This document shows, piece by piece, positions 1 through 64,000 of a stretch of DNA of 64,000 nucleotides. The translations under genes were made by a program, and so were the position numbers. Below the pieces are notes generated by a model that saw nothing but the letters and a program-made list of their open reading frames with translations, made no database searches and was not told the origin of the DNA. Position 1 is the stretch's first letter; each line of letters starts with the position of its first letter. The DNA is from Heterodontus francisci (taxonomy: Eukaryota). Location of the stretch: NCBI RefSeq assembly GCF_036365525.1, contig NC_090399.1:42316430-42380429 (forward strand), read 5' to 3'.

Positions 1-850
1 TTCCATTGATTTGCTCTCCTTGTATTTGCTAAAAGCCTCACTTTTCCTTCTCATCGTACCCTGAATGTTTCTGGTCATCCATGGTTCTCTGGGCTTGTTG
101 CTTCCCTAAAGGGACATGTTGGGCCTGTACCCGCCCCATTTCCTTTTTGAATGCACCCCACTGTTCTTCTGTAGATTTCCCGACAAGTAACTCTTTCCAG
201 TCTACCTTGGCCAGATCCTGCCTTATTTTACTAAAATTCGCTCTTCCCCCAATCCAAAACCTTTTTTTGCAACTTGTCCATTTCTTTCTCCATAAAAAGA
301 TTAAATTGTACCATGTTGTGGTCGCTATCACCAAAATGCACCCCCACCAACACATCAACCACCTGTCCGGCTTCATTCCCCAGAATTAGGTCCAGCACTG
401 CACCCTCCCTTGTTGGATCCTCTACATATTGAGCTAAAAAGTTCTCCTGTATGCATTTTAAGAACTCCATTCCATCTAAACCCTTAACACGATGACTATC
501 CCAATTAATGTTGGGAAAGTTGAAATCACCTAATATAATTACCCTATTATTTTTACACACCTCTGCAAATTGCGCACATATTTGCTCCTCAATTTCCCGC
601 TGACTATCTGGGGGTCTATAATAAACACCTAGCAATGTGGCTGTCCCTTTTTTATTCCTAAACTCTACCCATAAAGCTTCATTTGATGCCCCCTCCAAGA
701 TATCATCTCTCCTTACTGCATTAACTGACTCCTTAACTAATATTGCAATGCCCCCTCCTCTTTTACCCCCTCCTCTGTCTTGCCTGAAGATTCTATATCC
801 TGGGATATTGAGCTGCCAATCCTGCCCCTCCCTCAACCATGTCTCCGTGA
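1..850 (-). mobile_element. CR1-type LINE ORF2 fragment (AP endonuclease domain), continues left of window
   Basis: Translation AITETWLREGQDWQLNIPGY...GVYYRPP...ILGDFNFPNINW...LDLILGN...SDHN has the APE motifs. Nearly the same sequence as the + strand copy at 36.7-37.8 kb. Confidence 0.9.
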
Positions 851-1366
851 TGGCCCCCCGACACCTTCCCACTCTTTGGGGTGTAAAATTCAGCCCATAT
901 TCTAAGAGGGTAGTTTCCTCTTCCTGTGCTACAAATCTCATTAAGGGGACCCCTAACTTCATGCCCATTGACCAATTCAGATGGACTGAAACCAGTGGAT
1001 TCATTGTCCCTGGAGGCAAATAATAAAAATGATATCCCTTTTATACCAATCATGATACGCAAAAATTTAGGTCTTTATCGTACTTTTTATGGTTTGGTGA
1101 TGCCTTTCCAAAGCACCTTGGAACTGCAGACGATTTGAGCTGTTTCACTCCCAAATTACTGTGATCTCTTGAAATACCCTGACATGAAATTTGACCCCTG
1201 ATCCGATTGAATTTCTTTTGGCAATCCATGTCTGGTGAAAAACTGAATTAACTCATTAATCACAACTTTCACAGTGATCTTTTTCAAAGCAATTGCCTGT
1301 GGAAACCTAGTGGGCAAATCCATAATGGTTAGGAGAAACTTGTGACCTGACTTAGTTGTAGGTAAG

Positions 1367-2274
1367 TGTTATGACTGCTCAGGACAAAGCCTACAATCAA
1401 AATGTGATTCTGATTGCCGTGGGAGCAACGCACTGTTAATTCAGTCCCATCACTCCGCAGGTCATGTCATAATTCTTAAAGCTTTCCAAATTGGGAAAAA
1501 TACCCAGCCAAATTGAACAATCTAGTAACCCCTAAATGAAGCGAACCAAACCAGGTATCTTTAGATATCAACAAATTCAGATTTTAGTTTTTTTAACAAA
1601 TAGTAAAACACTAAGATAAACCAATATCTGAAGACTTTATAACTAATTTAAAAATCTAACTCATGTATTCGCATACATATACTAAAAATTAACAGTGGTT
1701 CGAGTTTTAAAAGAATGTAGATTTGATAAGTAGCTTTTCTCCGAAATAAAACAAATACACCAGTCTTTGTAAGTTACGTTCCTGATGAATGGTCTTCTAA
1801 TACAACACGGTCAAAGTTCACTTGCAGTCTTCCAAGGTCCGATGAAAACAGGGTCCTTCCAAAGATAGAAATTCAGCAGTTCAGTTCTGCAATTGTAACA
1901 TAAACACAGCAATACTGATACTAAAAGAAAGAAAAGTTTTTCTTATTTTTCTTAGGGAATTAATTATCTTGACTTTGTAGAATCTTGAGAGAGAAATAAC
2001 ACAGCTCTTTTCCCTTCAGTTTAAATTGGCTGAGAGCACTCCTCCTCCCTTCAATTGCTGAAATAGTCTGTCTCTGCCAGCCAGTTTTCAAAAGTCAAAT
2101 TGCAATATTGACTCTCATGTCTTCTCTCTCTCTCTGGCTGTTGCTTGGCAACCAGAATGCACCCTGGCTCACTGTGCCTCTGTGAAGAGCTCTTAAAGGT
2201 GCACTGTTCCTCTTACAGTCTGAAAGGCGCACCACAATATTTCCGAGGAGAAAAAAAAACACAGGACCGTGACA
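1367..2274 (-). repeat. 3' LTR of the inner gypsy element
   Basis: TGTTATGAC...CCGTGACA; colinear with 6425-7364. Confidence 0.9.
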
Positions 2275-5200
2275 CCTCTGCCCTTGGCGAAATGAAACGC
2301 CATTCCCAAAATGCATTTCATTACAATGCAAAAAATAGAAATTGGAAAAACGCCAATTTTTTCCCACATTTACGCACCATTCACTCTACTAATAATTTAC
2401 AGCATTTGCTTTATACCATCACCATCTATGAGCTAATATGGTTAAATCCGTGTCAAAGCATTGGCGATAACATTTTTCCTCAAAATATGTAAACAATTCT
2501 CTAAAATGATCAGATTGCAGCAATAAGTTCCATCAAAACATTTTTGGCTTTAAATCTTACAAGGAGTTTCCCAATTATCCCATTTCAGCCTTCCAAACAC
2601 AGTCTCCCAGGTGTTTGGTGTTTTCCTTCCAAGTGTCCCTATTGTCCATCACCTCAGCCAGGTGAGCTGCACAGCCAGCAGCACTGATCGCTACTGGGTT
2701 CACTATTCTCTGAGAAGTTTCCTGAATACCCCTTAACCTGTGTGACATCACTTGATACTGGAAAACCCATCGGTGTAACAGAAGCTGACTTTTCCTTATC
2801 TTGGGTTGTCAAAGGAATTTGACAATATCCCTCCAACACATCTGTCTCTTTAAGACACATGGTGTTGCCCACTCTGTTCGTACAATCTTTAAATGAGAAT
2901 TCGGGTAGGAGTCTGCCGGCTTTACCGCAATTACTTTTCTATAGTCTATGCAAGTTTGAGCCGACCTACAAACTCTTTTAAATGTTGTGAAAAGCCTGGT
3001 TAGGTTTTCACGCCGTTTTGCCTCTACGTATAAAAGGATATTGTCTAATTTTCCTAGCCATTCTGTATTCACTAATCTGATGGTTGAAGGTACAATCTGA
3101 GAATTTCCTAGGCCTGCTTCTGCCTCATCCTCACTATCCGTTTCCTTCTCAGCAGTCCCGATTACCTGACATACCTGTACTGGCTTATCCTCCTCCCTGC
3201 GATAATATTGCTTCAGCATGTTGATGTGACACAACCGGTTCTTCCGGCAATCAGGGGTGTCAATCAAGTAATCTACTTTATCCGCTCTTTTGATCACTCT
3301 ATATGGGCCGCTAACCCATGCTTCTAATGGTTTTCCCTGCAACGGTAACACTGATACTTCATCCCCTAGTTGAAAATCACAGGCTCTTGCATTCTTGTCT
3401 GCCTATTCTTATTAGCTTGGAATGCTTTCTGGTGTTCCTGAGCTACACCACAAACTTCCATGACCCTTTCCAGGAACACAGATGCATAGTCCAGTATCAA
3501 AGATTCATTCTTTTGTTTCAAGAATCAGTCTTTTATAAGTTTTAGCAGACCTCTTCATCTCGGTAAACCGCTGAGTCTCTGGTGGCAAATAAAATAAAAT
3601 CTCGTCCTTTATCCCAGTCACGTGGATATTCATGACAGTATGTTCTAATCATTGTTTTAAGAGTTTGGTGAAATCTCTGGAAAGCTCCCTGTGACTGTGG
3701 GTGATATGCTGAAGATCTCAACTGTCTAATCCCCAAATTGCCAGTGACTTCTTGAAATATCTTTGACATGAAATTAGAACCTTGATGTGATTGAACTTCA
3801 AATGGTAACACATAATCTTATAAAGAATTGGGTTAACTTTTCTACTACTGTTCTAGCAGTAATTGTCCTCAAAGGACTGGCCTCTGGAAATCGGACAGCC
3901 ATATTCGTGATGGGAAGTATGTATTGATGCCCCGCTTATGTTTTTGTCAAGGGTCGTACATAGTCTACTAAAATCCTGATAAATGGCCCCTCAATCACTG
4001 GTTGGGAACTAATGGTGCTGGTTTTATGGTGGATTGTGATTTTCCCACCATTTGACATGTATGGCGTGTCCTACAAAATTGTCTAACATTCTTTGTAAGA
4101 ACTTGCCAGTAGTAATGTTGGCTTATGATGATTTGGTCTTCCGAATTCCCCCATATCCTGCAAAAGGATTGTCATAATGCTACCTTTAATAATCCTTGGT
4201 GATATTTAGATGGTACCACTATCTGTGGCTCAACAACTGTCCAGTCTTCGTCTGCAGGTCTGTGAGGTGGTCTCCATTTCCTCCTCAAAACCCCATTTGC
4301 CATATAATAGCCTTCCGGAACTCCTTTCCCCTCAGCTTCTGTCAGACTGTCTGTGCCATTCGGTATATCTCTGGATCAGCTTGCTGTACTGCAATGATAG
4401 AGAATCTGTTAAACATCTCATTTGGATTATCTAAATCCCCAATAAGGTTTCAGATACTTGGCTATCTGTTTGTGGTGCACCTTTTACGTCTGTTTAGCCA
4501 TTGCTCTGATGACTACAGACGCAGGAAATATTCCTGGAACTTGTTCCTGTAATTGTTCAGTTTCCTTAATTTCACTCGGTTCCTCTGTAATTATAGGAGG
4601 AACTGATACTTTTGATCCAGCCAAATCATTTCCTAAGAGTAGATCAATTCCCTTTTCTGGCAAACTGTGGACAACTCCTACCGTTATTATCCAGATACTA
4701 AGTCACTGTCTAGGTGTACTTTATATAAAGATACGGGTATATAGTCCCTGCCAATTCCATTAACTGAAACTTTAGCATTCAAGGCGCTCTCTGGCGGAAA
4801 CATTATATCTTTCTCCAGCAAGAATGTTTTCCTGCCTCACCTACAGGATATGGAGTTACTTTCCCCTTTGACAAAAATTCATTATAACTCCTGGATGTTT
4901 TATTCTTAACCTCTACACTTTTAGTTTTACTATCTAGTTTCACAACTGTTGTTAAGCTATAGTTTGATCTGCTCTACACTCAGTCAGAGTCTTTTCCTCT
5001 GCACTAGCTTTGCATACCCCAACAAGTCCTATGAGTTTACCTCTCTCTTTCCAGCATTCTGAATGAAGATGACCCGTTTTGTGGCAATGATAACACTTTG
5101 GCTTGCGAACCTCATTTCTACCCTCAGCACCTTCCTTTCTTACCTGAGGAGGTGATCCTGGGGCATTCCCAGCTGTTCCTTCTTGTCCCCGGCTATTTGC

Positions 5201-6424
5201 CTTCCTTTCGCTCTCCCACATTCTATCCTTCTCGGGGTTATGGGGGTGACAGACAAAAGGTTTTGGCTTATTCACAAGCTCAAAATCATCACTTTCTGCT
5301 GTTTGCCTAGCTTTTAAAACTTTCAGGTTATCTACATGAGTTCTCACGACTGAAGGAATGGAGTTTTTAAACGCTTCTCAATGAATCCACTCCCGAAGGT
5401 TCTCATATGTGGTTTCCATCTTTAACACATACCCAACGGTCAAAAGTAATTTGTTTCACCCTCTCAAATTCTGCCTATGTCTGCCCAGCCAGTCTCCATT
5501 AGTTCAAAACTTGTGATGGTAAGCTTTAGGGACTAACTCATATACAGCGAGAATAGCCTTTTTTGCCATCTCATAACCTGTAGAAGCCTCTTCAGGAAAC
5601 ATGGCATAAACTTCATGAGCTCTGCCCATCATCCTGCTTTGCATAAGCAGTGTTCGGCTTTCCTTCGGCCATTTCAGCTGTTTGGCTATTTTTTCAGAAG
5701 ATATGAAAAAAGCTTCTACGTCCCTTTCCTCGAACTTAGGAAGAGCCTGTATAAATTTAAACAGCTTTTTGCTGGGTCCTGAGCTGAATTCAGATTCTTC
5801 CTGAACCGAATTTTCCTTGGATTCAAGACTACTCCTTTGTCTTAGTTCCATCTCTTTTAACTTAAATTCCCTCTCTTCTCTTTCACTTTTTCTCTGAAGT
5901 TCACGTTTTCTTCTTGCTATTGCTTTTTTCTGTTTCCTGTTGGAACTCCAATTTTTTCATTTCTAACTGAGTCGTAGCCAATTCCAGTGCATTACCCTCT
6001 GACTTGCCACCTTCTTGTATTTCATCTTCTCCTCCTTCTAATTCCAGATGTTCGGCTATTAAGTCAATTATCTCTGCTTTTTTGGTACCTGATTTCAATT
6101 CTAACCCAATTTTGCGGCCGTTCTTTTAATTTATTCTTGGATAATGTTATCAAGTCACTGAGGGAAGCATTCTGCTTTCCCAAAAACTCTTCTGCAACCG
6201 TTAATGCCATTACTATGGTAAGAGACCTTGCTCTTTATATTTCTTCATAATTGCCGTTAGATTTAGATCACAACAATCGAGTTTCCAATTGATATGTTCC
6301 CAGACGCGAGAACAATTAATATGATTCCAAAAGCAAGTCCTCCAAATAAGTCTGATTCTAATCCCAGGCGCAAGCCGCCTAATTAAAATATGATTTGATC
6401 GCGGATGAGCCTGCAGTTAAAATA

Positions 6425-7364
6425 TATAACGACCGTTCAGGACAAAGCCCCCAATCAAAATATATGATTCTGATTGTGCTGGGAGCTATGCACTGTCAAT
6501 TCAGTCCCAACACTCGCACAGGTTGCATCATACTTCAAGCTTTCCAAATGGGGGAAAAAACAGCCAAATTGAACAATCTAGTAACCCCCAAATGAAGCGA
6601 ACCAAACCAGGTATCTTTAGATATCAACAAATTAACTATTAATTTTAAAAAAAAACTAAAATCTTAAACGCTAAGATAAACCAATATCCAAAGACCTTAG
6701 ACCTTATTTAAATATCTAACTCCCACAATCGCGTACATATATTAAAAATTAACAGTGGTTCAGGTTTTAAAAGAATTTTATAAGTAGCTTTTCTCAGAAA
6801 TAAAACAAATAAGTCTTTGTAAGTTACGTTCCTGACGAATGGTCTTCTACTGCAACACGGTCAAAGTTCGCTTGCAGTCTTCCAAGATCCGATGAAAAAA
6901 GGGTCCTTGCAAAGATAGGAACTCAGTTCAGTTCAGCAGTTGTAGCATAAACTGTCCTTTCAGTGATAAACAGAGCAATGCTGATACTTTGTTAAGAAAG
7001 AAAAGCTTTTCTTACTTTTTTTAGGGAATTAATTTGGCTTGACTTTGTCGAATTTTCTTGAGATAAATAACACTGCTCTTTTCGCTTCAGTTGGAATAGT
7101 CTCAGAGAGCTGTCCTCCATTCAATTGCTGAAATAGTCTGTCTCTGCAAACCATTGTTAGCCAGCCAGTTTTCAAAAATCAAAGTACAATATTGAATCTC
7201 GTGTCTTCTTTCTCTGTGTGGCTGTTGCTTGGCAAACAGAATGCATCCTGGCTCACTGTGCCTCTGTGGACAGTTCTTAAAGGTGCACTGTTCCTTTTAC
7301 AGTCTGAAAGGTGGACCGCAATATTTCCGAGGAGAGAAGAAAAAAATAACACAGGACCTTGATA
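6425..7364 (-). repeat. 5' LTR of the inner gypsy element
   Basis: TATAACGAC...CCTTGATA; a diverged copy of 1367-2274. Confidence 0.9.
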
Positions 7365-9730
7365 TAAGGGTTTGACACAATCCATAAGAAGCGGTTCATC
7401 AGCAGCATGTATCGGTATCAATGGGGCTGGCTTAATCGGCAGCTGTGTCTTCCCTGATACCTAACATGTATGACAAGTTCTGCGAAATTCAACCACCCCT
7501 TTATACAAACCCGGTCAATAAAAATGCTGTCTTATCCTGGCCAGAGTTTTTCGAATAACCACATGACCTGCCGCTGGGATCTCATGGGCAATTCTTAAAG
7601 TTTGAACAACAGCCTGATGAACTATAGCCAAATTCTTAAGAGCAGACCTCCAGGCAGCTTTCCACTTTCTCATTAGAATTTCACTCTTGACATAACAACA
7701 CTCGGGCACCTTTTCAGCTTCTGCCTCGGTACACACCATTTGAGACAACTTCTTAAGTCAGGGTCTACCTGTTGTGCCTCAATCAAAGACGATCTGCTAA
7801 ACAATTCACCATTGCTAACCTTGAAGTCTTTTCCATCAATATCCCCTTCCGAACCCTTGAAAAAAGTTTCAGCCAAGGAAACATCCGAATTGTCCTCCAC
7901 AACAGCTGAATGCTTCTCACCTTGTTTAATTTTATGAGCCTGGGATCTTGTCAGCACTCAATATGGTATTATTCCAGGAAATTCCTACTGCGAAACTTTG
8001 GTTTCAGCAACCTCAACTGGCTTTTCTGGAACTACTGGAGACACCAATACATTATCCCCAGCTAAGTCATTACCTTGCAATAAGTCCACCACTTCAATGT
8101 GCAAATCGGGGATGATTCCCACTGTTACTGGACCGGTGACTAAATGACATTGCAAATTAACCTTATGCAATGGAACAGATAAATAACCCCTTTCAATGCC
8201 CCGCACTATGACTTTGACTTTCATTATGCTACTCGGGGGGGAAAACTTGCATCCTTTGCTACCATTAATGACTGGGTTACCTTTGTATCAGCATAATCAG
8301 TTTGCCTGCCTCATTGACAAATATGGGGACACCTTACACCTGAACAGAAAACTTCTATAGCCTTCATGGACCTGACTTAATTCCTTAACACACCTCTGTT
8401 CACTATCCAACATCGCCAAAGCTACTGGCTTGTCAGCAGTGCTACCTATTGTGGCATCCTTTTCAGGACAGGCTTTTGATAAACCTACCACAGCTACCAA
8501 TTTGCCTTTTAACTTCCAGCATTCTGATTTTATATGCCCTTTTATTACAAAAATATCATATTGGTCTTTTTGCCTCAACCCTAGTCTCCTGAATCTTTTT
8601 TAGCGCCTGTATCCTCTCCTTTACACTTTCTCACAAAAACCAAATCTCTTCTCATTATCAACCCTCCTATCTTTCTAATTTCTCTGAAGGTTTCAAAACT
8701 GAGGTCTGTAACTACACCTTTTTTGGGTCAATTCGTAATCATCTGCCATTCCTTATTTTACCAACTTTATTCCTCCAGTGGGACCATATTCTTGAAGGGA
8801 TACTATTTTTTAATTTGTTCATTAGGATTACATCCCCAAGGCTTTCTCAATCCTCATGGACCTATACCATCAATCAAATAACATTTTCTCCTCTCCAGCA
8901 ACTTCCATAAATGTCTGGCCTTTTTTAAAATTCCTGAATTTTTTTCCTGTAAACCTCTGGTACCAATTCTTAAGCATTGAGAACTGCAGTTTTAACCATT
9001 TCATAATCACTTGACTGTTTCCCCCAAAAGTGTTGAATACACCGCTAATGCTTTCCCCACCAACACACTTCATAATATTGTCCGACTTTCTTTCCATTGC
9101 ACCTCGGTAGCAATTTTTTCAAAAGATACAAAGTACATTTCAGCTCCTTCCTTGCTGAATTTAGGCACCAAGCGAATATTCCTTGCCAAACTAAAACCAG
9201 AAGATAAATCGATTCATCCTCAAACCTTCCTGCCACCCCCTGTTCATGTAATCTAAGCTTTTCTTTGTCCAGTTCAAACTTCCTGGTTTCTCTTTCTTTA
9301 TCTTTCGCTTCTAAATTCAAGTTTTCTCATTTAAAACTGTAATTGTCTGTCCCTTTTTCTTTTTGAAGTTCCAGTCACCTCATTTGTAACTAAATTCTAG
9401 CTAACTCAATCTGAGAGCTACCAGGAACACAATTTTCTTCCTCGAGGGTAAAATGCTGAGCCAACACTTCCATAATTTCTGTCTTTTTGGCTTTTGAACT
9501 TAACTAACCCCCTACTTGCTCTGCTGCAGCTATTAAGGTATTCACTGTTAATGGTGTTAATTCAATGAGAGTCAAATCTTCTCTCTCTGCAAAAGCTTGA
9601 GCAACAAAAGTAGACATGCTGACTTTTCTTTAAGTACAGCAAAAGTAATTGTAAAATCTTATTTGTTTAAATTCCGGCAAATTCCAATGTACAGCCCCTG
9701 AATTCATATCCCGGCCCTGAGTCCCCAATT

Positions 9731-10661
9731 TGTTACAACCTCAGTGAGACAGTTAACGTTAAAATATGAGATATAAACCCCCAGACCAGTTTAAAGAATT
9801 ACACAAGATTTCACATTTGAAGATTTTTATTATAACTAAACTAAAGGAAATCCCCATTAACTAAACAGTACTTTGTAAGTAGCTGATACCCCAAATTACA
9901 GGGAAAGGTATTTTATTTATTTATTAAAACACTTGAAAACCTCACACCACACTTATGTTACACCATCATCCTTGATGGTGAAATCGCTGCAGCTAAAAGT
10001 CCCAAACTCCTCCTAGTTGCAATGGGTTGGATCTCCCAGACCTTTCTCAAAGTCAATGTCCTCTTTGCTCACTTCTTCTGAGCACTTTCAACCTGGACGT
10101 CTTTGCATAAGGTGATTTCTGGTGATTCTGTTGGTCTTTTACTTTTCTGCAAACCTCAACTTTCAAAACAGGTTCAAGTCTTTGAAGCCTTTTGCTCTAT
10201 CAGTCTTCTGAGAGCAGGTGTTCTCTCTGTCTTTCCTCTCTGAGGTTGCCACCACTAGTCGTCTTCCTTACAGCCTGCTGGCTTATGAAAATCTGTTGAA
10301 TTTAACTGGAATATAGCCAATTGTCTCTTCCAATATGCAAAGTCCACAATTCTGGCTATAGCAGAGCCACCTGGACTTTCCACTGTTTCTAGGTGTTAAC
10401 AACTGCTATTCATGTTCACATTCTCAGAGTCACTGGCTCCTTGTTTACAATCTGAAAGTCTGGGAGGGTGAAACCCATTGTTCTTCAGGTGTTATAACCC
10501 TGCAGTCTCTGCTTTTCAAAAAAATCTTTGATCTTGGTGCTTTATTGTCCTGGTAACCAAGATCCCCTTCTTGAAGCAGAGTTGATGTGAAGTCACCTGA
10601 CTTTTCCGACTCCATCTTAAACTTTTAAAAATCGCAGTTTTTAAAACATAATCGTGTTACA
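9731..10661 (-). repeat. 5' LTR of the outer gypsy element
   Basis: Bounded by TGTTAC...GTTACA (TG..CA) and directly adjacent to the PBS. Confidence 0.7.
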
Positions 10662-10822
10662 AAGTTCAGCATTCGTAACGAGAGAGGGAAATAAATATTA
10701 ACTGTCAATGTTTCAAAGTCCTCACACCAATTATAGAGGGCAGTAATCGAGTCAGTGTATCCTGGAATATTACATATGACAGGACCCAGTGTATTCTCTC
10801 CTTGATTCACTCTCTCCAACAG

Positions 10823-10927
10823 AACTAAAGTCTGGCTCCCAGGTTCCTGTTACTGTCTGGATTGTACTTGGGATCCTCGGGCTGATCGTCTTTCTCGCCA
10901 TTGTGGCTGCCATCATCAAGAGGAAAG
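10823..10927 (+). CDS. MHC class I connecting-peptide/transmembrane exon: (E)LKSGSQVPVTVWIVLGILGLIVFLAIVAAIIKRK
   Basis: Acceptor ctctctccaacag, donor gtagga; 105 nt, phase 1-1; ~22-aa hydrophobic stretch followed by a KRK stop-transfer motif. Confidence 0.8.
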
Positions 10928-10959
10928 GTAGGAATTGGAGATAATATGGACAGGACCTC

Positions 10960-11430
10960 ACTGTGGGTGATGGGGCTGCAGGCTCCAGAGGGTGACGCTC
11001 AAGATGTAGGGGGTGAGGCTCAGGATAATGAGGAGGGGCCCAGATTGGGGAGGAGCGGCTAAGCTGAGGGCCCAGGGCCGGGGCCTGTGGAGTGGCAAAG
11101 AGGGGCCCGGGGCCAGGGCCCTGGGGAGGGGTGGTGTTGAGGAGCCGGGGGCCTTGGGATGGCGTTGAGGAGCCAGGGCCTTGGGGTGGCAATGAGGGGG
11201 CCAGGGCAGGCACCGGGGGGTGGGGGTGGGTAGCGATGAGGGGCCTGAAGCCGGGGCCTGGAGGGGTGGTGGCAATGAGGGCCCGGGGCCTGCGGGTTGG
11301 CCATGAGGGACCCATGGCCCGTGGATGGCGGTGAGGGGGGCCAATGCATGGGGGGTGGCGATGAAGGGCCCAGTGCCAGGGCCTAGAGGTGTTGATGAAG
11401 GACCCTAGTGCTGGGTGGTGATGAAGGGCC
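10960..11430 (+). repeat. G-rich degenerate tandem repeat in the TM-cytoplasmic intron
   Basis: Recurring GGGGTGGTGGCAATGAGGGGCCCGGGGCC-like units. Confidence 0.6.
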
Positions 11431-11540
11431 CATTGTGGGATGGACATTCCATCTCTCCCTTTCACTTGGAGTTCCTGCCTGTCTCCTCTCTGATTTTCAG
11501 TTGGTTTCTCGTCACTCACTGAGTATTCCTTGTTTTACAG

Positions 11541-11573
11541 TGACAGAGAAGAGCGGCTACAATCCTACAAAGA
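11541..11573 (+). CDS. MHC class I cytoplasmic exon: (V)TEKSGYNPTK
   Basis: Acceptor tgttttacag, donor gtaagc; 33 nt, phase 1-1, in frame with the TM exon. Same size as class I exon 6 and carries the conserved SGY tyrosine motif. Confidence 0.8.
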
Positions 11574-11670
11574 GTAAGCTGACCATCAAACATCCTCTAG
11601 ATCTCCATGTGCCTGTGTCAATCAATGACCATTGTGTGTCTGATATACTCAACAGCTCATTACTCTGTCT

Positions 11671-12246
11671 NNNNNNNNNNNNNNNNNNNNNNNNNNNNNN
11701 NNNNNNNNNNNNNNNNNNNNNNNNNNNNNNNNNNNNNNNNNNNNNNNNNNNNNNNNNNNNNNNNNNNNNNNNNNNNNNNNNNNNNNNNNNNNNNNNNNNN
11801 NNNNNNNNNNNNNNNNNNNNNNNNNNNNNNNNNNNNNNNNNNNNNNNNNNNNNNNNNNNNNNNNNNNNNNNNNNNNNNNNNNNNNNNNNNNNNNNNNNNN
11901 NNNNNNNNNNNNNNNNNNNNNNNNNNNNNNNNNNNNNNNNNNNNNNNNNNNNNNNNNNNNNNNNNNNNNNNNNNNNNNNNNNNNNNNNNNNNNNNNNNNT
12001 CTCTCGCAATCTCTCTCTCGCAATCTCTCTCTCGCAATCTCTCTCTNNNNNNNNNNNNNNNNNNNNNNNNNNNNNNNNNNNNNNNNNNNNNNNNNNNNNN
12101 NNNNNNNNNNNNNNNNNNNNNNNNNNNNNNNNNNNNNNNNNNNNNNNNNNNNNNNNNNNNNNNNNNNNNNNNNNNNNNNNNNNNNNNNNNNNNNNNNNNN
12201 NNNNNNNNNNNNNNNNNNNNNNNNNNNNNNNNNNNNNNNNNNNNNN
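11671..12246. other. Assembly gaps (329 N at 11671-11999; 200 N at 12047-12246) around a short (CTCTCGCAAT)-type repeat
   Basis: Runs of N seen directly. Confidence 0.99.
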
Positions 12247-15200
12247 TCTCGTTCCCTCGCTGACACTCGCCCCCACCACTTCCCCTCGTTCCTCAGCCCC
12301 CCACCAACTCCCCTCGCTACCTCGCCAACCCTCGCCCCCACCACTTCCTCCGCTCCCTCGCCATCCATCGCCCCCACCACTGCCCCTCGCTCCCTCGCCC
12401 CCCACCAACCGCCCCTCGCTCCCTCGCCCCACCACCTCCCCTCGCTCCCTCGCCCCCACCACCTCCCTCGCTCCCTCGCCACCACCACCTCCCCTCGCTC
12501 CCTCGCCCCCACCACTCCCCTCGCTCCCTCGCCCCACCACCTCCCCTCGCTCCTCGCCCCCACCACCTCCCCTCGCTCCCTCGCCCCCACCACCTCCCTC
12601 GCTCCCTCGCCCACACCACCTCCCCTCGCTCCCTCGCCCACACCACCTCCCCTCGCTCCCTCGCCCACACCACCTCCCTCGCTCCCTCGCCCACACCACC
12701 TCCCCTCGCTCCCTCGCCCCACACCACCTCCCCTCGCTCCCTCGCCCACACCACCTCCCCTCGCTCCCTCGCCCACACCACCTCCCCTCGCTCCCTCGCC
12801 CACACCACCTCCCCTCGCTCCCTCGCCCACACCACCTCCCCTCGCTCCCTCGCCCACACCACCTCCCCTCGCATCCCTCGCCCACACCACCTCCCTCGCT
12901 CCCTCGCCCACACACCTCCCCTCGCTCCCTCGCCCACACCACCTCCCTCGCTCCTCGCCCACACCACCTCCCCTCGCTCCCTCGCCCACACCCCCTCCCC
13001 TCACTCCCTCGCCCACACCACCTCCCCTCACTCCCTCGCCCACACCACCTCCCCTCACTCCCTCGCCCACACCACCTCCCCTCACTCCCTCGCCCACACC
13101 ACCTCCCCTCACTCCCTCGCCCACACCACCTCCCCTCACTCCCTCGCCCACACCACCTCCCCCCCCTCCGTCGCCCCCACCACCTCTCCTCCCTCCCTCG
13201 CCCTCCCCTCGCCCTCCCCTCGCCCCCCCGCCACCACCTCCCCCCCTCCCTCGCACGCACCTCCTCCCCTCACTCCCACCACCTCCTCCCCTCACTCCCA
13301 CCGCCTCCCCCCGGTCCCTCGCCCCCACCGCCTCCCCCCGATCCCTCGCCCCCACCGTCATCCCCCGCTCCCTCGCCCCCACCGTCTTCCCCCGCTCCCT
13401 CGCCCCCACCGTCTTCCCCCCGCACCCTCGCCCCCACCACTTCCCCTCGCTCCCTCGCCCCCACCACTTCCCCTCGCTCCCTCACCCTCCTCGCCCTCGC
13501 CCCCTCGCCGACACTCGCACCCCCTTCCCTCGCCCCCACAACTTCCACTCGCTCCCTCGCCCCCAACAATTTGCCCCACACCCTCACCCCCACCACCTCC
13601 CCTCGCTGCCACCACTTCCCCTCACTCCCTCGCCGACCCTCGCCCCCACCACTTTCCCTCGCCCCCACCACTTCCCTCGCTCCCTCGCCATCCATCGCCC
13701 CCACCACTTCCCCTCGCTCCCTCGCCGACCCTCGCCCCCACCACCTCATCTCGCTCCCATGCCGACCCTCACCCCCCACCTCCCCTCGCTCCCCCCACCT
13801 TCCCTCATTCCCTCGCCCCCACCACTTCCCCTCACTCCCTCGCCGACCCTCGCCCCCACCACCTCCCCTCGCTCCATCGCCGACCATCGCACCCCCGCCG
13901 ACCCTCGCCCCCACCACCTCCCCTCGTTCCCTCGCCCCAACAACCACCCCTCGCTCCGTCGCCCCCACCACCTCCCCTCGCTCCCTCGCCCCACCACCTC
14001 CCCTCGCTCCCTCGTCCCATCACCTCCCTCGCTCCCTCGTCCCCATCACCTCCCCTCGCTCCCTCGTCCCCATCACCTCCCCTCGCTCCCTCGCCCCCAT
14101 CACCTCCCCTCGCTCCCTCACCCCCATCACCTCCCCTCGCTCCCTCGCCCCCTCCCCCACTCCCCTCCCCCCCCCCCCACCTCCCCCCGCCCCCCCCCAC
14201 TCCACCTCCCCCACCCTCGCCCCCACCTCCCCCCACTCTCGCCCCCCCACTCCCACCTCCCCCCCACTCCCTCGCCCCCCCACTCCACCTCCCCCCACTC
14301 CCTCGCCCCCCCACCCCCTCCCCCCACTCCCTCGCCCCCCCACCACCTCCCCCCACTCCCTCGCACCCCCCACCACCTCCCCCACCACCTCCCCCCCGCA
14401 CCCTCGCCCCCACCACTTCCCCTCGCTCCCTCGCCCCCACCACTTCCCTTCGCTCCCTCACCCTCCCTCGCCCTCGCTCCCTCGCCGACCCTCGCCCCCA
14501 CCACTTCCACTCGCCGACCCTCGCCCCCCCTCTTCCCCTCGCTCCCTCGCCGACACTCGCCCCCCCTTCCCCTCGCCCCCACCAACTTCCACTCGCTCCC
14601 TCGCCCCAACAATTTGCCCCACACCCTCATCCCTCCCTCATTCCCTCGCCCCCACCACTTCCCCTCACTCCCTCGCCGACCCTCGCCCCCACCACCTCCC
14701 CTCGCTCCCACCACCTCCCCTCGCTCCATCGCCGACCATCGCACCCCCGCCGACCATCGCCCCCCACCACCTCCCCTCGTTCCCTCGCCCCAACAACCAC
14801 CCCTCGCTCCGTCGCCCCCACCACCTCCCCTCGCTCCCTCGCCCCCACCACCTCCCCTCGCTCCCTCGTCCCCACCACCTCCCTCGCTCCCACCACCTCC
14901 CCTCGCTCCTCGTCCCACCACCTCCCCTCGCTCCCTCGCCCCCATCACCTCCCCTCGCTCCCTCGCCCCCATCACCTCCCCCTCGCCCCCATCACTTCCC
15001 CCCCACCTCCCCCCACACCACCTCCCCCCACTCCCTCGCCCCCCCCACTCCACCTCCCCCCACTCCACCTCCCCCCACTCCCTCGCCCCCCCACCTCCCC
15101 CCACTCCCTCGCCCCCCCACCTCCCCCCACTCCCTCGCCCCCCCCACTCCCCCCGCCCCCCCCACTCCCCCCACTCCCTCGCCCCCCCCACTCCCCCGCC

Positions 15201-18200
15201 CCCCCCACTCCCCCACTCCCTCGCCCCCCCCACTCCACCTCCCCCACTCCACCTCCCCCACCTCCCCCCACTCCACCTCCCCCACTCCACCTCCCCCCAC
15301 CTCCCCCCCACCTCCCCCACTCCACCTCCCCCACCTCCCCCCACCTCCCCCCACTCCACCTTCCCCCCACTCCCTCGCCCCCCCCCACCACCTCCCCCCA
15401 CTCCCTCGCCCCCCCACCACCTCCCCCCACCTCCCCCACTTCCCCCACTCCACCTCCCCCCACTCCCTCGCCCCCCCCACCACCTCCCCCACTCCCTCGC
15501 CCCCCACCACCTCCCCCCACTCCCTCGCCCCCCCCACCACCTCCCCCCACTCCTCGCCCCCCCCACCACCTCCCCCCACTCCCTCGCCCCCCCACACCTC
15601 CCCCCCACTCCCTCGCCCCCCCACCCACCCCCCCCCCACTCCCTCGCCCCCCCACCACCTCCCCCCACTCCCTCGCCACCCCCCACCCACCTCCCCCCAC
15701 TCCCTCGCCCCCCCCACCACCTCCCCCCACTACCCTTGCCACCCCCACCACCTCCCCCCACTCCCTCGCCACCCCCCACCACCTCCCCCCACTCCCTCGC
15801 CACCCCCACCACCTCCCCCCACTCCCTCGCCCCCCCCACTCCCTCGCCCCACTCCCTCGCCCCCCCCACTCCCTCGCCCCCCCCACTCCCTCGCCCCACT
15901 CCCCCCACTCCCCCCACTCCCTCGCCCCCCCCACCTCCCCCCACTCCCTCGCCCCCCCCACTCCCCCCACTCCCTCGCCCCCCCCACTCCCCCCACTCCC
16001 ACCTCCCCCCACTCCCTCGCCCCCCCCACTCCCTCGCCCCCCCCACTCCCTCGCCCCACTCCCCCCACTCCCCTCGCCCCCCACCTCCCCCCACTCCCCT
16101 CGCCCCCCCCACTCCCCCCACTCCCCACCTCCCCCCACTCCCTCGCCCCCCCCACCTCCCCCCACTCCCTCGCCCCCCCCACCTCCCCCCACTCCCTCGC
16201 CCCCCCACCTCCCCCCACTCCCTCGCCCCCCACCCCCCCACCTCCCCCCACTCCCCCACTCCTCGCCCCCACTCCCCCACTCCCTCGCCCCCCCCACCTC
16301 CCCCCACTCCCTCGCCCCCCCCCACCCTCCCCCCACTCCCTCGCCCCCCCCCCCACCTCCCCCCACTCCCTCGCCCCCCCCCTCCCCCCACTCCTCGCCC
16401 CCCCCCTCCCCCCACTCCCTCGCCCCCCCCCACCTCCCCCCACTCCCCCCACCTCCCCCCTCCCCCCACTCCCTCGCCCCCCCCACCTCCCCCCACTCCC
16501 CCCTCCCCCCACTCCCTCGCCCCCCCCACCTCCCCCACTCCCTCGCCCCCCCCCTCCCCCCACTCCCTCGCCCCCCCCACCTCCCCCCCCTCCCCCCCCA
16601 CCACCCACCTCCCCCCCTCCCCCCACTCCCTCGCCCCCCCCCACCTCCCCCCACCTCCTCGCCCCCCCCCCTCCCCCACCTCCTCGCCCCCCCCCNNNNN
16701 NNNNNNNNNNNNNNNNNNNNNNNNNNNNNNNNNNNNNNNNNNNNNNNNNNNNNNNNNNNNNNNNNNNNNNNNNNNNNNNNNNNNNNNNNNNNNNNNNNNN
16801 NNNNNNNNNNNNNNNNNNNNNNNNNNNNNNNNNNNNNNNNNNNNNNNNNNNNNNNNNNNNNNNNNNNNNNNNNNNNNNNNNNNNNNNNNNNNNNNNNNNN
16901 NNNNNNNNNNNNNNNNNNNNNNNNNNNNNNNNNNNNNNNNNNNNNNNNNNNNNNNNNNNNNNNNNNNNNNNNNNNNNNNNNNNNNNNNNNNNNNNNNNNN
17001 NNNNNNNNNNNNNNNNNNNNNNNNNNNNNNNNNNNNNNNNNNNNNNNNNNNNNNNNNNNNNNNNNNNNNNNNNNNNNNNNNNNNNNNNNNNNNNNNNNNN
17101 NNNNNNNNNNNNNNNNNNNNNNNNNNNNNNNNNNNGCCCCCCCCCCACCTCCCCCCCCTCCCCCACCTCCCCCCCTCCCCCCACTCCCTCGCCCCCCCCA
17201 CCTCCCCCCACTCCCTCGCCCCCCCCCCCACACTCCCCCCCCCCCACCTCCCCCCACTCCCTCGCCCCCCCCCCACCTCCCCCCCTCCCCCCACTCCCTC
17301 GCCCCCCCCCCCACCTCCCCCCCTCCCCCCACTCCCTCGCCCCCCCCCCACCTCCCCCCACTCCCTCGCCCCCCCCACCTCCCCCCCTCCCCCCCCCCCA
17401 CCTCCCCCCACTCCCTCGCCCCCCCCCACCTCCCCCCCTCCCCCCACTCCCTCGCCCCCCCCCACCTCCCCCCACTCCCTCGCCCCCCCCCCCCACCTCC
17501 CCCACTCCCTCGCCCCCCCCCCACCCTCCCCCCCTCCCCCCCCCCCACCTCCCCCCACTCCCTCGCCCCCCCCCACCTCCCCCCCTCCCCCCACTCCCTC
17601 GCCCCCCCCCCACCTCCCCCCACTCCTCGCCCCCCCCCCACCTCCCCCCCTCCCCCCACTCCCTCGCCCCCCCCCCACCTCCCCCCCACTCCCTCGCCCC
17701 CCCCCCCACCTCCCCCCCTCCCCCCACTCCCTCGCCCCCCCCCCCACCTCCCCCCACTCCCTCGCCCCCCCCCCCCACCTCCCCCCCTCCCCCCACTCCC
17801 TCGCCCCCCCCACCTCCCCCCACTCCCTCGCCCCCCCCCCCCACCTCCCCCCCTCCCCCCACTCCCTCGCCCCCCCCACCTCCCCCCACTCCCTCGCCCC
17901 CCCCCCACCTCCCCCCCTCCCCCCACTTCCCCCCCACCTCCCCCCACTCCCTCGCCCCCCCCCCCCACCTCCCCCCCCTCCCCCCACTTCCCCCCCACTC
18001 CCCCCACTCCCTCGCCCCCCCCCCCACCTCCCCCCCTCCCCCACTTCCCCCCCACCTCCCCCCACTCCCTCGCCCCCCCCCCCACCTCCCCCCACTTCCC
18101 CCCCTCCCCCCACTCCCTCGCCCCCCCCCACCTCCCCCCACTCCCTCGCCCCCCCCCACCTCCCCCCACTCCCTCGCCCCCCCCCCACCTCCCCCACTCC

Positions 18201-18390
18201 CTCGCCCCCCCCCCACCTCCCCCCACTCCCTCGCCCCCCCCCACCTCCCCCCCTCCCCCCACTCCCTCGCCCCCCCCCCACCTCCCCCCACTCCCTCGCC
18301 CCCCCCCCACCTCCCCCCACTCCCTCGCCACCTCCCCCCACTCCCTCGCCCCCCCCCCCCACCTCCCCCACTCCCTCGGCCACCACCTCC
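12247..18390. repeat. C-rich (G-rich on the minus strand) low-complexity minisatellite, units ~24-28 bp such as CTCCCTCGCCCCCCCACCTCCCCCCA; includes a 440-N gap at 16696-17135
   Basis: Seen directly; starts immediately after the alpha2 splice donor. Confidence 0.95.
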
Positions 18391-18396
18391 ACTCAC

Positions 18397-18669
18397 CAAC
18401 ACTCAGTTCTCGCTGTCCGTACTGCAGAAATTTCTTCAGCCATTCAATACACATAACCTCCAGGCTGTGTTTGCATTGCTGTTTGTTAGCGCTGTTCTGG
18501 TTCCACTTGCTTTGGATGCCCTTCCCCCAATGGACCGGAGTCTCCCACACAATGTTATCCTTGTCAAAGGTCATGAAGTCTCGTCCGTCCCATCCCCTCT
18601 GAGCAAACGCAGTCCTGGTCCCATCATCCCGCAGCTCACAGCCGAATTGGATCTGGTACGTGTGGATCC
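18397..18669 (-). CDS. MHC class I alpha2 domain exon (non-classical)
   Basis: GIHTYQIQFGCELRDDG...GWDGRDF...KW...CIEWLKKF; C101-C164 pair present; acceptor ttgacag, donor gtgagt; 273 nt, phase 1-1. Confidence 0.95.
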
Positions 18670-18684
18670 CTGTCAATCAGGCGC

Positions 18685-18905
18685 ACACAGCCAATAAAGC
18701 AGACCCGCCTGGGAGGCCACGCCCACTATTGCACAGCCAATCAAAAGCAGTATCACCGGGAGACCCCGCCCACTACCTCAGCCAATCAAACTCTTCTAAG
18801 TGGGAGACCCCGCCCACTACCTCAGCCAATGAAAACTGGCCTCACTGGGAGACCCCGCCCACACTGCCTGTCCCACATCTCCTGGGGAGCTGCGGCTATT
18901 TAAAG
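18685..18905 (+). promoter_or_regulatory. Intronic ~45-bp tandem array of CCAAT and GC boxes ending in a TATA-like box
   Basis: CCAAT at 18691, 18737, 18782 and 18826; CC(A/C)CGCCC at 18717, 18764, 18808 and 18853; TATTTAAA at 18897-18904. Function is inferred only. Confidence 0.4.
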
Positions 18906-19190
18906 GGCCCCTTTGTATTTTAAGGACATCGCGTTTGCCAGTCTTTGGATAAATGTTCATGAAGTGATGTGAGGCCGCTCGCTTTGACTGCCGGCTCTGC
19001 TCTGCTCTGGGAGACGGAGCCATTGCCCCATCCCCGCTCGCTTTGACTGCCGGCTCTGCTCTGCTCTGGGAGACGGAGCCACGTTTCTTGTTATCCTGGC
19101 TCCCGCACTATTCCCGACTTTTCCCCATCCCCGCCCGGATCCCTCAGCCCACAGAAAGAGGCAGAGTGAGGCGGAAGGGTGAAGACTCAC

Positions 19191-19433
19191 CTTCCGACTG
19201 GTTGGACTGGGATGTGAGTATTGGAAGGTCGATTTTAGAATACAGCTCCTGCCTCTGCATCCAGGACTCCGGCCCCTCGCTTTCCAACATCCACTGCTCC
19301 CGGGGAATCAACTGCTTCCGATCGCTGTCGTACATAACAAACTGGACATCGTCAACATAACCAACACCCACAAACTCCGGGAAACCGGGAATCGGAGTCA
19401 TGCGGGTAGCGAAATACCGGAGAGAGTGAGAGC
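19191..19433 (-). CDS. MHC class I alpha1 domain exon (shortened helix)
   Basis: GSHSLRYF...[20 protein letters not shown]...PREQWM...NQS (N86 glycosylation sequon); acceptor ttttcag, donor gtgagt; 243 nt, phase 1-1. Confidence 0.95.
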
Positions 19434-19616
19434 CTGAAAAACAAAGAGAAACATCAGGACACAAACCCCAAAACACCAATATAAGAAATTGTAGTTTTAA
19501 GGATATTATTAAATTACTAGAAATAGTTGTAGGAGAAATGCTGGGACTTTGTCTTCTTAGCAAAGGTTCTTTCTTTCTCTCTCACTTCAAGCAATTCTCC
19601 AACTATATGCTCAAGG

Positions 19617-22455
19617 TAAGAACATAAGAAATAGGAGCAGGAGTAGGCCATTCGGCCCCTCGAGCCTGCTCCACCATTTATTAAGATCATGGCTGATCCG
19701 ACTGTGGCTTTAACTCCACTTTCTTGCCACCACCACCCCAGTAACCTTTTGACTCCCTGGAGGATCAAAAATCTATTTCACTCGGCCTCCACTGCTGTCT
19801 GGGGAAGAGAATTCCAAAGATTAACAATCCTCCGAGAGAAGAAATTCCATCTCATCTCCATCCTAAAAGGGAGACCCTTTATTTTGAATACGTGTCCTCT
19901 AGTTCTAGATTCCCCATGAGGAGAAACATCCTTTGAGCATCAGCCCTGTCAAGTCCCTCAGAAACATATGTTTCAATAAGATCACCTAAATCATCTAACT
20001 GCAATAAGTATAGGCACAACCTGCTCAACCTTTGCTCGGAAGACAAACCCCTCATCCCAGGAATCAACCTAGTGAACCTTCTCTGAACTACTGCCAATGG
20101 AGGTATATCACTCCCTCAGCAAGGAGGGCAAAATTATACTGAGTAATCTAGGTGCAGTCTCAGCAATGGCCTGTACAATTGTAGCAAGATTGCCCTATAT
20201 ATTCCATCCTCCTTTCAATAAATAGCAAAATTCCAATTGCCTTCCTAATTACTTACTTACTACTTACATGCTAACTTTTTGGGATTCATGTACAAGAACA
20301 CCCAGCTCCCTCTGTACCGCAGCTTTCTGCATTCTCTGTTTTTTCATTCACAGGATGTGGGTATTGCTGGCTAGACCAGCATTTATTGCGTATCCCTAAT
20401 TGCCCTTGAGAAGGCGGTGGTGAGCTGCCTTCTTGAATCGCTGCAGTCCTTGGAGTGTAGGTATGCCAATAGTGCTGTTAGGAAGGGCGTTCCAAGATTC
20501 TGACCCAGCGACAGAGAAGGATTGGCAATATATTTCCAAGTCAGGATGCTGTGTGGCTTGGAGGGGAAATGCAGCTGGTGGTGTTCCCATGCATCTGTTG
20601 CCCTTGTCCTTCTAGGTGGTAGAGGTCACGGGTTTGGAAGGTGCTGTTGAAGGAGCCTTGGTGATTTGCTGCAATGCATCTTTTAGATGGTGCACACTGC
20701 TCCGAATAAATAATCTGCTTTTCTATTCTTCCTGCCAAAGTGGCTAATCTCACATTTTCCCACTGTTACAACCAGGTGAGAAAGGTGTCTAGGGGTTTTT
20801 TACGGTCTTCACCTGGTCTTATTATAACAGACTTTAATTTTAAATGCACTGTGTTTTGAGCTTCTCCCTTTGTGAATCCTTGTTCACAGTTTTCCAATTA
20901 TATGGCAAAGAAATTTGCATAAACAGGCTTCCTTAGGTGTAAAGAAGAAAAGTGTAATTTATTAAACCTTAAACTGAAACTCTAATATGGTTAATGCTGA
21001 TGGATACACGATGTGTCCACGCCAGCATGCACACACGATACACACATGCAAATAGGGACAGAAAAGAGTAGAAGAAAAATAAAATGGAGAGGTTTGAGGC
21101 AGTCTCTAAAGGGTATTTTTTTGTTACTGTTTCTGTGGCTGCAGCTTGCTGTAGAGTCCTTGATTGTAGACAGCTCTTACTTTTCATTGTAAGAGCTTAA
21201 ATCTTGTTCACTGCAACAGACTTTTCTATCTTGGGATTCAGATGTCTTCAGTGCTTCCGAAGCTGGTGAAAGCGAGATTAGAGCAGGCAGGAGAGGTGTT
21301 CTCAGTCCAGGAGCTAACAGCCTTCTGATTTTCAAACATTCTGTTGGAAACTCTAATTCAAAAATCTCTAACAGTCAGTCAGTCATGTGACCAAACTGTT
21401 CTGACCACATCTGTTTGTGTATTCGGCCATCTTAGTAGTTATGGAATGCTTCAATGTCTGGTAATCAAAAGTGGATTAAATTGGAGCAGGGAACAGCTCC
21501 TTTGTTCTTTGAAGTACTGTCTGTGGATATGTTAATGTCTCTCTCCAGCCAAAGATTTCAATAGTTTTTTAAAGTAAGTTCTATCTTCACCATCAGCAGT
21601 TTAAAATCAATGTTCATGCGATGAAATGATTTTTCCTCCTTTCTTGGCAGGTAGGGTTTGCCTGACACCACATTATACTCCATCTGCCAAATTTTTGTCC
21701 ACTTACTTAACTGATCCATATCCCTTTGCAGACACTTTGTCTTCCTCACAACTCACTTTCCTAGCTATCTTTGAATTGTCTGTAAATTTGGCTACAATAC
21801 ACTCACTCCCTTCATCCGTCATTAATATAGATCGTAAATACTTGAGGCCCCAGCACAGATCCCTGTGGCAATCCACTAGTAACAGTTTGGCAGTCTGAAA
21901 ATGCCCCATTTATCCCGACTATCAATTTCTTATTAGTTAGAAATCCTCTATCTATGCTAATATATTACCCTCAACACCATCAGCTGTTATCTGTTTAGTA
22001 ACCTTTTATGTGGCACCTTATGGAATGACTTTTGGAAATCCAAATACACTAGATCTACTGATTCCCCTTTATCTACCCTGCCTGGTACATCCTTAAACAA
22101 CTCCAATGAATATGTCAAACACAATTTCAGGTTCATAAAACCATGTTGACTCTGCCTGATTTGTATTATGATTTTCTAAATGTCCTACAACTACTTCCTT
22201 AATGCCGGATTCTAGTATTTTCCCAATAACAGATGTTGGGCTAACCGGCCTACAGTTTCCCACTTTCTGACACCACCCCCACCAAAACTTTCTTGTATAG
22301 GGGTGTTACATTTGTAGTTTTCCAATTCGCTGGGACTTTTCCAAAATCTAGGGAATTTTGGAAAGTTACAACCAATGCATCCATTATCTCTGCAGCCACT
22401 TACTTAGAGATACTAAGATGCAGGCCATCAGGTCCAAGGGACTTGTCAGCCTTTA
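19617..22455 (-). mobile_element. Old CR1 LINE 3' portion, interrupted by an L2-like 3' fragment (~20343-20700) and a solo LTR
   Basis: CR1 3' tail (aagaacataagaaataggagcaggagtaggccattc) and RT remnants (VQRRFTRLIPGM, AKFTDNSKI). Confidence 0.8.
20764..21667. mobile_element. Solo LTR (gypsy type)
   Basis: TGTTACA...CTGACA termini with 4-bp TSD CCAC (20760-20763 / 21668-21671); host CR1 sequence rejoins across it. Confidence 0.8.
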
Positions 22456-22474
22456 ATCAACAGCCAAGATGGAT

Positions 22475-23100
22475 TGTATTTGCCAGTTGATCGTTGTCTA
22501 AATTACCTAGCTGGAGACATAGCTCTGCCAGGCACATGCCTTTGTGTGGAATATACCTGGCCCAATCAGATGGGGCCTCATACCCATATATCTAAATGAC
22601 TATCTGGTGAAACTAATGAGATGACTTCAAGGGCTGGGCACTGAAAAAGGTGGGGTTTTCATTACGTACCTGTCTCTGAACAACTGGATAATTGGAATGG
22701 GAAGATGTAACCAAACGAGTGATTGGAATGGGACAACCACCAGCCCTAAAAATAGAGTATATAAACAAGCTGTTCAAAAGGAAAAAAAGGACAGGTTGAA
22801 GGGAGGAGGCGCTTTAGGGTTGCTCGCTTCCAGTTAACACCCTGATCAGCCTGAAGGGGTGAAAGTGGTTTAAGAGATCGTTACAGTAGGGGGCAGTGGC
22901 CAAGCCATTCTGTCTGTCCAATCCACGAACTGTATGCCTTCTCAGCTGTCAGGGGTCATATGTCTACTATAGCGATTCGGATGATGTGTTGTATTTGAAC
23001 TGTAACTTCTCAATAAACTGCATTTAAACCTTTAAACTGAACCACTTGTGACTGCTCAACTCTTCTGAATAATCTGTTACTCGTGATCAAATCTTACGCA
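22475..23100 (+). mobile_element. Possible solo LTR-like element
   Basis: TG...CA ends, internal TATATAAA (~22758) and AATAAA (~23012); no TSD verified. Confidence 0.35.
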
Positions 23101-23634
23101 ATCATCAAAGAGAGTTCAGAGCATGAACTCCAAAACACCAACCCCACACAGAGAGACACATCAGAACATGACCCCCAAATACCAACCTCACAGAGAGACA
23201 GGTATCTGGGCATGAACCCCAAAACACCAGCCCCACAGAAAAAGAGACATCAGGGCATGAACCCCAAAACACCAGCCCCCCACAGAGAGATATCAGGGCA
23301 TGAACCCTAAAACATCAATGCCACACCTCCAAACCCACAAAGAGAGAAAGAGGTGTCCATACCCCACAATCTCCCTCCCCAACCTCCGACCGTGCTCTCT
23401 AAGCCTGTGATCTCCCTCCCCAAAATCTCACTGGCCTCCCCATCAGAGACTCTGTGAACTCATGCCTCACCTGTTCCTCCTCCAGTCCCCCCACAATCTA
23501 ACCTAATTTGGGGGTCATGTCCTGATGTGTCTCTCTGTGTGGGGTTGGTGTTTTGGAGTTTATGCTCTGAACTCTCTTTGATGATTGTGTAAGATTTGAT
23601 TATGAGTAACAGATTATTCAGAAGAGTTGAGTAG
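23053..23634. repeat. ~128-bp inverted repeat (23053-23180 vs 23506-23634) with a ~39-bp minisatellite in the loop
   Basis: CTCAACTCTTCTGAATAATCTGTTACTC...CATGACCCCCAAA is the near reverse complement of TTTGGGGGTCATG...GAGTAACAGATTATTCAGAAGAGTTGAG. Confidence 0.85.
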
Positions 23635-23638
23635 TGAT

Positions 23639-23930
23639 GGGCGGCGCAGTGGTTAGCACCGCAGCCTCACAGCTCCAGGGACCCGGGTTCGATTCTGGGT
23701 ACTGCTTGTGCGGAGTTCTCCCTGTGTCTGTGTGGGATTTCGCTGGGTGCTCCGGTTTCATCCCACATCCAAAGACTTTCAGGTGATAGGTAAATTGGCC
23801 GTTGTAAATTGCCCCTAGTGTAGGGAGCTGATAGGGAATATGGGATTACTGTAGGGTTAGTGTAAATTGGTCGGCACAGACTCGGTGGGCCGAAGGGCCT
23901 GTTTCAGTGCTGTATCTTTAAATAAATAAA
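23639..23930 (+). mobile_element. tRNA-derived SINE, HE1/V-SINE-like
   Basis: A-box-like GCAGTGGTTAGC, B box GGTTCGATTC, V-domain-like core (GGAGTT..CTCCCTGTGTCTG..GGGTGCTCCGGTTTC..CCCACATCCAAAGA), CR1-like tail GGGCCGAAGGGCCTGTTTCAGTGCTGTA followed by TAAA repeats. Confidence 0.85.
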
Positions 23931-24139
23931 ATTACCTGGAACTTGGTGCACTAACCTTTCAATACATTAAAGGTGATATATAAATATAAATTATTGTTAT
24001 AATCTGTGTGGCCTCCTCCTGCAGCATCATCTACAATATGATGAGCTCTGAGACCCAAAATCTGCAGCTTCTTGGAGCTCAGCATTGGAGTGCGGACTGT
24101 TAACACCATGTGAGGTGGGGGAGCTCTTGAATATAACCC

Positions 24140-25045
24140 CAGAGAATTTTATATCGAAGTTTGCTGTCGACACTAAGTCGGGTGGCTCAGTAAATTGTGT
24201 GGACAGGAGGCAGGAAGTTACAAAGAGACACTGACAGATTAAATGAATGGGCAAAACTATGGAAGATGGAGTTCACTGTGGGGAATATGAGATCATCCAC
24301 TTTGGGTCCAAGAAAGATAAATGGGTATATTTTCCATCCGGTGGGAAACTTGAACCTGGGGAGAGCAAATGGAGAAATCATTACAGACCTGTGGACAGGG
24401 ACAATAAGGATTTGGAAAGCTGGCCTTTATCTTGAGGGGACTGCAATACAAAGGGGTGAAAGTTATGTTCCAGTTTATATAAAGCTCTGGTCAGACTCCA
24501 TCTGGAGTAACTGTGTTCAGTTCTGGGCCCCGGACCTCAGGAAGGATAGATTGGTCTTGGGGAGAGAGCAACACAGATTCACCAGAATGATCCTGGGAGT
24601 TAGAGGGTTAAATTACGAGGCCATGTTGTTTAGACTCGGCTTGTATTCTCTCCATTATGGAAGATTGAAGGTGATGTGATCGAGGTGTTTAAAATGTTAC
24701 AAGGATTTGATAGAATCAATATGAAGAAACGATTTCCCCGAGTGGGGGAATCAAGAACGAGGAGACATAATCTTAAAATTAGAGCCAGACTGTTCTGGAG
24801 TGAAATCAGGAAGCACTTCTTCACACAAAGAGCAGTGGAAACCTGGAACTCTCTTCCCCCAAAAGGCTGTGGATACACGGGATCAATTGATGCTTTCAGA
24901 GCTGAGATAGACTTTTGTTGGATCAGTGTCTCGACGGAGATTGAGCAAACGTAGGAAAATAGAGTTGAGACATAGATCAACCATGATCTAATTGAATAAT
25001 GGAACAGGCTCAAGGGGCTGAATACTCTACTCCTGTTCTTATGTT
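24140..25045 (+). mobile_element. CR1 LINE 3' fragment
   Basis: LQRDTDRLNEWAKLWKMEF, CVQFWAP, FFTQRAVETWNSLP; tail ctactcctgttcttatgttc. Confidence 0.85.
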
Positions 25046-25199
25046 CCTCTCTCTCCATCTCTCCTGCCCCATATCCCTGTCCCTCAGTCCGCTGTCCACA
25101 CCCTGCTCCCACCGTGGTCTCTCCTTCTCCAGCCCCAGTACCGAGCCTGCTCCCGTCTCCTTCAGACTCCATTACCCACTGAGCAAGGGGAAATGCTCC

Positions 25200-27265
25200 G
25201 GTAAAAAGAATAACAGGGAAGGTGAAGGGTAGGGGAGATTAAATGACAAAAGGGTTGATGGTGGAAAGCCAAAGGGAGTGGCAATGGGACAAGTAAAGAA
25301 ACAAAAGTTGAGTCTGGAGGTGTAAATGACGGAATCATGAACAGCTGCTTCCGAAAGCAAAAACAATAGAAAAACGAGTTAAAATCAAAATCTGCAAAAA
25401 AAAAGGAAACAAGAAAGGGGCCAGAGATGACAATCTGAAATTGTTGAACTCAATGTTGAGTCCAGAAGGCTGTAAAGTGCCTCAATGAAAGATGAGGTTC
25501 AGTTCCTCGAGATTCAATTGAGCTTCATTGGAACAGGAAGCCGAAGACAGAGAGATCAGAGTGGGAGCAAAGCGGAAAATTACAATGGAAGGCTGCTGGA
25601 AGCTCGGGATCCTGCTTGCAGATTGAACAGAGGTGTTCTGCAAAGCAATCACCCAATCTGCATTTCATCTCCCAAATGTAGAGCAGACCACATCGTGAGC
25701 AGTGAATACAGGAGACTAAATTGAAAGTACACAAAAATTGCTCTTTTACCTGGAAGGACTCTGTGGCCTTGGAAAGTGAGAAGGGAGGAACTAAATGGAC
25801 AGGTGTTACATCTCCTGTGCTTGCAACGGAAAGGGGCCCAGGAAAGGGGAGAGGCTGTTGGGGGTGATTGAGGAGTGGACCAGGGTGTCGTGGAGGGAAC
25901 TGTCCCTTTGGAATGTTGAAACCGGAGGGGGGAGATGCATTTGGTGGTCGTATCATGCTGGAGGTGGTTCAAATGGCCAAGGATGATCTGTTGAATACGG
26001 AGGCTGGTGGGGTGAAAGGTGGGGACAAGGGGAACTTCATCATGGTTCTGGGAGGGGAAGGGGTGAGGGCAGAAGTGCAGGAAATGGGACGGACACGGTG
26101 GGGGGACTCCTTGGTTGAGGAAAAAGGAAGACATATCGGAAGCATTGGGATGAAAGGTTGCATCATCAGAACAGATATGATGGAGACGGAGAAACTGGGA
26201 GATTGAAATGGAGTCGGAGTGTGAGGAAGAGTAATCGAGTTAGCTGAAGGAATCAGTGGGCCTATTGTGAATATTGGCTGATTGTCTCCATTCCTGGATG
26301 TAGGCTGAGAGGTCAGGGAAGGGAAGAGTTGGAGATGCAATATGGGAAGGTGAGTGAAGGGTGGAAATTGGAAGTTGATGCAATTTTCCAGATCAGTGTG
26401 ATATCAGGAAATGGCACCAATACACTTTGTTTCCAATTTCCACTGATGAAAGGTCACAGACCTGAAACTTTAACTCTGTTTCTCTCTTCACAGATGCTGC
26501 CAGACCTGCTGTGCATTTCCAGAACTGTTTTAATTTCAGATTTCCAGCATCTGCATTATCTTTTATTTTAGCGATTTAATTAAAGCTCTTTCAATCTAGT
26601 ATACTGTATTCACTGCTCAGAATGTGATCTCCTCTGCAATGTGGAGAAAGCAGATTGGGTGACCGCTTTGCAGAACATCTCCATTCAGTTCGCATGCGTG
26701 ACCCAAGCTTCCCGTTCCGTTATTTTAATTCTCCACCTTGCTCCCACTCTGACATCTCTGTCTTCAGCCTCATACACTGTTTCAATGAAGCTCGAGGAAC
26801 AGAACCTCATCTTTCAATAAGGCATTTGACAGCCTTCCAGACTCAACATTGAGTTCAACTATTTCAGATTGTAATCCCTTCCTTTTTCTTTGCGGGTTTC
26901 AGTTTTACTTTTGTTTTTATTCCTTTTCTTTGCTTTAGAAGGGCAGGTTTTCATGATTTTGCCAATCACACCTCCTCTTTACTTGTCCCATTACCACTCC
27001 CTTTGGCCTTGCAGCAACAACCCTTTTTTTCATTTAATCCCTTCTCCCGTCCACCCGATTACAGACATTCCCTTTTGCTCTATTTCCAACCTTCCCCGTT
27101 CCACCTGCTTAAACCCGATTACATTCCGAACATTTCCCAGTTCTGACAAAAGGGCATCGATCTTAAACGTTGGCAGTTTTGGCATCATCTGTAGAGAAAT
27201 TGTTGAGTATTTCCAGCATTTTCTATTTTTATTCAGATTTCCAGCAACCACAGTATTTTGCTCTT
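25200..27265. mobile_element. Penelope-like element remnants (GIY-YIG endonuclease) in both orientations
   Basis: Minus strand NLVSCIHCSRCGLLYIWEMKCRLGDCFAEHL (25525-25956) and PLVPTFHP; plus strand GDRFAEHLHSVR (26655-26852). Confidence 0.75.
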
Positions 27266-27269
27266 GTAT

Positions 27270-27392
27270 TGATGCCCCAGTATCCAGCCTGGCACTGTCC
27301 CTCTCACACCCCATTACTCACTGACTGAGGATTAATGCCCCAGCACCCAGTCTAGCACTATCCCTCTCACACACCATTATTTACTGACTGAG
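27270..27392. repeat. 63-bp minisatellite, segment 1 (~2 units)
   Basis: GCCCCAGTACCCAGTCTGGCACTGTCCCTCTCACACCCCATTACTCACTGACTGAGGGTTAAT-type units. Confidence 0.85.
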
Positions 27393-30175
27393 AACAACAA
27401 AGAACAAAGAAAATTACAGCACAGGAACAGGCCCTTCAGCCGTCCAAGCCTGTGCCGATCCAGATCCTCTATCTAAACATGTCGCCTATTTTCTTAGGGT
27501 CTGTATCTCTTTGCTTCCTGCTCATTCATGTATCTGTCTAGATACATCTTAAAAGAAGCTATCGTGCCCGCGTCTACCACCTCCGCTGGCAACGCGTTCC
27601 AGGCACCCACCACCCTCTGTGTAAAGAACTTTCCACACATATCCCCCCTAAACTTTTCCCCTCTCACTTTGAACTCGTGACCCCTAGTAATTGAATCCCC
27701 CACTCTGGGAAAAAGCTTCTTGCTATCCACCCTGTCTATACCTCTCATGATTTTGTACACCTCAATCAGGTCCCCCCTCAACCTCCGTCTTTCTAATGAA
27801 AATAATCCTAATCTACTCAACCTCACTTCATAGCTAGCGCCCTCCATATAAGGCAACATCCTGGTGAACCTCCTCTGCACCCTCTCCAAAGCATCTACAT
27901 CCTTTTGGTAATGTGGCGACCAGAACTGTACGCAGTATTCCAAATGTGGCCAAACCAAAGTCTTATACAACTATAACATGACCTGCCAACCCTTGTACTC
28001 AATACCCCGTCCGATGAAGGAAAGCATGCCGTATGCCTTCTTGACCACTCTATTGACCTGCGTTGCCACCTTCAGGGAACAATGGACCTGAACACCCAAA
28101 TCTCTCTGTACATCAATTTTCCCCAGGACTTTTCCATTTACTGTATAATTCACTCTTGAATTGGATCTTCCAAAATGCATCACCTTGCATTTGCCCTGAT
28201 TGAACTCCATCTGCCATTTCTCTGCCCAACTCTCCAATCTATCTATATTCTGCTGTATTCTCTGACAGTCCCCTTCACTATCTGCTACTCCACCAATCTT
28301 AGTGTCGTCTGCAAACTTGCTAATCAGACCACCTATACTTTCCTCCAAATCATTTATGTATATCACAAACAACAGTGGTCCCAGCACAGATCCCTGTGGA
28401 ACACCACTGGTCACACGTCTCCATTTTGAGAAACTCCCTTCCACTGCTACTCTCTGTCTCCTGTTGCCCAGCCAGTTCTTTATCCATCTAGCTAGTACAC
28501 CCTGGACCCCATGCGACCTCACTTTCTCCATCAGCCTACCATGGGGAACCTTATCAAACGCCTTACTGAAGTCCATGTATATGACATCTACAGCCCTTCC
28601 CTCATCAATCAACTTTGTCACTTCCTCAAAGAATTCTATTAAGTTGGTAAGACATGACCTTCCCTGCACAAAACCATGTTGCCTATCACTGATAAGCCCA
28701 TTTTCTTCCAAATGGGAATAGATCCTATCCCTCAGTATCTTCTCCAGCAGCTTCCCTACCACTGAGTTCAGGGTCACTATAATAATGCTATAATTACCTG
28801 GATTTTCCCTGCTACCCTTCTTAAACAAGGGGACAACATTAGCAATTCTCCAGTCCTCCGGGACCTCACCCGTGTTTAAGGATGCTGCAAAGATATCTGT
28901 TAAGGCCCCAGCTATTTCCTCTCTCGCTTCCCTCAGTAACCTGGGATAGATCCCATCCGGACCTGGGGACTTGTCCACCTTAATGCCTTTTAGAATACCC
29001 AACACTTCCTCCCTCCTTATGTCGACTTGACCTAGAGTAATCAAACATCTGTCCCTAACCTCAACATCCGTCATGTCCCTCTCCTCGGTGAATACCGATG
29101 CAAAGTACTCGTTTAAAATCTCACCCATTTTCTCTGACTCCACGCATAACTTTCCTCCTTTGTCCTTGAGTGAGCCAATCCTTTCTCTCGTTACCCTCTT
29201 GCTCCTTATATATGAATAAAAGGCTTTGGGATTTTCCTTAACCCTGTTTGCTAAAGATATTTCATGACCCCTTTTAGCCCTCTTAATTCCTCGTTTCAGA
29301 TTGGTCCTACATTCCCGATATTCTTTCAAAGCTTCGTCTTTCTTCAGCCTCCTAGACCTTATGTATGCTTCCTTTTTCCTCTTAGCTAGTCTCACAATTT
29401 CACCTGTCATCCATGGTTCCCTAATCTTGCCATTTCTATCCCTCATCTTCACAGGAACATGTCCCTCCTGCACGCTAATCAACCTCTCTTTAAAAGCCTC
29501 CCACATATCAAATGTGGATTTACCTTCAAACAGCTGCTCCCAATCTACATTCCCCAGCTCCTGCCGAATTTTGGTATAGTTGGCCTTCCCCCAATTTAGC
29601 ACTATTCCTTTAGGACCACTCTCGTCTTTGTCCATGAGTATTCTAAAACTTACGGAATTGTGATCACTATTCCCAAAGTAGTCCCCTACTGAAACTTCAA
29701 CCACCTGGCCGGGCTCATTCCCCAACACCAGGTCCAGTATGGCCCCTTCCCGAGTTGGACTATTTACATACTGCTCTAGAAAACCCTCCTGGATGCTCCT
29801 TACAAATTCTGCTCCATCTGGACCTCTAACACTAAGTGAATCCCAGTCAATGTTGGGAAAATTAAAATCTCCTACATCTTTCCATAATCTGTTTACATAT
29901 TTGTACCTCTATCTCACGCTCGCTGTTGGGAGGCCTGTAGTACAGCCCCAACATTGTTACTGCACCCTTCCTATTTCTGAGTTCTGCCCATATTGCCTCA
30001 CTGCTCGAGTCCTCCATAGTGTCCTCCTTCAGCACAGCTGTGATATCCTCTTTGACCAGTAATGCAACTCCTCCACCCCTTTTACCTCCCTCTCTATCCC
30101 GCCTGAAGCATCGATATCCTGGGATATATAGTTGCCAATCATGCCCTTCCCTCAACCAAGTCTCAGCAATAGCAA
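27393..30175 (-). mobile_element. Relatively young CR1 LINE ORF2 (endonuclease with internal deletion, plus RT)
   Basis: 585-aa and 158-aa ORFs separated by one stop: KSPGPDG, QHGF, YMDFSKAFDKVPH, GVPQGSVLGPLLF, KFADDTK; tail (ttctttg)n. Confidence 0.95.
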
Positions 30176-30184
30176 TTACTTATT

Positions 30185-30736
30185 AAGGGTTAAGCCCAAG
30201 TACCCAGTCTAGAACTGTCCCTCTCACACACCATTACTCACTGACTGAGGGTTAATGCCCCAGTACCCAGTCTGGCACTGTCCCTCTCACAATCCATTAC
30301 TCACTGACTGAGGGTTAATGCCCCAGTACCCAGTCTAGCACTATCCCTCTCACACCCCATTACTCACTGACTGAGGGTTAATGCCCCAGTACCCAGTCTA
30401 GCACTATCCCTCTCACACCCCATTATTCACTGACCAAGGATTAATGCCCCAGTACCCAGTCTAGTACTATCCCTCTCACACCCCATTACTCACTGACCAA
30501 GGATTAATGCCCCAGTACCCAGTCTAGCACTATCCCTCTCACACCCCATTACTCACTGACCGAGGGTTAATGCCCCAGTACCCAGTCTAGAACTGTCCCT
30601 CTCACAATCCATTACTCACTGACCAAGGATTAATGCCCCAGTACCCAGTCTAGCACTGTCCCTCTCACACACCATTATTCACTGACTGAGGGTTAATGCC
30701 CCAGTACCCAGTTGGCTCTGTGTCTCACACCCCATT
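30185..30736. repeat. 63-bp minisatellite, segment 2 (~9 units)
   Basis: Direct tandem repeats of the same unit. Confidence 0.9.
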
Positions 30737-32646
30737 AAGAACATCAGAAATAGGAACAGGAGTAGGCTATTCGGCCCCTCAAGCCTGCCCTGCCAATCAA
30801 TAAGATCACGGCTGATCTGCCCAAGACCTCAACTCCTCTGCCATGCCAGCTCCTCATAGCCCTCAACTCCCCAATATTTCAAAAATCTACCTCTTTTTTA
30901 AATACTTTCAGTGATCTAGTCTCCACAACTTTCTGGGGGAGAGAATTCCAGACATTCACTACCCTCTGAGAGAAGAAATTCCTTCGCATCTCAGTTTTAA
31001 ATGAGTGTCCCCTTATTCTGTAACTATGTCTCCTAGTTTGAGATTCCCCCACTAGTGAAACATCTTCTCAACATCTACCCTGTAAAGCCGCCTCAGTATC
31101 TTGTACCTTTCAATAAGATCACCCCTCATTCTTCTAAATTTCGAATGAATAAAGGCCTAACCTGTTTAGCTGTTCTTGATAAGTCAACCCCTTCATCCCA
31201 GGAATCAGCCTCGTGAACCTCTTTTGAACTGCCTCCAATGCCAGTAAATCCTTTCATAAATACGGGGACCAAAATTAGACGCAGTACTCCAGGTGCGGTC
31301 TCACCAACACCCGGTACAGTTGTAATAAGATTTACCTATTTTTAAACTCCAACCCCCGAGCAATAAAGGCCAAAATTCCTTTTGCCGCCTTAGTTACTTG
31401 CTGCACCTGCATGCTAACTTTGTGTTTCATGCACAAGAACACCCAAATCCCTCTGTGCATTTAAATAATAGTCTGCCTTTTGATCTCACACTTCCCCACA
31501 TTAAACTCCATCTGCCAGGTTTTTGCCCACTCACTCAACCTATCTATATCCCCTTTCAGATTCCTTATGTCCTCATCACAACATGGCTTCCCACCTATTT
31601 TGTATCATTAGCAAATTTGGATATATTACACTCTGCTCCCTCCTCCAAGTCATGAATATAGATAGTAAATAATTGAGGCCCCAAGCCTGATCCTTATGGC
31701 GCTCCATTAGTTATGTATTTCCAACCTGAAAAAGACCCATTAATCCAGAATCTGTCTTCTGTGAGTTAACCAATCCTCAATCCATGCTAATACATTACCC
31801 CCAATACCATGAGCTCCTATCTTGTGCAATAATCTTTTATGTGACACCTTATCAAATGCCTTCTGGAAATCTAAATACACTCCATCTACCGGTTCCCCGT
31901 TATCCCAAATAACTCTAGCAAATCTGTCAAACATGATTTCCCTTTCACAAAACCATGTTGACTCTGTTTGATTACGTTAAGCCTTTCTAAATGTCCTGCT
32001 ATTTCTTTCTTAATAATGGACTCCAGCATTTTCCCAATGACCGATGTTAAGCTGACTGGCCTGTAGTTTCTTGCTTTTTGTTTCCCTCCCTTCTTGAACA
32101 GGGGCATCACATTAGTGGTTTTCCAATCCGCTGGACCCTCCCAGAATCCAGTGAGTTCTGGAATATTTCGACCAATGCCTCCACTATCTCTGCAGCCACC
32201 TCCTTTAAAACCCTTGGATGTAGGCCATCAGGTCCTGGGAACTTGTCTGCCTTTAGCCCCATTAGTTTGTCAAATACTTTGTCCATCGTGATAGAGACTG
32301 TTACAAGATCTTTCCTCCCATTAGCTCCTTGCTTATCTGATATCTGTGGGATGTTTATAGTGTCCTCCACCGTGAAGACTGATGCAAAATACTGGTTTAA
32401 ATTATCTGCCATTTCCCTGTTCCCCGTTATCAGTTCTCCAGTTGCATCCTCCAAGGGTCCCACACTCACTTTAGCTACTCTCTTTTTATATATCCGTAGA
32501 AGCTCTTGCTGTTTGCTTTTATATTTTTTGCCTATTTACTTTCAGAATCAATTGTCTCCCTCATTATTAGCTTTTTAGTCATCCACTGCTGGTTCCTAAA
32601 AAATTCCCTGTCGACTGGCCGACCATTAGTTTTTGCTGCTTTTTTA

Positions 32647-35600
32647 AAAATTCATTCATGGGATGTGGGCGTCGCTGGCCAGGCCAGCATTTATTGCCCA
32701 TCCCTAATTGCTTTTGAGAAGGTGGTGGTGAACTGCCTTCTTGAACCGCTGCAGTCCATTTGGGGTAGGTACACCCACGGTGCTGTTAGGAAGGTTGTTC
32801 CAGGATTTTGACCCAGCAACAGTGAAGGAACAGCAATATAGTTCCAAGTCAGGATGGTGTGTGACTTGGAGGGGAACTTGCAGGTGGTGGTGTTCCCATG
32901 TATTTGCTGCCCTTGTCCTTCTAGTTGGAAGAGGTCGCGGGTTTGGAAGGTGCTGTCTGAGGAGCCTTGGTGCATTGCTGCAGTGCATCCTGTAGATCGT
33001 ACACACTGCTGCCACAGTGCGTCAGTGGTGGAGGGAGTAAATGTTTGTAGATGGGGTGCCAATCAAGTGGGCTGCTTTGTCCTGGATGGTGTCGAGCTTC
33101 TTGAGTGTTGCTGGAGTTGCACCCATCCAGGCAAGTGAAGAGTATTCCATCACTCTCCTGACTTGTGCCTTGTAGATGGTGGACAGGCTTTGGGGAGTCA
33201 GGAGGTGAGTTACTTGCCTCAGGATTCCTAGCCTCTGACTTGCTACTCCAGTTCAGTTTCTGGTCAATGGTAACCCCGAGGATGTTGATAGTGGGGGATT
33301 CAGCGATGGTAATGCTGTTGAATGTCAAGGGGAGATGGCTAGATTCTCTCTTGTTGGAGATGGTCATTGCTTGGCACTTGTGTGGCGCGAATGTTACTTG
33401 CCACTTATCAGCCCAGGCCTGGATATTGTCCAGGTCTTGCTGCATGTCTACACGGACTGCTTCAGTATCTGAGGAGTCACGAATGGTGCTGAACATTGTG
33501 CAATCATCAGCGAACATCCCCACTTCTGACCTTATGATTGAAGGAAAGTCATTGATGAAACAGCTGAAGATGGTTGGGCCCAGGACACTACCCTGAGGAA
33601 CTCCTGCAGTGATGTCCTGGAGCTCAAATGATTGACCTCCAACAACCACAACCATCTTCCTTTGTGTTAGGTATGACTCCAGCCAGCGGCGGGTTTTCCC
33701 TCTGATTCCCATTGACCTCAGTTTTGCTAGGGCTCCTTGATGCCATACTCGGTCAAATGCTGCCTTGATGTCAAGGGCAGTCACTCTCACCTCACCTCTT
33801 GAGTTCAGCTCTTTTGTCCATGTTTGAACCAAGGCTGTAATGAGGTCAGGAGCTGAGTGGTCCTGGCAGAACCCAAACTAAGCATCACTGAGCAGGTTAT
33901 TGCTAAGCAAGTGCCGCTTGATAGCACTGTTGATGACATCTTCCATCACTTTACTGATGATTGAGAGTAGGCTGATGGGGCGGTAATTGGCCGGGTTGGA
34001 CTTGTCCTGCTTTTTGTGTACAGGACATACCTGGGCAATTTTCCACATTGCAAGGTAGATGCCAGTGTTGTAGCTGTACAGGAACAGCTTGGCTAGGGGC
34101 GCGACAAGTTCTGGAGCACAGCTTTTCAGTACTATTGCCGGAATATTGTCAGGGCCCATAGCTTTTGCAGTATCCAGTGCCTTCAGTCGTTTCTTGATAT
34201 CACGCGGAGTGAATCGAATTGGCTGAAGTCTGGCATCTATGATGCTGGGGACTTCAGGAGGAGGCCGAGATGGATCATCAACTCGGCACTTCTGGCTGAA
34301 GATTGTTGCAAATGCTTCAGCCTTATCTTTCGCACTGATGTGCTGGGCTCCCCCATCATTGAGGATGGGGATATTTGTGGAGTCACCTCCTCCAGTTAGT
34401 TGTTTCATTGTCCACCACCATTCACGGCTGGATGTGGCAGGAGTGCAGAGCTTAGATCTGATCTGTTGGTTATGGGATCGCTTAGCTCTGTCTATCGCAT
34501 GCTGCTTACGCAGTTTGGCATGCAAGTAGTCCTGTGTTGTAGCTTCACCAGGTTGACATTTTGAGGTATGCCTGGTGCTGCACCTGGCATGCCCTGCTGC
34601 ACTATTCATTGAACCAGGGTTGGTCTCCTGGCTTGATGGTAATGGTAGAGTGGGGGATATGTCAGGCCATGAGGTTACAGATTGTGGTTCAGTACAATTC
34701 TGCTGCTGCTGATGGCCCACAGCTCCTCATAGATGCCCGGTTTTGCATTGCTAGATCTGTTTGAAATCTATCCCATTTAGCACGGTGATAGTGCCACACA
34801 ACACGATGGACGGTATCCTCAATGTGAAGGCGTGACGTCGTCTCCACAAGGACTGTGCGGTGGTCACTCCTACCAATGCAGTCATGGACAGAAGCATCTG
34901 CAGCAGGCAGATTGGTGAGGACGAGGTCAAGTATGTTTTTCCCTCGTGTTGGTTCCCCCAGCACCTGCCACAGACCCAGTCTAGCAGCTATGTTCTTTAG
35001 GACTCGGCCAGCTCGGTCAGTAGTGGTGCTACCGAGCCACTCTTTGTGATGGACATTGAAGTCCCCCACCCAGAGTACATTCTGTGCCCTTGCCACCCTC
35101 AGTGCTTCCTCCAAATGGTGTTCAACATGGAGGAGTACTGAGTCATCAGCTGAGGGAGGGCGGTAGGTGGTAATCAGTAGGAGGTTACCTTGCCCATGTT
35201 TGACCTGATGCCATGAGACTTCATGGGGTCCGGAGTCGATGTTGAGGACTCCCAGGGCAACTCCCTCCGTACTGTATACCACTGTCCCGCCACCTCTGGT
35301 GGGTCTGTTCTGCTGGTGGGACAGGACATACCCGGGGATGGTGACGGCAGTGTCTGGGACATTGTCTGTAAGGTATGATTCTGTGAATATGACTATGTCA
35401 GGCTGTTGCTTGATTAATCTGTGGGACAGCTCTCCCAACTTTGGAACAAGCCCCCAGATGTTAGTAAGGAGGACTTTTCAGGGTCGACAGGGCTGGGTTT
35501 GCCGTTGTCGTTTCCGGTGCCTAGGTCGATGCCAGGTGGTCTGTCCAGTTTCATTCCTTTTTAATGACTTCGTAGCGATTAGGTACAACTGAGTGGCTTG

Positions 35601-35840
35601 CTAGGCCATTTCAGAGGGCATGTAAGAGTTACCCACATTGCTGTGGGTCTTGAGTCACATGTATGCCAGACCAGGTAAGGACAGCAGATTTCCTTCCCTG
35701 AAGGACATTAGCGAACCAGATGGGTTTTTACAACAATCGACAATGGTTTCGTGGCCATCATTAGACTAGCTTTTAATTCCAGATTTATTAAACAAATTCA
35801 AATTCCACCTTCTGCTGTGGTGGCATTCGAACCCATGTCC
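32647..35840 (-). mobile_element. L2/CR1-superfamily LINE (APE + RT) with a tRNA/Deu-SINE-like 5' head and no ORF1
   Basis: PDIVIFTESYL, WVGDFNVHH, SDH, NYRPISLLS, DIKAAFDRVWH, GVPQGSVLGP, MFADD; 5' B box GGTTCGAATGCC (~35818-35829); tail ends in (TGAA)n. Confidence 0.85.
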
Positions 35841-36357
35841 CCAGAGAAATACCCTGGGTCTTTGTATGCCTTAGTTTTTGATTGGATACTCTCCTTGACT
35901 GCCTTTGTTAACCATGAGTGGTTCATCGTTCTCATCAGGTCCTTCTTTTTGGCCGCGATAAATTTTTGCTGAGCATTATGAAATATTTGCTTAAATGTCT
36001 GCCACTGCTCATCCACTGACCTTCCTGTGAGTCTATTTTCCCAGCCCGCTTTAGGCAACTCTTTCTTCATACCTCCGTAATTGCCCTTGTTTAAGTTGAG
36101 GACACTGGTTTGAGACCCGAGTTGCTTGCCCTGAAACTGAATTTGAAATTCTACCATGTTGTGATTGCTACCCCCTAGAGGATCCTGAACTACGATATCT
36201 CTTATTAATCCTACCTCATTGCACATTACTAGATCTAAAATAGCCTGTTTCTTGGTAGGTTCTGCAACGTATTGCTCTAAGTAACAATCCCTGATGCACT
36301 CTACAAATTTCTCTCCCATGTTATCTCTGCTAATCTGATTTGTCCAGTCAATATTAA

Positions 36358-39300
36358 GAGTTGGTGCAGGAGGGAGGGTTTTAGATTCCTGGACCACTGG
36401 GACCTGTACAAGCGGGACGGTCTGCATCTGAACCAGAGGGGGACTAACATCCTTGCTGGAAGGTTTGCTGGTGCTGTTGGGAGGAGTTTAAACTAATTTG
36501 GCAGGGGGAGGTGACGCAGACTCCTAGCAGAATAGGGACACAGCTAAACACAGGAAAGCAAGCAAGTCAGAGGGAATACAGCGGAAGTAAGTTTCAAGGG
36601 AGTAAGACCAGGATGGATGGCCTCTACTTTAATGCCAGGAGTATTACAGGTAAAGCGGATGAGTTAAGGGCAAGGATTGACACGTGGAATTGTGATATAG
36701 TAGCCATCACGGAGACATGGCAGAGGGAGGGGCAGGATTGGCAGCTCAATATCCTGGGATATACAATCTTCAGGCGAGACAGAGGAAGGGGTAAAAGAGG
36801 GGAGGGCATTGCAATATTAGTTAAGGAGTCAGTTACTGCAGGAAGGAGAGATGATATCTTGGAGGGGGCATCAAATGAAGCTTTATGGGTAGAGTTTAGG
36901 AATAAAAAAGGGACAGCCACATTGCTAGGTGTTTATTATAGACCCTCAGATAGTCAGCAGGAAATTGAAGAGCAAATATGTGCAAAATTCGCAGAGGTGT
37001 GTAAAAATAATAATTCTTTGGCCTCCTTATCTCGAGAGACAATGGATACGCGCCTGGAGGTGGTCAGTGGTTTGTGAAGCAGCGCCTGGAGTGGCTATAA
37101 AGGCCAATTCTAGAGTGACAGGCTCTTCCACAGGGGCTGCAGAGAAATTTGTTTGTCTGGGCTGTTGCGCAGTTGGCTCTTCCCTTGCGCCTCTGTCTTT
37201 TTTCCTGCCAACTACTAAGTCTCTTCGACTCGCCACATTTTAGCCCCGTCTTTATGGCTGCCCACAGAGGTGTGTAAAAATAATAATAGGGTAATTATAT
37301 TAGATGATTTCAACTTTCCCAACATTAATTGGGATAGTCATCGTGTTAAGGGCTTAGATGGACTGGAGTTCTTAAAATGTATACAGGAGAACTTTTTAGC
37401 TCAATATGTAGAGGGTCCAACAAGAGAAGGTGCAGTGCTGGAGCTAATTCTTGGGAATGAAGCCGTACAGGTGGTTGATGTGTTGGTGGGGGTGCATTTT
37501 GGTGATAGCGACCACAACATGGTAAAATTTAAGCTTGTTATGGAGAAAGAAATAGACAAGTTGCAAAAAAAGGTTTTGGATTGGGGGAGAACGAATTTTA
37601 GTATAATAAGGCAGGATCTGGCCAAGGTAGACTGGAAAGAGTTACTTGTCGGGAAATCTGCAGAAGAACAGTGGGGTGCATTCGAAAAGGAAATGGGGAG
37701 GGTACAGGCCCAACATGTTCCCTCTAGGGTAATAGGTAGGAGCAACAAGCCCAGAGAACCATGGATGACCAGAAACATTCAGGGTACGATGAGAAGGAAA
37801 AGAGAGGCTTTTAGCAAATACAAGGAGAGCAAATCAACGGAAGCATCAGTGGAGTACAGAAAGTGTAGGATGGAGCTTAAGAAAGCAATTAGGAGAGCAA
37901 AGAGGGGATATGAGAAAGCTCTGGCTGGTAAAAGCAGGGAAAATCCCAAGATATTTTATAAGCATATCAATGGAAAGAGGATAACCAGGGAAAGAGTAGG
38001 ACCCATTAGGGACCAATGGGGAAATCTGTGGGTGGAGCCAGAGGACATTGGTAGGGTGTTGAATGAATACTTCACATCTGTCTTCACCCAAGAGAATGAG
38101 GATGTAAATATGGAACTCAGAGACTGTGAGGTTCTTGAGCAAATTGTCATAGGGAGTGACAAAGTATTGGAGGTTTTGGCAGGCTTAAAAGTGGACAAAT
38201 CTCCAGGTCCAGACGATTTGTGTCCCAGGATGCTGTGGGAGGCGAGGGTGGAGATTGCAGGGGCTCTGACCCTAATTTTTAATTCCTCTTTGGCCACGGG
38301 GGAAGTGCCAAAGGACTGGAGAACAGCTAAAGTGGTCCCACTATTTAAGAAAGGTTGTAGAGATAAGCCAGGGAACTACAGACCAGTGAGTCTCATGTCA
38401 GTGGTAGGGAAACTATTGGAGAAAATTCTGAAGGAGAGAATCTATCTCCACTTGGAGAGCCAAAATTTGATTAGGAATAGTTAACATGGCTTTGTCAGAG
38501 GGAGGTCATGCCTAACAAATTTGATTGAATTTTTTGAGCATGTGACCAGGTGTGTCGATGAGGGTAGTGCAGTTGATGTAATTTACCTGGATTTCAGCAA
38601 AGCCTTTGACAAGGTCCCACATGGGAGACTTATCAAGAAAGCAAATGCACATGGGATACAGGGTAACTTGATGAGGTGGATTCAAAATTGGCTTAGCGTA
38701 GGAGACAGAGAGTGATGACAGACGGCTGTTTTAGTGACTGGAAGCCAGTGTCCAGTGGCGTACCACAGGGATCTGTGCTGGGTCCCCTATTGTTTGTCAT
38801 TTATATAAACGACATAGATGACTATGTGGGGGGCAGGATCAGTAAGTTCACGGATGACACAAAGATTGGCCGAGTGGTTAACAGTGAGGTTGAGTGTCTT
38901 GGGTTACAGGAAGATATAGACGAGATGGTCAAGTGGGCAGAAAAGTGACAGATGGAATTTAACCCTGAAAAGTGTGAGGTGATACACTTTGGAAGGAGTA
39001 ATGTGACACGGAAGTATTCAATGAATGGCCTGACACTGGGAAGTTCCAAGGAACAAAGGGAACTTGCCGTGTTTGTCTATAGATCTCTGAAGGCAGAAGG
39101 GCAGGTTAATAGGGTGGTGAAAAAGGCATATGGGACACTTGCCTTTATCAATCGAGGCATAGATTACAAAAGCAGAGAGGTCATGTTGGAGTTGTATAGA
39201 ACTTTGGTAAGGCCACAGCTGGAGTACTGTGTGCAATTCTGGTCGCCACATTATTGGAAGGTTGTGATTGCACTGGAGGGGTTCAGAGGAAATTCAGCAG

Positions 39301-39760
39301 GATGTTGCCTGGGATGGAACATTTAAGCTATGAAGAGAGGTTGGATAGGCTTGGGTTGTTCTCGCTGGAGCAGAGAAGACTGAGGGGTGACCTGATTGAG
39401 TTGTACAAGATTATGAGGGGCATGGACAGGGTGGATAGGGAGCAGCTGTTCTCTACTTGAAGGATCAGTTACGAGGGGACACAAGGTTAAGGTGAGGGGC
39501 AGGAGGTTTAAGGGGGATTTGAGGAAGAACTTTTTTGACAGTCTGGAATGCACTGCCTGGGAGGGTAGTAGAGGCTGGTTGCCTCACATCCTTTAAAAAG
39601 TACCTGGATGAGCACTTGGCATGTCATAACATTCAAGGCTATGGGCCAAGTACTGGCAAATGGGATTAGGTAGACAGAGAGGTATCTTTAATGCATCGGT
39701 GCAGACTCGATGGGCCGAAGGGCCTCTTCTGCACTGTATTATTCTGTGATTCTGTGATTA
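36358..39760 (+). mobile_element. CR1 LINE, near-complete ORF2 with the end of ORF1; several stops and frameshifts
   Basis: YFNARSI, AITETW, LDLILGN-type, KSPGPD, YLDFSKAFDKVPH, KFTDDTK; tail GGGCCGAAGGGCCTCTTCTGCACTGTA(TTCTGTGA)2. Confidence 0.95.
37015..37264 (-). mobile_element. 5'-truncated RTE-type LINE 3' end inserted in the CR1
   Basis: 23-bp TSD CAGAGGTGTGTAAAAATAATAAT (36992-37014 / 37265-37287); minus-strand translation ...FLCSPCGRACHSRIGLYSHSRRC, the RTE C-terminal zinc finger. Confidence 0.85.
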
Positions 39761-40391
39761 TTTGAATATGCAGATTAAAATCACCCATGACAATTGCTGT
39801 GCCCTTCTTACATGCTTCCATTATTTCCCAATTTATACTTTGTCCTAAAATGAGGCAACTCTTCAGGGGGCCTACAGACGACTCCAACCCATGACTTCTT
39901 CCTCTTGCTATTCCTTATTCCCACCCAAACTTATTCCACATCACAATCTATTGCACCTATATCACTACTCACCACCGCACTGAAACCTTCCTTTATTAAC
40001 AAAGCTACCCTACCTCCTTTTCCTTTTTACCTATTTTTCCGGAACGTCGAATACCCTTGAATATTGAGTTCCCAGTCTTTATCAGCCTGCAACCACGTCT
40101 CTGTAATTGCTATCAAGTCATATTCATTTATTTCTATTCATGCCATCAACTCATCTATCTTGTTACAAATGCTGTGTGATTTCAGATAAAGAGCCTTAAG
40201 CTTTGACTTTTTACCATTATTACTCATTCTGGTTCTAATTTCTGCTGCACTCTTCTGCTTATAATTTCTTCCCCTTCCTGTCACACTTTGATTACCATTC
40301 ACCTCTTCATTATCCTGCACCTCTGCTCTCTCGTTTCTTTTTGATTTTTTAAACGTCCCTTCAATTGAACCCTCCCCCCAACTAATTAGTT

Positions 40392-41596
40392 TATTCACTG
40401 ACCGAGGGTTAATGCCCCAGTACCCAGTCTGGCACTGCCCCTCTCACACCCCATCACTCACTGACTGAGGGTTAATGCCCCAGTACCCAGTCTGGCACTG
40501 TCCCTCTCACAACCCATTCCTCACTGACCGAGGGTTAATGCCCCAATACCCAGTCTGGCACTGTCCCTCTCACAACCCATTACTCACTGACTGAGGGTTA
40601 ATGCCCCAAGTACCCAGCTTGGCACTGTCCCTCTCACACCCCATTACTCACTGACTGAGGGTTAATGCCCCAGTCCCCAGTCTGGCACTGTCCCTCTCAC
40701 AACCCATTCCTCACTGACCGAGGGTTAATGCCCCAATCCCCAGTCTGGCACTGTCCCTCTCACAACCCATTACTCACTGACTGAGGGTTAATGCCCCAAT
40801 ACCCAGTCTGGCACTGTCCCTCTCACACCCCATTACTCACTGACTGAGGGTTAATGCCCCAGTACCCAGTCTGGCACTATCCCTGTCACAACCCATTACT
40901 CACTGACTGAGGGTTAATGCCCCAGTACCCAGTCTGGCACTGTCCCTGTCACAACCCATTACTCACTGACTGAGGGTTAATGCCCCAGTACCCAGTCTGG
41001 CACTGTCCCTCTCACACCCCATCACTCACTGACTGAGGGTTAATGCCCCAATACCCAGTCTGGCACTGTCCCTCTCACACCCCATTACTCACTGACTGAG
41101 GGTTAATGCCCCAGTACCCAGTCTGGCACTGTCCCTCTCACAACCCATTCCTCACTGACCGAGGGTTAATGCCCCAGTACCCAGTCTGGCACTATCCCTG
41201 TCACAACCCATTACTCACTGACTGAGGGTTAATGCCCCAGTACCCAGTCTGGCACTATCCCTGTCACAACCCATTTCTCACTGACTGAGGGTTAATGCCC
41301 CAGTACCCAGTCTGGCACTGTCCCTCTCACACCCCATTACTCACTGACTGAGGGTTAATGCCCCAATACCCAGTCTGGCACTGCCCCTCTCACACCCCAT
41401 TACTCACTGACTGAGGGTTAATGCCCCAATACCCAGTCTGGCACTGTCCCTCTCAAACCCCATTACTCACTGACTGAGGGTTAATGCCCCAGTACCCAGC
41501 CTGGCACTGTCCCTCTCACACCCCATTACTCACTGACTGAGGGTTAATGCCCCAGTACCCAGTCTGGCACTGCCCCTCTCACATCCCATTACTCAC
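40392..41596. repeat. 63-bp minisatellite, segment 3 (~19 units), abutting the exon-1 splice donor
   Basis: Highly homogeneous tandem units; the last unit merges into ACTCAC|CTGCAG. Confidence 0.95.
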
Positions 41597-41645
41597 CTGC
41601 AGAGACCCCTCCACACAGAAGGACCAGCACTATCAGTCCAATCAT
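41597..41645 (-). CDS. MHC class I leader (signal peptide) exon: MIGLIVLVLLCGGVSA
   Basis: ATG in ACAATGA context, hydrophobic core, VSA|G cleavage site; donor GCAG|gtgagt is phase 1 and joins in frame to GSHSLRYF. Confidence 0.88.
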
Positions 41646-41679
41646 TGTTGCTTCTCTCGACAGGCTGCAAAGAACAATT

Positions 41680-41880
41680 TGTGGGAAATCCTTTCCAAAA
41701 GACTGTTGCTTCTCAGTCTGTGAGCTGTGCCCTGTATTGATGGTGATAAACTCTGTTGCGGATAAATCAGACTGCTCCAGACTGATTGGACAGTAACTTA
41801 TTGTCAAGCCAATCAAATTTAAAACAAACTATGAATCATCAGGCTCCAAGCAGAATAGTTCCAGACAGATTGACTCAGGA
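41680..41880 (-). promoter_or_regulatory. MHC class I proximal promoter: X2-like box, Y box (inverted CCAAT), CCAAT box, AP-1 site, kB-like site
   Basis: On the minus strand, TGATTCA (41832-41838) lies 18 nt upstream of ATTGG (41809-41813), then CCAAT (41785-41789). Also TGACTCA at 41871-41877 and GGGAAATCCT at 41683-41692. Confidence 0.6.
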
Positions 41881-41974
41881 GCCCCAACAAAATAACAAAC
41901 ATGACCGCATTTGTTGACAACGCGAACGGTAGGTGGCGCTGTTTTGGCACATGCGCAAATACAGCATGTATATA

Positions 41975-42440
41975 CAGGGAAGGAGAGAAGGGGAGGAAGG
42001 AAAGGGGGAGGGAGGAAGGAAAGGGGGAGGAGGGAAGGAAAGAGGGGGAGGGAGGAGGAAAGAGGGAGTGGGGGAGGGAGGAAAGAGTAGTGGGGGAGGG
42101 AGGAAAGAGGGAGTGGGGAAGGAAAGAGGGGGAGGGGGAAAAGGAAAGAGGGGGAGGGGGAGGGGGAAGGAAAGAGGGGGGTGAGGAAAGAGGGGGAGGG
42201 AGGAGGAAAGAGGGAGCGGTGGGGGAGGGAGGAAAGAGGGAGTGGGGGAGGGAGAAAAGAGAGGAAGGAGAAGAGGGAGGGGGGAAGGAAAGAGGGGGAG
42301 GGGGAAAAGGAAAGAGGGGGAGGGGGAAGGAAAAAGGGGGGTGAGGAAAGAGGGAGTGGAGGGGGAAAGAGGGAGAGGGCGGAGCGTGGGGGGAGAGGGA
42401 GGGAGGGGAGAGTGGGGGGGGAGCAGCGGAGTGGAAGAGG
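41975..42440 (+). repeat. Polypurine (GA-rich) low-complexity tract
   Basis: GGAAAGAGGGGGAGGG-type units. Confidence 0.9.
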
Positions 42441-42682
42441 AGTGCCTTTTTCTGTGCATGCGCCAGAAACACAACAGCAAAAGACTTACTGGCCAGTCCC
42501 TGGACCCGGCGACACCAATGTCTTCGCACGCTCGCTCCCCGCAGCTCTCTGCGGTCTCTCGCTTCCGGCCCTCTCCATTCAGCCGTTCCCTCCAGCTGCG
42601 GATGCCCAATCCAGTTGCTTCTCCCCTATTTCTCCACTGTACTTCAGGCATTGCAACTGTCTGGTCCCTGCATTTTGCATGC

Positions 42683-43040
42683 TCCCTCTCCCCTCCCCTC
42701 CCCCCTCTCCATCTTCACCTCCCCCTCTTCACCCACCCCTCCCTCCCCCTCTTCACCCACCCCTCCTCTACCCCGCTACCTCCACCCCTCCCTCTACCCC
42801 TCCCTCTACCCCCCTACCTCCACCCCTCCCTCGACCCCCCTACCTCCACCCCTCCCTCTACCCCCCTACCTCCACCCCTCCCTCTACCCCCCTACCTCCA
42901 CCCCTCCCTCTACCCCCCTACCTCCACCCCTCCCTCTACCCTGCTACCTCCACCCCTCCCTCTACCCCCCTACCTCCACCCCTCCCTCTACCCCCCGACC
43001 TCCACCCCTCCCTCTACCCTCCTACCTCCACCCCTCCACC
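42683..43040 (+). repeat. C-rich 27-bp minisatellite (CCCTCCCTCTACCCCCCTACCTCCACC)
   Basis: Direct tandem repeats. Confidence 0.85.
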
Positions 43041-43434
43041 ACAGTTGAATATCTGAAGTGCAGTTGCAAAGTCGGGGAAATAGCATGCAAAACAAAACCT
43101 CAACAATTCTGGGGTTAATTATTGAAAAGTTTTATTAAGTTCATTAAGTATCCGAGGAACTGCTGTGCATGGATACATGAGTGTTGTGTCCAGCATTCCC
43201 GTTAGACAGACAGGCCGAGTCTCTGCTATGCACAGCTAAAGAGATTGTTCTTGGAGAGCCTTGTGGTGAATAAATGCTTGGCTCTCTATTCCACTACTGT
43301 ATTGTCCATGTGTAGAAGGCAAAGTCACAAGAGTCTGAGCTCAGTCTATTCTTGGTGAATGTTCCCCAAGCGCATCCCAATGTGCATTCCCAATTCATCC
43401 ATAAATGCAATGTTCCTTTCCACATCGTGACGAG

Positions 43435-43910
43435 CTCTGCTGCATGATCCAGTTGTCTTCGTTGCTTGAATGCTGACCTTAAGTCTCAAGGATTGTTTTC
43501 TCGACGGCATGTTTTACATGAAAAGAAATAAAGCAAATCAGAGTCAGAGCTTGCCTCCCTCCATCCACTGAAATTACTGTTGTGCACACCTTTTTAAGTT
43601 CTGCAGTGAAGGCACCAATTGATAACGTCGCCAATGAAGCACTTATTACCCACCTCAGCTGCAGGAATCAGCACATCCTTGCGTCCTCTCCTGCACTGCC
43701 TCCTTTGCTTGAATGTCGTCCTTAAGTGTCAAGAATTGTTTTCTCAAGGGCACGTTTCACATGAAAGAAAATAAGGAAAGAACATCAGTGTCAGAGCTTC
43801 CCTCCCTCCAATGAAATTACTGTTGAGCATGCTCTGTGTTCTGCGGTGAAGGCATGTACTGATAACACCGCCAATGAATCACTTAGTACCCACCTCAGCT
43901 GTAGGAGGCA
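43435..43910. repeat. Diverged ~250-bp tandem duplication
   Basis: TTGCTTGAATG..CCTTAAGT..CAAG..ATTGTTTTCTC...ACCCACCTCAGCTG occurs twice (~43440 and ~43690). Confidence 0.75.
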
Positions 43911-44399
43911 GGATGATGTAACTGCCCCTATCTCGTGATGGTTCAATGCTGCTCTCAGGGAAAACATGAATGATGTGAGGGTGCTGGAAAAAGAAGCACA
44001 TTTCTTTTGGACTATGAACATAAAGCAGGCCATTTAGCCCAGCTGTTCCCTGCTAGTGGTTATGTTACTCATGCGTCTTCCCATCCATTCCCATTTAATC
44101 CTGCCTACTACTATCAGCATCATCTTCCATTTCTTTCACTCTTATCTACCTTTGCCTTAAAGCAACACTGAGGATGGAGAATGGTGTGGCTGCACTCCCA
44201 CCTCACCAGTTGTGTACGCAGCAAGAGCATTCACATTTGTGCTACCACTGGACACGACATGCTTGTTTCTTTTAGTGCTCAGTCCCTTCTTGCTGAATGT
44301 TCCAGAACTGCTTGAACCCTTTGGATGCCCTCTCTGCTTGACAGGCAGCAGCTGGCAATTGCGGAGCCTCACAAGGCTCTGCATGGTTGTTTCAAAGGC

Positions 44400-47300
44400 A
44401 GATGGGGAAACAGGTGGCTGTGTGTCCATGTGCACTGCTCTGATGGGTGCACGAACAGGTGGCACTGTGTCCCTGTGCACTGCTCGGATGGGTGCAGGAA
44501 CAGGTGGCTGTGTGTCCATGTGCACTGCTCGGATGGGTGCAGGAACAGGTGGCTGTGTGTCCATGTGCACTGCTCTGATGGGTGCAGGAACAGGTGGCTG
44601 CGTGTCCACGTGCACTGCTCTCATGGGTGAAGGAACAGGTGATTGTGTGTCCATGTGCACTGCTCTGATGGGTGCAGGAACAGGTGGCTGTGTGTCCATG
44701 TGCACTGCTCTGATGGGTGCAGGAACAGGTGGCTGTGTGTCCATGTGCACTGCTCGGATGGGTGCAGGAACAGGTGGCTGTGTGTCCATGTGCACTGCTC
44801 TGATGGGTGCAGGAACAGGTGATTGTGTGTCCATGTGCACTGCTCTGATGGGTGCAGGAACAGGTGGCTGTGTGTCCATGTGCACTGCTCTGATGGGTGC
44901 AGGAACAGGTGATTGTGTGTCCATGTGCACTGCTCGGATGGGTGCAGGAACAGGTGATTGTGTGTCCATGTGCACTGCTCTGATGGTTGCAGGAACAGGT
45001 GGCAGTATGTCCATGTGCACAGCTCTGATGGTTGCAGGAACAGGTGACACTGTGTCCATGTGCACTGCACGGATGGGTGCAGGAACAGGTGGCTGCGTGT
45101 GAACGTGCACAGCTCTGATGCGTGCAGGAACAGGTGGCTGTGTGTCCATGTGCACTGCTCTGATGGGTGCAGGAACAGGTGGCACTGTGTCAATGTGCAC
45201 TGCTCTGATGGGTGCAGGAACAGGTGGCTGCGTGTGAACGTGCACAGCTCTGATGGGTGCAGGAACAGGTGGCTGTGTGTCCATGTGCACTGCTCTGATG
45301 GGTGCAGGAACAGTTGACTGTGTGTCCATGTGCACTGCTCTGATGGGTGCAGGAACAGTTGACTGTGTGTCCATGTGCACTGCTCTGATGGGTGCAGGAA
45401 CAGGTGGCTGTGTGTCAATGTGCACTGCTCTCATGGGTGCAGGAACAGGTGGCTGTGTGTCCATGTGCACTGCTCTGATGGGTGCAGGAACAGTTGACTG
45501 TGTGTCCATGTGCACTGCTCTGATGGGTGCAGGAACAGTTGACTGTGTGTCCATGTGCACTGCTCTGATGGGTGCAGGAACAGGTGACTGTGTGTCCATG
45601 TGCACTGCTCTGATGGGTGCAGGAACAGTTGACTGTGTGTCCATGTGCACTGCTCTGATGGGTGCAGGAACAGATGGCTGAGTGTCCACGTGCACTGCTC
45701 TGATGGGTGCAGGAACAGATGGCTGAGTGTCCACGTGCAATGCTCATTTGGGTGCAGGAACAGGTGACTGTGTGTCCATGTGCATTGCTCTCATGGGTGC
45801 AGGAACAGGAGACTGTGTGTCCATGTGCACTGCTCTGATGGGTGCAGGAACAGTTGACTGTGTGTCCATGTGCACTGCTCTGATGGGTGCAGGAACAGAT
45901 GGCTGAGTGTCCATGTGCACTGCTCTGATGGGTGCAGGAACAGTTGACTGTGTGTCCATGTGCACTGCTCTGATGGGTGCAGGAACAGGTGACTGTGTGT
46001 CCATGTGCACTGCTCTGATGGGTGCAGGAACAGTTGACTGTGTGCCCATGTGCACTGCTCTGATGGGTGCAGGAACAGATGGCTGAGTGTCCACGTGCAC
46101 TGCTCTGATGGGTGCAGGAACAGATGGCTGAGTGTCCACGTGCAATGCTCATTTGGGTGCAGGAACAGGTGGCTGTGTGTCCATGTGCAATGCTCTGATG
46201 GGTGCAGGAACAGGTGGCAGTGTGTCCATGTGCATTGCTCTCATGGGTGCAGGAACAGGAGACTGTGTGTCCATGTGCATTGCTCTCATGGGTGCAGGAA
46301 CAGGTGACTGTGTGTCCATGTGCAATGCTCTGATGGGTGCAGGAACAGGTGGCTGTGTGTCCATGTGCAATGCTCATTTGGGTGCAGGAACAGGTGACTG
46401 TGTGTCCATGTGCATTGCTCTCATGGGTGCAGGAACAGGTGACTGTGTGTCCATGTGCACTGCTCTGATGGGTGCAGGAACAGGTGACTGTGTGTCCATG
46501 TGCACTGCTCTGATGGGTGCAGGAACAGGTGGCTGTGTGTCCATGTGCAATGCTCATTTGGGTGCAGGAACAGGTGACTGTGTGTCCATGTGCACTGCTC
46601 TGATGGGTGCAGGAACAGGTGACTGTGTGTCCATGTGCACTGCTCTGATGGGTGCAGGAACAGGTGACTGTGTGTCCATGTGCACTGCTCTGATGGGTGC
46701 AGGAACAGGTGGCAGTGTGTCCATGTGCACTGCTCGGATGGGTGCAGGAACAGGTGGCTGTGTGTCCATGTGCACTGCTCTGATGGGTGCAGGAACAGGT
46801 GGCAGTGTGTCCATGTGCACTGCTCGGATGGGTGCAGGAACAGGTGGCACTGTGTCCATGTGCACTGCTCTGATGGGTGCAGGAACAGGTGGCTGTGTGT
46901 CCATGTGCACTGCTCTGATGGGTGCAGGAACATGTGGCTGTGTGTCCATGTGCACTGCTCTGATGGTTGCAGGAACAGGTGGCACTGTGTCCACGTACAC
47001 TGCTCGGATGGGTGCAGGAACAGGTGGCTGTGTGTCCATGTGCACTGCTCTGATGGTTGCAGGAACAGGTGGCACTGTGTCCATGTGCACTGCTCTGATG
47101 GGTGCAGGAACAGGTGGCAGTGTGTCCATGTGCACTGCTCTGATGGTTGCAGGAACAGGTGGCACTGTGTCCATGTGCACTGCTCTGATGGGTGCAGGAA
47201 CAGGTGGCTGTGTGTCCATGTGCACTGCTCTGATGGTTGCAGGAACAGGTGGCACTGTGTCCATGTGCACTGCTCGGATGGGTGCAGGAACAGGTGGCTG

Positions 47301-50300
47301 TGTGTCCATGTGCACTGCTCTGATGGTTGCAGGAACAGGTGGCACTGTGTCCATGTGCACTGCTCTGATGGGTGCAGGAACAGGTGGCAGTGTGTCCATG
47401 TGCACTGCTCTGATGGGTGCAGGAACAGGTGGCACTGTGTCCATGTGCAGTGTTCGGATGGGTGCAGGAACAGGTGGCAGTGTGTCCATGTGCACTGCTC
47501 TCATGGGTGCAGGAACAGGTGGTAGTGTGTCAATGTGCACCGTTCTGATGGGTGCAGGAACAGTTGACTGTGTGTCATGTGCACTGCTCTGATGTGTGCA
47601 GGAACAGGTGGCTGTGTGTCGACTTGCACTGCTCCGATGGGTGCAGGAACAGGTGACTGTTTGTCCATGTGCACTGCTCTGATGGGTGCAGGAACAGGTG
47701 ACTGTGTGTCCATGTGCACTGCTCGGATGGGTGCAGGAACAGGTGACTGTGTGTCCATGTGCACTGCTCTGATGGGTGCAGGAACAGGTGACTGTGTGTC
47801 CACTTGCACTGCTTGAATGGGTGCAGGAACAGGTGGCTGTGTGTCCACTTGCACTGCTCTGATGGGTGCAGGAACAGGTGACTGTGTGTCCACTTGCACT
47901 GCTCGAATGGGTGCAGGAACAGGTGGCTGTGTGTCCACTTGCACTGCTCTGATGGGTGCAGGAACAGGTGACTGTGTGTCCACTTGCACTGCTCGAATGG
48001 GTGCAGGAACAGGTGGCTGTGTGTCCATGTGCAGTGCTCTGATGTGTGCAGGAACAGGTGGCTGTGTGTCCATGTGCACTGCTCTGATGTGTGCAGGAAC
48101 AGGTGGCTGTGTGTCCATGTGCACTGCTCTGATGTGTGCAGGAACAGGTGGCTGTGTGTCCATGTGCACTGCTCTGATGTGTGCAGGAACAGCTGGCTGT
48201 GTGTCCATGTGCACTGCTCGGATGGGTGCAGGAACAGGTGACTGTGTGTCCATGTGCACTGCTCGGATGGGTGCAGGAACAGGTGGCTGTGTGTCCATGT
48301 GCACTGCTCTGATGGGTGCAGGAACAGGTGGCTGTGTGTCTTTGTGCACTGCTCTGATGGGTGCAGGAACAGGTGACTGTGTGTCCATGTGCACTGCTCT
48401 GATGGGTGCAGGAACAGGTGACTGTGTGTCCATGTGCACTGCTCTGATGGTTGCAGGAACAGGTGGCACTGTGTCCATGTGCACTGCTCTGATGGGTGCA
48501 GGAACAGGTGATTGTGTGTCCATGTGCACTGCTCTGATGGTTGCAGGAACAGGTGGCACTGTGTCCATGTGCACTGCATGGATGGGTGCAGGAACAGGTG
48601 GCTGCGTGTGAACGTGCACAGCTCTGATGGGTGCAGGAACAGGTGGCTGCGTGTGAACGTGCACAGCTCTGATGGGTGCAGGAACAGGTGGCTGTGTGTC
48701 CATGTGCACAGCTTTGATGGGTGCAGGAACAGTTGACTGTGTGTCCATGTGCACTGCTCTGATGGGTGCAGGAACAGTTGACTGTGTGTCCATGTGCACT
48801 GCTCTGATGGTTGCAGGAACAGGTGGCACTGTGTCCATGTGCACTGCTCTGATGGGTGCAGGAACAGGTGACTGTGTGTCCATGTGCACTGCTCGGATGG
48901 GTGCAGGAACAGGTGACTGTGTGTCCATGTGCACTGCTCTGATGGGTGCAGGAACAGGTGACTGTGTGTCCACTTGCACTGCTCGAATGGGTGCAGGAAC
49001 AGGTGGCTGTGTGTCCACTTGCACTGCTCTGATGGGTGCAGGAACAGGTGACTGTGTGTCCACTTGCACTGCTCTGATGGGTGCAGGAACAGGTGATTGT
49101 GTGTCCATGTGCACTGCTCGGATGGGTGCAGGAACAGGTGATTGTGTGTCCATGTGCACTGCTCTGATGGTTGCAGGAACAGGTGGCAGTATGTCCATGT
49201 GCACTGCTCTGATGGTTGCAGGAACAGGTGACACTGTGTCCATGTGCACTGCACGGATGGGTGCAGGAACAGGTGGCTGCGTGTGAACGTGCACAGCTCT
49301 GATGGGTGCAGGAACAGGTGGCTGTGTGTCCATGTGCACTGCTCTGATGGGTGCAGGAACAGGTGGCACTGTGTCAATGTGCACTGCTCTGATGGGTGCA
49401 GGAACAGGTGGCTGCGTGTGAACGTGCACAGCTCTGATGGGTGCAGGAACAGGTGGCTGTGTGTCCATGTGCACTGCTCTGATGGGTGCAGGAACAGTTG
49501 ACTGTGTGTCCATGTGCACTGCTCTGATGGGTGCAGGAACAGTTGACTGTGTGTCCATGTGCACTGCTCTGATGGGTGCAGGAACAGGTGGCTGTGTGTC
49601 AATGTGCACTGCTCTCATGGGTGCAGGAACAGGTGGCTGTGTGTCCATGTGCACTGCTCTGATGGGTGCAGGAACAGTTGACTGTGTGTCCATGTGCACT
49701 GCTCTGATGGGTGCAGGAACAGTTGACTGTGTGTCCATGTGCACTGCTCTGATGGGTGCAGGAACAGGTGACTGTGTGTCCATGTGCACTGCTCTGATGG
49801 GTGCAGGAACAGTTGACTGTGTGTCCATGTGCACTGCTCTGATGGGTGCAGGAACAGATGGCTGAGTGTCCACGTGCACTGCTCTGATGGGTGCAGGAAC
49901 AGATGGCTGAGTGTCCACGTGCAATGCTCATTTGGGTGCAGGAACAGGTGACTGTGTGTCCATGTGCATTGCTCTCATGGGTGCAGGAACAGGAGACTGT
50001 GTGTCCATGTGCAATGCTCTGATGGGTGCAGGAACAGGTGGCTGTGTGTCCATGTGCAATGCTCTGATGGGTGCAGGAACAGGTGGCAGTGTGTCCATGT
50101 GCATTGCTCTCATGGGTGCAGGAACAGGAGACTGTGTGTCCATGTGCACTGCTCTGATGGGTGCAGGAACAGGTGACTGTGTGTCCATGTGCAATGCTCT
50201 GATGGGTGCAGGAACAGGTGGCTGTGTGTCCATGTGCAATGCTCATTTGGGTGCAGGAACAGGTGACTGTGTGTCCATGTGCATTGCTCTCATGGGTGCA

Positions 50301-53300
50301 GGAACAGGTGACTGTGTGTCCATGTGCATTGCTCTCATGGGTGCAGGAACAGGAGACTGTGTGTCCATGTGCAATGCTCTGATGGGTGCAGGAACAGGTG
50401 GCAGTGTGTCCATGTGCACTGCTCTGATGGGTGCAGGAACAGGTGACTGTGTGTCCATGTGCACTGCTCGGATGGGTGCAGGAACAGGTGGCAGTGTGTC
50501 CATGTGCACTGCTCTGATGGGTGCAGGAACAGGTGGCACTGTGTCCATGTGCACTGCTCTGATGGGTGCAGGAACAGGTGACTGTGTGTCCATGTGCACT
50601 GCTCTGATGGGTGCAGGAACAGGTGACTGTGTGTCCATGTGCACTGCTCTGATGGGTGCAGGAACAGGTGGCAGTGTGTCCATGTGCACTGCTCGGATGG
50701 GTGCAGGAACAGGTGGCTGTGTGTCCATGTGCACTGCTCTGATGGGTACAGGAACAGGTGGCAGTGTGTCCATGTGCACTGCTCTGATGGGTGCAGGAAC
50801 AGGTGGCTGTGTGTCCATGTGCACTGCTCTGATGGGTGCAGGAACAAGTGGCACTGTGTCCATGTGCACTGCTCGGATGGGTGCAGGAACAGGTGGCTGT
50901 GTGTCCATGTGCACTGCTCTCATGGGTGCAGGAACAGGTGGTCGTGTGTCAATGTGCACCGTTCTGATGGGTGCAGGAACAGTTGACTGTGTGTCATGTG
51001 CACTGCTCTGATGTGTGCAGGAACAGGTGGCTGTGTGTCCACTTGCACTGCTCCGATGGGTGCAGGAACAGGTGACTGTTTGTCCATGTGCACTGCTCTG
51101 ATGGGTGCAGGAACAGGTGACTGTGTGTCCATGTGCACTGCTCGGATGGGTGCAGGAACAGGTGACTGTGTGTCCATGTGCACTGCTCTGATGGGTGCAG
51201 GAACAGGTGACTGTGTGTCCACTTGCACTGCTCGAATGGGTGCAGGAACAGGTGGCTGTGTGTCCACTTGCACTGCTCTGATGGGTGCAGGAACAGGTGA
51301 CTGTGTGTCCACTTGCACTGCTCGAATGGGTGCAGGAACAGGTGGCTGTGTGTCCACTTGCACTGCTCTGATGTGTGCAGGAACAGGTGGCTGTGTGTCC
51401 ATGTGCACTGCTCTGATGTGTGCAGGAACAGGTGGCTGTGTGTCCATGTGCACTGCTCTGATGTGTGCAGGAACAGGTGGCTGTGTGTCCATGTGCACTG
51501 CTCTGATGGGTGCAGGAACAGGTGGCTGTGTGTCTATGTGCACTGCTCTGATGGGTGCAGGAACAGGTGGCTGTGTGTCTATGTGCACTGCTCTGATGGG
51601 TGCAGGAACAGGTGACTGTGTGTCCATGTGCACTGCTCTGATGGGTGCAGGAACAGGTGACTGTGTGTCCATGTGCACTGCTCGGATGGGTGCAGGAACA
51701 GGTGACTGTGTGTCCATGTGCACTGCTCGGATGGGTGCAGGAACAGGTGGCTGTGTGTCCATGTGCACTGCTCTGATGGGTGCAGGAACAGGTGGCAGTG
51801 TGTCCATGTGCACTGCTCTGATGGGTGCAGGAACAGGTGGCACTGTGTCCATGTGCAGTGTTCGGATGGGTGCAGGAACAGGTGGCAGTGTGTCCATGTG
51901 CACTGCTCTCATGGGTGCAGGAACAGGTGGTAGTGTGTCAATGTGCACCGTTCTGATGGGTGCAGGAACAGTTGACTGTGTGTCATGTGCACTGCTCTGA
52001 TGTGTGCAGGAACAGGTGGCTGTGTGTCCACTTGCACTGCTCCGATGGGTGCAGGAACAGGTGACTGTTTGTCCATGTGCACTGCTCTGATGGGTGCAGG
52101 AACAGGTGACTGTGTGTCCATGTGCACTGCTCGGATGGGTGCAGGAACAGGTGACTGTGTGTCCATGTGCACTGCTCTGATGGGTGCAGGAACAGGTGAC
52201 TGTGTGTCCACTTGCACTGCTCGAATGGGTGCAGGAACAGGTGGCTGTGTGTCCACTTGCACTGCTCTGATGGGTGCAGGAACAGGTGACTGTGTGTCCA
52301 CTTGCACTGCTCAAATGGGTGCAGGAACAGGTAGCTGTGTGTCCACTTGCACTGCTCTGATGGGTGCAAGAACAGGTGACTGTGTGTCCACTTGCACTGC
52401 TCGAATGGGTGCAGGAACAGGTGGCTGTGTGTCCATGTGCACTGCTCTGATGTGTGCAGGAACAGGTGGCTGTGTGTCCACTTGCACTGCTCCGATGGGT
52501 GCAGGAACAGGTGACTGTTTGTCCATGTGCACTGCTCTGATGGGTGCAGGAACAGGTGACTGTGTGTCATGTGCACTGCTCTGATGTGTGCAGGAACAGG
52601 TGGCTGTGTGTCCACTTGCACTGCTCCGATGGGTGCAGGAACAGGTGACTGTTTGTCCATGTGCACTGCTCTGATGGGTGCAGGAACAGGTGACTGTGTG
52701 TCCATGTGCACTGCTCGGATGGGTGCAGGAACAGGTGACTGTGTGTCCATGTGCACTGCTCTGATGGGTGCAGGAACAGGTGACTGTGTGTCCACTTGCA
52801 CTGCTCGAATGGGTGCAGGAACAGGTGGCTGTGTGTCCACTTGCACTGCTCTGATGGGTGCAGGAACAGGTGACTGTGTGTCCACTTGCACTGCTCTGAT
52901 GGGTGCAAGAACAGGTGACTGTGTGTCCACTTGCACTGCTCGAATGGGTGCAGGAACAGGTGGCTGTGTGTCCATGTGCACTGCTCTGATGTGTGCAGGA
53001 ACAGGTGGCTGTGTGTCCACTTGCACTGCTCGAATGGGTGCAGGAACAGGTGGCTGTGTGTCCATGTGCACTGCTCTGATGTGTGCAGGAACAGGTGGCT
53101 GTGTGTCCATGTGCACTGCTCTGATGTGTGCAGGAACAGGTGGCTGTGTGTCCATGTGCACTGCTCTGATGTGTGCAGGAACAGGTGGCTGTGTGTCCAT
53201 GTGCACTGCTCTGATGTGTGCAGGAACAGGTGGCTGTGTGTCCATGTGCACTGCTCTGATGTGTGCAGGAACAGGTGGCTGTGTGTCCATGTGCACTGCT

Positions 53301-56300
53301 CTGATGTGTGCAGGAACAGCTGGCTGTGTGTCCATGTGCACTGCTCGGATGGGTGCAGGAACAGGTGGCTGTGTGTCCATGTGCACTGCTCTGATGGGTG
53401 CAGGAACAGGTGGCTGTGTGTCCATGTGCACTGCTCGGATGGGTGCAGGAACAGGTGGCTGTGTGTCCATGTGCACTGCTCTGATGGGTGCAGGAACAGG
53501 TGATTGTGTGTCCATGTGCACTGCTCTGATGGGTGCAGGAACAGGTGGCTGTGTGTCCATGTGCACTGCTCTGATGGGTGCAGGAACAGGTGATTGTGTG
53601 TCCATGTGCACTGCTCGGATGGGTGCAGGAACAGGTGATTGTGTGTCCATGTGCACTGCTCTGATGGTTGCAGGAACAGGTGGCAGTATGTCCATGTGCA
53701 CAGCTCTGATGGTTGCAGGAACAGGTGACACTGTGTCCATGTGCACTGCACGGATGGGTGCAGGAACAGGTGGCTGCGTGTGAACGTGCACAGCTCTGAT
53801 GCGTGCAGGAACAGGTGGCTGTGTGTCCATGTGCACTGCTCTGATGGGTGCAGGAACAGGTGGCACTGTGTCAATGTGCACTGCTCTGATGGGTGCAGGA
53901 ACAGGTGGCTGCGTGTGAACGTGCACAGCTCTGATGGGTGCAGGAACAGGTGGCTGTGTGTCCATGTGCACTGCTCTGATGGGTGCAGGAACAGTTGACT
54001 GTGTGTCCATGTGCACTGCTCTGATGGGTGCAGGAACAGTTGACTGTGTGTCCATGTGCACTGCTCTGATGGGTGCAGGAACAGGTGGCTGTGTGTCAAT
54101 GTGCACTGCTCTCATGGGTGCAGGAACAGGTGGCTGTGTGTCCATGTGCACTGCTCTGATGGGTGCAGGAACAGTTGACTGTGTGTCCATGTGCACTGCT
54201 CTGATGGGTGCAGGAACAGTTGACTGTGTGTCCATGTGCACTGCTCTGATGGGTGCAGGAACAGGTGACTGTGTGTCCATGTGCACTGCTCTGATGGGTG
54301 CAGGAACAGTTGACTGTGTGTCCATGTGCACTGCTCTGATGGGTGCAGGAACAGATGGCTGAGTGTCCACGTGCACTGCTCTGATGGGTGCAGGAACAGA
54401 TGGCTGAGTGTCCACGTGCAATGCTCATTTGGGTGCAGGAACAGGTGACTGTGTGTCCATGTGCATTGCTCTCATGGGTGCAGGAACAGGAGACTGTGTG
54501 TCCATGTGCACTGCTCTGATGGGTGCAGGAACAGTTGACTGTGTGTCCATGTGCACTGCTCTGATGGGTGCAGGAACAGATGGCTGAGTGTCCATGTGCA
54601 CTGCTCTGATGGGTGCAGGAACAGTTGACTGTGTGTCCATGTGCACTGCTCTGATGGGTGCAGGAACAGGTGACTGTGTGTCCATGTGCACTGCTCTGAT
54701 GGGTGCAGGAACAGTTGACTGTGTGCCCATGTGCACTGCTCTGATGGGTGCAGGAACAGATGGCTGAGTGTCCACGTGCACTGCTCTGATGGGTGCAGGA
54801 ACAGATGGCTGAGTGTCCACGTGCAATGCTCATTTGGGTGCAGGAACAGGTGGCTGTGTGTCCATGTGCAATGCTCTGATGGGTGCAGGAACAGGTGGCA
54901 GTGTGTCCATGTGCATTGCTCTCATGGGTGCAGGAACAGGAGACTGTGTGTCCATGTGCATTGCTCTCATGGGTGCAGGAACAGGTGACTGTGTGTCCAT
55001 GTGCAATGCTCTGATGGGTGCAGGAACAGGTGGCTGTGTGTCCATGTGCAATGCTCATTTGGGTGCAGGAACAGGTGACTGTGTGTCCATGTGCATTGCT
55101 CTCATGGGTGCAGGAACAGGTGACTGTGTGTCCATGTGCACTGCTCTGATGGGTGCAGGAACAGGTGACTGTGTGTCCATGTGCACTGCTCTGATGGGTG
55201 CAGGAACAGGTGGCTGTGTGTCCATGTGCAATGCTCATTTGGGTGCAGGAACAGGTGACTGTGTGTCCATGTGCACTGCTCTGATGGGTGCAGGAACAGG
55301 TGACTGTGTGTCCATGTGCACTGCTCTGATGGGTGCAGGAACAGGTGACTGTGTGTCCATGTGCACTGCTCTGATGGGTGCAGGAACAGGTGGCAGTGTG
55401 TCCATGTGCACTGCTCGGATGGGTGCAGGAACAGGTGGCTGTGTGTCCATGTGCACTGCTCTGATGGGTGCAGGAACAGGTGGCAGTGTGTCCATGTGCA
55501 CTGCTCGGATGGGTGCAGGAACAGGTGGCACTGTGTCCATGTGCACTGCTCTGATGGGTGCAGGAACAGGTGGCTGTGTGTCCATGTGCACTGCTCTGAT
55601 GGGTGCAGGAACATGTGGCTGTGTGTCCATGTGCACTGCTCTGATGGTTGCAGGAACAGGTGGCACTGTGTCCACGTACACTGCTCGGATGGGTGCAGGA
55701 ACAGGTGGCTGTGTGTCCATGTGCACTGCTCTGATGGTTGCAGGAACAGGTGGCACTGTGTCCATGTGCACTGCTCTGATGGGTGCAGGAACAGGTGGCA
55801 GTGTGTCCATGTGCACTGCTCTGATGGTTGCAGGAACAGGTGGCACTGTGTCCATGTGCACTGCTCTGATGGGTGCAGGAACAGGTGGCTGTGTGTCCAT
55901 GTGCACTGCTCTGATGGTTGCAGGAACAGGTGGCACTGTGTCCATGTGCACTGCTCGGATGGGTGCAGGAACAGGTGGCTGTGTGTCCATGTGCACTGCT
56001 CTGATGGTTGCAGGAACAGGTGGCACTGTGTCCATGTGCACTGCTCTGATGGGTGCAGGAACAGGTGGCAGTGTGTCCATGTGCACTGCTCTGATGGGTG
56101 CAGGAACAGGTGGCACTGTGTCCATGTGCAGTGTTCGGATGGGTGCAGGAACAGGTGGCAGTGTGTCCATGTGCACTGCTCTCATGGGTGCAGGAACAGG
56201 TGGTAGTGTGTCAATGTGCACCGTTCTGATGGGTGCAGGAACAGTTGACTGTGTGTCATGTGCACTGCTCTGATGTGTGCAGGAACAGGTGGCTGTGTGT

Positions 56301-59300
56301 CGACTTGCACTGCTCCGATGGGTGCAGGAACAGGTGACTGTTTGTCCATGTGCACTGCTCTGATGGGTGCAGGAACAGGTGACTGTGTGTCCATGTGCAC
56401 TGCTCGGATGGGTGCAGGAACAGGTGACTGTGTGTCCATGTGCACTGCTCTGATGGGTGCAGGAACAGGTGACTGTGTGTCCACTTGCACTGCTTGAATG
56501 GGTGCAGGAACAGGTGGCTGTGTGTCCACTTGCACTGCTCTGATGGGTGCAGGAACAGGTGACTGTGTGTCCACTTGCACTGCTCGAATGGGTGCAGGAA
56601 CAGGTGGCTGTGTGTCCACTTGCACTGCTCTGATGGGTGCAGGAACAGGTGACTGTGTGTCCACTTGCACTGCTCGAATGGGTGCAGGAACAGGTGGCTG
56701 TGTGTCCATGTGCAGTGCTCTGATGTGTGCAGGAACAGGTGGCTGTGTGTCCATGTGCACTGCTCTGATGTGTGCAGGAACAGGTGGCTGTGTGTCCATG
56801 TGCACTGCTCTGATGTGTGCAGGAACAGGTGGCTGTGTGTCCATGTGCACTGCTCTGATGTGTGCAGGAACAGCTGGCTGTGTGTCCATGTGCACTGCTC
56901 GGATGGGTGCAGGAACAGGTGACTGTGTGTCCATGTGCACTGCTCGGATGGGTGCAGGAACAGGTGGCTGTGTGTCCATGTGCACTGCTCTGATGGGTGC
57001 AGGAACAGGTGGCTGTGTGTCTTTGTGCACTGCTCTGATGGGTGCAGGAACAGGTGACTGTGTGTCCATGTGCACTGCTCTGATGGGTGCAGGAACAGGT
57101 GACTGTGTGTCCATGTGCACTGCTCTGATGGTTGCAGGAACAGGTGGCACTGTGTCCATGTGCACTGCTCTGATGGGTGCAGGAACAGGTGATTGTGTGT
57201 CCATGTGCACTGCTCTGATGGTTGCAGGAACAGGTGGCACTGTGTCCATGTGCACTGCATGGATGGGTGCAGGAACAGGTGGCTGCGTGTGAACGTGCAC
57301 AGCTCTGATGGGTGCAGGAACAGGTGGCTGCGTGTGAACGTGCACAGCTCTGATGGGTGCAGGAACAGGTGGCTGTGTGTCCATGTGCACAGCTTTGATG
57401 GGTGCAGGAACAGTTGACTGTGTGTCCATGTGCACTGCTCTGATGGGTGCAGGAACAGTTGACTGTGTGTCCATGTGCACTGCTCTGATGGTTGCAGGAA
57501 CAGGTGGCACTGTGTCCATGTGCACTGCTCTGATGGGTGCAGGAACAGGTGACTGTGTGTCCATGTGCACTGCTCGGATGGGTGCAGGAACAGGTGACTG
57601 TGTGTCCATGTGCACTGCTCTGATGGGTGCAGGAACAGGTGACTGTGTGTCCACTTGCACTGCTCGAATGGGTGCAGGAACAGGTGGCTGTGTGTCCACT
57701 TGCACTGCTCTGATGGGTGCAGGAACAGGTGACTGTGTGTCCACTTGCACTGCTCTGATGGGTGCAGGAACAGGTGATTGTGTGTCCATGTGCACTGCTC
57801 GGATGGGTGCAGGAACAGGTGATTGTGTGTCCATGTGCACTGCTCTGATGGTTGCAGGAACAGGTGGCAGTATGTCCATGTGCACTGCTCTGATGGTTGC
57901 AGGAACAGGTGACACTGTGTCCATGTGCACTGCACGGATGGGTGCAGGAACAGGTGGCTGCGTGTGAACGTGCACAGCTCTGATGGGTGCAGGAACAGGT
58001 GGCTGTGTGTCCATGTGCACTGCTCTGATGGGTGCAGGAACAGGTGGCACTGTGTCAATGTGCACTGCTCTGATGGGTGCAGGAACAGGTGGCTGCGTGT
58101 GAACGTGCACAGCTCTGATGGGTGCAGGAACAGGTGGCTGTGTGTCCATGTGCACTGCTCTGATGGGTGCAGGAACAGTTGACTGTGTGTCCATGTGCAC
58201 TGCTCTGATGGGTGCAGGAACAGTTGACTGTGTGTCCATGTGCACTGCTCTGATGGGTGCAGGAACAGGTGGCTGTGTGTCAATGTGCACTGCTCTCATG
58301 GGTGCAGGAACAGGTGGCTGTGTGTCCATGTGCACTGCTCTGATGGGTGCAGGAACAGTTGACTGTGTGTCCATGTGCACTGCTCTGATGGGTGCAGGAA
58401 CAGTTGACTGTGTGTCCATGTGCACTGCTCTGATGGGTGCAGGAACAGGTGACTGTGTGTCCATGTGCACTGCTCTGATGGGTGCAGGAACAGTTGACTG
58501 TGTGTCCATGTGCACTGCTCTGATGGGTGCAGGAACAGATGGCTGAGTGTCCACGTGCACTGCTCTGATGGGTGCAGGAACAGATGGCTGAGTGTCCACG
58601 TGCAATGCTCATTTGGGTGCAGGAACAGGTGACTGTGTGTCCATGTGCATTGCTCTCATGGGTGCAGGAACAGGAGACTGTGTGTCCATGTGCAATGCTC
58701 TGATGGGTGCAGGAACAGGTGGCTGTGTGTCCATGTGCAATGCTCTGATGGGTGCAGGAACAGGTGGCAGTGTGTCCATGTGCATTGCTCTCATGGGTGC
58801 AGGAACAGGAGACTGTGTGTCCATGTGCACTGCTCTGATGGGTGCAGGAACAGGTGACTGTGTGTCCATGTGCAATGCTCTGATGGGTGCAGGAACAGGT
58901 GGCTGTGTGTCCATGTGCAATGCTCATTTGGGTGCAGGAACAGGTGACTGTGTGTCCATGTGCATTGCTCTCATGGGTGCAGGAACAGGTGACTGTGTGT
59001 CCATGTGCATTGCTCTCATGGGTGCAGGAACAGGAGACTGTGTGTCCATGTGCAATGCTCTGATGGGTGCAGGAACAGGTGGCAGTGTGTCCATGTGCAC
59101 TGCTCTGATGGGTGCAGGAACAGGTGACTGTGTGTCCATGTGCACTGCTCGGATGGGTGCAGGAACAGGTGGCAGTGTGTCCATGTGCACTGCTCTGATG
59201 GGTGCAGGAACAGGTGGCACTGTGTCCATGTGCACTGCTCTGATGGGTGCAGGAACAGGTGACTGTGTGTCCATGTGCACTGCTCTGATGGGTGCAGGAA

Positions 59301-62300
59301 CAGGTGACTGTGTGTCCATGTGCACTGCTCTGATGGGTGCAGGAACAGGTGGCAGTGTGTCCATGTGCACTGCTCGGATGGGTGCAGGAACAGGTGGCTG
59401 TGTGTCCATGTGCACTGCTCTGATGGGTACAGGAACAGGTGGCAGTGTGTCCATGTGCACTGCTCTGATGGGTGCAGGAACAGGTGGCTGTGTGTCCATG
59501 TGCACTGCTCTGATGGGTGCAGGAACAAGTGGCACTGTGTCCATGTGCACTGCTCGGATGGGTGCAGGAACAGGTGGCTGTGTGTCCATGTGCACTGCTC
59601 TCATGGGTGCAGGAACAGGTGGTCGTGTGTCAATGTGCACCGTTCTGATGGGTGCAGGAACAGTTGACTGTGTGTCATGTGCACTGCTCTGATGTGTGCA
59701 GGAACAGGTGGCTGTGTGTCCACTTGCACTGCTCCGATGGGTGCAGGAACAGGTGACTGTTTGTCCATGTGCACTGCTCTGATGGGTGCAGGAACAGGTG
59801 ACTGTGTGTCCATGTGCACTGCTCGGATGGGTGCAGGAACAGGTGACTGTGTGTCCATGTGCACTGCTCTGATGGGTGCAGGAACAGGTGACTGTGTGTC
59901 CACTTGCACTGCTCGAATGGGTGCAGGAACAGGTGGCTGTGTGTCCACTTGCACTGCTCTGATGGGTGCAGGAACAGGTGACTGTGTGTCCACTTGCACT
60001 GCTCGAATGGGTGCAGGAACAGGTGGCTGTGTGTCCACTTGCACTGCTCTGATGTGTGCAGGAACAGGTGGCTGTGTGTCCATGTGCACTGCTCTGATGT
60101 GTGCAGGAACAGGTGGCTGTGTGTCCATGTGCACTGCTCTGATGTGTGCAGGAACAGGTGGCTGTGTGTCCATGTGCACTGCTCTGATGGGTGCAGGAAC
60201 AGGTGGCTGTGTGTCTATGTGCACTGCTCTGATGGGTGCAGGAACAGGTGGCTGTGTGTCTATGTGCACTGCTCTGATGGGTGCAGGAACAGGTGACTGT
60301 GTGTCCATGTGCACTGCTCTGATGGGTGCAGGAACAGGTGACTGTGTGTCCATGTGCACTGCTCGGATGGGTGCAGGAACAGGTGACTGTGTGTCCATGT
60401 GCACTGCTCGGATGGGTGCAGGAACAGGTGGCTGTGTGTCCATGTGCACTGCTCTGATGGGTGCAGGAACAGGTGGCAGTGTGTCCATGTGCACTGCTCT
60501 GATGGGTGCAGGAACAGGTGGCACTGTGTCCATGTGCAGTGTTCGGATGGGTGCAGGAACAGGTGGCAGTGTGTCCATGTGCACTGCTCTCATGGGTGCA
60601 GGAACAGGTGGTAGTGTGTCAATGTGCACCGTTCTGATGGGTGCAGGAACAGTTGACTGTGTGTCATGTGCACTGCTCTGATGTGTGCAGGAACAGGTGG
60701 CTGTGTGTCCACTTGCACTGCTCCGATGGGTGCAGGAACAGGTGACTGTTTGTCCATGTGCACTGCTCTGATGGGTGCAGGAACAGGTGACTGTGTGTCC
60801 ATGTGCACTGCTCGGATGGGTGCAGGAACAGGTGACTGTGTGTCCATGTGCACTGCTCTGATGGGTGCAGGAACAGGTGACTGTGTGTCCACTTGCACTG
60901 CTCGAATGGGTGCAGGAACAGGTGGCTGTGTGTCCACTTGCACTGCTCTGATGGGTGCAGGAACAGGTGACTGTGTGTCCACTTGCACTGCTCAAATGGG
61001 TGCAGGAACAGGTAGCTGTGTGTCCACTTGCACTGCTCTGATGGGTGCAAGAACAGGTGACTGTGTGTCCACTTGCACTGCTCGAATGGGTGCAGGAACA
61101 GGTGGCTGTGTGTCCATGTGCACTGCTCTGATGTGTGCAGGAACAGGTGGCTGTGTGTCCACTTGCACTGCTCCGATGGGTGCAGGAACAGGTGACTGTT
61201 TGTCCATGTGCACTGCTCTGATGGGTGCAGGAACAGGTGACTGTGTGTCATGTGCACTGCTCTGATGTGTGCAGGAACAGGTGGCTGTGTGTCCACTTGC
61301 ACTGCTCCGATGGGTGCAGGAACAGGTGACTGTTTGTCCATGTGCACTGCTCTGATGGGTGCAGGAACAGGTGACTGTGTGTCCATGTGCACTGCTCGGA
61401 TGGGTGCAGGAACAGGTGACTGTGTGTCCATGTGCACTGCTCTGATGGGTGCAGGAACAGGTGACTGTGTGTCCACTTGCACTGCTCGAATGGGTGCAGG
61501 AACAGGTGGCTGTGTGTCCACTTGCACTGCTCTGATGGGTGCAGGAACAGGTGACTGTGTGTCCACTTGCACTGCTCTGATGGGTGCAAGAACAGGTGAC
61601 TGTGTGTCCACTTGCACTGCTCGAATGGGTGCAGGAACAGGTGGCTGTGTGTCCATGTGCACTGCTCTGATGTGTGCAGGAACAGGTGGCTGTGTGTCCA
61701 CCTGCACTGCTCGAATGGGTGCAGGAACAGGTGGCTGTGTGTCCATGTGCACTGCTCTGATGTGTGCAGGAACAGGTGGCTGTGTGTCCATGTGCACTGC
61801 TCTGATGTGTGCAGGAACAGGTGGCTGTGTGTCCATGTGCACTGCTCTGATGTGTGCAGGAACAGGTGGCTGTGTGTCCATGTGCACTGCTCTGATGTGT
61901 GCAGGAACAGCTGGCTGTGTGTCCATGTGCACTGCTCGGATGGGTGCAGGAACAGGTGACTGTGTGTCCATGTGCACTGCTCGGATGGGTGCAGGAACAG
62001 GTGGCTGTGTGTCCATGTGCACTGCTCTGATGGGTGCAGGAACAGGTGGCTGTGTGTCTATGTGCACTGCTCTGATGGGTGCAGGAACAGGTGACTGTGT
62101 GTCCATGTGCACTGCTCTGATGGGTGCAGGAACAGGTGACTGTGTGTCCATGTGCACTGCTCGGATGGGTGCAGGAACAGGTGACTGTGTGTCCATGTGC
62201 ACTGCTCGGATGGGTGCAGGAACAGGTGGCTGTGTGTCCATGTGCACTGCTCTGATGGTTGCAGGAACAGGTGGCAGTATGTCCATGTGCACTGCTCTGA

Positions 62301-64000
62301 TGGTTGCAGGAACAGGTGACACTGTGTCCATGTGCACTGCACGGATGGGTGCAGGAACAGGTGGCTGCGTGTGAACGTGCACAGCTCTGATGGGTGCAGG
62401 AACAGGTGGCTGTGTGTCCATGTGCACTGCTCTGATGGGTGCAGGAACAGGTGGCACTGTGTCAATGTGCACTGCTCTGATGCGTGCAGGAACAGTTGAC
62501 TGTGTGTCCATGTGCACTGCTCTGATGGGTGCAGGAACATTTGGCAGTGTGTCAATGTGCAGTGCTCTGATGGGTGCAGGAACAGTTGACTGTGTGTCCA
62601 TGTGCACTGCTCTGATGGGTGCAGGAACACGTGACTGTGTGTCCATGTGCACTGCTCTGATGGGTGCAGGAACAGGTGGCTGTGTGTCCTTGTGCACTGC
62701 TCTGATGGGTGCACGAACAGGTGGCACTGTGTCCCTGTGCACTGCTCGGATGGGTGCAGGAACAGGTGGCTGTCTGTCCATGTGCACTGCTCGGATGGGT
62801 GCAGGAACAGGTGGCTGAGTGTCCACGTGCACTGCTCTGATGGGTGCAGGAACAGGTGGCTGAGTGTCCACGTGCACTGCTCTGATGGGTGCAGGAACAG
62901 GTGATTGTGTGTCCATGTGCACTGCTCTGATGGTTGCAGGAACAGGTGGCACTGTGTCCATGTGCACTGCATGGATGGGTGCAGGAACAGGTGGCTGCGT
63001 GTGAACGTGCACAGCTCTGATGGGTGCAGGAACAGGTGGCTGTGTGTCCATGTGCACTGCTCTGATGGGTGCAGGAACAGGTGACTGTGTGTCAATGTGC
63101 ACTGCTCTGATGGGTGCAGGAACAGGTGGCTGTGTGTCAATGTGCACTGCTCTGATGGGTGCAGGAACAGTTGACTGTGTGTCCATGTGCATTGCTCTGA
63201 TGGGTGCAGGAACAGTTGACTGTGTGTCCATGTGCATTGCTCTGATGGGTGCAGGAACAGTTGACTGTGTGTCCATGTGCACTGCTCTGATGGGTGCAGG
63301 AACAGGTGGCTGTGTGTCCATGTGCACTGCTCTGATGGGTGCAGGAACAGGTGGCTGTGTGTCAATGTGCACTGCTCTGATGGGTGCAGGAACAGTTGAC
63401 TGTGTGTCCATGTGCATTGCTCTGATGGGTGCAGGAACAGTTGACTGTGTGTCCATGTGCACTGCTCTGATGGGTGCAGGAACAGGTGGCTGTGTGTCCA
63501 TGTGCACTGCTCTGATGGGTGCAGGAACAGTTGACTGTGTGTCCATGTGCACTGCTCTGATGGGTGCAGGAACAGGTGGCTGTGTGTCCATGTGCACTGC
63601 TCTGATGGGTGCAGGAACAGGTGACTGTGTGTCCACTTGCACTGCTCGAATGGGTGCAGGAACAGGTGGCTGTGTGTCCATGTGCACTGCTCTGATGTGT
63701 GCAGGAACAGGTGGCTGTGTGTCCATGTGCACTGCTCTGATGTGTGCAGGAACAGGTGGCTGTGTGTCCATGTGCACTGCTCTGATGTGTGCAGGAACAG
63801 GTGGCTGTGTGTCCATGTGCACTGCTCTGATGTGTGCAGGAACAGCTGGCTGTGTGTCCATGTGCACTGCTCGGATGGGTGCAGGAACAGGTGACTGTGT
63901 GTCCATGTGCACTGCTCGGATGGGTGCAGGAACAGGTGGCTGTGTGTCCATGTGCACTGCTCTGATGGGTGCAGGAACAGGTGGCTGTGTGTCTATGTGC
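44400..64000. repeat. 45-bp satellite array (GGTGCAGGAACAGGTGGCTGTGTGTCCATGTGCACTGCTCTGATG), over 430 units, with higher-order structure; runs off the window
   Basis: Direct tandem periodicity; variant patterns recur at offsets of 8,681 and 4,184 bp. Confidence 0.98.

What the first reader, a model, noticed from the sequence alone, without database searches (positions are those of the whole stretch)
10823..18669. Class I TM and cytoplasmic exons face the alpha1/alpha2 exons on the opposite strand, and alpha3 is missing
Seen: leader, alpha1 and alpha2 are on the minus strand, while TM (10823-10927) and cytoplasmic (11541-11573) exons are on the plus strand. Between them are only repeats and three N-gaps, one exactly 200 N. 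I find no Ig-C1 alpha3 exon on either strand. Inference, three options: (a) a mis-oriented scaffold join, favoured by the round-number gap; (b) two tail-to-tail paralogues whose 3' ends are lost in the gaps; (c) a real inversion leaving an alpha1-alpha2-only, possibly secreted, molecule. Alpha3-less class I-like proteins exist in mammals (ULBP/RAET1, EPCR).
Basis: partly seen in the sequence, partly recalled or inferred. Interest (0 to 1): 0.7.

Follow-up and report, generated by a model that had tools for sequence, protein, structure and literature searches.

The report
Flipped contig splits shark MHC gene
This is an ordinary, complete shark immune-recognition (MHC class I) gene: its 'missing' alpha3 exon lies 14 kb outside the window, and its back half faces the wrong way most likely because a 29-kb piece of the assembly was inserted backwards.

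Summary
The opposed exons are real in the assembly, but alpha3 is not missing. It lies 14 kb left of the window (G000:C29:42,302,445-708, + strand; Pfam C1-set E 3.8e-16). Alpha3, TM and cytoplasmic exons sit on one 28,989-bp block bounded by two runs of exactly 200 N. That block matches two close copies of the gene (B, 42.7 Mb; C, 40.36 Mb) in the orientation opposite to the rest of the window. The strand-biased alpha2-alpha3 intron repeat changes polarity at the same gap. A spliced contig from a likely RNA run joins the window's alpha2 (107 nt, no mismatch) to this alpha3 (65 nt, no mismatch), and other contigs run from alpha3 into the TM exon. Flipping the block gives six in-phase exons and a stop-free 322-aa frame. 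The gene is a nonclassical class Ib heavy chain (3 of 8 peptide-anchor residues), likely of the UBA lineage. Still open: whether this copy and B are alleles (retained haplotig) or a tandem duplication. Their alpha2 differences are all amino-acid-changing (12 codons against 0 silent).

The parts
41597..41645 (-). Leader exon (49 nt, ATG start, GT donor), 22.2 kb upstream of alpha1
   Evidence: same leader peptide as P0002
19191..19433 (-). Alpha1 exon (243 nt; 18 nt shorter than copy B)
   Evidence: 521-nt intron to alpha2 skipped in 4 of 4 runs laid
18397..18669 (-). Alpha2 exon (273 nt)
12247..18380 (.). Part of the alpha2-alpha3 intron: C-rich tandem repeat (C 0.72, G 0.05 on +), including the 440-N run
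   Evidence: same repeat and same polarity in the intact intron of copy B (C 0.68, G 0.08)
12047..12246 (.). 200-N run, the right boundary of the reversed block; inferred to be a scaffolding gap
   Evidence: alignment to B and C changes strand here; three further exactly-200-N runs lie at 42,299,287, 42,696,668 and 40,383,529
11541..11573 (+). Cytoplasmic exon (33 nt), on the reversed block
10823..10927 (+). Connecting-peptide and transmembrane exon (105 nt), on the reversed block; identical to copy B
   Evidence: loose ends behind alpha3 read into its first 30 nt
1..12046 (+). In-window part of the 28,989-bp reversed block (G000:C29:42,299,487-42,328,475). The block runs 16.9 kb further left and there carries the alpha3 (Ig C1-set) exon, 264 nt, + strand, OUTSIDE the window at G000:C29:42,302,445-42,302,708 (L049:6016-6279)
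   Evidence: 99.8% to copy B in reverse over 19.2 kb; alpha3: joined to the window's alpha2 in the 171-nt X2 contig

Best explanation
The locus holds a complete six-exon MHC class I heavy-chain frame (leader, alpha1, alpha2, alpha3, TM, cytoplasmic), and its back half faces the front half most likely because a 29-kb contig was placed backwards between two scaffolding gaps. The contig breaks fall in simple repeats: the G/C-skewed alpha2-alpha3 intron at one end and a GA-rich array after the cytoplasmic exon at the other. A short contig ending in repeats is hard to orient (inference). In the animal the gene is likely read leader to tail on one strand over about 58 kb and spliced normally. Its product would be a membrane-anchored, beta2-microglobulin-pairing nonclassical (class Ib) heavy chain, likely of the shark UBA lineage. 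With 5 of 8 peptide-end anchors changed, it is predicted not to hold peptides in the classical way.
For: (1) Alpha3 is intact and sits with TM and the cytoplasmic exon, in order, on a block bounded by two 200-N runs. (2) Copy B has all six exons on the minus strand on one gap-free stretch. The block matches B in reverse (99.8% over 19.2 kb; 91.8% over the repeat-rich 9.5 kb) and the window right of the gap matches B forward (99.4% over 8.4 kb; 99.6% over 14.2 kb). (3) Copy C agrees independently: it is + against the block and - against the alpha1/alpha2 side. (4) The intron repeat is G-rich at the block's far left end (C 0.07, G 0.66) and C-rich at window 12247-18380. After reversal, 153 of 153 local alignments between the two are same-sense. 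(5) A run-X2 contig of 171 nt and depth 1961 lies on window 18397-18503 (- strand, letters 1-107, 0 differences) and on L049:6015-6079 (+ strand, letters 107-171, 0 differences). Both halves cover sites that separate this copy from B and C, and the alpha3 half also from D and D'. (6) Loose ends behind alpha3 read into the TM exon in X1, X2 and X3 (30 of 30 letters in X2 equal window 10823-10852). (7) The six exons join in phase with 0 stops, 322 aa, 94% identical to P0002.
Against: No long read or Hi-C map across the gaps was seen. The bridging contig is one record from one run. It was matched between by run, length and depth, since records are renumbered per call. All runs laid come from one sample and are only guessed to be RNA, although exon-focused depth and intron skipping fit RNA. 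The flipped alpha2-alpha3 intron would be 9.3 kb against 5.2 kb (B) and 4.3 kb (C), and no near-identical overlap between the contig ends was found (best about 77%). The left join was not verified: the 103 kb left of the block shares no long unique block with the sequence next to B. No terminal, stop-bearing exon was found for this copy or for B.
Confidence: 0.96

Rival explanations
1. A real 29-kb inversion exists on the assembled haplotype and breaks this copy, possibly leaving an alpha1-alpha2-only transcript. The spliced contig would then come from an uninverted, otherwise identical allele on the other chromosome.
For: No read-level evidence across either gap was available. Both ends lie in repeats, where real inversions can also break (general knowledge).
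Against: Both breakpoints fall exactly on 200-N runs. The exact alpha2-alpha3 splice is present in the sample. The one loose end shown at the alpha2 3' end reads into an alpha3 exon, not into a tail (1352 further loose ends were not shown).
Confidence: 0.02
2. The block belongs to another copy (for example the second haplotype of B) and was dropped here; the window's alpha1-alpha2 has a different 3' half elsewhere.
For: The block is 99.8% identical to B over 19 kb, with an identical TM exon. The left join is unverified.
Against: The block's alpha3 differs from B at 5 of 264 and from C at 5 of 264 positions, and it is this alpha3 that the exact contig joins to the window's alpha2. Even a misplaced block would still be an assembly artefact.
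Confidence: 0.015
3. Two tail-to-tail paralogues whose 3' ends are lost in the gaps.
For: The region is a multicopy class I cluster: 36 alpha2 matches in the genome, 33 of them on C29.
Against: No second alpha1 or alpha2 lies on the block or in the 103 kb fetched to its left. The block starts in the alpha2-alpha3 intron repeat itself.
Confidence: 0.005

Closest known systems
Shark nonclassical class Ib, UBA lineage (nearest named cDNA proteins: horn shark O19480 = P0008, nurse shark O19479 = P0026)
   Same: Same clade in a 40-row quick tree (22 rows, SH-aLRT 99). Multicopy, with full alpha1-alpha2-alpha3-TM-cytoplasmic layout and eroded anchors. PMC12562908 (passages seen) describes UBA as an expanded family derived from UAA and cites Bartl 1997 for it. 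PMC10751288 (passages seen) places a multicopy UBA cluster away from the class Ia region.
   Different: That O19479 and O19480 are the UBA founders is recalled, not shown by a call. This copy with B and C forms its own branch (support 100, length 0.21) and keeps 3 of 8 anchors, against 5 of 8 in O19480 and 4 of 8 in O19479. It has a 6-residue alpha1 deletion relative to B and an extra alpha2 cysteine.
Classical shark class Ia, UAA (nurse shark structure 6LUP = P0076; Triakis O46836)
   Same: Best PDB match for copy B (E 3.2e-94, residues 17-282, all three domains).
   Different: Separate clade. Anchors Y59, R84, T143, Y159 and Y171 are replaced in the window's copy. The naming of 6LUP as classical UAA is recalled.
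Alpha3-less class I-like proteins (ULBP/RAET1, EPCR)
   Same: Only the appearance inside the 64-kb window.
   Different: Alpha3 is present and spliced in.
Mis-oriented contigs and retained haplotigs in scaffolded assemblies
   Same: A short contig with fixed-length N runs at both ends and breaks in simple repeats. PMC6719893 (start of abstract only) names inversions as a persisting Hi-C scaffolding error.
   Different: No difference in kind. Whether the surrounding 400-kb duplicate is a haplotig is not settled.

Membership tests
MHC class I heavy chain | alpha1 and alpha2 groove domains | tested here: met
   Pfam PF00129, E 7.4e-16 and 1.1e-17
MHC class I heavy chain | Ig C1-set alpha3 spliced behind alpha2 | tested here: met
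   PF07654 E 3.8e-16; exact junction contig
MHC class I heavy chain | TM and cytoplasmic exons in phase behind alpha3 | tested here: met
   stop-free 322-aa frame; alpha3-to-TM loose ends in 3 of the 3 likely RNA runs laid
MHC class I heavy chain | terminal exon with stop codon | tested here: inconclusive
   the terminal-exon region of neighbour D had no match near this copy or B; it may lie beyond the gap or be too divergent
MHC class I heavy chain | binds beta2-microglobulin and reaches the cell surface | not tested
   inferred from family membership only
alpha3-less class I-like (ULBP/RAET1, EPCR) | no alpha3 domain in the product | tested here: not met
classical class Ia (UAA) | eight peptide-terminus anchors (Y7, Y59, R84, T143, K146, W147, Y159, Y171; list recalled) | tested here: not met
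   3 of 8 kept (Y7, K146, W147) against 8 of 8 in 6LUP, O46836 and P0035; the columns rest on one MAFFT alignment of 10 rows
classical class Ia (UAA) | groups with 6LUP and Triakis class I alleles | tested here: not met
   separate clade, quick tree, no bootstrap
classical class Ia (UAA) | lies next to immunoproteasome and TAP genes | tested here: inconclusive
   the only one of 28 proteasome-family hits on C29 is at 65.90 Mb, 23.6 Mb away and beside other class I copies; subunit not identified, TAP not searched
shark class Ib UBA | multicopy lineage related to UAA with eroded anchors | tested here: met
   7 rows (the window's copy and 6 horn shark proteins) in one subclade, support 95; anchors above
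shark class Ib UBA | clade with named UBA reference sequences | tested here: inconclusive
   groups with O19479 and O19480, but no record labelled UBA was returned; accession search found 0 papers; the two lineage papers were not held
shark class Ib UBA | cluster flanked by c4 and rxrb (PMC10751288) | tested here: inconclusive
   PF07677 gave 4 hits, none on C29 (exon-by-exon search is weak); rxrb not searched

The most novel reading that the evidence does not exclude
The inverted, alpha3-less gene is not real, but this copy and its two near-twins may be a nonclassical class Ib subfamily whose groove is under diversifying selection despite losing the classical peptide anchors. Alpha2 differs between the window's copy and B at 13 of 273 nt, 12 codons all amino-acid-changing, against 21 mismatches in 7,976 nt of adjacent intron. 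If the two are alleles in a falsely duplicated haplotig, this is a polymorphic class Ib locus, which would suggest a variable ligand or receptor.
Probability: 0.3. Interest if true: 0.4.

Novelty: not a real feature. Interest (0 to 1): 0.07.

Why it matters
As biology the finding dissolves: there is no alpha3-less or inverted class I gene. It has a practical use for curation. The block G000:C29:42,299,487-42,328,475 should be reversed. The window's gene seems absent from the protein collection: no longer protein with its alpha2 was returned, while B and C were (a weak search, 7 candidates). Copy C's listed protein has an intron-derived tail because its TM exon is lost at another gap. Class I gene counts in this cluster may also be inflated if the 400-kb duplicate is a haplotig. 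Repeat-rich introns longer than 20 kb make such shark genes look truncated in windows and in annotation.

Tried and rejected
Genome-wide PF07654 search: 150 of 626 candidates were scored and none lay near the window, so it was uninformative; alpha3 was found by a motif scan of fetched flanks instead. Whole-region self-BLAST timed out on tandem arrays and was replaced by unique k-mer chaining. Search for the terminal exon using neighbour D: no match near this copy or B; 40 matches elsewhere on C29. Test of the left join with D's downstream DNA: only dispersed repeats. Search for an overlap between the contig ends: only about 77% repeat matches. Allele versus paralogue: the duplicate's ends coincide with gaps and arrays, which fits both, and contig depth is no copy number. 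No RNA holder is on record among the 17 runs listed; 5 were laid (X1-X5), 12 were not. C-specific alpha2 variants were not among the differences shown (12 rows hidden), so C's expression is not judged. Earlier scan notes near this place: 0. Literature: 5 searches. Passages were seen for PMC10751288, PMC12562908 and PMC6523485, and one supplement search for PMC10751288 gave no lineage table in the places shown. The Almeida 2020 and 2021 papers were not held, so UDA and UEA features were not tested. The careful tree did not finish; the quick tree is reported. No structure or complex prediction was run, as it could not change the verdict.

Full report
Observation. The window is G000:C29:42,316,430-42,380,429 of a 6.0-Gb genome; the closest named proteins are from the horn shark. 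Leader (41597-41645), alpha1 (19191-19433) and alpha2 (18397-18669) lie on the minus strand; TM (10823-10927) and cytoplasmic (11541-11573) exons lie on the plus strand, with canonical splice sites. Three N runs of 329, 200 and 440 and simple repeats separate them. I call this gene copy A.

Alpha3 exists. A six-frame motif scan of the window plus 40 kb to its left found one Ig-C1 exon, at 42,302,445-42,302,708 on the plus strand, 14 kb left of the window (Pfam C1-set E 3.8e-16). It lies 24.5 kb upstream of the TM exon on the same strand, matching the 24.4-kb intron of copy B. Alpha3, TM and the cytoplasmic exon share a 28,989-bp block flanked by runs of exactly 200 N at 42,299,287 and 42,328,476, the latter being window 12047-12246. 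In the 1.06 Mb compared, four of six N runs are exactly 200 long and each sits at a break in homology, so I infer they are scaffolding gaps. The 329-N and 440-N runs mark no change of orientation.

The block is reversed. The alpha2 exon has 36 matches in the genome; two are 87-88% identical in protein: B at 42.73 Mb and C at 40.36 Mb. B carries all six exons on the minus strand without a gap. The block aligns to B in reverse (99.8% over 19,178 nt), while window 19034-41596 aligns forward at 99.4-99.6%. C, where alpha2 and alpha3 are collinear on one contig, gives the same conflict: plus against the block, minus against the alpha1/alpha2 side. The alpha2-alpha3 intron is a strand-biased repeat. 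It is C-rich on + in window 12247-18380 (C 0.72, G 0.05) and in B's intact intron (0.68, 0.08), but G-rich at the block's far left end (0.07, 0.66). After reversal all 153 local matches between the two ends are same-sense. The far left end of the block therefore belongs against window 12247.

Transcript evidence. Seventeen runs were listed, none on record as RNA; I laid X1, X2, X3, X5 on window 18390-21500 and X1, X2, X3, X4 on the alpha3 region. All are Logan contigs of one sample. The 521-nt alpha1-alpha2 intron is skipped at GT-AG ends in 4 of 4 runs, so X1, X2, X3 and X5 behave as RNA. In X2, a 171-nt contig of depth 1961 lies on alpha2 18397-18503 (minus strand, letters 1-107, no difference) and a contig of the same length and depth lies on alpha3 (plus strand, letters 107-171, no difference). 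I take these as one record. Its alpha2 part covers position 18448, where B and C differ from A, plus 18435 and 18465 (B) and 18480 and 18487 (C). Its alpha3 part covers positions that separate A from the four other alpha3 exons fetched. One contig thus reads alpha2 from the assembly's minus strand and alpha3 from its plus strand, as a flipped block predicts. Loose ends behind alpha3 read into the TM exon in X1, X2 and X3; TM is identical in A and B, so these do not name the copy. Limits: one bridging contig, one run, one sample.

The gene with the block reversed. The six exons join in phase into 322 codons without a stop, 94% identical to P0002, which corresponds to copy B, over about 58 kb. 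No terminal exon was found. In a 40-row quick tree it groups with B and C (support 100), inside a 22-row clade (support 99) holding horn shark O19480 and nurse shark O19479, apart from the nurse shark structure 6LUP and the Triakis alleles (39 of the 120 listed homologues were chosen by hand). It keeps 3 of 8 classical anchors. It is therefore a class Ib heavy chain. UBA is the likely lineage, from the tree, from passages in PMC12562908 and PMC10751288 and from recall; no labelled UBA record was returned and the C4 synteny test was inconclusive. That it pairs with beta2-microglobulin at the cell surface and binds ligand non-classically is inference from the family.

What stays open. The flipped block plus the next contig (42.30-42.70 Mb) repeats the sequence from 42.70 to about 43.12 Mb in the same order, including a second class I gene (D and D') and three tandem arrays. 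Identity is 99.2-99.8% in the best unique blocks and 93-98% in others. The duplicate begins and ends at gaps. This fits a retained second haplotype as well as a tandem duplication; B-specific alpha2 variants also appear in X1 and X2. C (97.5-99% in flanks) shows that at least two loci exist. Between copies, alpha2 changes are almost all amino-acid-changing (A/B 12 to 0, A/C 11 to 1, B/C 16 to 0 codons) and dense (13 of 273 nt against 21 of 7,976 in the neighbouring intron). This hints at selection on the groove, but rests on three sequences from one assembly.

Verdict. The facing exons and missing alpha3 are an assembly and window-edge artefact of an ordinary class Ib gene. Confidence 0.96; interest 0.07.

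Noticed in passing
G000:C29:42,299,487-42,696,667 versus 42,696,868-about 43,120,000: About 400 kb is present twice in the same order, the first copy bounded by 200-N runs; either a retained haplotig or a tandem duplication.
   Followed up: partly
window 18397-18669 versus copies B and C: Alpha2 differences are almost all amino-acid-changing (12:0, 11:1, 16:0 codons); between A and B they are about 18 times denser than in the adjacent intron.
   Followed up: partly
G000:C29:40,333,145-40,383,528 (copy C): Third copy, cut at a 200-N run before its TM exon; its listed protein P0001 ends in 110 residues encoded in the alpha3-TM intron.
   Followed up: yes
G000:C29:42,700,249-42,700,282 (copy B cytoplasmic exon): One base longer than the window's exon, so the frame meets a stop at the donor site, as in P0002; real variant or sequencing error not decided.
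   Followed up: no
G000:C29:42,285,805-42,299,255: A 5,961-nt inverted repeat at 99.97% identity with a 1.6-kb spacer ends almost at the left gap; a possible fold-back artefact or very recent inverted duplication.
   Followed up: no
G000:C29:32.7-42.9 Mb: 38 of 40 scored matches to the class I terminal-exon region of gene D lie here (90-100% identity), far more than the alpha2 matches in the same span; the one examined (40.26 Mb) matches only from the last intron onward. Possibly an amplified 3' fragment.
   Followed up: partly
P0004 (Pristis pectinata), P0005 (Hypanus sabinus): Ray proteins with two complete alpha1-alpha2-alpha3 sets in tandem, in two species; P0016 repeats alpha2-alpha3 only. 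Annotation read-through of neighbouring genes or a real double ectodomain.
   Followed up: partly
window 44292-64000: A 45-bp tandem array of more than 420 copies, about 90% alike, begins 2.6 kb upstream of the leader; a similar array lies upstream of copies B and C.
   Followed up: no
window 18704-19053: Contigs of all four runs show the alpha1-alpha2 intron without 18758-18801, and one in X3 also without 18975-19033, about the amount by which copy B's intron is shorter; the low intronic cover may come from another copy or allele.
   Followed up: no
G000:C29:57.4-62.8 Mb, C815, C1290, C1655: Ten near-identical alpha2 exons with the classical alpha2 anchors intact; a recent expansion or further false duplication.
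   Followed up: no

Follow-up and report, generated by a model that had tools for sequence, protein, structure and literature searches.

Among living vertebrates, sharks are the oldest group that has an MHC. Two expanded families of shark class Ib genes, UBA and UEA, are described in a 2025 review, which cites Bartl 1997 for UBA and gives UBA as UAA-derived (PMC12562908). UBA forms a multicopy cluster inside the elasmobranch MHC, as laid out in a 2023 MHC map paper (PMC10751288). In the mouse, T10 and T22 carry in-frame deletions in their groove domains (3 aa in alpha1 and 12 aa in alpha2) and fold with beta2m and no peptide (PMC2196254).

Here, we describe a gene in a stretch of 64,000 nucleotides from the horn shark Heterodontus francisci, which at its full length is referred to as the window. 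The window contains an alpha1 and an alpha2 exon (Table 1), which we consider, with a probability of roughly 0.7, to be the ligand-binding half of a non-classical MHC class I gene that is expressed and belongs to the UBA family of sharks.

In both exons, a pyrimidine tract leads to a ..tttcag acceptor, and the donor is GTGAGT. The Pfam MHC_I profile (PF00129), which has a curated cut-off of 28.3 bits, matched alpha1 with 57.3 bits (E=2e-15; 80 aa over profile positions 2-88) and alpha2 with 64.8 bits (E=1e-17), and the top solved-structure match of both exons was 6LUP (E = 8e-23 and 6e-27), i.e. UAA of the nurse shark. The original prediction described two open exons with canonical phase-1 splice sites, the C101-C164 pair, the N86 sequon, Q115 and D122. 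The exon borders proved exact when the AG and GTGAGT sites were read, and all of these residues were found in the translation of the window gene: the disulfide pair and the sequon (NQS) are present, and Q115 and D122 were read directly off the translation. Moreover, alpha2 contains an unpaired extra Cys near position 156. In an alignment of ~60 shark class I proteins, the usual length of alpha2 is 89-90 residues.

Table 1. Features of the class I locus in the window
Feature	Position	Strand	Remarks
Leader (signal-peptide) coding part MIGLIVLVLLCGGVSAG	41595..41645	-	donor GTGAGT at 41594
Putative intron 1	19434..41594	-	22.2 kb; splice-site-derived tandem arrays
63-bp array in intron 1	40391-41596 and 30186-30737		splice-site-derived
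45-bp array in intron 1	23109-23326		splice-site-derived
Alpha1 exon	19191..19433	-	243 nt, open, phase 1; encodes (G)SHSLRYF...SNQSE(G)
Site of 18-nt in-frame deletion	19255..19260	-	surviving ATGCAG (MQ) copy; exact junction ambiguous inside ATGCAG
Intron 2	18670..19190	-	521 nt; spliced out in RNA
Alpha2 exon	18397..18669	-	273 nt, open, phase 1; encodes (G)IHTYQIQFGCELRDDG...QYGQRELSV(V)
Start of intron 3	12247..18396	-	27/54-bp minisatellite, ~6 kb, G-rich on gene strand
N gaps	16696-17135 (440 N), 11671-11999, 12047-12246		intron 3 region
First cytoplasmic exon (V)TEKSGYNPTK	11541..11573	+	opposite orientation to window gene
Connecting-peptide/TM exon (E)LKSGSQVPVTVWIVLGILGLIVFLAIVAAIIKRK	10823..10927	+	35/35 identity to TM of XP_067865800.1; splice sites read
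Alpha3-TM intron remnant	10004..10313	+	tblastn 78% over 78 aa to read-through tail of XP_067865917.1

When alpha1 of the window gene was aligned to nurse shark UAA (6LUP), a single gap of six residues was found directly after WMQ (W60), and HMMER, BLAST and MAFFT agree on the position of this one gap. From this W to the N of NQS there are 20 positions in the window gene, whereas 6LUP and ~55 further full-length class I proteins of sharks have 26; likewise, the alpha1 span is 80 residues in the window and a uniform 86 in the ~55 other proteins. The deletion site was placed by aligning the window alpha1, at the protein level, to XP_067865800.1 and XP_067865917.1, two H. francisci proteins that carry the RefSeq label 'MHC class I-related gene protein-like'. 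The undeleted XP_067865800.1 reads WMQKTELMQRQE where the window reads WMQRQE, and the missing hexapeptide can be shown as WMQ[KTELMQ]RQE, with Met-Gln on either side. Because Met-Gln flanks the lost hexapeptide on both sides, slippage between two ATGCAG (Met-Gln) repeats would, as judged from the protein, be the most likely cause of the 18-nt loss. Among ~60 shark proteins, the deletion is carried by two, i.e. the window gene and XP_067865917.1, and a search of a 5.8-billion-protein set with the alpha1 exon alone returned one Mustelus fragment and no protein with the deletion.

RNA-like contigs (X1 record 4, which covers 19195-19300, and X2 record 12) have no gap at the deletion site, and the DNA contig X5 record 23 also spans it without an indel. 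Because both RNA-like and DNA contigs cross the site gaplessly, we conclude that the deletion is not an assembly slip. In total, the alignments and contigs confirm that, as first noticed in the translation, the distance from W60 to N86 is 20 instead of 26 positions and that ~6 residues were lost in frame.

Transcription was examined in runs X1-X3, which derive from one individual, share their sample with DNA runs and, although their label as RNA is only a guess, behave as RNA. The Logan contigs made from such runs leave identical copies inseparable and may join paralogues across shared 31-mers, and their depth cannot rank expression. The summed word depth of X1-X3 was 10^3-10^4 in exon bins versus ~50-130 in intron 2, a ~100-fold difference; in the DNA run X5, the depth was flat at 2-15 across exons and intron. 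A joint from 18668 to 19190, which skips 521 and has CT..AC at its borders (GT..AG on the gene strand), was detected in X1, X2 and X3 and was absent from X5. Moreover, RNA-like contigs with zero differences to the window (X1 record 4; X2 records 8-10, which cover alpha2, and 12-14) span the deletion site as well as the residues that separate the window gene from both paralogues. Past the alpha2 donor, an X2 contig with zero mismatches reads on, on the gene strand, as (G)TC GCC CCC GTC GTG TCC TTT ACC CGT CCG G, which translates to VAPVVSFTRPG, the start of UBA alpha3. Past the alpha1 acceptor, an X2 contig has a loose end at 19436 that reads GAGGGGTCTCTG+CAG (..GGVSAG) and is identical to the end of the leader at 41595-41645.

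Given the ~100-fold higher depth in exons than in the intron, the GT..AG joint, and the loose ends that lead into the leader and the alpha3 start, we conclude that the window gene is expressed, its exons being transcribed and alpha1 spliced to alpha2. Because Logan contigs may join paralogues, the leader-alpha1 and alpha2-alpha3 links are not proven for the window locus in particular. The original prediction had looked to RNA for leader-alpha1-alpha2 splicing and had allowed for a silent pseudogene; spliced contigs were found in all three RNA-like runs, and both exons are transcribed and spliced.

When 1.84 billion representative proteins were scanned with the alpha1 exon, the best match was XP_067865917.1 (P0001) from H. 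francisci, which is 96% identical to the window gene in alpha1 and 88% in alpha2 and has the identical deletion. Searching with XP_067865917.1 led to XP_067865800.1 (P0175), also from H. francisci, which is complete from leader to tail, is 96% identical to the window gene in alpha1 and 87% in alpha2, and is without the deletion. The window gene differs from each paralogue by 3 residues in alpha1 and 11-12 in alpha2, and it was not itself found among the proteins on record. Residues specific to the window gene are Y25, Y64 and D68 as well as W55 and I74 of alpha2. In the model of XP_067865917.1, the leader is absent and an intron is read through where the TM is expected.

Trees were made one exon at a time, with the two RefSeq paralogues as full-length proxies for the window gene. 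In the alpha2 tree, the window gene, P0001 and P0175 form a trio (support 100/100) on a stem of 0.55, and the trio is nested in a 33-row clade (99/80) with O19480 from H. francisci and O19479 from the nurse shark; this clade also holds multicopy genes of Mustelus, Scyliorhinus, Carcharodon, Cetorhinus, Stegostoma and others. The identical trio was recovered at 99 in the alpha1 tree; there, it nests with O19480, P0177 and P0178 of H. francisci at 91, and the wider clade with O19480 and O19479 has a support of 84. UAA-type rows (6LUP, Triakis and P0211 of H. francisci) are apart from the window gene in both trees. The UBA founders are taken to be the Bartl-1997 cDNAs AAC60348/O19480 (H. francisci, Hefr-19) and AAC60347/O19479 (Ginglymostoma cirratum, Gici-11). 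Finally, no fewer than nine RefSeq models of the UBA-type clade from H. francisci are located on one 74.5-Mb chromosome.

On the basis of the exon trees, the 2025 review and the 2023 MHC map paper, the window gene is filed under UBA, in trees in which UBA is represented by its H. francisci and nurse shark founders and UAA by 6LUP, Triakis and P0211. The proposal that the gene could belong to an unrecognised sublineage was not supported, both exons being inside a known clade together with O19480 and O19479; neither was direct descent from UAA, as the gene is separate from the UAA rows in both trees. The suggested alpha1 plus alpha2 phylogeny was run per exon, and it placed the gene in the UBA-type clade and not with classical UAA. 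The case that had been named against novelty, i.e. a described lineage that shares the deletion, was found by half: the lineage is known, but the deletion is present in only two of ~60 shark proteins.

Within the trio, the terminal branch of the window gene in the alpha2 tree is zero, and this suggests that the window copy is the least derived of the three. The sister pairs disagree, in that P0001 groups with P0175 in the alpha2 tree but shares the deletion with the window gene; this conflict hints at sequence exchange among the paralogues or at a very short internode. Compared with other horn-shark UBA proteins, XP_067865917.1 and XP_067865800.1 are 74-77% identical in alpha1, 55-58% in alpha2 and 94-95% in alpha3, and the window exons are 76-79% (alpha1) and 58-60% (alpha2) identical. 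Therefore, the groove domains have diverged fast while the domain that contacts beta2m and the co-receptor was held constant. The trio would be young and species-specific, with a fast-diverging alpha1 and, above all, alpha2, and an alpha3 nearly identical to that of other horn-shark UBA genes; the 18-nt deletion would have arisen after the trio was formed and would have shortened the long alpha1 helix by six residues in its N-terminal third.

Among the eight residues of the classical criterion (Y7, Y59, R/Y84, T143, K146, W147, Y159 and Y171), the window gene has kept three (Y7, K146 and W147) and changed five (Y59S, R84Q, T143I, Y159S and Y171F), and the anchor table bears out all eight calls that had been made by manual alignment. 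Of the four tyrosines in the A pocket, Y7 alone is retained, and Y59, Y159 and Y171 are replaced by S, S and F, respectively. T143I and the replacement of Y59 by A, S or F are present in nearly the whole UBA-type clade. By contrast, among horn-shark UBA rows, only the trio has R84Q and Y159S/N, and Y171F and the Cys at ~156 are shared by the trio and XP_067865791.1. W147 is normally invariant in class I; in the three paralogues, this position is W (window), C or L, i.e. the window gene alone keeps W147. Five of the 12 alpha2 differences between the window gene and XP_067865800.1 are at canonical groove positions (99, 114, 116, 147 and 159). The enrichment of paralogue differences on groove positions is weak, with p = 0.035-0.2 according to the position list used. 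Altogether, the alignments, the tree and the anchors support the original prediction of a non-classical shark class I molecule with a truly shortened alpha1 helix.

The sole leader exon found in the window reads ATG...GGAGGGGTCTCTGCAG followed by gtgagt; it is on the strand of alpha1, 22.2 kb upstream of this exon, and is preceded by CCAAT-type motifs. In tblastn, it had 17/17 identity with the leaders of XP_067865800.1, O19480 and P0178. Because the leaders of the paralogues are identical, its assignment is indirect, and the leader is probably exon 1 of the window gene. A second leader exon was looked for beside the array at 30.2-30.7 kb, and none was found there. On the other side of the two exons, the unit of the intron 3 minisatellite derives from the sequence just 3' of the alpha2 donor.

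No alpha3 exon was detected in the window by an Ig-C1 regex or by tblastn with five full-length relatives, and 30 nt of the alpha3 start seen in RNA gave no match in the window. Similarly, no TM or cytoplasmic exon was found in the window downstream on the gene strand; the exons of this type that were found are on the plus strand together with an intron remnant (Table 1). The homology of this remnant ends at ~10000 where retroelement sequence starts, as judged from a six-frame reading of 9600-10330. Because the retroelement cuts the homology at this point, no alpha3 precedes the inverted TM exon. Possibly, an inversion flipped the 3' end, with alpha3 hidden in a gap; it is also possible that a misoriented contig explains the inverted TM and cytoplasmic exons, or that the plus-strand piece is a separate relic. 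Because an RNA contig contains the alpha2-alpha3 junction, we favour that alpha3 exists but is unassembled; this exon would begin GTCGCCCCCGTCGTG.. on the minus strand.

AlphaFold2 models were made of the paralogues XP_067865800.1 and XP_067865917.1, and a family alignment of 48 sequences was used. In the model of the undeleted XP_067865800.1, the alpha1 helices have 7 and 28 residues (pLDDT 83.5); in the model of the deleted XP_067865917.1, they have 5 and 21 residues (pLDDT 75.6, with a local drop where the deletion lies). In both models, the alpha2 helices have 12 and 29 residues. A fold search with a paralogue model returned 6LUP first and MR1 chains next. In an alignment with 6LUP and class I of mammals, the deletion falls on residues 61-66, which line the A and B pockets.

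Because Y59, Y159 and Y171 are lost as well as the helix segment, the hydrogen-bond cage for the peptide N-terminus is gone, and canonical N-terminal peptide anchoring by the window protein appears unlikely from its sequence. R84Q and T143I would weaken the other end of the groove, at which K146 and W147 stay. The termini of a peptide would then not be clamped in the classical manner, and the N-terminal end of the groove may be open or collapsed; such a groove would hold atypical ligands, e.g. N-terminally unanchored peptides or non-peptides, or none. We infer that the protein could be a beta2m-associated recognition element for innate-like T cell or NK-type receptors. The claim that the groove cannot bind peptide termini conventionally, and may be shortened, open or specialised for a non-peptide ligand, was borne out with regard to the shortened helix and the lost anchors; the opening and the type of ligand are conjectures built on these two observations. 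In a tentative reading to which we give rather low odds, the window encodes a 'half-groove' class I molecule, which lost two turns of the alpha1 helix by slippage, has a groove that is open or absent at the N-terminal end and retains K146 and W147 as part of the C-terminal clamp. Such a molecule would present atypical or N-terminally overhanging ligands, or it would itself, free of ligand, be recognised by a receptor in the manner of T10/T22, with diversifying selection among three young paralogues.

Could the gene be a transcribed but decaying duplicate, i.e. a 5' fragment consisting of leader, alpha1 and alpha2 that was left after inversion or rearrangement in a birth-and-death cluster? In that case, the open frames would reflect youth, and the deletion and the anchor losses would be neutral damage. 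The missing alpha3, the inverted TM and cytoplasmic exons and the cut of their upstream intron at ~10000 by retroelements are in line with such a history; however, the 276-nt exon could sit in the three N gaps of intron 3, and abundant window-specific RNA contigs have each exon spliced at both ends, including into the alpha3 start. The RefSeq model with the deletion, XP_067865917.1, is incomplete too, but both window exons are open and their splice sites are perfect. The presence of W, C or L at position 147 in the three paralogues and the extra unpaired Cys fit relaxed constraint, and alpha2 is 12-13% apart among very recent copies. Against this, the paralogues have kept 94-98% of alpha3 while alpha1 and alpha2 diverged, which is the pattern of a molecule in use, and five of 12 alpha2 differences are at groove positions, albeit with weak enrichment (p = 0.035-0.09). 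On balance, decay is unlikely, but it is the strongest rival of an expressed, functional gene.

If the gene represented a class I lineage not described before, or one that branched directly from UAA, and had become adapted to a non-peptide ligand, this would account for the long stem of the trio in alpha2 and for an alpha2 that is about as far from other UBA proteins (55-60%) as from UAA (53-58%). The automatic NCBI name 'MR1-like' and the MR1 chains as next-best structural matches after 6LUP point in the same direction. Yet, the trio is nested with O19480 and O19479 (support 99/80 in alpha2 and 84-91 in alpha1), its leader, alpha3 and TM are nearly identical to those of ordinary horn-shark UBA genes, and half of the anchor changes are inherited from the UBA-type clade; we therefore regard a separate lineage as very improbable. 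Similarly, the locus adjoins assembly gaps and minisatellites, which could raise the suspicion that the six-residue gap is an artefact of assembly or alignment. Against this stand RNA-like contigs from three runs and one DNA contig without an indel at the site, an independent RefSeq protein, XP_067865917.1, with the identical gap, and three programs that all put one six-residue gap at one spot, and an artefact is next to impossible.

Read as an expressed UBA gene, the window gene is a structural variant inside the known UBA family and not a new lineage, and its sequence type is already in RefSeq as the uncharacterised XP_067865917.1. Class Ib genes often have indels and lost anchors; for this reason, and because the lineage is known and RefSeq holds a precedent, the gene is of specialist interest only. 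The trio is a natural experiment, in which highly similar paralogues, at least one of which is abundantly transcribed, occur with and without a six-residue helix deletion and differ in groove residues that are normally invariant. It could reveal to what extent the class I fold depends on the helix and the tyrosine network for ligand binding. The trio is thus a potential first functional handle on a UBA sublineage.

The window gene resembles the UBA family in its tree grouping, its multicopy nature, its location on the MHC-bearing chromosome, its T143I and its loss of Y59. Moreover, the leader and TM exons in the window are identical or near-identical to those of the family, and the alpha3 start in RNA, VAPVVSFTRPG, is that of O19480. 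It differs from the family in the six-residue deletion in alpha1, in R84Q and Y159S, and also in Y171F and the Cys at ~156, and alpha2 of the window gene and the trio is just 55-60% identical to that of other members. With nurse shark UAA (6LUP), the window gene has the fold, the disulfide and the N86 sequon in common; however, the identity is ~53-58%, and UAA has all eight terminus residues and a full-length alpha1 helix. The likeness to mouse T10/T22, which are class Ib ligands of gamma-delta T cells, is a functional analogy, in that a groove is disabled by in-frame deletion. The two are unrelated by descent, and the main deletion in T10/T22 is in alpha2, on the F-pocket side, whereas that in the window gene affects the A/B-pocket side through the alpha1 helix, with K146 and W147 kept. 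By this analogy, the window protein might act in the way that T10/T22 do after the loss of parts of their groove.

In DNA of the same individual (DNA run X5, record 23, an assembled contig matching 19039-19344), alpha1 and the beginning of intron 2 also occur in another version, which is 98.7% identical. This version differs from the gene under study at 19242 (A>G, causing Y64H) and 19230 (C>A, causing D68Y) as well as by a synonymous change at 19270. Because these are exactly the differences of XP_067865917.1, a RefSeq class I protein of H. francisci, we conclude that the latter represents a paralogue that arose very recently, or else the other allele.

The surroundings of the gene contain several repeats and a second piece of a class I gene.

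Repeats and class I remnant in the window
Feature	Position	Strand	Remark
UBA-type class I gene, 3' part	10004-11573	+	opposite orientation to gene under study
27/54-bp minisatellite	12355-18375		C-rich on plus strand, G-rich on gene strand
Four tandem units, each CCAAT box + GC box (..ccgcccac..cagccaatca..)	18680-18910	+	in intron 2
45-bp array, 4.9 copies	23109-23326		3.7 kb upstream of alpha1
Second array of 63-bp unit, 8.8 copies	30186-30737		10 kb deeper in intron 1
63-bp tandem array, 19 copies	40391-41596		starts exactly at donor of leader exon
45-bp satellite, unit AACAGGTGGCTGTGTGTCCATGTGCACTGCTCTGATGGGTGCAGG	44409-64000		at least 435 copies (continues past window end), 92% identity

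Besides an intron remnant, the class I piece comprises two exons, one for the TM (10823-10927) and one cytoplasmic (11541-11573); it is cut off upstream by retroelement ORFs occupying 1-9990. At the other end, 2.8 kb separate the leader exon from the start of the satellite upstream of it.

In intron 1, each unit of the 19-copy array contains the donor-like GTGAGTAATGGG, and no leader exon was present next to the second array of this unit. The unit of the intronic 45-bp array resembles the pyrimidine tract just 5' of the alpha1 acceptor (31/36 bases).

The CCAAT/GC-box units in intron 2 are followed by TATTTAAAG, and this promoter-like module is oriented antisense, towards alpha1. The intron contigs from the RNA runs have one unit less, with a joint 18757->18802; moreover, they carry two SNPs, both of which were also found in the DNA reads.

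The minisatellite derives from the ~40 nt with which intron 3 begins, directly after the alpha2 donor. On the transcribed gene, the minisatellite could form G-quadruplexes or R-loops; it is broken up by N gaps and is probably the cause of the assembly break here. GC-rich simple repeats have also been mentioned for a nurse-shark class I gene (PMC1513397).
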